A stretch of 64,000 nt of DNA from Psilocybe cubensis. Its lineage: Eukaryota. A program made the position numbers and the translations under genes. Numbering within the stretch: position 1 is the stretch's first letter; every line of letters begins with the position of its first letter. Under the pieces are notes generated by a model. It did not search any database. It saw nothing but the letters and a program-made list of their open reading frames with translations, and had not been told where the DNA came from. Location: assembly GCA_017499595.2 (NCBI GenBank), contig CM039007.1, positions 1,426,001 through 1,490,000 of the forward strand, given 5' to 3'. This document shows, one piece after another, positions 1 to 64,000 of this stretch.

Positions 1-3000
1 CATATATCATGACAGTTGACGCTTCTAGACTATTTCGAAAGTAATCATAGAAACGACAACCGTTGAAGAATTGGTGAAGAATCCAAGGGTGCTCACATCT
101 TTTACTTCCACTGACACATAGCTAGCACCAGTACATTGGCCCTTCGACACAAATCCGCATCTTTGGTGAACATCCGTGAGCATTTTTTGAATGTACACGG
201 AGGCAGATACCAGGCCTTGCATGATGCAGCATGAGCAAATTTGAAAAAAGGAAAAAAAGAAGCTTCGTCAAGAAAGAAGATAGGGGAGAAATTCCATAAA
301 AAATCAGAACACGACCGGCGGGGCTACCCACGAAACGCCGTATATACTACACGAGGTAGATAGTTATGCAAACGGCTGAAAAGCAAAGGGACACTGGTCA
401 CGTATGTGTGAAGCTCATGCGTATTTTGCATAAGGCGAAAAGGGTCGCGGCAGACTTGCCAGACGATCAAGGGCCCTCACCTTCAATTTGCCGAGCGGAG
501 TGTATTCGTGTTTAACCCTATGCCCCAACATCCAACTTCGCCCACAAGGCTTAAATTTTTAGCTTCGAAGGAGCCATGCTCGAACCCCACCCTGCACAAC
601 GACTTGATGATTATTACGGGTTTCCATGAATAACCACTGAATCGAATAGGTGAATTTTTGGTGGACGGACATGCTGGCATCCAAATTAACGACGGATCTT
701 TCCACTAGCAACTCCACGAATAAAGAAAGTCGCGCAGGTGCTTGCAGAGAGATTGTTGTATGCTGTACAGCAGCATGCTATCTCTGCCCGTGCGCGTCGT
801 ACGAGGAGAAGCAAAGCCGGTGCATTCTAAACGCAAATCCAATCATTAGTGCACTTCCCTGACACAACGAGAATCTGATGCGCAGAATGGAACCTCTGAA
901 GAACTTGTGAAAAAAAGAGAGGGTGGTGTTCGAATTTGTCCTTGCCATCGGATCAGCGGAGCGGCAAAATCGTTTCTCTGCTCGAAAAAAAAATTCGACG
1001 TGGTGATTCCAGGGTGCGGTGATTCGTGAACAGGTTGCTGGGAGGGAGCACGCTTGCACAGTGCTGCACATTGACACGACGCACGTCTACGCAGTCTGTC
1101 CACGCAGAAATGATGGAGTGGAATCGTGGAACACAATAATAAGCCTGTGCGAATTCGCGAAGGCACGGCACAGAAATGGAATCGTATCACCGTACCGTAA
1201 CCGCATTTATTGCGATGCAGACAATTGGTGTCCACGTTGTGACTTTGGTGAAGATGGTAGTAGGACACGTCGTCGTCGTGAACAACCATGGATCATCCGA
1301 GGTAGAGATATCCCACTGTTAATTTAGTCAGTAATGATCCTTACTTGTTCTTTATCTTCGAGGTCGCTCCGGGTGACTATATCACAGCCAAAAAAAACAT
1401 AGGAGTGCATATCAGTACCCGTAATACATCAAAAAATAGGAATTGCACCCACAACACAGAGACTTCACACAAGTCCAGAAGTCAAAAAAAAAAATAATCT
1501 CCTATTTGAAATCGAATCGAATCACAGACGTACAAAAAAACTCGTACACCTGCAACGCAACTCGGACCAAAAAAAAAAGAGAATTTAAATAAACACAAAG
1601 CGCACTATGTTGATTGATAAGTAAATAACTATAACACGAACTACGCGTAATATACACAGGTGTTGGGGCAGAGAGGCTCGGTCGAGGAGAGGGGCTCGAT
1701 GCGATAAATGAGAAGAAAGAAAGAGGAGGAAAAAGGAAAATTTTAAATAGATAATCATTTCGTCGTTGGTTTGGATTGATTGAGGATAAGACAGGAGATG
1801 CTTTTTTCTTCTCTTTTGGGGACTCGGGAACGCGCAAGCCCTTCGCGATAGGGATAGGAGACTCGGTATACAGTAATGTTGAGAGGCGGAGAGAGAGAGG
1901 AAAAGAAAGAAGAGAAAAGAGGTATATGAAATGTGTATGTGCTACAGACGCAAATCAGACAAGTGATGATGATGACGATGATGCATGGTCGAGCCGAGGA
2001 AGATGAAAAAGAGGAGAAAAAAATGAAAAAGACAAGATAACCAAGAAAGGAACAGAGACAGGAAGAAAAGGGAATCGACCAAGCAGTTGAATGGTTAGTT
2101 AGGTCATGGTGTTAGAGTGTTGGAGGTGTAGAGGAGCAGTCGGAGTCAAGCATGAAGCACACAACGGAAGTGCCAGTGATTTCTCTCTTTGTTCGTTTTG
2201 ATTCTGCGTAAACGTAGAAACAAAAATGTACACCTAAATCGGTATGAAGAGAAAGCATCCACGCTGCAGGGACGACGACGGGCGACAACGACTGAAGACG
2301 ATCGTTGGTTGGTCAGGGTAGTCGTTCAAGGTAGTGGGTGGTGACATGTCGGCGAATGGATGGATAATCGCCCGAACACGCGATTGGGTTGCATGTATAG
2401 ATATAGTTGCAAAAAAAAGAGGAAAGAAGCATAGCATGTCGATGATGATGATGGAAGTCGTAAAAGATGAAGTGATTGCTGAGACGGACAATATGGAAAA
2501 ATGCGAGAATTGCTGTATGCTGGGGACCATGAGATGCTGGATAGGGGTGACAAAAAAATGAAAAGGAGGAAAAGAGAAGTTTGGAGCTCGAAAGCAATGC
2601 GATGATAAAAGAAAAAAAAATTTAGGAGTGAGGAAGTAAAAAAAAAGTTGGAATCTAAGTTAGAGATCCAGATGAGGACGATGACGAGGGGAACATTGAA
2701 CAATTGCGACAGGAAAAGGGGTCGTGGTCGTGGAACGGTCGTAGGCGGAAACGAAGATGGGAATTGCGGACGGACGGAGGAAAGAAATATATGCGACAGA
2801 GAACGAGAACCATGCAATGTAATGTGTTTGGAATCAGTCCATGATGGAGAGAGAAAAAGATGGAGAGATGGAGAGAAAGTCCGCTGGGAATGTAAAAGCA
2901 AAAAAGCAACAAAACGATGACACACATGCCCCCAAAAAGAAGATCCACGAATGAAAACAAGACAGCGGAGACGACGATACTGGGCTTCATGCGCTACTCC

Positions 3001-3099
3001 GAACAGCCCAGCTGCCCAAAGACAGCAAGCACACGCAGCGGTCGCTTAACAACAGAGCGGACAAGAAAAGAGAACATCGGCAAATATCACCCGAGCACC

Positions 3100-6000
3100 T
3101 CACTGGAAATACGACTCAAACATCCCAGAGCCGATTCCACTGGAGCTGCTCGCGCTGCTCTCCGGACTGCCCTTGTTTGACTCCTCCGACAGCGCCATCG
3201 GCGGGTGCAAGTACGTAGAGAAAAGGCTCTCCTCATCCTGCAGAGCCATCGGTGGATGGTGCAAGTAATCCATAGGTGAATCCTCATCGGCCGCACCACT
3301 GCTGCTGCTGACACTGCTGCTGCTGCTGCTGGTGCTATTACTTCCGCTCGCACTGCTCGCGCTCCCGCTGGCATTCGCTCCTGCGGAGGACGACGCCGAC
3401 GTGCTGCTGCTGCTGCTATTCGCCTCGCTGCTTGTACCGGAGTTGAACAGGCCCGGCTCGTTGTCGGTGTTGCTCTGAGGCATCATGGGCGGGTGCCAGA
3501 ACGTGTTGCCCGAGCCACGAAGTGCAGGACCCTGGTTAATCGTCCCGTTGCTGTTATACGTGCTGAACGGGAACTCCATCGACGCCCGCTTCGAGTGAGA
3601 CGTAGATGCGGATGACGTCGAGCTGAAGCTGTCGCCGCTGTACGAGCCAAACGAAACAGCGGACGAGGGTGGCTCGGACGTTGAATCCGTGCTCATGCGG
3701 CGACGCTTCGTCGAGCGCGGGCTGAGAGTAAGTTCAGCGTCAGCGGGAGAATCATTGTTGTGGAAGGGCAATGCGTCGGAGGCGATGTTGCCGTAGAGTG
3801 TCATGAGGTAATCGGGATGGTAGGGACCAGGGTATGCGAGCTGGAAGGGGTTCGGGCCACCGTAGTTAGGCGCTTGTGCGCTGTCAGTACTGCCGCCCAA
3901 GGCGCCAAGAAGCTCGGATGACGATGTGGTGTTACGGTACTCGCCGTCGTCCGTGTATTCATACGTCATCTGTGTGGTCGAGTCCGGGGCCAGAGTGGGT
4001 GATCCATCTCGAACTGGAGACGTGCGGCGGCTGACGCCAGGGCTCGCAGAGGGTGTATCTTCAGTGCCATTACCGGACCGTCGAGCATCATGTCTAGAGC
4101 GTTTACGGATGACATCGGACTTCATGGAGATAGGCCGCGCTGAACCGTGCAACTTGTAGTACAACCCACAACTGTTCATGAGAAAGAATTTTGTTTTTAG
4201 CAAAAGGGGATAGGAGATAATCGCAAAGATAATATCAAAATAAAAACGTACGCATTGCAGACCGTCTTGCCCTCGTCGTCTTTTCTCCAGAGAGGAGTCG
4301 CCGTTGTATGGCAGTTGTAGCATTGAGCTGCCACTGAGGGCCGAACTTGATTTTCAATAAAGCGCGGCACTTTCGGCAGTGGACAGCAGAACTTACCCAT
4401 GACATCTACTGCTTCCTGACGAGGCGTGGCCGAAGCTCTACTCTCTCCATGAGAATTGCGCATGCTCTTGGGGCGAGGTCGCTTGTGCTGTGAAAAGAAC
4501 CAGAAAAAATACACACAAAACATATAATTAGCACGAGAAAAAATTGCGACAACGCTAAGACAAAGAAGAAGAGAAGGAAAAAAAAAGAAAAGATCACGAA
4601 CCAGCTTGCAGTAGAGACCACATGCGTTGCAGTTCAGCTCATCGTTGAGTCCCCTTCTCCATAGAGGAGTATGTGTGGCACCGCAGTTTGAGCATTCGGC
4701 CTTGAGGCCGCCGGGTGCAGAGTTACCCAAAGTCGATCCAGGGCCGCCTCGCAGCAGTGCAGGGTTCAGGCTGGTGGCAGTCGCCCCGGGGTTGGCAGAC
4801 CGAGTGACCGTTTGCGTGCGCAAAGTGAGAGTTGGCCTTCCGGTGGGCGTGCTCGAGCGCGTGCCGTAGATAGAATTAATGCGTGAAGGAGAAACAGTTT
4901 CTGGCAAGATATCCTTGACCGTCTGAGAGACGGGAGGAAGATGTCTGAACGCAGAGAGCTTGCGCGCAGTGCTGGGCGCTGGGGAGAGTTGATCAATGTC
5001 TTCATCTTCGCTGACGGCGGCGGCAGCAACAAGTTCTTCTTCTGTCGGAATATTGAACGTCCTCATGGGTACCTTGGTGAGATACGAGAGGGTGGAGAGC
5101 GAAGGAACTGTAGGTGCGCTGGTAGTAACGGGAACAGGGCTGGTGGCCACTGGGGCGGAAGTCGAAGGCGCGGAAGATGTGACAGGGGCGTTATAGGTGC
5201 CCATGACGACGTCCTGTTGAGGACCTGCGTTGGTGGATTGGGCAGGAGCAGGAGCGTCGACTTTTTCAGCCGCACCATCTGTGTGGGCGGCAGGCGCAGA
5301 CTTGTTTTCTGCGGTGGTGGAAGAAATGGCTTCGGCAATCTGGGAAGACCAGTCAGAAACAGTGTGAGTGGCGTCACCATCGTGGTTGCTTTCGTTGGAG
5401 GAATCGTCATTAAATAGAAGATCATCGAGAGCTAGCTCGATGGTAGGACGGGAGATACTGAACTGGTCGGTGTTTCCAGAGGGGTTGAACCCTTCGCCGT
5501 AATTCATGCGGTTCGTGACAGTAGGTGTGGCGTAAAGTAATGCAGATGGGCCAAAATTGTTGTTGAAAAGTCCAGGGAAGTGAAGAGAGGCAGTAGATGA
5601 GGATGCAGTCGTGTTGGTAGCAGTCGTGGTAGTAGTAGTCGTCGAAGTCGAAGTCGAAGTCGCGGGAGCTGTGGCGGTGGTGGCAGGGGCGTCACCATCG
5701 GCCATGACAGTGTCCTCCTGAGTGACCTTGGGAGCTCGTGCTCGCTTGGAGAACTCGGAAGAAGGCTTGGTGTCTGGCTTCTTCACAGGCGCCGTTGAGA
5801 GCGACTGGGCTGGCTGATCGACGCTGAAAGTGAACTGCATGCGCTTAATTGTGCCAGGTTGGGCGTTCTGGCTGGCTTCGCGGCTGCGCTCCTTTTCGAC
5901 TGCGCGCTGCCTGATCATGTCGGTGGAGTGGTTGCGTTTGAAGTCGGGGGCCTCCAGCTCCTCTATGCTCCTGTAGAGACGCCGAAAAAACGTTAGGGTC

Positions 6001-6456
6001 AAGGGTTATTTGATATAGGGCGCTTAGCGACGTACCGCCCCTTCTCCTTGTCGAGCTTGTCGCCCATGCACTTACTGAGCTTCTTGAACTCACGCTTTGA
6101 TCTTGCATTGTCGGTGTCGACCATGAGGTTCTGGAGATGCCATAGCCTCCAGCTCAAGTTCTCGAGTCTTTGGCCCTGTTCGAGGTAACTGGCGACCTTG
6201 GTACAGACCTGAGAGGAATGAGACGGCGAGAATAGAAGATCGGGGTTCAGAAGACAGACCTTCCATGTCTTGGTCAGAGATTCTGTGTCATTGAGGTTGC
6301 TGAACGCGACAAAAGACTTGTTTCCCTAAAGAGAGCAACGGGAGCAAAAAGAAAGGGAAAAAAAAAGGGAAAAAAAATGAGTGAACACGATCAAAGAAAA
6401 AGATCGGTTGCACAAAGGCGACCAACTTTGAACTTGAGATTGAGGATAGAGGGCAT
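3100..6456 (-). CDS. GATA transcription factor with N-terminal DUF1752-like (AreA N-terminal) domain and two C-X2-C-X17-C-X2-C zinc fingers; about 7 exons
   Basis: Exon 1 (6456-6427) reads MPSILNLKFK and splices to GNKSFVAFSNLNDTESLTKTWK..RLENLSWRLWHL. Fingers are CSNCGATHTPLWRRGLNDELNCNAC and [25 protein letters not shown], joined across GT-AG introns. Ser-rich C-terminus lies in ORF 3100..4323. Confidence 0.9.
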
Positions 6457-9400
6457 TAGCAGCAAAGACTGGGCGGCAGAGAGAGAAAGGGGAACGGGGA
6501 TGGCGAGGGAGAGCGAGATGGGTTATAGGCAGACGGTGCTCAGCTGAACCAAACTCGGCTTTGATGCACGTTGCAAATACCCATTTATTCCAAATTGTAG
6601 AAAACAAGTTATCTCGAGCCGAATGCCGATCCACAGTCTGAACCGGTTCGTTTTCCCCGATCTTCTTCCGTCTCGTTCATTAACACAGAAAACATATCGC
6701 AGAGCAGTAATAATGCCCACTGCCCTGCCTCTATCACGCGACCCTCCCTCCCACATTCCCTTGCCTCGAGGCTGCCATCGCTGATACCGCGCCCGGCTAT
6801 CATCTCTTGCGCGCCTCCAATATCATATCCTTATTCTTCAGCGCACGCTATTCCAATTTAACCCGCCTTATATCACTAATAACCAACTTTATTCTACACC
6901 ATGAGCACATAATTATCTTTACGCTCATCCTGCGTCCCAAGGCCCACCAACGCCCCGGACACGGACCCTCGAGCGCTTCCAAGCTCTCTGTCCTCCGAGT
7001 CCCGAGTCTGTCTCAGGGCCCTCCCACTTCTCTATTCTGAGCAGGCACCATAATACGTACACTGGCTATTCTAAGACTACCGTTTTCATTTGCGAGGATT
7101 CATCGCGATTTCCACAACGCACCAGCCTCGAGGTGATAACATTGAATCTTGACACTGACATAGATACGAGAATTAACATATCAACCAACGAACGTTGGCT
7201 TCCTCCTCGATGCATCACAGTACATGTACCCCTACTAGTAGCAATACGTTGCTAATCGAATCTATACAAAGACCGTATCTATGGGTGAAACCGCGATCAA
7301 CTAAAAAAAACATACACGCATACACCTGCTCGAGCGATACCTCGCGAGAGAGAGGCATCATAAGAAGTCATGACAGCCACGAAACGCAACGAAAAATCTG
7401 CCCCAAGCACGACAGATCCGCGGGCTGCATCTGACCGCCGGGCAATGTTGGCACACAAACGTAAAACATACAAGGACCCTTTCCATTGTATCGAAACAAG
7501 AAATGAACAATCCACCGCCGACTCCCACTCACGAATCGAGTCAAAAAGCACGACAGATGCATATTAACTAAACAGCTCCCGTACCGTGCAGCAAGCGAGA
7601 GAAGATACAAGGGAGAATTAAAGGGAAGGGGAAGAGGGTCCACCATCTGAAGAGTCCTATAGAACACTCCTTGGATACAAATACATACCAGTGTTAAGAG
7701 ATCAGACACAAGACCGGACACTGCGGGTACGAGCGAAAGGTAAAAAAGAAAAAAGAAAGAACAGAAGCGACAATAAAGCCAACCCAAACCATGGTACCAT
7801 TAGTCCATCCAACCGCCACAGAATACCCCATCCCCAACATAGCCACTGAAACCATAAATTATAATACCATACCCCACCGAATGGAAAACTGGCAACCCAC
7901 AGCATAGAAGTCCGGGCCACTTGATCGATAACGGCTTTGCCAACTTCCCATTTTGCTAATTGGCCACTCTGGAGACTTGCGAGTTTTGTGTGTTTGCTTC
8001 CCACACAACTCGACCTACCGCATCTATCCTTCGATGTCCATCGATAAGCTGTCACGTCTAAAATAAGCCATATCTCCCAAAGAATTCTGAGAGAGACTCG
8101 TCATGAGTCATACTCTCTCGAGCCGAGAAATCGAACCGCCCGAGAGGAACCGAACCAGGCACCACGTCCCTCATGTCGTGATCAATAATCAAGAATGGGC
8201 ATTGAGCCGTTCCCGCGAAGATCCAATGCACACTTGATAGCCTCGAATGCTTTGGGGAGTCGAGCCGGGCCATGTTCGCCACAAGCGCATGATGTGAATG
8301 ATGTCATGGACAGGGGTTAATCCATCCCAGAAAAGGCTCTTCAAATTGCACCAAACCCCAAGCGCAAAAGGACTGGTGGGGAGAGGACGCGCCCGAGCAG
8401 GATGGCCGATGAAGAAGCAAGAGTGTGTTAATCATCACTATGCAGGATGCGGGGTAAGCTTAAGCCACCGTCCACCACGAGCATCAGAGCATAATAGACA
8501 GCCCACAGTCCTCTCTGAGATGAGAAAAAACAGGTGATCCACCATATAGGTAGCCGCTGTCTCCTTATGTCCGAGTTTCCCGAACGGGAAATTGTGAATA
8601 GCCAAGTTCGCGCTTAAGCCACGAGCCAAGCCCCATAACGTGCGCCATAGAGATCATGCAACTGGTCTTTTGCTGACGGCAGCCAATTACCGACAGCCCA
8701 GGCGGGACGCGCAGGGCGCAGGGCGTAGCTGCCCGTACCAGGTTTCATAACCTAGAATGAATTCGGCCCCAGAGGCATTTGCAAATCGGGCCGTGCTTGA
8801 CGAAAAAAAGACAAAAACCATCAAACTCGAAGTGCAATAAATCCATCACGCCAGCCAAGCCAAGAGAGAGAACACCAATGGCATGCGCGTTTCTGTCAGC
8901 AGTTTGGATTTGCGGTGTGCCAGAGACATCAGAAATGGGATATTGTGGGGTTTGTGATTCTAGAGGGCTAGGCTGGTGTAAGCATTCGGGAAGGGCGTGC
9001 CGATGTGTCCCACCGGGTTCATTGTCTTCACATCATGATGGCTTGATGGAAACCAGGAAGAATAGCAAAGCAAATGGATCGTCACTAGTCTGCTTCTTTC
9101 TTTATTTTCCCTTCTGAGCCCTCATCACTAAAGGAGAAGCAAAGCCAAGTGACAGAAGCCCGCAATCGCGACATGATTGCGAGGAGGAACAGCGAGATAA
9201 AAACAGCCTTGCTCACGTTTGTCGTGGAACAGATTATCCGATACCAGTCGCACAAAGCAAAGGAATGCCACCCCCGGAGTATCTTTATCGAAACACGGAA
9301 TGCTATCGCGACCCGGATGTCACTGTCGAGTGCTAGTGTCGTGTCGCTTTCGGGATATGCCATTGAGAATATCATTATCCATAGCCTGAGGCGATAGCTA

Positions 9401-12326
9401 TGGAAATGCGCGAGAAACCAACGGGAGGGGAGAGACTTCTGCTGTTCGCGGATCTTCCTTCGAATGCCTCGTGCGGCGATAACATACTAGTGGTTAAGTG
9501 ATAATGTTAGACATGCTTATCGAGCCAGTCAACATCGTAGGCGTAGCGAATGAGCTAAAGTAAACGGCCGGAAGAGCATGATGTTTCCAATAAACAAAAA
9601 GGGTTAGAATGCACTACAGCACAAACGCAGGTTGAACAGCTTACCCGGTCGTTGACATTGATCACATTCACAATGATTGCATTGGCTATCACAGACGTGA
9701 GCTGGCTCCGCATAGAGCGTTCCACCTTACTCGGAGAGCGTTAGAGGGCACGACGAATGGCACTCGGAATCGGATTCGGAATCGGAGAAAAGGATGCAGA
9801 TTAATCATACAGACGTCTCATCCGAGACCTACGAAAGACCACGAACACGCTGTCGCTTTAAGTTTTAGAGTTACATGAATCTGCGAAAAGATGGGATGAG
9901 GTCAACGAGGACCTCAGCAGGTCAATTGTCAATACAGACGGAAGTGCAAGACTGGTGTGCAGCAGCCTCATGTCGTACGTCTCTTCTGTGAAATCACATA
10001 GCAGGGAGCTTTATACGCGCAGGACGCTTTGGAAGCGCTACCGAATCTACTTTTCTGGTATCCGCTTTTGTATGGGTCTCTTGTTGGACATCATGTTGGA
10101 ATTATGGGTTGTTTCATCGTGGAGGGGTGCGAGTTGTGCTTGCAACGTGTTGTGGTGGAGGAGAAGTAGGAAAGGGGAGAAGACAGCCTCTTGCGTGTTT
10201 TGAAGGAGAACATCCACCCCCGTCGGGCTAACGCGATATCGCGTTTGATCTACTATCATATCGATGGATGGATGGATTGGACACAGCGGAAGAGACGAAA
10301 AAACCATTCTTGTTCTCACTCTGACCAACTCCGCTGGATACGTCGAGATCTGTTTGATGGCGAGATTATCGTAGTCAATCGCCCAAATTTATGAAACGGG
10401 AGCGATCGAGGATCGGAAGCACTTGCACAGTTTACGTTTTTTCGCTCAAGCGCGGGGAAACTTCAATGAGCTCGGATCGAGAGCGTTCGTCAAATCGAAG
10501 TTGATCAATGTTTACATTGCGGGTTGTGGGTTTAGGGACTATCATAAGTCCAGAATCTGTTCCTTGATAAAAAAGGCTCAGTTAGAAAATCAATTGAGCA
10601 AACAAAAATGACCTAAAACCAACTAACATCTTTAAAATGTCGTAAGTCCTGACACAAAGGAGGACAGTCCAAAGTTCGTATTGTTCTATATATACCCGAG
10701 TGAGGTTGATACGGAGAACCAGGCAAAATAGAAAAGGGACTCACACTACGTGGACATTGCACTTTTCCGGTTTCGGCCTTGCTTCCGTAGAACTTATATA
10801 GAATCACATCCTAAGAGCGACGTATGACCATGGCATCAGTGTAGTAGTGCAGTATTCCTAATAGCGTATGGACTGACACAGATGATAAGTCTCTCCTAAG
10901 GGATGAACGTTCCATGTTTTGTTGAGCTCACGTTGCAAGTCCAATATGAGTCAAGTTTGAAGATGTTATGGGGGATTGATGTTCGACTCAAGTTCTAGGC
11001 TTGGTGCTCGCAATATCCACCATTAGTGTAGTTGATTAGAGGACGAAAAAGGTTTGAGGATAAAGCACGGATTTGACATCGATGAAATCGAGATGAAGTT
11101 GGAAGTAGCGGTGATGAATTGATTGCCGGTACACGCATCACTTACCTGAACGCGTAGAGTCACATAATCACGTGAGCGCTCTCTACGTCAGGGGCAGTCA
11201 GGCACCAGGCAAGGCTTTCTCACCGCCGATTCAGGCACTGTTTAAAACAAAGTAATAGAAATTTGAGTGTTATACATAACTTCCACCCTTCTGCTTGTTT
11301 TTATTCCTAATGTGCAAGTTTACCAGCACTCTCTAAATTAGTCATTATCCTCGCAAAATTTGCGCAAATATTCTATGATTTCCGAACATCTTGAGATGGT
11401 GTAGAAAGCGTTTGTAAGACCGGGAGCAGCATTAGGCAGTAATGCAGACCAGTGAAACAGACATGATCATATTTCCTGGTGTGTTGGCAGCAAGGTGGGA
11501 CTTGCTTGACTCTGCCATACATATTCCAGCAGTTTGTTTTAGACGCAACGATACACCGTTGGCTCACAGATTGGGCAGAGGAGCAACTCTATTTGTAGAC
11601 ATGCTATGGTTGCAGAAATCAAGGCGGTATATATTCAAAACCTAATGGTTTATGGTCTGCCAGAAGCGCATCGAGACCCTGTGACTCTACCTGAATTTGA
11701 TACTTGCAGATTCTCCGAGATCACCACACAGAACTGAGGATATAAGTTCAATAACATCACAAAAGTATCTTCCCAACTAACTGCGGCTGGCTGCGGTGGA
11801 AGCTTACTTGTTCACTTGGACATACACTAGAGTGGATTCTGTGCGCAGCAATCTTGATGCCGGAGGACATGCCTCAGTTGTTAATGCCACCTCCAACAGA
11901 TGCAAAAATTGATGTCCACCGGCTGGTTTCATTTCATAATTTACTAGAGAGTTGAGGTCAAGTAACGAGTAGTGCCATACCCTTGAAATGCTAACAATGT
12001 CATTTAATGCTTGGTATACATGTACAATTGACAATAATCAGGACTGCCAGGTTGTTGTTCAGTGTGCGAAAATCATTAGAAGCATGTCAAAATATGAATC
12101 TCCCAATGGGCTCTAGAGGCCGCGTGATAGTCGCCCCATGCTGTAATAGAATTGTGACAGCATTGATTGGCGATTTTTTCATATTGTATATAAGACGAAA
12201 TTGGCGGCTCAGTCGACGATTCAAACTATACATATCAACACCCCATCTCTGCCCGCGTTATTTGTGAGTATCTGAATTGATTGACATATTCATACTTTCT
12301 AACTATTTGATAAAAGCAAGTTCCCA

Positions 12327-12800
12327 ATGATCGCAGACCGTGTAATCTCCGACAGTCAATCTCCACAACCTTCCTTACCAAACTATTCGTTGCATAATCT
12401 CGAGCAACCCTTGGCCAATGTAACGAGTGACAAAGGAGCCATTTACGCTGATGTCGTCGACCGACAAACACTGGAGACGAGTGAAAGCTTGAATTTGCAA
12501 CAGAGTCCCCCACCTTCCAAAGAATCAAGACGCCAGAAGAGAAAAATCAAACAGGCAAACAAATTGGCGTTCCCTGGAGCAGACGACGATGAAACGCCGC
12601 TCAGGCAAATTGGCCGAGGATTGCTAACCATCGTCGTGACACCGATTGCTTTTGCTGGGATGGGTATCTACGCCATTGGCTTGATTATTGAAGGTACTGG
12701 GACTACATTGAAGGGAATTGGCTCCATTGGGCGACGCGCGTATGCTTTGCCACGTCGTAAAAGACAGTCGAAATCGGAGTCTGATGAGAGCTCTAGTTAA
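12327..12800 (+). CDS. Small hypothetical protein with a hydrophobic Gly-rich segment (157 aa)
   Basis: ATG-started intronless ORF with the hydrophobic stretch LLTIVVTPIAFAGMGIYAIGLII; AT-rich flanks. Confidence 0.6.
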   Translation: MIADRVISDSQSPQPSLPNYSLHNLEQPLANVTSDKGAIYADVVDRQTLETSESLNLQQSPPPSKESRRQKRKIKQANKLAFPGADDDETPLRQIGRGLLTIVVTPIAFAGMGIYAIGLIIEGTGTTLKGIGSIGRRAYALPRRKRQSKSESDESSS

Positions 12801-13044
12801 TAGTAATTATGTATTAGCCATTCGCATAGACATCTGATTCATGCATCTCTTTAGCGCAATAAATGGCGTACACCTCTAATTCTCGCAAACATGTTATAAC
12901 AATCACTTTTTGAGCTTTGTCATTTACTAATTGAAACCCGGTCTACCCGAATGGGCGCTTAGAACTAAAAATATAACACTAATCTTATCTTATCTAGACA
13001 TATTCTATGTCACATTGCGTGACACAATTGCTGACACGGAGATT

Positions 13045-14273
13045 CTAGTCGTCCGACAACTTGAAACCTTCTGCCAACCACTGAAGTATCTTTGGAGTCA
13101 GTTCTGATAGCTTCTTCTCGCCGACCAGAAAGTCATAAAATGGATCATCATGAACACCATATTCATCGATGACTAATTGCGCCCCGGAATGCTCCTTGCA
13201 AAATGCTTCACCAAACTCTACAATGTCGTCTCGAATGCACTCTTTTCCTCCACCCGTTATCAGCACTCTATCGACAATGCTTTCAGCATTTGAATACCAC
13301 CCAGGAGGTGCAGAGGCTGCGTCGATATAAGGCAGAATTGCATCGTCTGACAGGCCGGCCAGCACCCTGTCTCCGAATTCTGTAAATTTGGAAGTTGGAG
13401 CGATCACGTCCCATTTTTCATTCTCGCTGTACGATTTGACGCCTTTTCGCACTCGGAGATACAGCCACGGAGACATGAGGTACGCTCCGCAGAACTTTGT
13501 TTCTGCGGGCACACTGGGTACGTCTTCCAATGGGTGAAGCATGTGAAGGATCAACTGTAGCACCAAGTTGGCACCAGCTGAATCTCCTGCGATTTGGATA
13601 TTTCCCGCTAGGACTCCATTGGATAAAAGATGATGTATAGCGGCTACTGTCTGTTTGAGAGGTGTTGGAAACTCGGCTTCGGGTATTAAAGCTGTTTAAT
13701 GTGAAGGAAAGGTTAGATCAAACTCACGACGTAATCCGATAAACATACTATAATCCAGGATTGCTATGCTGGCATCGATTCCTTTCTGGTGGAGCAGTGC
13801 ATCTCGAATGTATCGCCAAAATTTAACCGAATAATCAGCCATCGGTAGCCAAAATCCTCCTCCATGAAGATATAAGATTACTCTTTTAGGGTGTTTGCTG
13901 CCTATCCATAATAATCGTGCTTGCTCTGCCTCACTTCCAATTGTTTCGATGATCGGATGTTCGGAATTCCGTTTACACCACTTTTCGTACGACTGGGTTG
14001 ACGGTCCAATAATTCTAGCAAGCATGGGAATGGGCAATGTGTACACGGACCACCGAAACGCGTTATCACCAACGAGGCGCTTCCATGTCTTCTTCCTTTG
14101 ACAGGCCACAAAGCGTGATATCGTTAAACGCCAGGACAGAAAAATGGCTATGTATCTCTATCAGTCTGGATCAGCGGAACAACTTTGGGAGGATGAAACT
14201 GACGTAGTATAAGTACAAAGAAGAGTAAGTTTGTCGTATCCTTCAAAAGATCCCAAATAGCCTTGACGCCCAT
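13045..14273 (-). CDS. Alpha/beta-hydrolase (HSL/Say1-like esterase), copy A
   Basis: LYLHGGGF oxyanion motif, GDSAG nucleophile (about 13570-13590) and C-terminal GVHDDP. ATG at 14273; introns near 14155-14205 and 13690-13750. Confidence 0.85.
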
Positions 14274-14516
14274 CTTCTTATACAAGGGTAATACGTGGTG
14301 GTTGAGGCCTTCGGGCAGTTATTTCATCTAAACTAGATGCCTTCAAGCTTATATATCGAAGGTGTTGATAAGCTCCCGATTGAGATGCTTTAAATCGCTT
14401 TTAAGGTGCTTCGAAATCAAACAGCTTTTTGATACGATGCTAAATATCAGATTATGCTTCCCGTTTCGCTAGATTAAAAGATGTACAGAATAAAGTCACC
14501 CTCAACTCGAACATTC

Positions 14517-15794
14517 CTACGCTGTCTTCGCCACTCCTTTGTCCATCCAGTCTAATATCAAAGGTGTCAAACTCCCTAATTCCTTCATCCCTGCGAATCG
14601 GTCCAGAAATGGATCATCGTGGATGCCGTTTGCTTGGATGACTAGTGTCACCTCTTTATGCTGCTTTGCGACGATGGCAGAATATTTTTCTATCTCGAAT
14701 CGTAAGGTCTCTGCTGCCCCACCGGTTATCATGATTCGCTTGACAATTTTATCGACGCCTTCAAGCCAATTTTCAGGAGTATTGTTTCCCTCAAGATAAG
14801 GGATGATTGATTCAGGAACGCCATGAACGACCATGGAACCCCATCGAATGATGGTACGCGCGTCCAGGAAGTCACCATATCCATCATTGGCGAAAAGAAC
14901 GTTCTCCTCATTGACCATCTTTGTCCAAGGAGAGATCAAAAGCGCCCCACCAAATGGGCTAGATAATTCTAGCTTGGTTGTTTCCTCGAGTGGGTGAAGT
15001 ATGTGAGACAGTATGCCATGAATCAGAGCTCCTCCCGCAGAATCCCCCACTAGCTGAAGGTTCTCTGGCTTGACACCGGAATCGAGCAGGTGTTGGATGG
15101 CTGCAATTGCTTGTTTGAGCTGCGTAGGGAAGGGGGCATCCGGGACGAGGGCTGCATTTCGGAAGTACGAGAAACGTCCATCAGAAATCTATAGTGGATA
15201 GCGATTTTCCCGAACAGACTCACTGAAGTTCAGTATTGCCAATCCAATAGGCTTCCCATTCTCTGCCAAATTACTTTGTACCATTGACCAGAACTCTGTC
15301 GCGCCTGGCGGCTCGCTGACGACGAACCCTCCACCTATACAAATTGGATTCAATTGACTACAGATAGCGACCGAGGAAATCCCAAATACCGTGGAAGTAG
15401 ATCATCACTCTTTCTGTGAACTTGGGCCCTACCCATAATAGTCTCGAGCCATTTCCGAGCTCCTCGACAACACTGGCCAAGTTTCTTTCCTTGATGAAGG
15501 TATTATACATGTCCTGGGTAGAACCAAGCATTCCCCGAAGTTGCTTTGGGGTCAACTGCGAGAGAATCCACAACAAAAATCGATCTACGACAACTCTCTT
15601 TAGAGGTTTTTCTTTGACATAGCGACGGAATGGTGCAGCGATCAAACTTGTGGTGGCCACCAATGCTTAATTAGTCAAATCATCGTCAGTGTGTATAATC
15701 CGCCATGCCTCGGGGAGCTTGTCCACTCACGAAATGTTAACAAAACTTGCAACACTTTGAGTTTATCTAACGTAGATGGCTCTACTTCGGGCAT
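14517..15794 (-). CDS. Alpha/beta-hydrolase (HSL/Say1-like esterase), copy B
   Basis: IYFHG|GGF split by an intron, GDSAGG, LISPW and GIHDDP motifs. ATG at 15794. Tandem paralogue of copy A. Confidence 0.85.
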
Positions 15795-17335
15795 GATGAT
15801 GAACTCTGGCGCTCCGGGTCTTGGTGGTTTTTGAACGTGAAATAATGCAGATGAGAATGAAATAGCTTAGGCTTAAAAAGCTATGATTTTATAGGGCCTT
15901 TTGAGCTTTGCGATGATGCGTATGAGCCCGGATAAAATCGTTGCAGAAAGTCACGGAGATTAGTGCGTCGTTGCAAACTTGTAGTTGGTAGCACTTAAGG
16001 TCTTCTAACCGGCGACATTAGCCTTTTCCGTTTCGAGTACGACAACATACATATCTATTAGGACTCCGCATTCCGTACGTTTTCCTACGACTTTAAGTAG
16101 CAATCCTGTATTCTAAGGTATTTTCACGATGTCTTTCACCAAGACAAAGATAGTGAGAGCAAATCGACCCCAACCTCAACTTCAAACTTTGGAAGAATAT
16201 AGATCGCCTTTTTCTCCCTTGCTTTAGGCAATATGCCACTCTCAGAGTCTCAGTCGTATATTACTAATAATAACTTACTACGCCGGTCGGCGCGCCTCAT
16301 TGATCACCGCGTTGATTTTTTTAGGTCTACACGTGGACTCGGGCATTGGGGTGTCCAACACAGCGTATTAGCGATACAATTACTTAGCACAAGAGCGGCC
16401 ACGGTCAGTATTCTTTAGACCAAAAATATAATCGTAGTGGTGAATCTCACAAACTTTCTAATACGCCGTTCATCATTCTTTTTTTAACCTAAACAATCAG
16501 TACGGGCGCTTACTGAAAATAAATTCTCAAGCTATGTATCGGGATCCAAGCATATAACCGGTTCAGTACTACATCATGATGAATGATTGACTAAATGGAG
16601 GCATAACATTTTTTCCGTAGATGGTGAGTCGTCGTAGTTACAGATTGAAAGAGGGACAGACAGCTTGTATATAATATTTAAGAATATGATGTGGTTGGGT
16701 TGTGCAAAATACAAGGTCACTTGCGAGTGTTTGGACCCAATTTTAACCTTGAGAAGACGATCGGACATTTGAGTAAATCAGGTGTTAGCTGAAGAATGAT
16801 TCTGCTGAATTCAGGTTGTAACAATTGGTTCTGTAGACAGGACGTTGAAACAAATATGGCGCCAGCAATGAGCACTCAAGAAAACGGGCGGAATGTTGAT
16901 TGATCAATCGACGTTGCCGATGCATTCCGTGGGAACACAGCCACAACCACGTTTTGATCCGGGATCTGTGGTACCGTCATTGCCAAGGTTGGACGTTGGC
17001 TCTTTGTCCAATCAACTCACTGTCGACGTGGTTACATCTGCAGTGTGCACCTGGTAACTACACACATAGGTTTACTCGACCTTTTCTCGACTCTGTCATC
17101 CTTTCTACATATTTTTCCTTACACGTATGACTTGCAGCGACAAGGCTGGGTTTCATGGATTCGAACGGATTTTCTGGGATCTGCAACCCCGTATCAGACC
17201 GCAATCAGAACCGCTGAAACAGACGATCATTGATCCCTTCAAAATTAAAAGTTGCATCAAACGACGAGTCCAGGAGTGTGTTCAACTTGTGGATCCATGG
17301 AGCAAAATTTTTGGTATGGAGAAGTACAGAATACG

Positions 17336-19702
17336 TCAACTCAGAGCGCCTTTCGAAGCTCGGCGTGCTCTCTCCTTGAGAGCTTGTGATGCCATGTCAT
17401 ACTCTGCCCTGTCCATGTGTTCCGATTCGTGCCCATCAAGTGTAGAACGGAGAAGAGAGGTGTTTGTGGACGACAATCTCGATAGTTCGCCTGGTCGAAT
17501 AACCACCGATTCCTGTTCTTCGTCGCCAACCTTTGCATTGAATTTGTTTTTGTGGACATCAATTCCAGGTGGGACACGCGGCATATTATTGGCATAGTCC
17601 ATTCTACGCTGACTCCGCGTAGACACAGCAGAGCGCATGGTGTTGTTACGAGAAACGCCTCTGCCGGAGATGGTTTCGCCAGAATTTTTTCTAGTTAGAT
17701 ACCCGTCGGCGTTAATGTGGGCGGCTAAAGGTCTAGACGATGCAGCAAGTGGACGGTGGGACTCTTGTGTTGGTATGCGTCGGAAATCAGAATCTTGCTC
17801 ACTGTACATCGAGATGCTGTCGCCATCGCCAAAGGATAGGTTGGGAGCAGGCATCGTCGGCCGTTGAAACTTCTTTGAAACCAGGCTGTCAGTGTCTTTG
17901 ATGCGAAAATGCACAATTCCTGCACCATCTCCTGTGTCCTCAAGCGTCCAGGGCTTAGACGAAATAGTTGACAAGGAATCTTTTCTGGATAAACTGTCTT
18001 TCCTCAGTGCCTTTTCATCCCACACTGTATCCCTTACGGATTTACGGGGCGCTACCGACGGAAGAGCAGGGTGTTTATCCTCTTTCCCCATCCGTGGTGC
18101 CCCTGCGGCCGCAGACAGATTTGCAGCAACGGCGTTGAAAGCATTTGCGAGACCTGACCTAATAGATGAAGCCCATGCTTCGTTAGAAACTACTTGGGGT
18201 GATCCGCCTGGCGTTGGAAGTGGAGACTCCCCGGTATGAGTTTCAGTAGGGCCTTTCCCTCGGTTTCTCAGTCTATCCACAATGGTGCGCTGAGGCTCTG
18301 AATGACCATCTTCTTCTAAGCTTGATAAAGGAGGCTTATAGGCAGGCTTCAAACTCGATGGGACGTTATTCACAACAGTCAGAGGCCGACGATGCTCAAT
18401 TGAATAAACTGAAGCATTGTCTCTAAACCATCCTCGACTTCCAGGACCCTGGTCCCCAAGATACGCAGGTTGATATCGTTGGGGGTGTTTGTGACGTACC
18501 CCGGCAGGGGTGTAAGCATCTATGGATGATATAGCCCCGAACGACTCTGCTGAGAATAGGTTATGACCGGGAATAGAATGGTCATGGAGGCTCCATGTCG
18601 AACCATTCAAAAAACTATCTGAGCGCTTGGGTTCTCCAACATCACGATCACCACGAGGGGTCCAGGCTTGCAAGTGGGCCATATCCTCACGACTTGGAAA
18701 AGTCTGACTGTACGGATCAGAGAAGTAATCATCTTTAGCTTTGCCTGCCTCAAGTCCCCCGTCGTCGTGGTTGGAAGGCCCGCCCCAAGGTACAAATGTT
18801 TTTGCCCAGCGCTTACGCCTTGCATTAGACTTGAGGCGAAACCACCAAGCTATCAAGGCTGCTAAGATCGCAATGCCAGCGATAGAACCTAGAACAATAC
18901 CGACATAGTATGGAGGTGTGTGAACATTGAGGTTTGATCCTGTCCTTGGGAGAGGAGGGGCCGTCACCGTCTCGGTTGGAGTCTGGTCGCTGGAAGTACT
19001 CGTTGCTATAGCAGAAGAGTTGGCAGAGTGTGAAGTCGAGAATGTATTTGATGTAAAGACAGAGCTGGAAGAGGATGTGATGACAGAAGAACTGCTCGAG
19101 ATAACTATAGTAGTTTGGGTCGATGACGAGATTGAGATCGTCGTCATGGACGAGCTCTGGGATGACGATATTGTTGAGGTGATAACAGACGACGTAGAGG
19201 TTGCAGATACAAGGACAGTTCTCGAGCTACTCACAAGAGTTGATGCGACGGAGACCGTTGCCCTTCCCGACTCAACAGAAGGGTAGACAGTGACGGTTAC
19301 AGTGTTCGATGTGGAAAGCCCAGGTGGGGAAGACGAGTCCTCTGTAGCTACCACTGTAGCTGCACTGTTAGCGCCGGTTACTGTGTTCGAAGCAGCTTCT
19401 ATTGTCTGTGAAAGGAGATCCTGGCTCGCGATGGCGGGGGGCGGTGTAACTAAACTAGGTGAGACCTGAGTGATGGGAGTTCCAGCAGTCGCAGGAAGCG
19501 CTGGTACAATTGCAGAGGGTGCAATATCGCCTGGAATAACATACGGTGCAGCAGGCTGAGCATCACCTCCGCCATTCTGAGATACCTGCAGGCTACCATC
19601 TGGATCCAGAGTAAAGAGTGGGATTTCGTCCAAATCAGAACCAGGGCCAGGGATAGCCACCTGATATTGGCGATTGATATTATTTGGATCGCCTGCAACC
19701 AT
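17336..19702 (-). CDS. Single-pass membrane protein with Ser/Thr-rich ectodomain (Mid2/mucin-like sensor architecture); further small 5' exons likely up to about 20100
   Basis: 788-aa ORF with a long S/T-rich tract, a TM helix YYVGIVLGSIAGIAILAALIAWWF followed by basic RLKSNARRKR, and a long low-complexity cytoplasmic tail. Start codon not resolved. Confidence 0.75.
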   Translation of the reverse strand: MVAGDPNNINRQYQVAIPGPGSDLDEIPLFTLDPDGSLQVSQNGGGDAQPAAPYVIPGDIAPSAIVPALPATAGTPITQVSPSLVTPPPAIASQDLLSQTIEAASNTVTGANSAATVVATEDSSSPPGLSTSNTVTVTVYPSVESGRATVSVASTLVSSSRTVLVSATSTSSVITSTISSSQSSSMTTISISSSTQTTIVISSSSSVITSSSSSVFTSNTFSTSHSANSSAIATSTSSDQTPTETVTAPPLPRTGSNLNVHTPPYYVGIVLGSIAGIAILAALIAWWFRLKSNARRKRWAKTFVPWGGPSNHDDGGLEAGKAKDDYFSDPYSQTFPSREDMAHLQAWTPRGDRDVGEPKRSDSFLNGSTWSLHDHSIPGHNLFSAESFGAISSIDAYTPAGVRHKHPQRYQPAYLGDQGPGSRGWFRDNASVYSIEHRRPLTVVNNVPSSLKPAYKPPLSSLEEDGHSEPQRTIVDRLRNRGKGPTETHTGESPLPTPGGSPQVVSNEAWASSIRSGLANAFNAVAANLSAAAGAPRMGKEDKHPALPSVAPRKSVRDTVWDEKALRKDSLSRKDSLSTISSKPWTLEDTGDGAGIVHFRIKDTDSLVSKKFQRPTMPAPNLSFGDGDSISMYSEQDSDFRRIPTQESHRPLAASSRPLAAHINADGYLTRKNSGETISGRGVSRNNTMRSAVSTRSQRRMDYANNMPRVPPGIDVHKNKFNAKVGDEEQESVVIRPGELSRLSSTNTSLLRSTLDGHESEHMDRAEYDMASQALKERARRASKGALS

Positions 19703-22418
19703 GGAAAAGAAGAATGAGTGTCTGTGTTACGAGCTACCTGAGCGAAAATCAGTGTCGGCCAGCGAAAATAGAAATGGATGGAAACGGTGAAAAAACACTT
19801 GTTCAACGTTCAGTACCCAATGACACCAGTAAGCACACCATCGCTATCTAGACAATTCGATCGAGGGCTGTCAGCCTCACTTCGCCTGGTCTGTGCCATT
19901 TCATGACTCACCAGATCAACGAAAGGCCTGGAGTTGAGTCCATGTGGATTCGTAGAGAGCTAATAGTATTGATATCTTATTTGGTATGACGTGACTGTAC
20001 GAATACCATCATCAACATAGCATAAATTGACTTGACCAGATTTCATAGTGGCAGATATTCAGTCCATTGACACTTTCACGGAATCTGGGAATTATTAATC
20101 ATGGATCTGTATCATCCTTCAGAAACGATGGAAATTGGCAGCTGGATGGCTTGGTATCTTTGTATATCTGAGTGATGGAGTAACTGACCTCGGTAGTTGA
20201 ACATTGAACGTTTGAAATTGAATCCACGTATGTTTTTGAGAGAAAGTCGTCTGATCTGAATCACAGAACTTTAGTATCTTTAAAACGTTGACCTTGAAAT
20301 CGGTGTATGTCGGGGTTTGATGGATTGGTGAGAAAATTGTTGAGTAATGTCAATAGACCGAAGGTGGCCTACAATGTAAAAAGATTTAGCAACTACGTAG
20401 TCAAAATCATGCTTGCCGGGTGTGACTTCCAGGGGATGCAAGACATCACACTCAAACAGTGCCAAGCCGTTTACTTCGATTCTGACGAAGGATAAATCCG
20501 GACCGTAGTTGATGTCGCCTCTTGATTAGTGGATGTTCAACTCTCTTCACATCTTCAAAATAAATTTTGAATGTCGCCAGAACTATCGATAAATCGTACT
20601 TACCTGATTTGATTAAGGGATGATGGTGATGACTATAACTTTAGGTAGCCACTAACAAACAATCTAATTCGCAGTAGCTCTTCGTTCACAGACCGTGTAG
20701 TATCAGATATTCATATCATAGTACAATGAGAAATTGAACATCCGATATCAAAGGCCAAAAGGAACCGTGTCACTTTCAAATTCGTAAAGCATTCAAACAT
20801 GTGTCCGTATAAGTAGGAACCCGCATAGTACTTCTGAAGTTGCATTTGTGGTTTAAAGACATTATTGCACAGGATCGAAATATTTAGGCCTTCACGGACG
20901 ACAGTGTGTGTGAATTGGCTAAAGAAAGAGTATGTGCAGTATTTCAATTGAGTCTAAGAAAAGAAGTAATGCGGGTTGTTGACAGAAAAATATGACAAAC
21001 TACGGAACTGTGCAAACCATTCAATCCGCATCTGAAAGTGGGTGCTTTGCTCGAGTCATTTCATTATTCCACCATGGCTTAGCAATACAGATTTCTCAGC
21101 TTCCTGGGGCATCCGATGCTTTCTAAATCACCTACGAGGACATACCTATTTTCGTTGTAAGCGTGGTTTATCATCCACGCTTTTAGCCATGAGGCAAAAT
21201 GGATATGGATTAGCAAATCCATCCCACATCATCATCTGGGGAATTAGATATTATGTACCATCAATTTACGGAGGTTCAGGAGTTTTACCTGGACTAGAGA
21301 CCCGAGCTGATAAGAGCTCCATAAAGTAGCGAAAAATACAAAAAAAAATCGTTTGGGTGATGGGGAGCGTATTGGAGTTTGGCGTTAATTCCAAGCGTCG
21401 GGAGTGATTAGGAGCCGTGGCATACTCAGGTAGTCGTTTTGTCGGACGTATCGGCACGGGTCCATTTTGGGCATGATGATGTGATACGCGAGACGAATAC
21501 GATCATGGCGTCGAAGAATTCAGCGAGGATTAGACCTCTTTGACTGGACTTTAATGCCTTGGATTCCGGAGCGGGATCACGCCAACTACTGAGCGCCCAG
21601 TTCGGAATAGAGTGCAGCGGTTCTGAAAGAGAGTTCATAGAACGAAATAGCAGATAAATCAGTTGAAATGCAAAGCAGACAGTTCATGAAATGCAAATTC
21701 AAGTAGTGTCGGTGAGTGTGGTCGCATGGTGGATACGGGATAGAAATCTGGACACGTGAGGTATATGTTTAGCTCTCCGACAAGCCATCGGAAAGATGCC
21801 TAAATGGGACGAATTGATAGAATTGATAGATGAGGCTGTGACCCATTTTGCGCTCACTCATGCGCGCATAGTAACTTTTATGTCAGGTCCAAGTCTCGTC
21901 AAGGGATTGCGTGGCTGTAACTTGCCTAAACCAATTTCTGAAGTTTCAACCTCATCTCATCTCTTTTATCGCATACCTGCTACCGTGGAATGCAGGAATG
22001 CACCTAATCGCGATACAACGCCAGAGGTTTCTTTCTAGTGTATTTTCTATGTTAGAACAAATGATGACTCACAGGCAACTTCGTCTTTTAGATTTCAGTC
22101 GTGGTTACATCGTATTTCGGATCGAGTCAAGATGGTTCCGCAGACCCAAAATTGATCCACGGACCGGTGCCTTACATACCATCATCATGTACATGTTTCA
22201 TCGTGATACTTGTGAGCAGAGGCTATTCATCCGCCAGGATTTGACAAGATTGCCTGTTGTTCAGATCTACCTCCACCCGCTGGACATCCCGAATCTGACT
22301 CGGTCTCCAAATCCAAGGAGCGGTGTAAACTTGATATACTATATAAAGGTTTGTAAAATATCGTCGTCGTATTCTCCTCACTTACACAATCCCTTCCGTT
22401 CTCCCCATCCCTTCCCCG

Positions 22419-24249
22419 ATGCTTAGTTCCCATCTAACCGTTCTGGAGTCGAGCTCCAAACAATATTCCAACAAAACCCTCTTCCGAACTCCCCAAATTA
22501 ACTCCAGTGGATCCGTTGAGGCATGGAACTCCATATCATACGCAGAATTTCATCGAGATGTCGAGCTATATGCGCGCTATTGGACACGCGTATTTTCTGA
22601 AGAGTCAATACCTAAGCGTTCAGTAATTGGGATGTGGTATGTTTATAATGTGTCTGTTTAAACAGGCGTATACTGATTTTTGTTTAGGATCAGTGGATTC
22701 ACATATATCGATGTTCTCCACATCTATGGTATCTCAAGAGCAGGATATATTCCACAACTATTCAGTCTGCGACTACCAAATCCCTCTGTAATTTACGAAC
22801 TACTGCATAAAGCCAGCGCCAAAGCTCTAATTTACGATCCATCGTTCGAATCAATATTAATCGACTGCCCCGTACCGGCCCATCGTATTCTTTCATCAGA
22901 ACGGATAGAAAGCGTCGAGGAGTCACTTCCGAGTATCCTAAATATTCATGAGGACGATATCGCATTCTATTTCCACACTAGTGGGTCGACGTCTGGCAGC
23001 CCAAAGCTTGTGCCTATGTCCTTCCGTTGGCTGAACTCCGTCGCTGTTAAATCACATCACATCAGCATGCCGCAAAACCAAGAACGTCAAGATGTTACGG
23101 TGGCTATGTGAGTGCCTTTAATTATTCACGCCCCTCCAAGTCTTCCAAGAGCTTCTAGCTGAACTATATTGAACAGGGGTAGCATGTGCCATATCGGTCA
23201 GACATTCAGTGAGTATTTTCTTCCTTTTGTAATATCCGTGTCGTAATACTGAACCCTATTTCCAGTGTTTGTTGGTACACTGCAGCATGGGTCATGTGTA
23301 ATTCTACCCACTACCATCGCATTCTCATCCGAGGAGCTCGTTGACATGATCATTCGTTGCGGACTCAACCGTCTCAACCAATTCGCCGCTTTCCTGATGA
23401 AACACTTCAGAAATGCTCGACAGGACGCTAAACTCCTTTCAATCATGAAAAACCTGGACGATGTTCTCTACTCAGGAATGGCGCTCCCATACGAGGACGA
23501 GCAGTGGGCACTCAAGAGCGGCATCAGATTAAGGGTAAATTATTTGAATTTAACGGTACCCATTTTATTCTAAACATGATTTTGCTCTTTAGAATCTGTT
23601 CGGAAGCACAGAGATGGGCGGGATGCTCCTCGCAGGCGAGCACGAGCTTAACAGAGCACTTCTACGACCCCTTCCGGGTACATCTTACCGTTTCGATCCC
23701 ATCGAGGCACCTGAGGAAGAGGGAGTTCATCAGTCCACTGCTGCCCTCTTCGAGCTTGTAATTCTCTCAGACTCTCCAGACTGTCCTCATCAATCTCTAC
23801 GACATGCTGACGGTCACTTCCACACTGGAGATCTTTTCCAACAGATCCTTCCGGGCTGGTGGGTTTCTCGGGGACGAGACGACGACTGGATCAAGTCAGA
23901 AACCAGTCTGAGGTGCGATACCAAGGCTATTGAGGACAACGCAAGGGCTATGTGCGGTTCTCTGATCGCCGAGTGCATCGTCGTTGGAAGCGGTCGTCCA
24001 TCGCCGGTCATGTTTGTGGAGCCTGCAGTCGAGATGGACCACAACAAGCTCAAAAAAGAAATCATTCGAAAGACTCGCCACTTCCATTCCCGCCGCTACC
24101 TACACGAGCGCATAACTTCCTCTGACATGATCGTAATTGTCGATCGGCAAACTCTGCCCAGGACTGCTACCAAGGGTAACATCCGCCGGAAAGCCGTAGA
24201 GGAGCACTTCAAGGCAGAAATTGATCAGATATTCGGTTGCTCGAGATGA
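22419..24249 (+). CDS. Stand-alone adenylate-forming (ANL/acyl-CoA synthetase-like) enzyme
   Basis: P-loop FHTSGSTSGSPK, FGSTE, FHTGDLF, SRGRDDDWIK and terminal PRTATKGNIRRK. About 5 exons; no thiolation or reductase domain follows. Confidence 0.88.
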
Positions 24250-24896
24250 TCAGGAGCGTGTCTTGCCTATCATTCGGTCGCTAAAACTTCATTTCGTCTT
24301 TCATTTAACTTTATATTTATCTCTAATCCAGCTATTGTACTCCCAGTATTCACATTTTACCGTATTTTGTAGCTATTTTTTTACCCTATTTTTCGTATAA
24401 TTTCGGACACTTTCGTGTATCTCTTACCACATTCTAGTTCTAATTTTCATTCATCCACCTGTAGCCTTAGCATTTCACTGTCTGTTTGTATACTCTTTAT
24501 CATTATATCATTCTGATGCTTGCCCCTTACAATCTTACCTCTTGTGGTAGCAACGGATCAAAATACTTCGGCCTGATAAAACTAAATTTAGCGCACGGAG
24601 AGCGGGACACTTGTGATCAATGCATCATTCAATCACGTTTTATATGGACCGGGATAAGCCAAGCTTCATCTCCTGAAAGTGAATAAACGTTTCAGAACTA
24701 ACATGGTTACAGAGTCGTTGTTAATCAACTGAGATCGGGTCTAAATTTGGGGCTATGAACCCTACCGGTGACTTTGATTTTCTTGTCTGAAGAAAGTCAA
24801 GGTCTGCGCATGCAACGCGTATGCAGTAGAGAATGATGATGATGATGATACGCAGTTTCAGCCGTCTAGGAAAGACCGCTGTACGTTCGCTCAGTA

Positions 24897-27387
24897 TTAC
24901 TGCGCTTGATGGAACGCAGATTCTTCCTGCATCTGGTCAAATTATATTAGTATCTCTGGCGGCATTTTGACAAGCGCATCCAAAGCTCACCCATGGTTCA
25001 TCTTTCGACGTGTACTTCGCGGGCGGCCTCTGGAAACAAGATATTGTGTCGGCCTCCTGGGCGTCTTTCAATAGAAATACTACGCCAAGTTCGTAGTTGG
25101 TGATCTGCATGCGTTGGCGTGAACGCTTGTAATGATCGACAAAATGGAGGATGAACGTACATTGAGAATGGGCGTAAACGCCGAGCCCGATAGCGTCCCC
25201 CATGCTGATGGTGTAAAATTATGAGAACCGACATATGCCCAACCTGCACCAGGATCGACGACTTCAATTTCATCATCCGTATCATCCTCTGTGTCTGACA
25301 GCACTTCCTGCACTTCCTGTGGTCCCGAGCCAGGTTTTTGTAACATGGCAATAATCATCTGATTATATATGTTATAAATTTCAGAATAATCAAGGGATAA
25401 AATCTACCTTCGAATGCATCAAAACAGGACCAGCTTTACTCTTGGAATCGTAGAGGTTGCTTCTTGGAAAATTCTTTGAACCGTATTGTTTCCGACGGCA
25501 GAATATAGTCCCTCCACCCTATGAATGTTTGATTGTGAGTTCTTAACTAGAAAATTAAACGGACCTTTTCCCCCAAGTGACTGGCTTGAACTGTTGATTT
25601 TGTGGGAAATACAATCTTGATTGATGGAAGTAGTAATCTCTCTCGAGATTTCTTAGATTTATCTAGCCAATCTTCGGCGCTTTCTCCCCTGGCCGACCAG
25701 TGGAATTCATTCAGCCATTGGGTAGTATAAGCGCCAATGCTTGATCCCTACCAAGGATATACAGATGTCAAGAAAAGCCAAACGTCCTATTCACCATACT
25801 GACCTGACATTCTATGGCCAAGTTTTTGGCAGACTTAGCTGTACCGGTGCGCATCCCCATTTTTCGCACTACGAACATGAGTCGAGGATGTCCATATCTA
25901 CCACGGATCATGATTTAACTTCAGCAGATGATAGAAAAGTAACGCACTGAATTACATGAGGCCATCCTTCATGCTTCCCAGCAATGGAAGCGACTAAATG
26001 AGCCTTGACACTTGACCAGTCCCATTTTTGGCGTAATTCGTCTATAGATTTCAGGGGAAGGTCTGGATGCTATAAGTTGTCAACGTAAGTCGCAGTACAG
26101 TTGAAGACGCAGAAGAATAAAGACATTATCTCTTATCATCGCCGCTAAGGCTGGCTTGACGTTGACAGCATGGAGGGTTTTTTGCAACGCCGAGGGAAAG
26201 TCATCTGTAACCTTCGGATCGTGCGGGATAGGTTTAGGACGGAGAGGAATGTCCTGAAGCCAGACGGACTGTTACCGAAATGGAGTTAGAATCATAGATT
26301 TTCGAAGCTGTTACAACGCACATTTTCCATGTCGCGCCAGTCATATGCAATCAAGTTTGCGGTAGATATGACAACACGCAGTCTGCCTGTTTTATAGAAC
26401 AACTGTACGGCGATGAGTAGAGCTTCAACTAACAGAGGGGAAAGGTATTACCAGCATAAACTATAAAATGTTTATCAGTAAAGATACCACAGATATATGC
26501 CAATAATAACCTTCATGTGCTGGCATCCAAATCCCCCACGTAAGTACGGAGTAGTTCGTATCCAATGAGGAAGAACATTCTTGATGGTGGCTTCCCCAGA
26601 TTCATCAGGCTGGGCGACCATGATGACGGGAACGGAAGGATCGAAGAATTGGTATATCCATGGAAAATCAAGAGCATACGAGGACATAATTGCAAAAGCC
26701 AGGTTGGATTTCTATTCGGCTAGATCAAGCAAGGTTCCTGGTTGAATATAAATTTGAGCGCACCTTTCCCAGAATCTCTGTCAATCGAAAAGTTGGCTTC
26801 CCATCCTTCCGCGGCTCAGCACCCATTGTGGCGGTTTGACGAAGTTCGCCTTTCCAGAACATTTGTTCGCTTGTAGACCCAGAGCTTGAATTTCTAGAGC
26901 TGTTTACACTAGAAACGTTAGATCGTACATTGGACTGACTAGGAGGGTAAACTTGGTGCCTCTTGGCGGGTGGCTCTTCGCCCTCCGAGTCATCCTCGGG
27001 AACCGGTATATCTTCCATCAGGGGTCTGAGGCGCTTCTGCCGTTCGCGTCGTTCACGTTCAAGCTGGGCTCTCTCAGATAGAAAAGTGGACACTGGAGAG
27101 CAATCTGGTTGAACATCGGGGCGAGAACTGGGGCCAGGGATCCGATGCAAGTGGGACTTTGTTGATTCCATGTGCTCTTGAGACATCTTTAATGCCTGCT
27201 TGAGCTCCTCTTGGAACCGTGCCTCTTCAGTATCCTCGTCTTCATCACTGTCGAGGTTAATGAGAGCAGGTTTTTTATTATTCTCTTGCAAGCTTAAAGC
27301 TATCGCCCTAGATAGTTTATCAATATATGTGCAACAGAGCATTAATATATCTCAAGACCTGGCGATATCTTCATCTTCGCTGGACAT
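24897..27387 (-). CDS. TDP1: Tyrosyl-DNA phosphodiesterase 1 (PLD superfamily)
   Basis: GCQHMK..LRVVISTANL first HK motif, LMHSK|MIIA second motif, WAYVGSHNFTPSAWG and NYELGV. UIM-like RAIALSLQE at the N-terminus. Multi-exon; ATG at 27387, stop at 24897-24899. Confidence 0.9.
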
Positions 27388-27659
27388 ATTGTTATGAGTG
27401 GTTGTGGATGGTTCAGAGCAGTTGGCCGACCTGTGACAGACTCCAATCAACGCCACTCGTGCGCGACTTTTCATAATGAGGCACATGATGTGACACGTCG
27501 TACCCGTGGGAATTTAATGCCCAAAAGGAGCGATAAAAATGATGCCGCGATGATTGAACGTTGGCCCCTTGAGTTCAAAACTTCTACTCACCACTTCCAG
27601 CTTTCGGTCTAACCCTCACAAAAGAACAAACTCCATAAAAAGCGTCGTAGAAGATCTCA

Positions 27660-28600
27660 ATGGGTTATGAAGCTCCTACTGTAGGCCAATATCATTAACG
27701 TCCTTTAGTAAACTTCTCTTAGGACTTAGCTCTCAGGAGTATCAACTTGCGAAGCCTTATCTAAATGCCATTGAAATTGCTTTCCTCAAGACGTCAAGGT
27801 GGCTTTTTATTGCGTGCCTTCACAACTGTATATCTTCTGGGAATAGATTGTTAACACCGTTAGATATACATCCTTGGATGTCCTCCCGTTTGAAGGACAC
27901 TGGTTATTTCATGAGATCTCTGAAATATCATCTTGATACAGACGAGTTCGGGGATGACTATGAGGAAACATCGAACGTCGAGTCACTCTGCAGGTCGGCT
28001 CCGCTTGACTTGACTACGAACATCAGGAGAACAATGTTCTCACATTTGTTTTCCACTGTTGGGCAGCTTGGTGAACACTGGTCCCAATGGCCGCAACATC
28101 GTGAATGACTCAGAACACCAGTGTGTTGTTTCAAAAATTGTTTATCGAGTTATTCATATCTGATGCGAAAGACCAAAAGTGTTGCATACGTAACCTTTGG
28201 TGGCTGAAGATCTTGCTCACTCTTCCGGGAGTCACAAAGGTGCTAGCAGACACTAACGATAATGCGCAGATGTCAATCACTGCGCGCATGTGTCCTAGAC
28301 ATCACAGGCGATGCAAGTGGCATATTATTGACTTTTACAGTGCAGGAAGCCTCTAGACGGAAGATGGTATCAGCTACAAGAAAAAATAGCATCAGCGAGT
28401 ACTCATGGCTTCTCTGGAAATACTGGCGGGATCTAGTGGTGGTGGGGAAGGTAAGGTAGACGGCAACAATGTTGAAGGAGATAACATATCAGAGTTCTAT
28501 GCTGGAATTTTCTGCTCATTATCATGGAAACGATCTGGTAGCTGAGTACTGTTTCGTATCGATGGTTTGTTGGCCGGAGAGTCCGACCTGTAGGTTCAGA
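27660..28600 (+). CDS. Possible multi-exon hypothetical gene, divergent from TDP1
   Basis: Short ORF segments (27848..28108, 28262..28459) bounded by plausible splice sites. No recognisable motif; boundaries approximate. Confidence 0.3.
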
Positions 28601-29107
28601 GTCCTATATGAAAATATTTCATTGTTTTAATGCAACGGCTGAGTATGACCTTTACCGATGCTAAAAACTGTAAACTCGGTAAATTTTGATAAAAGAAAAC
28701 TGTCTGCGCTTTGCGGAGCAGAGGACGCGTTGCTTCAGACATGATCGAGCGATCTGTGACAAAGGAAGGTATGCGATCTGAAAATTCCATTTGGGGATGG
28801 TAAAAGGTCGCCTAACAAGTACATCCTACGTTCTACAACGGTCGAAATATTGTTTAAAGAACCAATTGGCAAGCACTAATGGTTCCTGAAAGATAAAGAT
28901 ATTTGAAGGAAGGACACCCTTGATGAAAAAATGGGGGAAGTACAGAAAGTATGGATGCTATGGCACACTCAATTAAAACAAGATGGTCGAGGGCGATGCC
29001 TCGACATCAGAACTACCAGTAGCGTCATACAACTCGAGGGATATCGAAAAATGTAGAAAATAAGATGGGGAAAGACGCGCATAGCTGACTTATCTGACAC
29101 CTCCGAA

Positions 29108-30726
29108 TCAGATAGTCTCCTCCATGGTGAAGCTCGTAACCTGGGGGAGGTATGCACCAGCGGCAAGATCGAGGATGTGAACATCATCGAACGCAGTAGC
29201 ACCATTGAATCCCCCAAAAACGAATAGACGACTGTCCGCCAAGATGGTTGCATGGTACCCGCGGATTGACGGTGGTTTCCCAAGGACCACACGGTCTTCG
29301 TATTGCAGTGATACTGTAGCAAGGGGGAAGGCGACAACGTCAGAGATACAGAAATGTATGATGTAATTTGTGAGCATACCTAGATTGTACATCAAAAGGT
29401 CTGATACATAGTCTGTTGCCCCATGCCCGCCAACAATAAAGATATAAGAGCCCACTTGCGTAGCAGAATGGGCAAGTCGTTTATGAAATGATGTTTGTTG
29501 CTTGACGGCACTCCACACAAGCGTATCTGATGAACGTGAACAATTACAATTTGAGTAATGCAGAAGACTAACGAGGTTACGTACCCAAATTTAGACACCA
29601 AACCTCAGTGAATGATTCCTTGCCGTCACTGCCGCCAATAATCACCATGATGTTGCCGACCAAGTTTGCTGTATGATATCCCCTTGGACCAGGCCTCTTG
29701 CTGTTGGTGTGAATCTCTTCCCATCGCATAGGTTTAGCTTGAGTACCCGCTCCGCCAGATATGTCCAATGTCCATAGATCATTTAGAGCAGTCAGTCCTG
29801 TACCTCCTCCAAAAACCCATATTTTGCCCTTGTAATACACTGCGGAATGCGCCCTGCGAGCAGGCGGGCGACGCCCAGGAGCAATGTGTGGCCGGGTCCA
29901 CCTGCGGGTAGCGGTATCAAGAACGTAAACTGCATCATAATATGTCGATCCAAGACCTCCCCCGTAGATAATTAGCTTTTTATCACATAGCGTCGCGGTA
30001 TGGGCACGACAAGGTGGTGGAATGTCCCCGACAGTTTCAGGATGTGACCACTGCATTGTTTCTGAAAGAATAAATCTCAGGATTCGAAACATTACAGGTG
30101 CTGGATGCGAACTAGGAAATGTGAAGAGGGGTAGAAAAGAGATGTTCGGACTCACCTGTGTCAAAACAGTAAATCGCTTTTTCTTTCAGAACATCTTTGT
30201 CGTCGCAACCTCCAACTAACCATGCCGTTGTATCTACCAATGTAGCTGTGTGAGCTCGCAATGTCCTTGAGGGGGCTGCGCCCCAGGCCGGCGCGCGACT
30301 CCAGTACATGACGGTGCTAGGGGCAGGTTCAGCATCCTTATCGTGAGGAACCTTTGGCGTGATGCGATTTTTTGGTTCGGGAATAAGACTACGGGCGTGG
30401 GCAGCAGCGGAACCACGCGTCCTGCTGCTTCCACTGCCACTCGGAGTTGGAACAACTGTGGAGGATGAAGACGTTCTCTTGACAGTTGAAGAGCTAGATC
30501 CTGACGACGATGTCAGATGCTCGCTTGAGGTCCTTCCCAGGGTACGAACGCTAGCCGTCTTCCTGGAGGCCTTCCCAGTGCTGCTGCTGTTAACTGTGGT
30601 TGTAGAACTAGTAGGCGAAGTCATTGAGTATGGCGATGCCGTTTTAGGATCTTCTTCGGGAACTTCAGGAACATTTGGGAGACACCGAGTCGAAGAACTC
30701 GTGGTAGGAGTAGGAGTCGCGTCCAT
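29108..30726 (-). CDS. Kelch-repeat beta-propeller protein with Ser-rich N-terminus
   Basis: Repeated Kelch units such as RAHTATL..IYGG, RAHSAVYYKGKIWVFGG, RGYHTANLVGNIMVIIGG and RGYHATILADSRLFVFGG. 4 exons; ATG (MDATPTP) at 30726. Confidence 0.9.
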
Positions 30727-30977
30727 TTGTGTTTCAGGGGAAGATATAGACGCTGAAGCTGGGAACGAGAAAGTGCTCAACGCCGCATCAAAGCGCACTG
30801 GCAGATTATCCTATTTATTCCCGTGGGAACAATTTGTATCCTTCTCAAACATCCAATAGTACAACAAAGCTTGAATTCAAACCACCACCGTCGTACTCCG
30901 TGATACATGACCCACACAAAAAGCGTTTTCAATCTACACTTTCTACGAAAGAACATATGCCCAATCATAAGAGCTTT

Positions 30978-33799
30978 TTAAACAAGCATCTTGTAATCAG
31001 CATTGGCAAAAATCAGAGATTGATCCAGAATGTCCAAACTTCCGAACTTGCTGGCCACGTCGTCTCCATACAGAGCTTCTATCCATCTTGTGTACAATCC
31101 CCTGAAGTCCTTTTGTGTCGACCTGACCATGGAACTCCGACGTCCACGATCGGTCCCGACCTGCACAAGAGCCACTTCACGGATTGACGGTGTATTGAAC
31201 ATCTCGCTGTACAATCTACCCCAGGTTACCAAACCACACTCCCGAAGGGCGACATATTCGTGGAACGAAATGAAATTACCTTGACCCACCTTTTTTGGTC
31301 CCAATGAAAGTACTTGCTCCCATTCCACCCTCAAATGTTGGTAGTCGTTGAGATCGCTAAAGCATTGTCTTCTCAGCTTGGTATCTATCGGCAGATTCTC
31401 AATTGCAACTCCAGCAGTACTGCTGTCCAAGGAAGACTTGAACCCTGGTGGAGGAAGGAAATGGGTGGAATCAGAAGGCGCATAAGGTGTCTGTAATGCA
31501 GAGCATAGCAAAGTTGGATTGAACAACTGGAGGCCACCGGCAGCGACTGGAAAGTAGAAGTACCCTTCTGGGAAATCGTGGGCTCCAAATTGCTTGATTA
31601 TCCTATTTCGAAGGTACCCAGTTGGCCCAATATTGGGCTCTTCAAAGAGTCCATTTTGCACCTTCTTGTACGCCTTTATCAGATCTCCGACAAGTGCGCT
31701 TCCCAGCCCATTCACAGGAACACCTCCAAAGTGTCTGGAAAGGTGAGCCATGTATCTGTTATAGATTTGCACCCATCCTATGACTGATTTGGTGGCGTCC
31801 AGTTGTCGACGAAATTCAGTAATCTGCAGGTCGACCTCGGTTTGGTTGACCACGAAGTTTAAAGTTCCGGAATCGAACTTGAGAAGGCCCCATTTGACCT
31901 CTCCCTTGGGTAGTAGAGCTTCCTCGGCTGTTGGAGGTCCCGAATACACTGCTCCAGACTTTTTGTCGTCAAATTTCACTCCTATGATTGCCGCATATTC
32001 GCACATCGCCTTCCACGCTTTGACACATTTCTTGACATCCGAGTCCCAGAACCACATTTCATCGTGGATTCTGTATAAACGCAACCCCTTCGTTCGACGA
32101 TTGACAGCGACGTCCATAATGAACATGATCGTCTCGGTGAAGAACGTGCTGGAAGCGTAACCTGATGGTATTCCTCTTTTGCACACACGCGGGACGGTTT
32201 CTCCTGGCAAAATAACTGGTACGGCAAGAGATGTTTGAAAGAATGTGACCCATTTTTGGGGCACTCCAAGATATGCAAGAACGATCAGAATAGATTCGTG
32301 GGGTAAGCAAGATGCCAAATTCGTTATAACTGAATGGACCATAGCATGACAACCGTGAATCAGGCTGTTTAAACGACTTTCCGCTGCCATTAGATGAAGC
32401 GCCTGACGTCTGGCTGCCACCGCGCTCTGTTTTTCTCGCTGCCACATATCGGATTCAGGCATGTTGATGAAATCGCTGTGGCGGTCGAGACGGTGATGCC
32501 CAATGTCGTTCAAATCAGAAAGGAGGAAGACTTGTCTGAACGTTTGCTCACGAATGTCGTCGATGGATTGGCCGTTCGCTTGTTTCGAGAGCATGCTGAC
32601 CTTGCTTTTTGCGTGCTCCTGCGTGATGGAATATGCTTTCCTTTTCCAACCACTACTGTAGAAGAACTGTGTGCAAGCCATCTTCAATTGCACCTTCCAT
32701 TTTTTGCCAATAAATTGCAAAACGATGGCGTCGATTAATTCAGGTTCAATGGATACACTGAAAAACATCAAGTCAGTTTAAAATCAGCAATGATGTATTC
32801 AAAAACTCACCAAAATTCATCGCTTCTCTGACTTCGGATAGCCACCTTGACGCCTTCTTTTGGCCAAGACCAAGTATCGATGTTAAGCACCCTCATAGTC
32901 GCAATACTGATGACCTGATCGCGCGCTGTCGGATTCCCTTGGATATGTTCAATGACCTCCCGCTGTTGCCCGTCCACCAGCCCGGAAGTCAGCAAGTCCT
33001 CAAGAATATCGTGTATACTATCGCCTATATGCTCCGCGTCAAATTGGACTCCAAAGCGATAGTTGGATGCTCGCACCTCTGCTAGCGCCTGTGTGACCTC
33101 CTCTGGCTCGAACAAGTTATCCAAGTAGTCGAATAAGTTGCTGAAGCTAGTGGTGTGTTCCTCAAATGCTGTGGATACAAATTTTTCATGTGCGATCCTT
33201 GCTTTGCGCTCAGCGTCGTCGGAATCTTGGTTCATATTCTCAGAGCTTTTGCTATGCTCGCCAGGCGCATCCGACAACATGTCGAAATCTTCATCTTCTT
33301 CAACCCCGCCTGAACCTGGAAGTCTACCTCCATAATAAGGTACCTCGGAATCTCCACTAGACAGGTACTCCAGATACATCTCTCCAGCTAACTTCGCCAT
33401 CTGTAGTCGGTTGCTTATATGCTGAACATGTCCCTCGAGCGTTTCTTCCCATCCACGGATAATCTTCATGTCAAAACCCACCTCCTCTCTCGCCTGCTTT
33501 ATCCCGAACTCCAGGTTGCTGAGCTCCAGTCTCCCACCAACCGTCGTTCCATGGAGTTTACCGGCCCCATTCCATTGTTTTACAGCCTCGATGAGGTGTT
33601 CGATTCTTTTCAGTAGGTCCTCTTTATCGGCTACTACAGACACGGGTGCTCCATTGGTTTTGACCATGTTCTCTTTCTTGGCGAAGATACTCGCTATTGC
33701 ATTGCCATATGCGACACGTTGTTTCTCTATCTCTTCCAGCTTTGCGATGGCGATAGATTGCAGGGTGTCATTGAATGTGGGTGTAGGAAATGACGACAT
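30978..33799 (-). CDS. rvt: rvt-family cellular reverse-transcriptase-related protein, intact ORF with degenerate catalytic motifs (922 aa)
   Basis: Two exons (33799-32811 and 32757-30978) with a 53-nt GT-AG intron. N-terminal helical region TLQSIAIAKLEEIEKQR; RT core LPHES..LGVP..W, KRGIPSG, LYRIHDEMWFW, KKSG, LPKGEVKWGLL, FPEGYFYFPVAAGGL. No LTR, gag, endonuclease or TSD. Confidence 0.85.
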
Positions 33800-34054
33800 T
33801 GTTACCTTTCGGCGTGTTGTGGGCGCTTACTGAAGATGGCTTTGTAAGATGAGTTCCTTGAATTGGTATTCTCGAATTTTTTGGTAATAAATGCCGAGGT
33901 CGACCGATGAAGTATTTATGTCAATTGCAAGTGGTCCGTGCTGCTTTGCCTGGGAAGCCACATATGTACATCAATGGTGTAGACAAGGTGTAGAGTCACC
34001 CTACAGTCCATCGGGTCCGGTGTGTCCTAATCTGAAATATGACATAGTATGGCA

Positions 34055-34507
34055 TAAGGCTCCAACCGTTTCATTTGTTTATCGTTTGTAAACCGTATAT
34101 ACCATTTACCGTTTCGTTTAGTTTACGAGCCTTGTTAAACAGTTTACAAACGTTTATAAACGGTTCAAACGGTAACAGATTTTTGTGCTAAAGTATATCT
34201 CTTTTTTGGACAATATTAGGTGCGTATTACATCAAATGATTCATCTTTTATTCTTTACACCAAACTAACTCATTTGCACTCTTGTTTTGGTCCCATTTTT
34301 GTACCAATTAGGTGCCGACTATTATATTCCTTGGCAAATGGGCCGCATTAGGACAAGTGATGCGTTGAACGCTGTTGAACGCCTGCCCTTGTAGCCACCC
34401 TCGAGCTTACTGTTTACAAACGTTTATAAACGTTTGTAAACTGTTTATTACCGTTTCCGTTTAGTTTGTAAAAAAATTTAAACGGAAACTAAACGGTTGG
34501 AGCCTTA
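34055..34507. mobile_element. 453-bp non-autonomous hAT-like MITE, copy 1
   Basis: 17-bp perfect TIR TAAGGCTCCAACCGTTT. 8-bp TSD GTATGGCA at 34047-34054 and 34508-34515. Subterminal GTTTACAAAC/GTTTATAAAC repeats; no ORF. Confidence 0.95.
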
Positions 34508-35292
34508 GTATGGCATCAAAATGACATGCACAGTAATTTTCGAGGTAAACACACTGAATAATTTGATTGCGCTGTTTTATTCACCGCCAGTCTTAGGACT
34601 GTTTAGGTCTTTAGACTCTTGCAGGTTATGCGTGTTGTGTTGCATTTAAGTTTGACTTGATTCCCATGGGACTTTCCTTATCAGATTAGATACGGTCAAT
34701 TCGCTGCTGACGTAATTTCCATACATAGTCATCAGTCGGTCGCGTGGACGTCAATCATCGCCTGATCTGACTCAGGACGAAAATATCTTCGAGAATGTGA
34801 ATGGCACTCCATGCTATGCACCCTTCTGCAGATAGATTGAACTCTTCGCTAAGGTGTAGTACTTTCCTGGTAGTAATCAAACGGCATTCTATCCAAGAAT
34901 CTTACTTGAGAATGTTTCAGAGACGCCTCTTTCCCGGAAGGCTGCGCACTACAAAAGTCACCTCCAAGTTTTAAGAAAAATGGTGGTTTTAGTAACCATA
35001 CGGCCTACTATTTACAGAACACATAGTTGGGCTCTGGTCGCTGTGTCCGCAGTCCTGAATATACCAGGTGGTGACACATTGCCGATAGCCAGTCCAATCA
35101 CCTGTCCCGGAAAATGTATCTGGGCGCTGGCAGTGGCTTTGACAATGGCAAGTAGGGTAATACACAGCCCCACAACCGTGCAGACCGCAATTCCTTTTCA
35201 TTAAAAGAACGTTACTATCAGAACCTTCAGAGCACCCAGCGCTCAGGCAACGCCCATACTCTTCAGCTTGAAACTGTCTTTCAACTATTAAC

Positions 35293-35873
35293 ATGATCAT
35301 TGTCGGTTCATCGCAAGCCCCTAAAGGGCCGGCACCTTTGGACTACGAGTTAGCATCGAGGCTAACAGCGATGAGCAACCAGCAAAATTTAGAGGGAAGA
35401 CACGTCGAACATTACGCAGCCGCACCTCCATATTATCCAGGGCCTCCTGTTGGAGGGGAGCATCCGATGGTCATCGTAAACGAGGCATCAATAGGTGCTC
35501 AATATCAAGCCGAACGTATGTGATTATTCTCTCCCGTGGCTAGTGTTACTCGAGCACCTGATATTACAACGTCCTGCCCGCTTTTAGTTTTTGCGCGTTG
35601 TGCCAGAGGAGATCATCAGACCACAAGACGGTTCAGACCGCTAGGCATTATCACAGCTATAGTGCGAAATTCCCTCCAAGTTACAAACTTCTATTTCTTT
35701 TCTGAAAGAGCCATTCTTCTGGCTAGATTCTGTTCCCCGTGGGATTGCTTTGTTTATAGTAAGTTGGTTAAGGTCACAAAAACCTTGCGCCTCCGTCTTG
35801 ATTTTTTTGTACTCTCATAGCGCAGACTCCGAGAAGAAATGCGCCCGTTGTGGTGAAATCCTCTTATCATGAT
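35293..35873 (+). CDS. Small Pro-rich BRI3 (brain protein I3)-like membrane protein
   Basis: PPYY-containing N-terminus, then spliced exons giving FARCARGDH..PLGIITAI..FPVGLLCL..EKKCARCGE. Confidence 0.65.
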
Positions 35874-36613
35874 GCCGAACGGGTCTAAGCAGATATTCCA
35901 ATCGCAGTTGAACCCAAAAACATTTCTCTCAATTATACCCCGCCTCATCATACCCCTGTACTCGTCAGCTAATGCGATGAAGGAATCAAGGCCATCACCG
36001 TTTCTTTGGTTCCAAAATAGCAGAAAATATCATATTTATTCAAGGATCCTATACCACTGGATTTTTTATAAAACTGTAATCAAATTTCAGACACACGGTG
36101 TCTGGCGGCGGCGGTTGAGATGCGTAAAACCGCTGTATTGGTCCATAGAAATGACCGCTATCTCCAAAATTGGTCATATCTAATATTTGCCTCTCTTTCT
36201 AGTATCTTCTGTTGAACAGCCTTTTCTGAATCCACACATTTTGAGGTGATTTGTCCCATGTTCTAAGATTAGTTTCAGTCGCCAACTCATGCTCATGTAC
36301 TGCAGAATCGGCTCATTTATAGGTATGTCGCTTGCACATCTCTGGCTTCTACGGCACAAGATCTGAATTTTTTTTCTCCTCTGAATCCAGCAAGTCGTAT
36401 CTACCGTTCGCTTGGTCGCTTCTTTTCACCTTCTTTGCCATATGGCATACCGCTGTTCATGTCTGAGTCAAACACTCATGACACGTCAATATGCACCTTC
36501 AGGAGCATCATTTATTGTGCTTTATTGAAACGCACGTTTGTTAGCTTCCATTTTGAATGCTTAAAAGCAGAAAAACGCCTCTAAGGAAAATCTGTCCACG
36601 AACGCCAAGCAAA

Positions 36614-37790
36614 ATGCGCCTCACTCCATCTCTATTAGCATTATCTCTAATTTCCACATGTGCTGCTCAGAAAAAGGTTGTATTAACCAACGATGATGGT
36701 TGGGCGACAGCCCAGATCCGAGCAGAATATGCTGCACTTCAAGCCGCTGGCTTCAACGTAGGGCACATCTGGTGATCGATACGTACGCCCGTGTATCTTA
36801 CAGAGTTAAATAGGTCATTCTATCTGCCCCTGCAATCAACAAGTCTGGGACCGGTTCGTCTACTACTACCCCAACAACGCTAACTACCGCCTGTGAATTT
36901 AATACTTGCCCTTCTGGTTCTCCTGCGACGGGAGCAAATTCAACCGATCGTAAGTTGCCTACATTTAATTCTATTGCAGCCTGTAGTATCGATACTTACT
37001 TTGTGATATTAGCTCGAATTAACTATGTTAACGCATTTCCGTATGTGGACTCTGTTTATTTCTTTTCCTGTCACTTAGAAGCGAATTTCTTTCAACAGAG
37101 TGGATGCTGTTCGCTTTGGAATCCAGACTCTTGCTCCAAAATTCTTTGGATCAAAGCCTGACTTTGTTATCAGTGGGTCCAACATCGGAAGTAAGTTTAC
37201 TTCGCGAAGACTAGAAAGTGATTAGGGATTAAATTTAGTGAATATTAGCCAACCTGGGAAGCATCGGTGGCTCTGGCACAGTGTATGCCCTTTTTTCAAT
37301 GTTCGAACATGTCTAACCAATTGCATTTAGAGGCGCTGCATCTGAGGCTGCGTTGGAGGGAATTCCCTCAATTGCATTCTCTGGAAGTTCAGGATCTCAA
37401 GTTTCGTATACCACACTGTCCGATACGACAACCACATCGACCATGGCCGCCAACATCTACACCAGCCTCATCCTCAAACTTACCAATCAATTGTTAAACA
37501 ACACCAGTCCCATTCTCCCAGCGGGAATCAGCCTCAATGTCAACTTTGCGTCCATTTCTAGTTGCCCATCTGCCTCTAGTTTCAAATTTGTCCTCACAAG
37601 ACTGGAGTCCAGTTCTGCCACAGACGTCACTACCTGCGGGACCAATAAATTAACACCAGAATCGACGGCTATTAAGGAAGGATGTATTGCGACAGTTAGC
37701 GTTTTCAACGCGTCGACGAAGGCCGATGTCAATTCTGCTACCCAAGGCGTCGTTTTGAACAAACTTCAACCAATACTCGGCTGCCTTTAA
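36614..37790 (+). CDS. Secreted SurE-like phosphatase/nucleotidase, copy 1
   Basis: Signal peptide MRLTPSLLALSLISTCAA, then VVLTNDDGW, SAPAINKSGTG, SGSNIG and EGIPSIAFSG. Several short exons. Confidence 0.88.
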
Positions 37791-38327
37791 CTGTAAAGGT
37801 TCATAGGATTTAATTTTGCAGAACCTGTGTAATACTCGTCGTAGTACTAGTTTGGTTGAATGATTTTCGTATCACTAGCTGTTTGAAAAATGTGCCTTCT
37901 GGATTTGTGCATAAATTTTTATCTCAAACTCCAATATAACCTGGTGAATTTCTTGTCTTCTGCATCATACAGCATCACATACGCACGTTCAGGTTCACGA
38001 TGAATAAAGGATATATTTTTAGAATTAGGAGATGGTTTTAAAATCAGAAGGGTCGATTCATGTGGAAATCACAAGTATTTCAATGAACGTTGCAAAACAT
38101 CCACACTAAAATGACACGCATGACACCAACAGCCCTCCTCCATGATTATCGTTGGAACATGGGAAATACACGAAGTGCAATCTCATGTGGGCATAACAAA
38201 CACCAAAATCGGGAGTGCACGTTCATGATATTCATACGCGTCTTTAAATAGACAGGGTCTCAATGGGGAGAAAATAACTCGCCCTCAAATCCAGAGAGAC
38301 AGAGAGACATTCAAACCCATATTCACT

Positions 38328-39528
38328 ATGCAAAATCGCCTTTACATTTCCATTGTCCTCGCTATGTCCTTACTCATAGGCTGCTATGCGGACACCAACA
38401 TTGTCCTTACCAATGACGATGGATGGGCAGTTGCTCAACTGCGTTCAGAGTATAGCGCGCTTAAAAGTGCCGGATACAACGTTTGTGTGTTACTTCTTTG
38501 ACGCGAATCTTCATTGATCGGCAATACAGGTTATCTTATCCGCTCCTGCAATCAACAAATCGGGAACAGGATCTTCAACCACTACCCCAAAACAGTTGGA
38601 GGTTCCTTGTCAGTTCGAAACCTGCCCCGTTGGATCTCCAGCTTATGGTTATGAGTCCTTTGACCGTAAGTTCAGACCGATTTACTTGCAAGAGATAGGC
38701 TGACCATAGTTTACCGTTGCCAATAGGTAATATCAACTACGTCAATGGCTATCCGTACGTGTACACGTTAGTGTTTGAGAATCATACCTTGCCTAAATAA
38801 TGGCTGTCTGACTGAAATAGAGTGGACGCTGTAAAATATGGCATCAAAACACTCGCTCCCTCCATCTTTGGATCGATTCCTACTCTCGTCATCAGCGGTA
38901 CAAACATTGGAAGTAAGCCATCCATTAACAATTACCCAAGCAAACGAACTCACGATGTATGACCTTCATTGTAGCCAACCTTGGATCTATTTCAGGGTCT
39001 GGTACAGTGTGAGTACCACCTTTTCTAGACAGCCCGGTATGTTTATTAATGTATATGGCCAGAGGAGCAGCTGCAGCTGCAGCCCTTGAAGGCATCCCAT
39101 CGATCGCTTTTTCGGGTTCATCCGGATCCACAGTTTCGTATACCACCCTCACGAGCAACCCGTCATCCAGCTCGTCGAAGTCGGCCAAGATTTACACCGA
39201 TCTCGTCCTTAAGTTTTCCGCGGCTCTGCTCAACAACAGCGGAACTCTCCTGCCCAAAGGCGTCAGCCTCAATGTCAACTTCGCCTCAACTTCTTCATGC
39301 TCTTCCGCATCAAATTACAAGTTTGTGCTGACCCGAGTCAAGTCCAGCAGCAGCGCAACAGACGTGACTACCTGTGGCACCAATAAGCTCACGGACGAGT
39401 CCACAGCGATCAAGAAAGGTTGTATCGCGACAGTGAGTGTGTTCAACGCGACCACAAAGGCTGACGTGGGATCGTCCACACAATCCATCGTCCTGGGCAA
39501 GTTGAAACCAATTTTGGAGTGTCTTTGA
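38328..39528 (+). CDS. Secreted SurE-like phosphatase/nucleotidase, copy 2
   Basis: Signal peptide, then IVLTNDDGW, SAPAINKSGTG, SGTNIG and EGIPSIAFSG. Same exon layout as copy 1. Confidence 0.88.
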
Positions 39529-39646
39529 AACGTCTTCCATTGGTTTGTTGTTAATGGAATACTGTAACTAGATGAGACTACTGTGTTTGTACAATTAGAA
39601 CACATCATCACAGACAGCGAAGAGATGCGCACCATGTACAACCAAT

Positions 39647-41260
39647 CTACTCATTTCCATCGTCTTCTTCCGCTCTTTCCAACGGTTCTACTGACTTGCC
39701 GTCTTTTTGGAGCCGCGAAATTCGCCAGCGTTCGTTTATTGCCTCAACAGTGTCCAACCTCTTTCGTTTTAGCAATGGAACATACTTCAGGCTCCTTTTG
39801 AATGTCCCTCCTCCCAAAGGAATGTTGATATATCTTTCCCTTTCAGGTAAATCCTTCATGTTGTTCAGCCCTTCTAGTCCATTTTTTAGTGGAAGAAGTG
39901 TCGGGGGTACAGGATGATGCTTCTCTGCGGCCCTAATGAAATGGTCATCGAGAGCAGAGAAAACGCGAGAACGGTTATATATTGCTTGAAGTTGGCGATA
40001 CAGACCACCGTTGATAGCATCGTTCTCAGTCAAATTTGAGGTCTGCCAGTCTAGCGCAGATTCGTCGTAGCCGCACTCCCATAGCATTAAGGGCAAGGCA
40101 TCAGCCATTTGATATTCCGGTTTTCGATCAATTGCTTCATATTTCGTGACAGCATCGGTGTCCTCTGGTCGTAGATCTTCGACGCCTTCTTGAGCATTCA
40201 TGAGCTCTGTGACAATTCTCGGAGGCTCAAGGCCTGATCCGACAAGGAAAAGAATGGCCATGATGTGTCGCACTTGATGGTACAAGAATGCTGTTCCGAC
40301 GAGGTCGAAGACATACATATTTCCGTGGGCGTTTTCCTCGCTCTCCAATGGTTCAATGGTGGCACGTAATATTGTTCTTCGAAAGTTTGTTATTTGTTTC
40401 TGGGCATCTAATTTGCACAGATTACGAAAGTCATGTTCACCCATCATTCTCGCAGCGGCTGCCTGCATAGCGGGTATATCGAGGTGTAGGGAAGAGAAGA
40501 AGTACTTGTAGTGCCGGTACTTGCAAGAAAATCGGGCGGAGAAAGATGGATCGACTGGAGACCAGGCAGTAACCCGAATGGTGTCTGGTAGAAGGCGATT
40601 TATCATGGAAAGGTAATCGTGCTCGCGCACCTGGGAGACTTTCTGCACTGAGGTATTTGATGAAGGCTCCGATGAGAAATCCAGATCCCCAAAAAGACCG
40701 TCGGCGTCAGATTCTGGGAGGGATTCTACATCTTCCACTTTTGCCACTTTCTCTACATTAGAGACCTCCTCTTGGGCACCCTGTGAAGGCAATGCGCTTC
40801 TAACCCAAAGCGACACGACCTGACCTCCTGCACTGACTCCACGATCTGTGCGTCCACACTTTTCCCATCCACATCCCTCGAACCCAGCCTCAGGATCAAT
40901 CAAACGCGTCTTTGCTAATGCATCGAAAAGCACATTTTCGACGGTTGGAAGAGGTGTTGGACCCATTTGGAAGGCAAGACCACCGTACTCCCATCCTGAG
41001 TAGCAAAATTTGAGGGCAATTTTTCGCCTTGAATACTTTGAAAAATCGAACGTTTTGCTGATCTTGGGTGGAGGTGGTTCTTGTTTGGTTTTCACATCGG
41101 CAGCGGCACCCTCGAGTTCAGTTAACCTCTCGATCAATCGTTCGCGAGTCCAACCTGCATAAGGACCTGGATTGGGACTTGAAGTAGCAGTTGCTGGCAT
41201 CGAATAACCAAGTCTTGATATAAGTGAGCGTGAACAAAGATAACGACGCCCAAGGTTCAT
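39647..41260 (-). CDS. PUS3: tRNA pseudouridine synthase, TruA family (Pus3/Deg1-like); start may be the ATG at 41200
   Basis: RKIALKFCYSGWEYGG, CGRTDRGVS catalytic Asp motif, FSARFSCKYRHYKY, GEHDFRNLCK and AFLYHQVR. Intronless 537-aa ORF. Confidence 0.92.
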   Translation of the reverse strand: MNLGRRYLCSRSLISRLGYSMPATATSSPNPGPYAGWTRERLIERLTELEGAAADVKTKQEPPPPKISKTFDFSKYSRRKIALKFCYSGWEYGGLAFQMGPTPLPTVENVLFDALAKTRLIDPEAGFEGCGWEKCGRTDRGVSAGGQVVSLWVRSALPSQGAQEEVSNVEKVAKVEDVESLPESDADGLFGDLDFSSEPSSNTSVQKVSQVREHDYLSMINRLLPDTIRVTAWSPVDPSFSARFSCKYRHYKYFFSSLHLDIPAMQAAAARMMGEHDFRNLCKLDAQKQITNFRRTILRATIEPLESEENAHGNMYVFDLVGTAFLYHQVRHIMAILFLVGSGLEPPRIVTELMNAQEGVEDLRPEDTDAVTKYEAIDRKPEYQMADALPLMLWECGYDESALDWQTSNLTENDAINGGLYRQLQAIYNRSRVFSALDDHFIRAAEKHHPVPPTLLPLKNGLEGLNNMKDLPERERYINIPLGGGTFKRSLKYVPLLKRKRLDTVEAINERWRISRLQKDGKSVEPLERAEEDDGNE

Positions 41261-41833
41261 ATATCACCTTGTAAATAATGGCTCGACCTGTTCAAAGATA
41301 GAGTCAAGTTGATCAATATCGAAGAAAAATCCCAGTTCAAATTTGCATGGTTTTCACTCACCCCTAAGATTTATGGTCCCAGGAAATAGTGGTTAGAAGT
41401 ATAAAGAATCAATGGAGAAGCCTTTCAATGGTTGAACTGAAAAAAGACCCCGGCATCTCGGCAAGTCAGAGGAATGAATAGGGGTGTTCAATACCAGTAA
41501 ACGTAAAAATACAGCTTTATTAGTAATAGTAGAATGTACACTCTTTTATCAACTGGTTAAATAGATCTCAGCATCACCCAATATGCCATGGTATAAAGAT
41601 AAATTCAAAAACTATCTATCTACCAACCAATAGATTTGGATTCCATGCCTAACTTGCTCGGGAAGCTCATATTAATGGCATATTAATCAACTGCGAATGG
41701 AGAGTTAGTAGGTGGCGTATGCACCGTGTATAGTGCAGCTGCAATGGATTCGTCCTGTAAGTGCAGGGTTGTCAATGCCATAATGGGGTTCCAAGGACCA
41801 GTGTAGGCAGTGATGCTTGCGAGGTAGATCCTG

Positions 41834-42971
41834 TTATGTATCGTTTGATCCATGGATAGACCCAGGTCCATGGTGATGCCAGATGTAGTTTTTACTAGCA
41901 TCCTCAGTGGGAGAGGACTCCGCTGAGAATGTAATAAATGGATCTGGGCTAACCGAAGTAATAGACCAACGGCGAGTATCCGAATAGCTTTCGGGGGCTG
42001 CTCTTCTTCGAGCGACGCGATAGACAATCAATAGTGGTGCAATGACCTATCATATGAGGTATCAGCCAACGAACTTATTCTCCTGAATCCATCACAGCTT
42101 ACACAGACTTGAGGTAGTAAGAAAAGAGGAACCGCTTTCCCATTATGCTTTGAGGTAAAAAAGAGGACGATATACAATATAGTGAACACCACAATTAGCG
42201 CGCAGGACTCGGTAAGCATGACCATGATTCGTTTGTAGAATTGCCCTTGATATATACCGAGGGATTTTTGCGCGGATTTCTTGTGAGAGTAGAGTCGCAC
42301 TATGATCAATGCGGAAAGGATGACATTAATTACCCCTGACACGGAAATGAACACTATGGGACCGGGTCCAAGGGCGATGGGTGGCGGTAGGAGGGTGAAA
42401 AGGCCTGAAACTGTTGAAATAGTTAAGACAATAATTATAAGGCTGCTGATGCTGCGTACCGAGCGACATCAAGCAAAGAGATGTTAGGCCAACGTACAAA
42501 GCTATTCGGCGACGTCCAGAAATACCCCAGTATAGGACTACACAACGCCATCCCTTCCATCCATGGCAGATATCAATCGTACAGTCCATAACGAATGAAT
42601 GATGGTATACTCACCAAAAAACCATCTGCCGTCCAGACTGTGATAGGAAGAAACAAGGGATTGGATTCGGTAAGATGAAGGCAAGTGACAGATTTTCCAG
42701 AGTTATCAAAGTTATGGAATATGGCCGACATGATTGCGAAAGTATTTTGAACTAGTGCCCAGGTACTAAATACAAGTAGCACACCGCTATAGAACAGTAG
42801 AAATCGTGTCATTGTCGACGAACAATTTCGCACGGAGGATGGTTGAAGCAATGCATTGATGCAGCAGATGAAGAGTGTGACGACGACCCCATAGGCTATT
42901 GCAGACAAGATAACCCCCAGAAGAGCTATTTCGAGGTAGATATTTCTCCCTGGCGACAATTCAGTGGACAT
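41834..42971 (-). CDS. Multi-pass (about 7 TM) hypothetical membrane protein of a type common in Agaricomycetes
   Basis: Hydrophobic helices across about 4 exons with motifs WTADGFL..WRC, MLTESCAL and PQ|VIAPLLIVYRVA. Confidence 0.7.
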
Positions 42972-43682
42972 AATAATGTGCTTTGAGTGACTTGGGAGGG
43001 ATAGTGGCGGGAAGAACGTATCAAACTGAGGTAAACCAGGGGGAGGGCCTCTTATACCTCAATTCATATACACATAGAAGCCCAAGTCTTGTGAACGCAG
43101 CCTGTATACCTGGGTACTATATTTGCATACCACATTGACAACTACTCTTAGTACATGTTTGGTGAGCCTGTCACCACGAGGGGTCGCCGCGCATGAGGAG
43201 CAGAGAAGGCGAGTTATCGGTATAGTTTCGATGAGAATTTATGAAAAGTCGAGCTCTAAGGTGACGTAGAACATGGTGGACGATGATGGGAATATTCAAA
43301 TCATATTCTTCAACTTTTGAGATTGGAAGACCGATTGAAGTTCCGATTTGGTGGGGAAACTCTGCTTTAGTACCACTCCCCAGCAACAACTATTAAATTG
43401 CCAACTGACAAAACCAGATTGAGTGTGAAATGAATAAAAATGACTCATCGACCGACAAGTGACAGTATGGTGTTGTGCGGCCTATTGACTGAATGTTTCT
43501 GCAAGACGTGGATCGGGATCGGGATCCAAGGCCGGAACTATATATATGGATGTCTAGCAGTGGAATTTCCAAGGTTAGTGCTAAAGAAACGAGGGAACGA
43601 TTGATTTGCTATGCCAGTACCTACACAAATTGACACACAAATACTTTTACAGAGCATTCCAAATCTAAGCGCACAAGAACGT

Positions 43683-46239
43683 TCACTGGTCCAACCTTAT
43701 ACGGGACGTCTTAAAGAGCTGTCCAATCCCAACAGGTATATAAGTGGGTATAAGGTTCGGATCCACAGCATCGAATCCTCCATAATTATTCACCACTTCG
43801 TCACCATAAATGCTAAACACCCACTGTGCGTACCAATTCCCGTTCTCCAGCCAATTTTGTGGCGTCGTCGCCTGCTTCATCATCTCCCAAACCTTAGGCA
43901 TCAACTGCACCCGCCGTGGTTTGGGAACATCGAGCATGTTACCGTACGAATCGCCCCAGCCGGCAAACTAGGACTCGCGGAGCCATGTATATTCCTTGAA
44001 GGTCATGAATTCTTCAGGTTCAGGTTCAGGTTGGTTGTATCTATTCTCGTGTGCGAAGGGGTCACTTTCCCATTGCTCTTTGAGCTTCGCGTACACTTTG
44101 GGATCGTTGGCCACGCGTTGGCTGAATTTATCCTCTGCCATAACTTTATACTTGACAAAGTTGTCGTCGGAATCGAATCAGTGGCCTCGGGTTGACCATT
44201 CCCGTCCTCGTCCTCGTCCTCGTCGTCATTGTCGTTTGCATCTTCTTCGTACTATTAGAACCGTCAGAGAGAGTCGACTTATTGGATTATTGGAAGCAAC
44301 ATGATCTCCGCTCCCTTTCCTTTTCCAGCGGAGAGGTCTTCCATGCCTCTCAAGAGCAAGGATCTCTATGATGTGATGGAGGTCTCGCCCGCCAGTGCTT
44401 ATAGGAAATTAAAAGTAGCCCTCTGGAAGGTCCTGGATTCCAAAGCGCTCGTATATCATTTTTCTGAGGTAACCCACAGCACTTCCTCTGCCGTTAGAGA
44501 ATAGCTTCCGTTGAATTCGAGTAAAAACAACGATTGTGCCCATAACGTGTGCGTTGCCAAAACAGTTCGCCGGAACACCGCCCAGGTTTGTGAAGATAAA
44601 CCGCATGTACTTGCTGTACGCGTTGGCCTATCCAAAGACAAGGCTTGGTACTAGCCAACTGGCGGCACATCTTAGCGATGTGGTTCGAAATCTCATGCCG
44701 GTCAACGACGAAGAGCTTTTCGCTGGGTTCGAATTGTAGGAACCACCAACGGATATCACACTCAGGAAGACCAATGGCATCTCCCGACTCGAAAACCGAT
44801 ATAAACCGGCCCTGTCTTCTTTTTGTTGAACTTGTGCACTGCCAGGGCCGCGTACTCGTTCATAGTTGCCCATCCAGCTGCGACTTTGCTAACATTGGAA
44901 TCCCACAAACAGAGATCGTCATGCATCCTGCAGAGGTACAAGCCATCCGCGCGTTGGTTGACGGTAGAATCCATGATGAACGACGGCTTCTCCACAGAGA
45001 ACACTGAGCGTGTAGCCGATCGGAGTACCACGCTTTCGTGTACGTGGATTCAGGTCTTCAGGGAATCGTACAGGAACCAAGAAGAACGATTTGATGAAAG
45101 ACAACCAGGCTTTCGACATGCCCAAGTAGTCAAGAAATGTGAGGTCAGTCGTGTGCAGAAGCGATGATCCAAATCCGAGCAAACGGTTGCGTGCGTTCCG
45201 TAGGCTGTAGTATTGAGGTAGCATTCGGTAGTCATGATGTTGAGATTTTTGTTTGACCATAAACGGATCATTATCGTATCCATAATTTCGGGGTTGGTGA
45301 AGGCCCTGTAAATGACGATGAGGGGACTTTTCAATCGTCTAGCGTTTGAGCAATCCTTACCTGTATTTCCATTCAAATGTCCATGGAACTCGACCGGAAT
45401 ACACCCCTTATTCCACCCTCAAGTCTCGAGACCACCAATGGCATATTGAGGACGCTGGTGACTTCTTGGAGAATCACACTGTTTTCTTGGAATGTTCTTG
45501 AAGTCGTTCATTTTTGCTTCGTCCGTAATACCACTAGCCAAAAGGCTGTAGATAGCGCATACAACATCAGAGACTGCAAGACGGGTGCACTGTTGACTTT
45601 CAATAGCATTTTTCATATCCCTATGAAGGTGTTCCAGAGCCTTTGCCGCTTCGTCTGAAAAAAATCGTCCCCAAGATAGGTCTCCTTCTGTTCATGCATT
45701 TCCTTCCTCCCATTTGCCGCATAGACGGAGCTATCAGACGCCCGTCCTTGGACTATGTCCATCATATTGGCATCAGCCACGTTTTCTCGCGGAGCCTGGT
45801 AAGACACAGCAACGGAGTCGCCACTGGTTATCCATTCATGGAAGAGCTTCCAAAATAATCGGGCCGCATCAAATCGAATCATGTTGCGCCGAATGTGCTC
45901 CAATGTCCTGGCCCTGCTTTCTGCGAGTTCGATACTGGTAACTGAAGCTTGGATCGTACTTGGCTTGGGCGAGCAAGAATTCCAGATCATCGAGGTGAAC
46001 CTGGAAGTCGACTATGCTATTCCGCGGCGTTCCGGAACCAGTCCATGTTTTCAAGGCTTTCGCGAGGACTTGAACCTTCTCGAAAATATTTCCTTTTGCT
46101 TCAAAATTTTGGCTCTGGCGAGAACCTTTGCGTGGTCCTGGTATGCTTGTCGTTGTTTCTCAAGTTCAAGGAGTTTGATGTCGGTAATAAACTGAAGAGT
46201 TTGTCCAAAAGAGGACCTCGAAGACGCGCTAACAGACAT
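43683..46239 (-). pseudogene. rvt: rvt-family pseudogene (second paralogue), multiply frameshifted
   Basis: Collinear fragments in different frames: FGQTLQFITDIKLLELEKQR (46051..46239), LFHEWITSGDS, ATVCSDL, RKRGTPIGYTLS, LYLCRMHDDLCLWDS, FGIQDLPEGYF followed by a stop, and C-terminal WVFSIYGDEVVNNYGGFDAVDPNLIP (43683..43937). Confidence 0.88.
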
Positions 46240-46289
46240 AAGGATAGATAGGGGTGAAAAAGGCTTTCGGCTTTCTGAGGATTCTCGAC

Positions 46290-46742
46290 TAAGGCTCCAA
46301 CCGTTTAGTTTCCGTTTAATTTTTTTTACAAACTAAACGGAAACGGTAATAAACAGTTTACAAACGTTTATAAACGTTTGTAAACAGTAAGCTCGAGGGT
46401 GGCTACAAGGGCAGGCGTTCAACAGCGTTCAACGCATCACTTGTCCTAATGCGGCCCATTTGCCAAGGAATATAATAGTCGGCACCTAATTGGTACAAAA
46501 ATGGGACCAAAACAAGAGTGCAAATGAGTTAGTTTGGTGTAAAGAATAAAAGATGAATCATTTGATGTAATACGCACCTAATATTGTCCAAAAAAGAGAT
46601 ATACTTTAGCACAAAAATCTGTTACCGTTTGAACCGTTTATAAACGTTTGTAAACTGTTTAACAAGGCTCGTAAACTAAACGAAACGGTAAATGGTATAT
46701 ACGGTTTACAAACGATAAACAAATGAAACGGTTGGAGCCTTA
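46290..46742. mobile_element. 453-bp hAT-like MITE, copy 2, inverted relative to copy 1
   Basis: Same 17-bp TIR. 8-bp TSD TTCTCGAC at 46282-46289 and 46743-46750. Near-identical reverse complement of 34055-34507. Confidence 0.95.
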
Positions 46743-47314
46743 TTCTCGACTGTGCGTTCGAGGATCAAGAGTTCTTAAGAAATGACGCATTAGCGCAGAC
46801 TCAACGCCAACATTTAACTAAATCAAACTTACGCTACGGGCTGTTTACGATTTCAAAAAGCATGTCAATTTGGATGTATCGGCTCCAAAAACATTTACAT
46901 TTCGAGCTGTTGCGAGTCACTGAAGCAAACGTATCACTCTGTAAAACGCCCTCCATGAGTTGAATCGATCAGTGAATAAGATCAAGAACAGAAGGGTGTA
47001 GTCGCGGTCGTAGACGTGCAATTCAAGCTTATGGTTTGAATGTTGAACAACCGAATGCAGAATTGGGCTTCTGTGGGAGTAAAACACGTTCAAGTTGATT
47101 TGCAGTTGCACTCAGGACAAGTGATTATTACGTAATAACGGAAATTGCCGTTTCGCCATAAGTCATTGAAATGGGTCGCTGGCGTTCTTTTCTCTTATTC
47201 CCTCATCCAAATACTTTTTTCAAGGACCTCAATAACTATAGAACCTCCAAGATTAAGACCCAGAGTATCATTCAAACATCACGGTACAACCGATCTAGAA
47301 GCCTCTATAGGCCT

Positions 47315-48103
47315 TCATAATTTTCGTGATCGAAGGACCATGTCACTTTTTGGTGTAGGTCTCAAAGGGGTTGCTTCGTTCGAGGTTTCGGATGGGGGGA
47401 GGGACAAAGGGGACGACATCATCATTTGTCCAGAATCGTTGCTGATACCTCTTTTCCTCTTTCTTCCCCTTCTCAAAGGCGTCGACGTTGATACTGGCAA
47501 CGGTGTTTGTGTCTTGTATCGTTCAATGGTCCTCCTCCGCCTGGGAGGAGCGCTCGCTTCAGCGTTGGGAGAGTCACGATCCGCAAGGAAATTAAGGCTT
47601 TGTAATCTTGGTGTGCCCGTCGTATCTTCTTCATCTCTTTCCCTCTCAGGGGTGTTCCTTGTCGCCATCGATAGCAAAGACTCTTGCGTGCTAATGATTA
47701 CCTCTCCACCATCTTTTATCTCTGGTGATTTTGATTCCACTGTCGCGTATTTCTCCGCCAAAAGTACGCGGTCATTCCAAGATAAGGGGCCACTTGCTGT
47801 TTCCGTTCCTAGAATATCAAATTCTGGCCCTCCAGGAGCACAATCGGTGTAAAGCATAATTTTGTTTGAGGATTTGTGTCTTGCTATTGTAACCTTGTGG
47901 ACGGTTACGTATGACGGTGCTTGATAAAGCTGCCGGGTTGGCTTGTATGTTGAAGAGATCGAACAGCATGTTGGATCGTGGTGAGCATTGCGAGGATGTG
48001 CGTCATGCTGAGGTGCCGAATACAAATTGTCCAAGTTCATGGCGCCCCAGCGGTCATTAAGTCTAATATTTGATTCAAAGGCCGTGACTGTATTTATGCT
48101 CAT
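47315..48103 (-). CDS. Hypothetical protein with basic low-complexity C-terminus (possible NLS RRGRKRKR)
   Basis: 262-aa ATG-started ORF; no recognisable domain. Confidence 0.4.
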   Translation of the reverse strand: MSINTVTAFESNIRLNDRWGAMNLDNLYSAPQHDAHPRNAHHDPTCCSISSTYKPTRQLYQAPSYVTVHKVTIARHKSSNKIMLYTDCAPGGPEFDILGTETASGPLSWNDRVLLAEKYATVESKSPEIKDGGEVIISTQESLLSMATRNTPERERDEEDTTGTPRLQSLNFLADRDSPNAEASAPPRRRRTIERYKTQTPLPVSTSTPLRRGRKRKRGISNDSGQMMMSSPLSLPPSETSNEATPLRPTPKSDMVLRSRKL

Positions 48104-49129
48104 TTTTAAACAAAGAGATTTGTGGTTTCGTTTATGGACTTTGTTTGCTTAAGCCACAGTTCCCCTAGGTACATACTCTTTCAATACCTTTCATACTTTC
48201 TTCCTCAGCCGCCGTTATCCCGCTTTCTTCTTGGCAATAACGATTTTGATCTTGCAAAAGTACGTTTGGCAGAAAATATTCTTTCAACCCTAGCTACCAA
48301 ATAATCTCCCACCCACTAAACTCGGTTCCTGAAGTCGAGAACTATTATGGTGCTCGTGGCATGTGATTCAGACATTAATTAACGCGACGCGACGCGTGCG
48401 GCTATTAATAATAGTTATCGGTCCCCCTTTACCTTACACCAAGCCAAGCTACTAATTACAAAACTCACCATTCAATGGTAAAGGTAATCATCATCTTAAA
48501 AGCAGTAGTGTCAAAGATTGTACCTGAATTATTGACAAGGACCTTCTTTGAAGCCAAGTGGTGACGACTCCATTTTTGAGCTTTTGTTGTGTCGTCAAAG
48601 GGACCTGTCACCTCCAACCCCCTGATATAAGTCTGCCTGCTATTATCATGTAAATATCAAATTTTCCTCTTCGACTGTCGACGATTGCTCTTTCACCGCT
48701 TTCAATCGCATGGTTCTCTCAGGCTTTGCTTCTGATCACTCAGAGATATCATGGCCGTTCCAATGGTAACTCAAAGTGTCTACCATTTACCTCATCCATG
48801 ATCTATACCTCTCCCGATGCTAGAACCCATCCTCAACCTCGTTTCTACCCAACAACTTCGTAGAGACCTTATATCAAGGCGAAACTACGAAGTTGTCGGT
48901 AAGTAATTCGGGCTGAAAGATGGGTACTACTAGTCGGGGACGGCGTACAACACTGGTGTGTTAGAGAGTGAGAGCCGTTCAAAAGGATTTTCGAACGAAT
49001 GTGCTGAGATTCTGAGGAGTGTTAATTGACACAACCATGCAAGCATTAATACAAAGGTATGTTAGAGGACTGAGGTACAGTGATTACTGAAATATGGCTA
49101 TGGTAGTGCACGGACTGAAAGGTGGGTCT

Positions 49130-49593
49130 TCAATTAAGGTCTCCTTGCTTCTTTAGCTCCCCTTTTTCTTTCAACCCTTCATTACGCATTACTTTCCCAG
49201 CAATCTAGAATGACTCATGAGTTCATGGTGGTGGTTGTTGTTATCAATCAATGAAACCCGACTGACCTCTTGTGTCTTGCCGACGAGCTTATCCCCCAGC
49301 GTCGGCTTGCTCTTCCCAGAGGCACTTCGGTCCGCCTCATGATGCTCCGTTGGCAACTCCGGAAGACCTTTGGACGTGTCATCTTGTTGATACTGAGGAG
49401 CAGTCTGGTGCGGCTGTGGATGTGGTGCAAAATCTTGTGTATTTCCCACTTCTGACGGTGGCAATCTGGCATGCTCGATGGTGTCGGGAGTGTAGTCAAC
49501 AGCTGGAGCAGCGCCCCTGGCACCGGGCAGAGGCTCATTGTCGCTGTGAACGTGGTGGGATATAATGGGCTGATGAGAAATTGGGTTCGACAT
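49130..49593 (-). CDS. Small hydrophilic protein with CsbD-like C-terminus
   Basis: MSNPISHQ... ending KPTLGDKLVGKTQE|IAGKVMRNEGLKEKGELKKQGDLN* across one intron. TATAAAA lies about 80 bp upstream. Confidence 0.7.
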
Positions 49594-49746
49594 GGTGTTA
49601 TGCAGTGGTTTGGGTTTGGTTTGCGATAGCGATAATGAGTTGCCTTGGGTTGAAGTCTTGAACATTTTATAGGGGCATAAACAGTATGACGTCATTCAAA
49701 AAGCACATTTCAGTGCGGAGTTTTGTAGGAGCGTTGCGTCGTGGAT

Positions 49747-50400
49747 GGTTTTCCGTTCATAGGAGTGGGTGTCCCAAACGGGAAATGACCAAAAAATGGA
49801 GAGAAAAAGAGAGAGACTCACGACGCTTTATTTTTGTTAAAATTTTGAAGAGAAATGACTTGAAAGTACTCGAGAATATGCACGGATTGTCACAAACATC
49901 AATTTTGTGAAATACCGTGTGAAACGAGAGGCAAATTTTCAAAGATTTCGCGCTGACGCGCGTCCGAGAAATAGTCCATGTAAATATGTGCCTTTTACTT
50001 TGTCTGTACTCTAAATTTCTCTGATATTTTTTACCTGGGTATTATTTAATTTATATATAATCCAGAATATCACTCAAAGAGCCTCAAAAAATCAAACCAG
50101 AGTGCCCGTCGAGCGTGAATTGGATACGGAGGTGCGCAAATGTGGCTGTGTTGCGGCACCTCGGCTGGCAGATAACATTGGGGGTGGCAGATAACATCCA
50201 TACGTATTCTACTGATTCGACAGCACTTACTCAAATTTTAAAGGCACTTATGTGTATATACATTCTTTACATACTTGAATACATATTTTTATTGCAGTTC
50301 ATCCTAGGTTTTATGGTGAAAAGTGTGAAAAGAGTAAACTCGGATTCTGCCGGGCAGATAACATGGCAGATAACATACCCACTCCTATGATCGGTAAACC
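49747..50400. mobile_element. 654-bp non-autonomous TIR DNA transposon (MITE), superfamily uncertain
   Basis: Imperfect TIR of about 26 bp, GGTTT(T/A)CCG(T/A)TCATAGGAGTGGGT(G/A)T. 8-bp TSD TCGTGGAT at 49739-49746 and 50401-50408. Four internal GGCAGATAACA repeats. Confidence 0.88.
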
Positions 50401-50943
50401 TCGTGGATCGTCTCTCTTGTATTGGCTGTGTCATCAGATGTTCGGGCTCCACTGCTCCAGAGTTTGCAACTTTGATGGATGCGGTAACTTGAGAATGGTT
50501 CGTTGATCCATTGGCTGGATAATGAAATGACCGGATTTATCTCCCTAGTATCAATTGTTTATGAGCGCCAATCATCATTCATGTAATTCTTCATCGTGTC
50601 AAGCTTACAAGGATCAGCAATAAACCCAAGTTCATGACCGAGGTCCTGCTCTTGCAGATAGAAATTAGAAGTGTGTTCAAGAATGCAACTTATATTTAAT
50701 CGTCCCCAATAGTGTGTATCGTATGACAAAACAGAAATTCCCATACCCAGGGAAAGGTCTACGCAATAGTGAAAAATCTGAAGCTAGCCTGCTACACCGA
50801 CCAAAAAAATAGAATACCAAATGAACCCATTCCACAGATACATATTCAGCGTTAACAATAAATAAAATAGTGGCACGTCTAACGGCAACAAACCAACAGC
50901 ACAGGTACACGGGTACACAGGCACTCATAAGTAAAGAATGCGG

Positions 50944-53062
50944 TCATTTAATGTGGTTAGGATCATGGCGTTCGAACACCTTATCAATAGCGTCGCGGAC
51001 CGTGGCCGTGTGTGAGGGGTATGGAAAGGGATTCGTGGCTCCATCAAGAATTCCAACGCTGTTGATAGTGCGCGGCTGACGCCGTGGCACAGGGATATCG
51101 ACGCTGGTAGATTCTGTCCCGTATTCGTCCAGCAATTTGTGGCCAGACATAACGCGGAGGTTGAGTAACATGTGGGACCCGAGGATACATCCGGCGGTCG
51201 TTGATGGCCTGATAGAAATATGAATGTCAATTCAGGTCCTTGGAAGATCATTAGTAGCAAGGAAGTGAACACGTACGTGACGAGAAGACTTGACAGGAAT
51301 ACGGGACCGAGTTCGAACATTAGATAATTGGCTAAAAGCATAGCTAAACATAAAATAAATAACATTAGCCGCATGGATCGAGTCCAAAGAGTAACAACAG
51401 TACCAAAAACACTGTGAGGAGCCATGACGTGAGTAAAAGATTTTAACAGTTCAATAGCAGACTTACACAAAGAAGTAAAGAGTGGAATCGCGAGCCTAAT
51501 GCACAATTCATCAGTATATATATCAGTTGGCCGGTATCAAATCTACGAACTAGAATCGCAAAAATTCTAGGCATGGGTATACCGTCCTTCCACCACAAGA
51601 ACGCTCTGGAAATAACGAGGCCGAAGAGTACAGCTATAACAAAGACGTTAATTTGACCCCCTCGGAAGTAATAAAAAACTTGTGCTGACTTTCTACAATA
51701 ATTGGCGCTAGCCATTGTCCAGCAATAATAGACGGTACGCTGGTGGCGTAACATCCAGGAAGACTCGCAAGGGATGTGTTGACTAAAACGGAGTGATGAG
51801 AAATTAGGGATAAATAATTAGTATATTTCTTTTATTGACACTTACGCTCGACAATTTCTCCAACGTAATCTTGAATGAGAAGACCAAGTAGGGCGATAGA
51901 TCCTCCTAGAAAAAGAAAAGAATGATTAGCACGCCATATGGATAGTGGGATACAATATCACTAACCGAAGTAAAAGAAGAACGCAACCCTCAATGCCCAC
52001 TAAAGGAATTGTGCAATGTCAAACCATGAAGCAATAGTGAGGTAAAATGGTCCGACCTTATTGCGGCGATCTAATTGGACAATGAGCTCAAACAAGAAGA
52101 GGAATAAAATTAGGAGAACATACGCAGTGCCCACACACGCAGAACAATGATCCCTAATACCAAAAACTCAGCAACATGTATAATGGTCATGAATCGTATT
52201 CTCTCAACATACCCTGTACAATAATCGTCGACGTGATCGATACCCTGTCAGAAGGTAAAGATAATGAGACCGAGCAAGAGCTATCTGGTGCCCAAAACGT
52301 ACACTGTCAACCAGCGCATGAAAAATGTGCAGCTGTCCCACATGATTAGACTATCAACGAGCTGGTGAGTTGGTTGGAAACAATACATACAACTATTGGT
52401 CATGAGATTTCAGTTCAGTGCTACACACGTCCTTGATAGCAATTATCACGTACCTCTTCACTCAAAAACGTCCGTGATGCAGCTGATGAATGCATTACGT
52501 TAGAGCTTCTGCACTTCATTTTCTAACCTCGGGGTACATACAAATGCAGTTAAAGCTAAATGAAGCAAATCAGAAATTAATCCGATTATTGGCAATGTCC
52601 AAGGGCAACGTACAGAAGCATGCCAGCGACAACATATCGGTTCATGAAGAACAGGACCTTCGCGAGGGAAAACCGTGACCTAATGGATATTCCTGTACTT
52701 GAGTTTCCGTTTCTTTCTGTCTCCAAGGGAGATAAACACGAACCCCCACATTGTTTCCACCTATTGCATGTATGTTAAGAAGGATATTCGCTATGTGAAT
52801 GCAGATAAAACGCACCTCTGCATCGAGAGTCAGAACGTGATCGTATAATAGGGCAGTCAGACAGGCAGCTATTTTACCGCACAAAAAGGCACAAAGTCAG
52901 CGTTTTGCAATGCATGAACGCAACTGATAGTTTTACGGTACCTGCGACCAAATTGACTGCCATTCCCTCTCTGACCATCTTTTCTAATTCCTTCTGGCTG
53001 ACGCCCTCAGCGGTGATACCTATCTCGGAAATCATTCCTGCCCGTTGTATAATGTACGACAT
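50944..53062 (-). CDS. Multi-exon DUF6533-like multi-pass membrane protein
   Basis: ACLTALLYDHVLTLDAE|VETMW N-terminal motif, many short hydrophobic exons, and GQLIYIL, LMFELGPVFLSSLL, RVMSGHKLL. Exon structure approximate. Confidence 0.65.
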
Positions 53063-55409
53063 GATGATGTTCGAGATATTTGAGTGAGGGATACGACCAG
53101 AGTAGACGTTTGATGCAGAACAGTGGTAATGGACGACGCGTGCAGAAGATCGAGTAAGTGGATGTATAAAATGTTATGTGTGTCAAGTCCTTCTACGACG
53201 ACATCCGTGCCTCTGTAGATGGTACGAGAGGAATCATAAGATAAATGTATTTTAATTGTCGACAGAATCAAAATGACGCACCGTCCGGCCCTGCAGCTGC
53301 TCTGATGATGTGCAAGCAATGCCTCTCCTTGATATATACGCAAAGCAAATGCGATGGTGAGAAGACAAAAAGCAGATAGCGCGCTCACAGGCTGGTGGTG
53401 TTCGTCAGCGCCGAATGCGGATCGAGCGGAAATCAATTCCTCGAGAACAAGAAGAAAAAAATAATCACAACGATTTGAAAAGGAGAAATGAAAAGCAATC
53501 GGCTTTACTTATCATCCTAGATATCGCTGGTTAAAAAATGCCGAGCCTGGGCTTTTTAACTTACTGGGCTTCAACTTACGTGAAATGGATGCATGGTGCA
53601 GTCGGAGTCGGACAAGCGAGCTGAACGTGTAAACCGCATTGAAATGGAAGCTGAAAACGAATAAGCTATTATGTTAGACCTGTAGCCTGTGTCAATCTAT
53701 TCTAAAGAACAAGCTGTACATTGAAGACGGTGACCTGTTGCCTCGAACGTTGTTGCAGTGGGGAATCGTTCTACGTAAGACCTCTAAGACAAACTCAATG
53801 AATTGTCAAGATAAGCCACGCTGTACACGCATGTGTGCACCGCAATTACGGACGTGAGTCAGGCACAAGGCGAGAGTATTAGTACTTGTACCGCAGTGTT
53901 GGGTTGTGCAGTAGTTTTGGGACCTGGTAACAAGGTATATTGGTGAACTAAAATCGTACGAAATGGTCCGAAGATCGACACATTGAGGCTTGAAGTTGGT
54001 TCCGGTGGAAACTGGAGAGAAAGAGTGTGATAATTGTCTGCAGCCGATTCGTTGAGCAAGGGATTCTTATCGTGTACACCAGTCTGGACATTCATTTTCG
54101 CTGCACCGGCCATTAGTACCCTTAATCATTGGTGGATGTGTGGGTTGTGAACGCGAGCTATGCAGCATGGAGAGAAAAGTTCGAGACGGATGACTGGATG
54201 TTCGCGGAGGCAAGGCGTGGCAGAAAAGGGCGGAAACAGTCGGCGAAATTTTGAAAAAACACGTGGAACTTGATGACAAAGTCGATCATATTTGAATTTG
54301 GGTTTGTTCCGTCATTGCCTCCGAGCTCGTGCATCAGTTTCTATCAGCCTGCTTCACACCAACAGGACCAAGCTTTGCTGTTTAAATACTGCAACGACGA
54401 GCGGCCACGTCGGTTCAGGCAGGTGCAGCACCGGTGAAGGTGACCACAGCTCCTATTTCCTGTCGGTGTATCGGTGATATCTTAGGTTTGCTTGTCTGCA
54501 GATAGTAGGCACGCTACTGACAGGGGTCAAGCACGACAACTTCGCATGGCCGAAGGCAACCCAAATCAAAGGGCGGTTCCCTCGGAATTCCCAATATCAT
54601 AGCTCAGGAGTAATGTGGCCCGATCTACCTCGTCAATCAAAATGCTAAATAAAGACTAAAATATCTCAGGGCATGGCCACACACGACTCTATTTTTGCAA
54701 TTAGGCGCTTATTGTGTTTTGATCACGGGTTTGGTGGGTGTTGTACCCCATCATCTGTTTTGCTTCCTTGACCGTCAGAAATTGAGCCACTGACCAGGAC
54801 CTGAAGCCTGTCCGCTAAACAGTTATTAAAGTTGAAATTCTAACCTCCTATTATAATATAAAGCCTGGGCGTCAATATTCTACAGCTGTAAAACACTTTT
54901 TTCAGATCATTTTGTTAAAGAAATCACTAGATTGTTCAAAGTTCCCAATTTCCTTGAAGAATTAAGCCGACAGCAGTGGCTTTGGCAAAGCTTAAATGGC
55001 CTATCAATCTTCTTTCGGCAGTCGCGGTTGGCCCGTCCCAAACTGGTGTTCCCATCCTCGCATTGTAAGTGTGCCACTGAGAATGTAAAGAGATTGCACG
55101 GCCTGCTTTAAAGACTGGATATTTTTTCATCGCACTTTACACGTATACGCGCCCGCTTATCCCATACATTCACGACACTGTAATCTCTTTTAGCGACAAT
55201 GACAATGTGGACAAAGACCTCTAGATTCTACAGTTGTGTAACACCACCAACAGCGCCGTCGAGTTCCGAGAGCTTGAGTTCGAACAACCAAGAGAGCATA
55301 CACATACGCACTATCGAGACCATCCTGTTTGAGGGTCCGGAGAAAGGAAAATTTTTGACCTTGAATGAACTTCAGGATATATCTGTAGAAGACCTAGAAG
55401 AATGGATGG

Positions 55410-55591
55410 TGTTGTAAGTAAAATGCGCAGTGGTGGTAAAAGGTATCAACGTTCACGACGTAGCTACACGGTTGTACCTACAGTAACTACGGAACCTATA
55501 GTAGAATAATCTAGAAAAGACGTGATAAGATAACTACAATAGAAAGATAATGACTTAGCGACGAAGTCGCTCGCCGACTATGATTCCAACA
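55410..55591 (-). repeat. 3' LTR of the Copia element
   Basis: Identical by eye to 59871-60052; adjacent to the PPT. Confidence 0.97.
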
Positions 55592-55598
55592 CTCCCCC

Positions 55599-58500
55599 TT
55601 AGTCGGCCAAAACTCCCAACTGCAAAATGAAACCGTCGTGTGCAACTCGAGGTAAGGCCTTCGTAAATATATCCGCCAAATTGTTTGAAGTGTTGATGTA
55701 AACAGTGTCGAGCGTCTTCTTCTCCACCAAGTCGCGTAGGAAATGAAATGCAATGTCAATGTGCTTCGTACGGGCATGGAATTCTGGATGATGCGCAATT
55801 GAAATGGCTGCCGTATTGTCGGTAAAGATGGTTGACGTCGACGGAATGTGGAAACCGAGCTCCGTGAAGAGTGAGCGGTGCCATAAGACTTGCTTCGCCG
55901 CATGTGTTGTGGAAACGTATTCGGCTTCAGCGGTTGAAAGTGCGACCGTATTCTGTTTCTTCGAGCTCCATGCCACAGCGCCGCCTGCTATCGTAACCAC
56001 GTATCCGCTAGTCGATTTCCGATCGTAGTTTTCAGCCCAATCGGTGTCGCAATAAACATTGAGATTTACGTCCAAAACTTGCGAGTCGCCGCCGTAAGTG
56101 AGTTTGTGATTGCGCGTGCCCTTCAGATAGCGAAATATACGTTTGACAGCGGTCCAATGAGTCGATTTCGGCTTGCTGGTGAATTGCGCGAGTTTGTATA
56201 CCGCAAACGCGATGTCTGGACGAGTTCCGAGTGCCAGATACATGAGTGAGCCAATGACCGTTGCATAACTGAATCCTAAACGCAAATTAACCTCCCCCTG
56301 ACCGTCTCCATCCTCCCGAACACCTTCATCCTTATCCAATCGCACGTTCGGGTCCATAGGCGTCGAAACGGGGTTCGCGTCTTGTAAACCAAACTTCTCA
56401 AGGAGTTTGTCGATGTAGTGTGCTTGCGAGAGCGAAATGTAATGGTCCTTTTGCTCGAGCTTGAACCCTAGCATCATCGAGGGCTGACCCATCGATTTAA
56501 CGTCGAATTTCGAGCCTAATTCTCGCTCCAGCTGGTCGTTGAGCGAGTCGTTCGTTGAGAAACTGATTATGTCGTCCACCCAGGTAACCAAAATCGTAAA
56601 ATCGCCGTTTTCAGCTCGACGGATGTAGCAGCAGTAATCGCTCTTGAGTTTCGTAAAACCGAATGAAGTGAGAGCGTTATTGAGTTCATGGTTCCATACG
56701 TTTCCTGCCTGCTTGAGACCGTAAAGCGAACGAATGAGACGGCATGCCTGACCAGTGCCATCATCATAACCGGGTGGTTGGACCATATAAATCTCCTCCG
56801 AGATGTAACCGTGCAAATATGCACCCTTTATATCGAATTGACGCATCTTGAGATTGTGTACGGCCGAATATGCGAGTAGCGAGCGTAGTGTGTCGAATCG
56901 CATGACTGGTGCGAATGTTCCGTCCTCGCTGTAGTCTGTACCAGGTCTCTGAGAGCATCCCTGAACGACTAGTCGGGCCTTGTACTTGATGACGTTCCCG
57001 TTTTCGTCCCGTTTCTTCGCGTAGACCCAACGGCATCCAACCAGTTTCCTTCCATCCGGAATCTTCATCATCTCCCAAGTACCCATCCGTAAAAGCGTCT
57101 CGATTTCTTCGTCCATAGCTGCCTTCCACGCAGCTGCCTCACAGCTTTCCAAAGCTTCTTCAAGTGTCCGAGGTACGTCCGATTCACGCATGGCAAATAC
57201 ACGTTCCGAATCGTCTAAAATCGCGCCCCACAGCTGTTCTTTGACGACGTTTGCTTGCTCCGTTGCTGTAGACTTTGCGCTCGAGGTCTCGGTCGATTTT
57301 GTAGCGATTTGTGGTGCGTTTGGAGTCGTTTGGGATCGTGTAGTCGGTAAACGAGCATTCGGGTTGTTTGCCTTCTTGTAATCGATGAAATTGTGTTCAC
57401 GAGCTGATCGACGTATGCTGGGCTGTGGAATCGGTGCTGTAGACGAAATAGGTTCGTTCTTGACGGTTTCTGGCTCGTTTTCGCTGGATTTAACGTCTGT
57501 CGATTCGTTACGCTCCCCCTCAGACGATAATCCAGGAATTTCGACGTTCTGCGGCGTTTCGTTTTCGTTAAACGATACGTTTCGCGATGACTTCACTGTG
57601 CGCGATTTGGGATCGTAATAACGCACAGACTTCGAGCCTTCGTTAAAACCAACGAATACCATCTTCTTCGACCGTGGCTTGAGCTTCGAAAGCCCCTTCG
57701 TCTCGTCTAACACCCATACATCGCATCCGAACTCCCGAAGGTGAGAAACATCCGGTTTCTTGTTGTGCCAGCCTTCATATGGTGTCTTGTCGTCGAGTGC
57801 TCGAGTAGGCGCGCGGTTGCGTAAATAATTCGCGTAATTGACCGCTTCGTCCCAGAGAAAGAGAGGTAAATTCTTTGCAATAATCATCGCACGTGCTAGC
57901 TCCAACAGCGTACGATTGTAGCGCTCTGCGACGCCGTTCTGAGATGGGGAATATGGCGCCGTCGTCTCGATTTCAATGCCTCTCTCCGCCGCCCACTTCT
58001 TAATCCGCTCGTTCACGAGTTCCTTGCCATTGTCCATGCGAATGTACCTCGGATACTGCCCAAACCTCCTCTTCACTCGCTCCCCATGATTCTCAATCGC
58101 CTTTGCCGCCTCCTTCTTGTCCTTCAAGAAAACCACGCCATTGTATCGCTTCGCGTCGTCCATAAACGTAATGTAGTAATAAAATCCATTTACCGAGCGT
58201 GTTCCGATAGGACCCCATACGTCGCTCATGGTTCGCTCTCCAGGAACCGTGGATCGATTTTCTGCTTCTCCAGGGAAAGGTTTATGCGTCTGCTTCGCTT
58301 GGATGCACGCCTCGCACGATGGGGATGGAATAGACGTTTCGTCCACGGAAAGACCAACGACGAGATCGTTCCGGACGAGTTTCTGCAACGACGACACTGA
58401 GATATGGCCAAAACGACGATGCCATTGATCCCAGGTGAGTTTTGGCGAGACGTAGTTGACCTGTTCCCCTGAATTAAGCTGAGCGCGAGCGTGAAGAATA

Positions 58501-59768
58501 TACATCTGACCGCGTTTCGACCCTTTTCCAATAACCTTATCCTTCGCATCCATCAAAAGAACCTTCCCATTCTTAAACGACGAGCTCCTCCCATCCCTCT
58601 CAAACCTTCCGAGCGACATCAAAGCATTTTCGGCTTCAGGGATGTGTAAAACGTCTTTCAAACGATGAGTAATCGTCTGCCCGTCGACATCGAAGTTGAG
58701 GATGACTGTTCCGCGGCCTGCAATGATAGCTGGACTCTTTCCGACACCACGAACGGAGGAATTAACAAGTGGCGTATACTCGATGAAGGCTTCACGGACG
58801 GGACAAACGTGACTGGTGGTTGCAGAATCGTAAAGCCAGTCGTAACAAGAGAAGTTTGACGTTGAGTACGTGTGGTACGCAACCTCATTGTTGAGCGTAG
58901 TGTTGACGTCCTCCCGAGCCTGATTCGTCCGCCCTCTATTCTTCGTCTTCCGCCCCCTCGGACCCTTTCCTTCACGACCTCCGCCCTTTGCCCAGCAATC
59001 CTTCGAAATGTGCCCCATCTTGTGGCAATTATAGCACTCCTTCCCGCCGCTGCCATCCCTCGAACCATTACCCTTTCCATCCGACGACCCTTGACCTCCA
59101 CGAACTTGAAGCGTAGTCCCTCCGGCACCATCACCTCCACGCTCCTTCCGACGACGAGCTTCTTCAAGGAGAACACCAACGAGCTCTTGCGAAGTGAGCG
59201 TAGGACGATTCCCGCTCGAGCCCAAAAAGGATGACGCATAATTCTCCCAAGATTCCGGCAACGAGGTGAGCAAAATCATGACGAAATCTTCGTCCGAAAC
59301 AATGCTGCCCATGATGTGCAGCTCCTCCTGGAATTGACGTAGCTTTGCGATGTGCTCTGCCATGTCGCATCCCTCCTCTGCGGTTGCCCGGAAAAGTGCT
59401 CGTCGTGTCGCCAAAACACCGAGTCGTCCCTTGGATTCCTTCACTGTGCACAACTGCGTCCACATCTCGCGTGCCGTGCGCGCTCCCAGGACGTGTACCA
59501 TCTCCGCATCGCTTAACGCGAGTTCGATCCTGCATCGCGCTTTCGCATCTCCCTTATCCCACGCTGTCTGAGCTGCGATTTCTTCCGCCGTGGGTGCGTT
59601 CGGTTTCGCTGATCCTGGTCGAAGCGACGTGCCGTCCACGTATTTCTCCAGTCCGAGGTCCACCAGTACTGCTAGCATGCGCCGCTTCCACGGCATCCAA
59701 TTGTGGGCCTTCAGTGTGTCGATGCGATATCCGCCGATGTTGACTTCCGCGGTTGTCGAGTCGGCCAT
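55599..59768 (-). CDS. Copia gag-pol polyprotein (gag, zinc knuckle, protease, integrase, RT, RNase H)
   Basis: 1389 aa in Copia domain order: CYNCHKMGHISKDC, WLYDSATTSH, WHRRFGH..CEAC, SDVWGP/MDNGKE/NGVAER, YKARLV, LYGLKQA, WVDDI, YCDTDWA and TAEAEY. Confidence 0.97.
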   Translation of the reverse strand: MADSTTAEVNIGGYRIDTLKAHNWMPWKRRMLAVLVDLGLEKYVDGTSLRPGSAKPNAPTAEEIAAQTAWDKGDAKARCRIELALSDAEMVHVLGARTAREMWTQLCTVKESKGRLGVLATRRALFRATAEEGCDMAEHIAKLRQFQEELHIMGSIVSDEDFVMILLTSLPESWENYASSFLGSSGNRPTLTSQELVGVLLEEARRRKERGGDGAGGTTLQVRGGQGSSDGKGNGSRDGSGGKECYNCHKMGHISKDCWAKGGGREGKGPRGRKTKNRGRTNQAREDVNTTLNNEVAYHTYSTSNFSCYDWLYDSATTSHVCPVREAFIEYTPLVNSSVRGVGKSPAIIAGRGTVILNFDVDGQTITHRLKDVLHIPEAENALMSLGRFERDGRSSSFKNGKVLLMDAKDKVIGKGSKRGQMYILHARAQLNSGEQVNYVSPKLTWDQWHRRFGHISVSSLQKLVRNDLVVGLSVDETSIPSPSCEACIQAKQTHKPFPGEAENRSTVPGERTMSDVWGPIGTRSVNGFYYYITFMDDAKRYNGVVFLKDKKEAAKAIENHGERVKRRFGQYPRYIRMDNGKELVNERIKKWAAERGIEIETTAPYSPSQNGVAERYNRTLLELARAMIIAKNLPLFLWDEAVNYANYLRNRAPTRALDDKTPYEGWHNKKPDVSHLREFGCDVWVLDETKGLSKLKPRSKKMVFVGFNEGSKSVRYYDPKSRTVKSSRNVSFNENETPQNVEIPGLSSEGERNESTDVKSSENEPETVKNEPISSTAPIPQPSIRRSAREHNFIDYKKANNPNARLPTTRSQTTPNAPQIATKSTETSSAKSTATEQANVVKEQLWGAILDDSERVFAMRESDVPRTLEEALESCEAAAWKAAMDEEIETLLRMGTWEMMKIPDGRKLVGCRWVYAKKRDENGNVIKYKARLVVQGCSQRPGTDYSEDGTFAPVMRFDTLRSLLAYSAVHNLKMRQFDIKGAYLHGYISEEIYMVQPPGYDDGTGQACRLIRSLYGLKQAGNVWNHELNNALTSFGFTKLKSDYCCYIRRAENGDFTILVTWVDDIISFSTNDSLNDQLERELGSKFDVKSMGQPSMMLGFKLEQKDHYISLSQAHYIDKLLEKFGLQDANPVSTPMDPNVRLDKDEGVREDGDGQGEVNLRLGFSYATVIGSLMYLALGTRPDIAFAVYKLAQFTSKPKSTHWTAVKRIFRYLKGTRNHKLTYGGDSQVLDVNLNVYCDTDWAENYDRKSTSGYVVTIAGGAVAWSSKKQNTVALSTAEAEYVSTTHAAKQVLWHRSLFTELGFHIPSTSTIFTDNTAAISIAHHPEFHARTKHIDIAFHFLRDLVEKKTLDTVYINTSNNLADIFTKALPRVAHDGFILQLGVLAD

Positions 59769-59858
59769 TTGACGTCGAGTGCGAGTGCAAGTTTAGATAT
59801 AGATCGATAAGAATAGAACGAGTTTAAAAACAAAGCGAGCTTTAGTTATGACCTCTCG

Positions 59859-59870
59859 GGGCCCATAACC
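59859..59870 (-). other. Primer-binding site of the Copia element
   Basis: GGTTATGGGCCC lies immediately inside the 5' LTR and resembles the Drosophila copia-type PBS complementary to an internal part of initiator tRNA-Met. Confidence 0.8.
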
Positions 59871-60052
59871 TGTTGTAAGTAAAATGCGCAGTGGTGGTAA
59901 AAGGTATCAACGTTCACGACGTAGCTACACGGTTGTACCTACAGTAACTACGGAACCTATAGTAGAATAATCTAGAAAAGACGTGATAAGATAACTACAA
60001 TAGAAAGATAATGACTTAGCGACGAAGTCGCTCGCCGACTATGATTCCAACA
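59871..60052 (-). repeat. 5' LTR of the Copia element
   Basis: Identical by eye to 55410-55591; adjacent to the PBS. Confidence 0.97.
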
Positions 60053-60763
60053 GATGGAGAGAAAAGATGTCGGTTCTACCATTCGCGACATGAAACTTGA
60101 TGTTCGCATATCTGTGAGTTGAATATAATCAAGTCCGGTGGAATTTCTCGCTGACTGTGGGTTGGTACAGTGGCCTGGCTACGAGAGGTACGATGTAATC
60201 CAGAATCACCACCTCACCGTCAGTAGTTCAACAGCAGTTTTGGCGAAAGCCTTGTCCGGTATCGTCATTGACTACATAAAGGTTAGTTCCTTTGCAACCG
60301 CGCACCTACGCGAAATCCTGACTGATGTCGCGTCTACGTGTTCACAGAGCAAACAGACACCAGCATATACGATAAGCTTGGAACACAGAGGGCATGTTCA
60401 CGACATCAATCGACCTAGAATTAGTGGAAGTCCTAAGGTGGTCTATAAGTCCGATTTTTCGCTCCGCAATGTCTCCTTGCATGGCGTTCGGTATGTGTAT
60501 GATGAACGGTCGGATAAGTTTTACTTGAAGCCGTTGATCAGGGTGTATGGCTATACGAATGGCTTGTACCTGTGAAAGACAGAATGTTTTGTAGAATTTG
60601 TTTAGCAATAAGAGTTAAATGCAAAGTCAACAGGTTCAGTGATAACCCCGAGCGCGCGCTTGCGGCGATACGGCGCGGCGGGATGTGTGATCACGTGCTC
60701 AAGAGAAAGAAATTTGAAGGAAAGAATTGTTGGGTGTAAACTACGACTAACTAACTACGACTA

Positions 60764-63700
60764 ATGATACCTAGAACTGCGCGGAGACGACTTGAGGCGA
60801 CTTTGCTGTCTGCTCGTCAGTCTCTCCCCCGCCCCGCACGCCTCTACTCTACCCCCACCAAAAGGCACAATGCGCCCGCCACAGCGTCTGCCACGATACC
60901 CACCCCAGACTCCTACCCCCCTTTTATTCCCCAAAACAACTCCCAGCATGACGAGCTCAGCGCTTTCCTCCACAGAGAAACGTCGCTGACCCTCCTGCCC
61001 ACCCCAGAGCCAGGCACGTCCCTCTCCAAGGAGGCCGAGCGCTGGTTCGTCGACTCGTCGTCCCTCGACATGGCCGGCATCATCGACGCGTGTCTGCACA
61101 ACCTCCATGATGTGCCCCGTGCACACTCCGTCTTCCAGCGCTTGCGCACCAAGGTCGGGTCTACCGTCGTCCAGGCCCACATGTATAACGCCTTTTTGAC
61201 GGCGTATACGGGTATGGCGGAAAAAGAGATCACACAGGAAAAGCGCCAGTATTGGATCGACGAGGCGTGGAAACTGTACGAAGTCTTGGAATCCGAAGCA
61301 GAGGAGGTCAAGCCCAACGCTCAAACGTACAGCTTTATGCTCCTGCTATGGTACAAGTAAGTTGTCGAACTTTTTTTTTTATCTTTTTTTTTCGTCGTCA
61401 TGTGCTCATTCTCATTTTTTTTTCGTTGCGCAGATTCCACTCTGTCCCTGCTAAAAACCTAGGAATTTCTAGTGCTTACGCCACAGGGCCAGATGGACTT
61501 TTGATCAAAATGCATAAGCGCAACATCCCCGTCCTCGACGTCGTCTGCAACTCCGCCATAACCGACCCGGTCGCACTCACAGCAATCGCAAAACGACTCG
61601 CCTTCGACGCCCTCTCACTGGGCTATACCAATGTGCTGCATGACCTTGGACACGCCCCGGACGCCGTCAAAGAGACCAACTCGGAGTACGCCGCCTCCGT
61701 GCCTGACGTGCGGCCCGTGATGGACTCGACGGGCGAGGTGCCGTCCAACATCTCCGGGCTGCGCACGCAGCTCAGCAACCTACAAGACACGCGCGACCTG
61801 CTCAAGAGCGACGCATACGCGCGGCAGCGCCAGCTCGAGTCGTCCGCGTACGACCTCGCGAAGGAGCAACTCGAGCGCCAGCAGCAGGCGTTCGATGAGA
61901 TGGGCCTGACGAGCTCGCTCTCGATCAACGATAACGTGCTCAAGCGCTGGATGTGGGAGTGGCATCTGCGCCTGCGCGATCGGCTGGAGAAGGACCATGC
62001 GAAGCTGAATAAAGGCGAGCATCTGTTCAAAGGCCCCGATCGCGATGTCGAGCCGTATTTGCTCATTCTCAAGCCCGATACGCTCTCGCTGCTTACGATC
62101 CTTGAGGTGATCAGGCTGCATGGCAGCGGAGGCGTTATCAACGGCATGAAAACCGCGCGCGCGATCATCTCCGTTGGTAAAGCCGTCGAGGGCGAGCACA
62201 AGTCGCAGATCTGCAAAAAGACCAATATTCCTATTCCCCCGCAGACACAGCAGAGGTTCAACAATGTGTTTACGCCGAAGGGGTACCAGGCCTTGTTTCA
62301 GCGCCGGATTGCTGCTGCGCAGACGGCGACGGATAATGAGGGCTGGTCGGCCGCATGGAGTCAGGCGCTGCGAGCTAAAGTCGGTTCTGTTCTCGTCGAT
62401 CGTTTGATCGCTGTTGCAGAAGTCCCAATGGAGAAAATCGACCCTCATACCGGTGACAAATTGTACGTCTCCGTACTATTTCCATACCGTTTTCATTTTT
62501 TTTTACTGATACTTTTTTCTCTTTGAAGGGTTGAATCGCATCCTGCGTTTTACCAATCTTACGAATATGTTCGTGGACAAAAGTTGGGTGTTATCAAGTT
62601 GCACAACAGGGTTGTGGAACGATTGGCCCAGGACAATTTGCATCGAACCATCCATCCGCGCCATCTTCCCATGCTTGTGAAACCCAGACCATGGATAGAC
62701 TACAACAACGGCGCCTACCTCATCAACAAAAGTAAGCATCCACTACAGCTGATACATATCATAACCTAATCTAACATCGTGCCTTTTTCTACTTCCAGGC
62801 TACGCCATGCGGTTCAAAGAATCGATGGAACAAGAATCGTACATCAAAGCCGCCACGGAACAAGGAAACCTCGAGCTCGTCTACGCCGGGCTTGATATCC
62901 TAGGCAGCACACCGTGGCGGGTGAACAAGGACATCTTCGATTCGGTGATCAAGGTGTGGAACACGGGAGAACGGATGGGCAAGATCCCGCCTGCGTCGTA
63001 TGAGGAGCCTGAGCCGGTGCTTGCGCCGGAGCTCGCGAAGGATCTGCAGGCGCGCAGTCATCATATTGTGCGACACCGCGCGTGGGCGCAGGAGCAGGCG
63101 AACAATCACTCGGATAGGTGTAGTGTTAATTATAGGCTGGAGATTGCAAAAGCTGTAAGCTTTTATTTTTATTTTATTTTATCTCGGTATCTGACTCGTT
63201 TTACTGATTGTTTTTTTCTTTTGTGGTATGTAGTTCTTGCAGGATGTGTTCTATCTACCGCACAACTTGGACTTCCGCGGGCGCGCGTACCCGATCCCGC
63301 CGCATCTGAACCATATGGGCGACGATCTCTCGCGGGCGTTGATGATGTTCGCCCATGCGAAGCCGCTGGGCGTACGTGGGCTTCGCTGGCTCAAGATCCA
63401 CGCGGCGAATCTGTTCGGGTACGATAAAGCCCGGTTCGACGAGCGTGTTGAGTGGGCTGAGGAGCACTTTGAGCAAATGCGGGAGGCGGCGAAGAACCCG
63501 CTCGATGTACGTATTCTTTTTTGTCAACTTGCATTTTTTCTCATTTTTTTTGTTGTTGTTGATGATGATTAGGGTTCGAGATGGTGGCAAAAGGCAGACG
63601 ACCCCTGGCAATTCCTCGCGGCGTGCATAGAGCTCACCAAGGCACACGAGCTGGAGGACCCGACGACGTACATGTGTGCGCTACCGGTGCACCAGGACGG

Positions 63701-64000
63701 GACGTGTAATGGGCTGCAGCACTACGCGGCGCTGGGCGGAGACACACAGGGCGCGGAGCAGGTCAATCTCGCTGCGGCGGATAAGCCGTCGGATGTGTAT
63801 ACGTTTATTAGTTTGAGAGTGCAGGCTGCTATTGATAAAGATGCGGATAATGGGGTTGATATTGCGAGGATATTGAAGGATAAGATTACGCGAAAGGTCG
63901 TCAAGCAGACGGTTAGTATTATTTTTTTAAAACAATCTCCTGTGATTATCTTTGTTGAGCTCGTCTTTAGGTCATGACGACTGTGTACGGTGTAACGTTC
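60764..64000 (+). CDS. RPO41: Mitochondrial DNA-directed RNA polymerase (T7-like), truncated by the window end
   Basis: Arg-rich targeting peptide, PPR-like segment, PMLVKPRPW, HNLDFRGRAYP, GLRWLKIH, motif A PVHQDGTCNGLQHY and motif B RKVVKQT|VMTTVYGVT. Confidence 0.95.

Follow-up and report, generated by a model that had tools for sequence, protein, structure and literature searches.

What becomes of a reverse transcriptase-like gene of the fungal rvt type when its reading frame is intact and its active site is altered? The gene that raises this question, JR316_0010728, lies in a 64,000-nucleotide stretch of Psilocybe cubensis contig CM039007.1 (the window, to which all coordinates refer). 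Its coding sequence occupies the minus strand from 33799 to 32811, joined to 32757 to 30978, and the two underlying minus-strand ORFs (32807..33826 and 30978..32777) close into one frame only after splicing. From the ATG at 33799 to the stop codon at 30980..30978, the spliced sequence of 2769 nt encodes 922 aa plus the stop, and its product (P0003) is identical over the full length to the 'hypothetical protein JR316_0010728 [Psilocybe cubensis]' at NCBI. Exon 1 (32811..33799; codons 1–329 and 2 nt of codon 330) encodes an all-helical N-terminal domain (residues 1–315), a disordered acidic loop (~156–191) and the first strand of the fingers. The single spliceosomal intron (32758..32810, minus strand; 53 nt, GT..AG), which opens with the donor GTGAGT, contains a branch-like CTGAC and ends in the acceptor CAG, interrupts codon 330 within the fingers motif 1/2 region. 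Exon 2 (30978..32757, stop included; residues 331–922) encodes the insertion between motifs 2 and A, the palm, the thumb and the C-terminal domain. The intact, spliced 922-aa ORF of rvt type proposed in a preliminary description of this DNA is thus borne out by the ORFs, the intron, the identity to the NCBI protein and the RVT-family homologues.

These homologues number 693 at E ≤ 1e-3 and 243 at E ≤ 1e-30; relatives of the protein are present in fungi and mosses, and canonical RVTs are 33–42% identical to it. Against the Pfam profile RVT_1 (PF00078), P0001, P0003 and P0160 gave no match at E ≤ 1 and did not reach the gathering cut-off; the canonical P0009 scored 30.7 bits (cut-off 29.6), and P0006 and P0014 fell under the cut-off. 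A family profile matched the solved reverse transcriptases (RTs) DRT9 (9ioa_A, E = 4.3e-07) and a group II intron RT (6me0_C, E = 0.0028), with the HDD of the family aligned to the ADD of the solved RTs, in alignments that covered motifs B–D only and stopped short of motif A. AF2 models were obtained for the full-length protein (pLDDT 86.3, pTM 0.87) and for the exon 2 product (pLDDT 87.5, pTM 0.88), and the best Foldseek matches, all with probability 1.00 and with E-values of 9e-09 to 1e-05, were R2, LINE-1 ORF2p, DRT9, a group II RT (GsI-IIC), Prp8 and TERT, as expected of a fingers-palm-thumb fold. JR316_0010728 is predicted with high confidence to adopt the RT fold.

Two papers give as RVT features an N-terminal helical or coiled-coil domain, an RT core with an insertion, and a C-terminal domain (PMC9226505, PMC5718144), the large insertion lying between motifs 2 and A (PMC5718144). 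In the AF2 model the N-terminal domain has helices at 9–48, 55–75, 111–148 and 188–211, among others, corresponding to the helical domain of RVT, and it retains the conserved segment KLxExEKQR. About 133 residues, mostly helical, separate the fingers hairpin (317–333) from the motif A strand (467–474), as the RVT insertion does, and the C-terminal domain spans residues 745–922 (30981..31514, minus strand). A predicted complex of the N-terminal domains of P0003 (1–320) and the canonical P0182 (1–286) scored 0.00 in a run without controls. Protein-cluster look-ups for a named N. crassa RVT gave no match.

Within this architecture the active site has changed at several points. The motif 1/2 fingers hairpin (32748..32851, minus strand; residues 317–333, VKVAIRSQRSDEFCVSI) departs from the family consensus RRqLNGKYR by R323S, N326S, G327D, Y329F and R330C, and Glu occupies its consensus Lys column. 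The motif-A string quoted in the preliminary description, AMVHSVITNLASCLPHES, is found in JR316_0010728. In motif A (32298..32348, minus strand; residues 467–483, HAMVHSVITNLASCLPH), Val473 (32330..32328) occupies the family Asp column at the end of the predicted strand 467–474, after which helices come next. Alignment with relatives sets Val473 under the Asp of the family SD and HDE under HDD, which upholds the earlier claim of a motif A without Asp and an HDE motif C. In three canonical proteins, the Asp of SD fell on RVT_1 profile position 73–74 despite three different match starts, and motifs A and C are 89–92 residues apart in canonical proteins and 89 apart in P0003. A comparison by hhalign of the canonical RVT alignment with the Copia RT of the window gave a probability of 0.14 and did not fix the register of motif A. 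By this indirect placement, Val473 appears to sit at the position of the motif-A Asp.

The motif B region (32094..32189, minus strand; RVCKRGIPSGY...MDVAVNRR) retains G525, P527, E538 and D545, and just before motif B all three orthologues have Cys in place of Arg522. In the motif C hairpin LYRIHDEMWFW (32046..32078, minus strand), of which RIHDEMWFW forms residues 559–567 (32072..32046), Asp562 is retained and the second Asp is replaced by Glu563 (HDE versus the family HDD). The motif-A Asp and motif-C DD that characterize RVTs are absent as a set, their places being held by Val473 and Asp562-Glu563. At the C-terminus LIFANADYKMLV stands in place of the conserved family tail LIPVGMVQLFRTSRxKLDQ. 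Of the 78 columns that 108 canonical sequences conserve at ≥85%, P0003 retains 52 (the canonical sequences themselves have a median of 0.94 and a minimum of 0.76); its changes at conserved columns are concentrated in motifs 1/2, A, pre-B, C and D, and many are common to P0004 and P0005. The losses also exceed those listed in the preliminary description, with further replacements in the GKYR motif of the fingers and at Arg522.

The altered site is not peculiar to P. cubensis. HS[VI]...LPHES, CKRG and LYRIHDEMW are common to P0003, P0004, P0005 and P0160 (P. cyanescens), and at least three Psilocybe-type lineages (P. cubensis, P. cyanescens and a third lineage) have become fixed for these replacements; the orthologues sharing these substitutions, whose existence had been left as a question, were thus found, in a set of predicted proteins from which disrupted copies would escape detection. 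Because the substitutions are common to P. cyanescens and the third lineage, the state without an active site is of long standing, and the frame has been maintained open throughout. In simulations of neutral substitution, the frame was still open in 169 of 5000 runs at 90% identity, 8 of 5000 at 80%, 0 of 2000 at 69% and 0 of 2000 at 58%. Without selection, frames at 55–69% identity would not be expected to remain open.

The motif-A Asp has been lost repeatedly in the family. The column holds Asp in 106 of 149 family representatives and another state in 43 (including two gaps and eight Glu), the family tree requires at least seven state changes there, and a large Pezizomycotina clade likewise lacks the Asp. 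With these numbers, the suggestion that JR316_0010728 is an unusual rvt subtype does not hold. A profile search with the alignment of the dead clade gave no additional members, in a search limited by its word index that also missed P0013. Active-site-less rvt genes did not turn up in a literature search, although Gladyshev and Arkhipova 2011 and Yushenova and Arkhipova 2018, or their supplements, may describe them.

Is the P. cubensis copy itself still kept? A clade that was functional for long could have a P. cubensis member that has recently relaxed, is silent in the sense direction and is on its way to becoming a pseudogene like its neighbour, a course of events that we consider possible and rather unlikely. 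The neighbour, a sister rvt locus 11 kb off, has already arrived there: this canonical RVT paralogue (43686..46209, minus strand; SD, HDD) lies in pieces in three frames, and most matching pieces carry 1–7 in-frame stops. The strings that the preliminary description quoted from it, RMHDDLCLW and ATVCSDL, are present, in the minus-strand ORFs 44762..45049 and 45050..45418, but the HDD paralogue that they were taken to represent is a pseudogene. The 3.08-Mb contig that carries JR316_0010728 also encodes two intact canonical RVTs with GKYR, SD and HDD, JR316_0010909 and JR316_0010625, so that the RVT complement of P. cubensis, as counted from protein searches, is not single-copy (at least three intact genes and one pseudogene).

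Sequence divergence and polymorphism also speak for decay in part. Among the 22 listed strain SNPs in the coding sequence, 16 are non-synonymous and six synonymous (pN/pS ~0.75; the 7-kb stretch has 23 further SNPs outside this list), versus one and six in the adjoining kelch gene (Fisher p = 0.011). Of the trio's terminal branches, that of P. cubensis is longest (0.24–0.25 vs 0.10 and 0.15), identity to canonical RVTs is 36% for JR316_0010728 and 40–44% for the P. cyanescens orthologue, and the conserved C-terminal tail is truncated. Protein identity between P. cubensis and P. cyanescens is 54.8% for the JR316_0010728 orthologues and 80.8% for a canonical paralogue pair, and we infer that JR316_0010728 is under weaker constraint than the canonical RVTs. 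However, pN/pS within a species is usually inflated by mildly deleterious variants, and 12 of the 16 non-synonymous SNPs fall in the poorly conserved N-terminal exon. The 922 codons contain no stop or frameshift, and none is found among the 22 listed SNPs; the simulations at 80% identity indicate that few frames would stay open through ~20% amino-acid change if selection were absent, and the AF2 confidence is high.

The transcripts point in the same two directions. Two runs, X1 and X2, are regarded as RNA because the introns of the neighbouring gene are spliced in their contigs, and these contigs contain a spliced antisense transcript (30893..32486, plus strand) with GT..AG introns at 31310–31376, 31743–31802 and 32303–32363 and, when joined, a longest stop-to-stop open frame of 180 codons. 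All strand-informative joints within JR316_0010728 are antisense in both runs, as decay would have it, and no joint or bridging contig for the sense intron occurs among the RNA contigs listed from X1 and X2, with 42 contig pieces outside that set; the contigs listed from two runs do not establish the absence of sense mRNA. Since antisense spliced RNA overlaps the locus in the RNA sampled, expression of JR316_0010728 is probably low or conditional. A MITE-like element (34055..34507; ~453 bp, 22-nt terminal inverted repeats) lies ~250 bp upstream of the ATG in the sequenced strain, whereas DNA contigs from two other runs lack it, and this insertion too would fit decay. The preliminary description had named a substitution ratio near 1 and missing expression as marks of a young decaying copy, and the locus goes part of the way, with its pN/pS of ~0.75 from the 22 listed SNPs and a spliced transcript in the antisense direction only.

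It is highly improbable that the protein is still an enzyme, in which Asp562 and Glu563 would act with another residue, or by a one-metal mechanism, in a modified nucleotidyl transfer or a related reaction. The LYRIHDEMW hairpin is near-invariant in the clade, Glu is able to bind metal, two otherwise canonical representatives have DE or ED in motif C, and the Lys of motif D and the G-x-P of motif B are retained. However, every orthologue has Val or Ile at the motif-A position, no conserved acidic residue is nearby (the +2 position is Thr, Glu or Ala), and the family-conserved fingers residues and Arg522 are gone as well. In addition, a 2023 meeting report links rvt to stress responses and states that this stress function needs intact catalytic residues (PMC10680173). 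That JR316_0010728 belongs to a mobile retroelement is barely conceivable: despite its RT fold, the several genomic copies and an intact Copia element in the same window, this reading was rejected for the lack of gag, integrase, endonuclease and RNase H domains in P0003 and of direct repeats of ≥40 nt within 27000–38000, and it is further opposed by the spliceosomal intron, the orthologues in related species and the flanking genes, which are ordinary cellular genes.

In short, JR316_0010728 is probably a non-catalytic RVT paralogue, and we put at about 60% the probability that it arose by duplication within the fungal RVT (rvt) family and has turned into a 'pseudo-polymerase' kept for a fold-dependent role. 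The protein retains the family architecture, with the long-helix N-terminal domain, the fingers-palm-thumb core with its insertion and the C-terminal domain, while the residues expected to hold nucleotide and metals (the GKYR fingers residues, the motif-A Asp, Arg522 and the second motif-C Asp) are replaced. Such a protein would be unable to polymerize nucleotides and may have been retained for a role that needs the fold and not the chemistry, most likely binding a ligand (nucleic acid or nucleotide) or joining and modulating multimers of the two canonical RVTs of the same contig. The antisense spliced RNA over the locus appears to begin near the promoter of the divergent neighbour.

The presence of fold-retaining paralogues without an active site would mean that part of RVT biology is independent of polymerization. 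Dead-site RVTs could serve as natural 'dead' controls and are candidate partners for the active enzymes, and the annotation of RT domains in fungal genomes mixes active RVTs, dead-site RVTs missed by Pfam RVT_1, and pseudogenes. A wider proposal, which is speculative and which we regard as doubtful, is that the RVT family repeatedly yields long-lived dead paralogues, in the Psilocybe-type lineage and independently in the larger Pezizomycotina clade, that act as non-catalytic partners or sensors of active RVTs, with the Psilocybe copy under diversifying and not merely relaxed selection and its expression controlled by the antisense RNA. If this were true, the RVT family would pair polymerases with pseudo-polymerases much as kinases are paired with pseudokinases.

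Among known systems, rvt genes and their RVT proteins, reportedly the subject of work by Gladyshev and Arkhipova in 2011 and Yushenova and Arkhipova in 2018 and said to be UG37 in the UG/Abi scheme, share with JR316_0010728 the helical N-terminal domain, the RT core with an insertion between motifs 2 and A, the C-terminal domain, and the nature of an intron-bearing cellular gene outside retroelements. JR316_0010728 differs from them in what it has lost (the Asp of motif A, the second Asp of motif C, the conserved residues of the fingers, and the C-terminal tail), in evolving faster than a canonical paralogue and, whereas rvt is described as single-copy, in belonging to the multiple complement of P. 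cubensis counted above. The RVT-like clade of Pezizomycotina (e.g. Pyricularia oryzae MGG_01364 and Aspergillus ochraceoroseus P175DRAFT_0503239) belongs to the same family and likewise lacks both the motif-A Asp (the string is often HSV...LPHET) and the K/R consensus of the fingers, but its members mostly keep DD in motif C and are ~1000 aa long. An AU test rejected uniting this clade with the Psilocybe-type clade (delta lnL 144, p = 1e-23, for a group chosen after the tree was seen), which argues for an independent origin of the motif-A loss in Pezizomycotina. The protein-primed or defence RTs DRT9 and AbiK/Abi-P2 are both among the fold matches, and DRT9 ranks first by sequence among the solved structures; however, these are bacterial, catalytically active and set in another domain context. 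The RT-like domain of Prp8 (Foldseek E ~1e-05) resembles JR316_0010728 as an RT fold in a cellular protein without polymerase chemistry, and differs in having no sequence kinship beyond the fold and in being part of a universal, slow-evolving spliceosome protein, whereas JR316_0010728 is lineage-restricted and fast-evolving.

The rvt-like gene on the minus strand is carried by two long exon-bearing open frames (32807..33826 and 30978..32777). The intron that separates them, 53 nt in length (32810..32758), opens with the donor GTGAGT, closes with the acceptor CAG and contains a branch-like CTGAC. From the ATG at 33799, the spliced coding sequence comprises 2769 nt (922 codons and a stop), and its product, P0003, is identical over the full length to NCBI 'hypothetical protein JR316_0010728 [Psilocybe cubensis]', on a 3.08-Mb contig. 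The intact 922-codon spliced gene of the preliminary description is borne out, and the strings quoted there are present in the window. A 31-nt strain indel lies just 5' of the ATG (33826-33856), the segment being absent in contigs of X2 (an RNA run) and X4 (a run with DNA contigs). About 250 bp upstream of the ATG, a MITE-like element of ~453 bp (34055-34507), with 22-nt terminal inverted repeats and duplicated GTATGGCA on both flanks, shows insertion polymorphism; it is missing from the DNA contigs of X3 and X4, with coverage there several times the single-copy depth. Other cellular genes in the window encode a GATA zinc-finger protein (4200-6005, minus), a pseudouridine synthase (39650-41263, minus) and the N-terminal domain of a phage-type (mitochondrial) RNA polymerase (61189-62523, plus); all three are ordinary. 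An uninterrupted Copia-type gag-pol frame of 1397 aa (55602-59792, minus), with gag, integrase and RVT_2 domains, may belong to an LTR retrotransposon that is young or active.

Scanned in full with HMMER, 1.84 billion representatives yielded 693 relatives at E ≤ 1e-3, of which 243 reach E ≤ 1e-30; the named ones come from Agaricales, other fungi, mosses and one liverwort, most commonly under the label 'reverse transcriptase domain-containing protein'. Pfam RVT_1 gave no match at E ≤ 1 for P0003 or its P. cyanescens orthologue, but did match canonical relatives: P0009 at 30.7 bits (cut-off, 29.6), and P0006 and P0014 below that cut-off. The family profile matched two solved reverse transcriptases (RTs), DRT9 (9ioa_A, E = 4.3e-07) and the RT of a group II intron (6me0_C, E = 0.0028), the family HDD aligning to ADD, motif B to G-x-P-Q-G and motif D to K. 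AlphaFold2 confidence was high for both exon 2 (pLDDT 87.5, pTM 0.88) and full-length P0003 (pLDDT 86.3, pTM 0.87), and the Foldseek neighbours of the core were R2, LINE-1 ORF2p, DRT9, group II intron RT, Prp8 and telomerase. The full model contains an all-helical N-terminal domain with helices of 38-40 residues, a fingers hairpin (residues 317-333), a mostly helical insertion of ~133 residues ahead of motif A and, downstream of it, the palm, thumb and C-terminal domain. P0003 shares this layout with rvt genes, as their architecture is given in PMC9226505 and PMC5718144, and its assignment to rvt is based on these features.

Motif C of P0003, LYRIHDEMWFW, aligned under the family LYRxHDDxWxW and formed a hairpin (558-560/563-568) in the AlphaFold2 prediction. 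At motif A, canonical proteins have xSDxxWFGPSLPH, whereas P0003 has HSVITNLASCLPH, where Val473 occupies the Asp column, at the end of a predicted strand (467-474) and with helices next. The motif-A Asp of three canonical proteins fell on RVT_1 profile position 73-74 via three different match starts, and the spacing from motif A to motif C is 89-92 residues for the canonical Asp and 89 in P0003. The register proposed for both motifs is supported by alignment and, for motif A, indirectly by profile position and spacing. The family D-(10 residues)-H pattern presumably resembles that of motif A in LINE and group II RTs. In the fingers (family RRqLNGKYR), five conserved residues are changed (R323S, N326S, G327D, Y329F and R330C) and the consensus Lys column holds Glu; Arg522 ahead of motif B is Cys, and motif D has Asp for N593 and Ser for T597. 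Altogether, P0003 retains 52 of the 78 columns with at least 85% conservation across 108 canonical sequences, for which the median fraction retained is 0.94 and the minimum 0.76.

Orthologues with the same substitutions, for which the preliminary description had suggested a search, do exist. P0004 (67-69% identical to P0003) and P0005, whose 90% cluster includes Psilocybe cyanescens CVT25_003656 (P0160), both have HS[VI]...LPHES, CKRG and HDE, and these motifs are almost invariant across the orthologues. In trees P0003, P0004 and P0005 form one group (support 100) among canonical Agaricomycete RVTs, and P0013, which has Glu at motif A and DN at motif C, is their sister; a profile search of limited reach found no further members. 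When exon 2 was simulated under unconstrained substitution without indels, the frame was open in 0/2000 runs at both 69% and 58% identity, in 8/5000 at 80% and in 169/5000 at 90%. These simulations and the near-invariant motifs speak for constraint. Relaxation is indicated by faster divergence (P. cubensis-P. cyanescens protein identity of 54.8% for this gene, versus 80.8% for the canonical pair P0182/P0177), by a pN/pS of ~0.75 (16 non-synonymous and six synonymous changes among 22 strain SNPs listed within the coding sequence, 23 more in the 7-kb stretch lying outside this count) and by replacement of the conserved family C-terminal tail. Among the listed SNPs, 12 of the 16 non-synonymous ones are in exon 1; the kelch-repeat neighbour has one non-synonymous and six synonymous SNPs (Fisher p = 0.011 versus the P0003 gene).

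The best-supported reading is that P0003 is a duplicated RVT whose polymerase chemistry was lost long ago and which, with constraint weakened, would have been retained for a non-catalytic use of its fold, perhaps in binding a ligand or as a partner of canonical RVT multimers. As the main rival reading, the copy in P. cubensis would at present be decaying into a pseudogene. With the loss of several independent active-site elements, residual, unconventional catalysis is unlikely. For this locus, origin from a retroelement was rejected: the gene has an intron and no TE domains, and no flanking direct repeats of at least 40 nt occur in 27000-38000.

X1 and X2, runs of one study, represent RNA, since three minus-strand introns of the gene next door are spliced out in their contigs. 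The RNA-seq check proposed earlier revealed in them a spliced antisense transcript on the plus strand. It extends from 30893 or further to about 32486, thus covering the rvt-like gene's 3' two-thirds, and has introns at 31310-31376, 31743-31802 and 32303-32363 (GT..AG joints); no sense-intron joint was reported in these contigs, and those of exon 1 carry no strand signal. The 5' end of the antisense transcript is in the gap adjoining the 5' end of the kelch-repeat gene, which is divergent and has its CDS within 28816-30780 (minus), and its start is probably near a promoter region common to both. No open frame in this transcript exceeds 180 codons.

The nearby paralogue (43686..46209, minus) does have SD and HDD, as described, but is a strongly degraded pseudogene: canonical RVT residues 10-901 are matched piecewise in all three minus-strand frames (frameshifts), and most pieces have 1-7 in-frame stops. 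Some stops are at conserved W and Y codons, and the pseudogene is 11 kb from the P0003 gene. With X at the breaks, it joins the Agrocybe/Cyclocybe canonical clade (98/92), on an end branch of 1.22, compared with 0.17-0.28 in its relatives. Two intact canonical P. cubensis RVTs, JR316_0010909 (901 aa) and JR316_0010625 (877 aa), both with GKYR, SD and HDD, are on the same contig as P0003. Related genera also have several copies (at least five in Galerina marginata), and rvt is therefore a small multigene family in this group.

Among 149 representatives covering the core, 106 have Asp in the motif-A column and 43 do not (two gaps, eight Glu and 33 other residues), and at least seven changes are needed on the tree. 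Thirty of the 43 (P0057, P0060, P0075 and 27 others) form one large, well-supported clade of Pezizomycotina RVT-like proteins of ~1000 aa, including those of Aspergillus ochraceoroseus, Pyricularia oryzae (MGG_01364), Daldinia, Xylaria, Microdochium and Bogoriella. Annotations of some cluster members in this clade include Zn(2)-C6 transcription-factor domains, either fused or adjacent. An AU test, with the group defined after tree inspection, rejected (delta lnL 144, p = 1e-23) a single clade uniting this group with the Psilocybe one; the separate clades and the number of changes indicate that loss of the motif-A Asp is recurrent in the RVT family. The preliminary description was right in its observation and partly right in its interpretation: dead-site RVTs are common, so P0003 is less exceptional than supposed there. 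No published description of motif-A Asp loss in rvt was found in the literature searched, which did not cover the primary rvt papers, and the case is of some value because the pattern is apparently undescribed there. P0003 is a novel variant within the known RVT family. Both the Psilocybe and the Pezizomycotina clades are without the motif-A Asp and the fingers K/R consensus, whereas the latter mostly keeps the motif-C DD.
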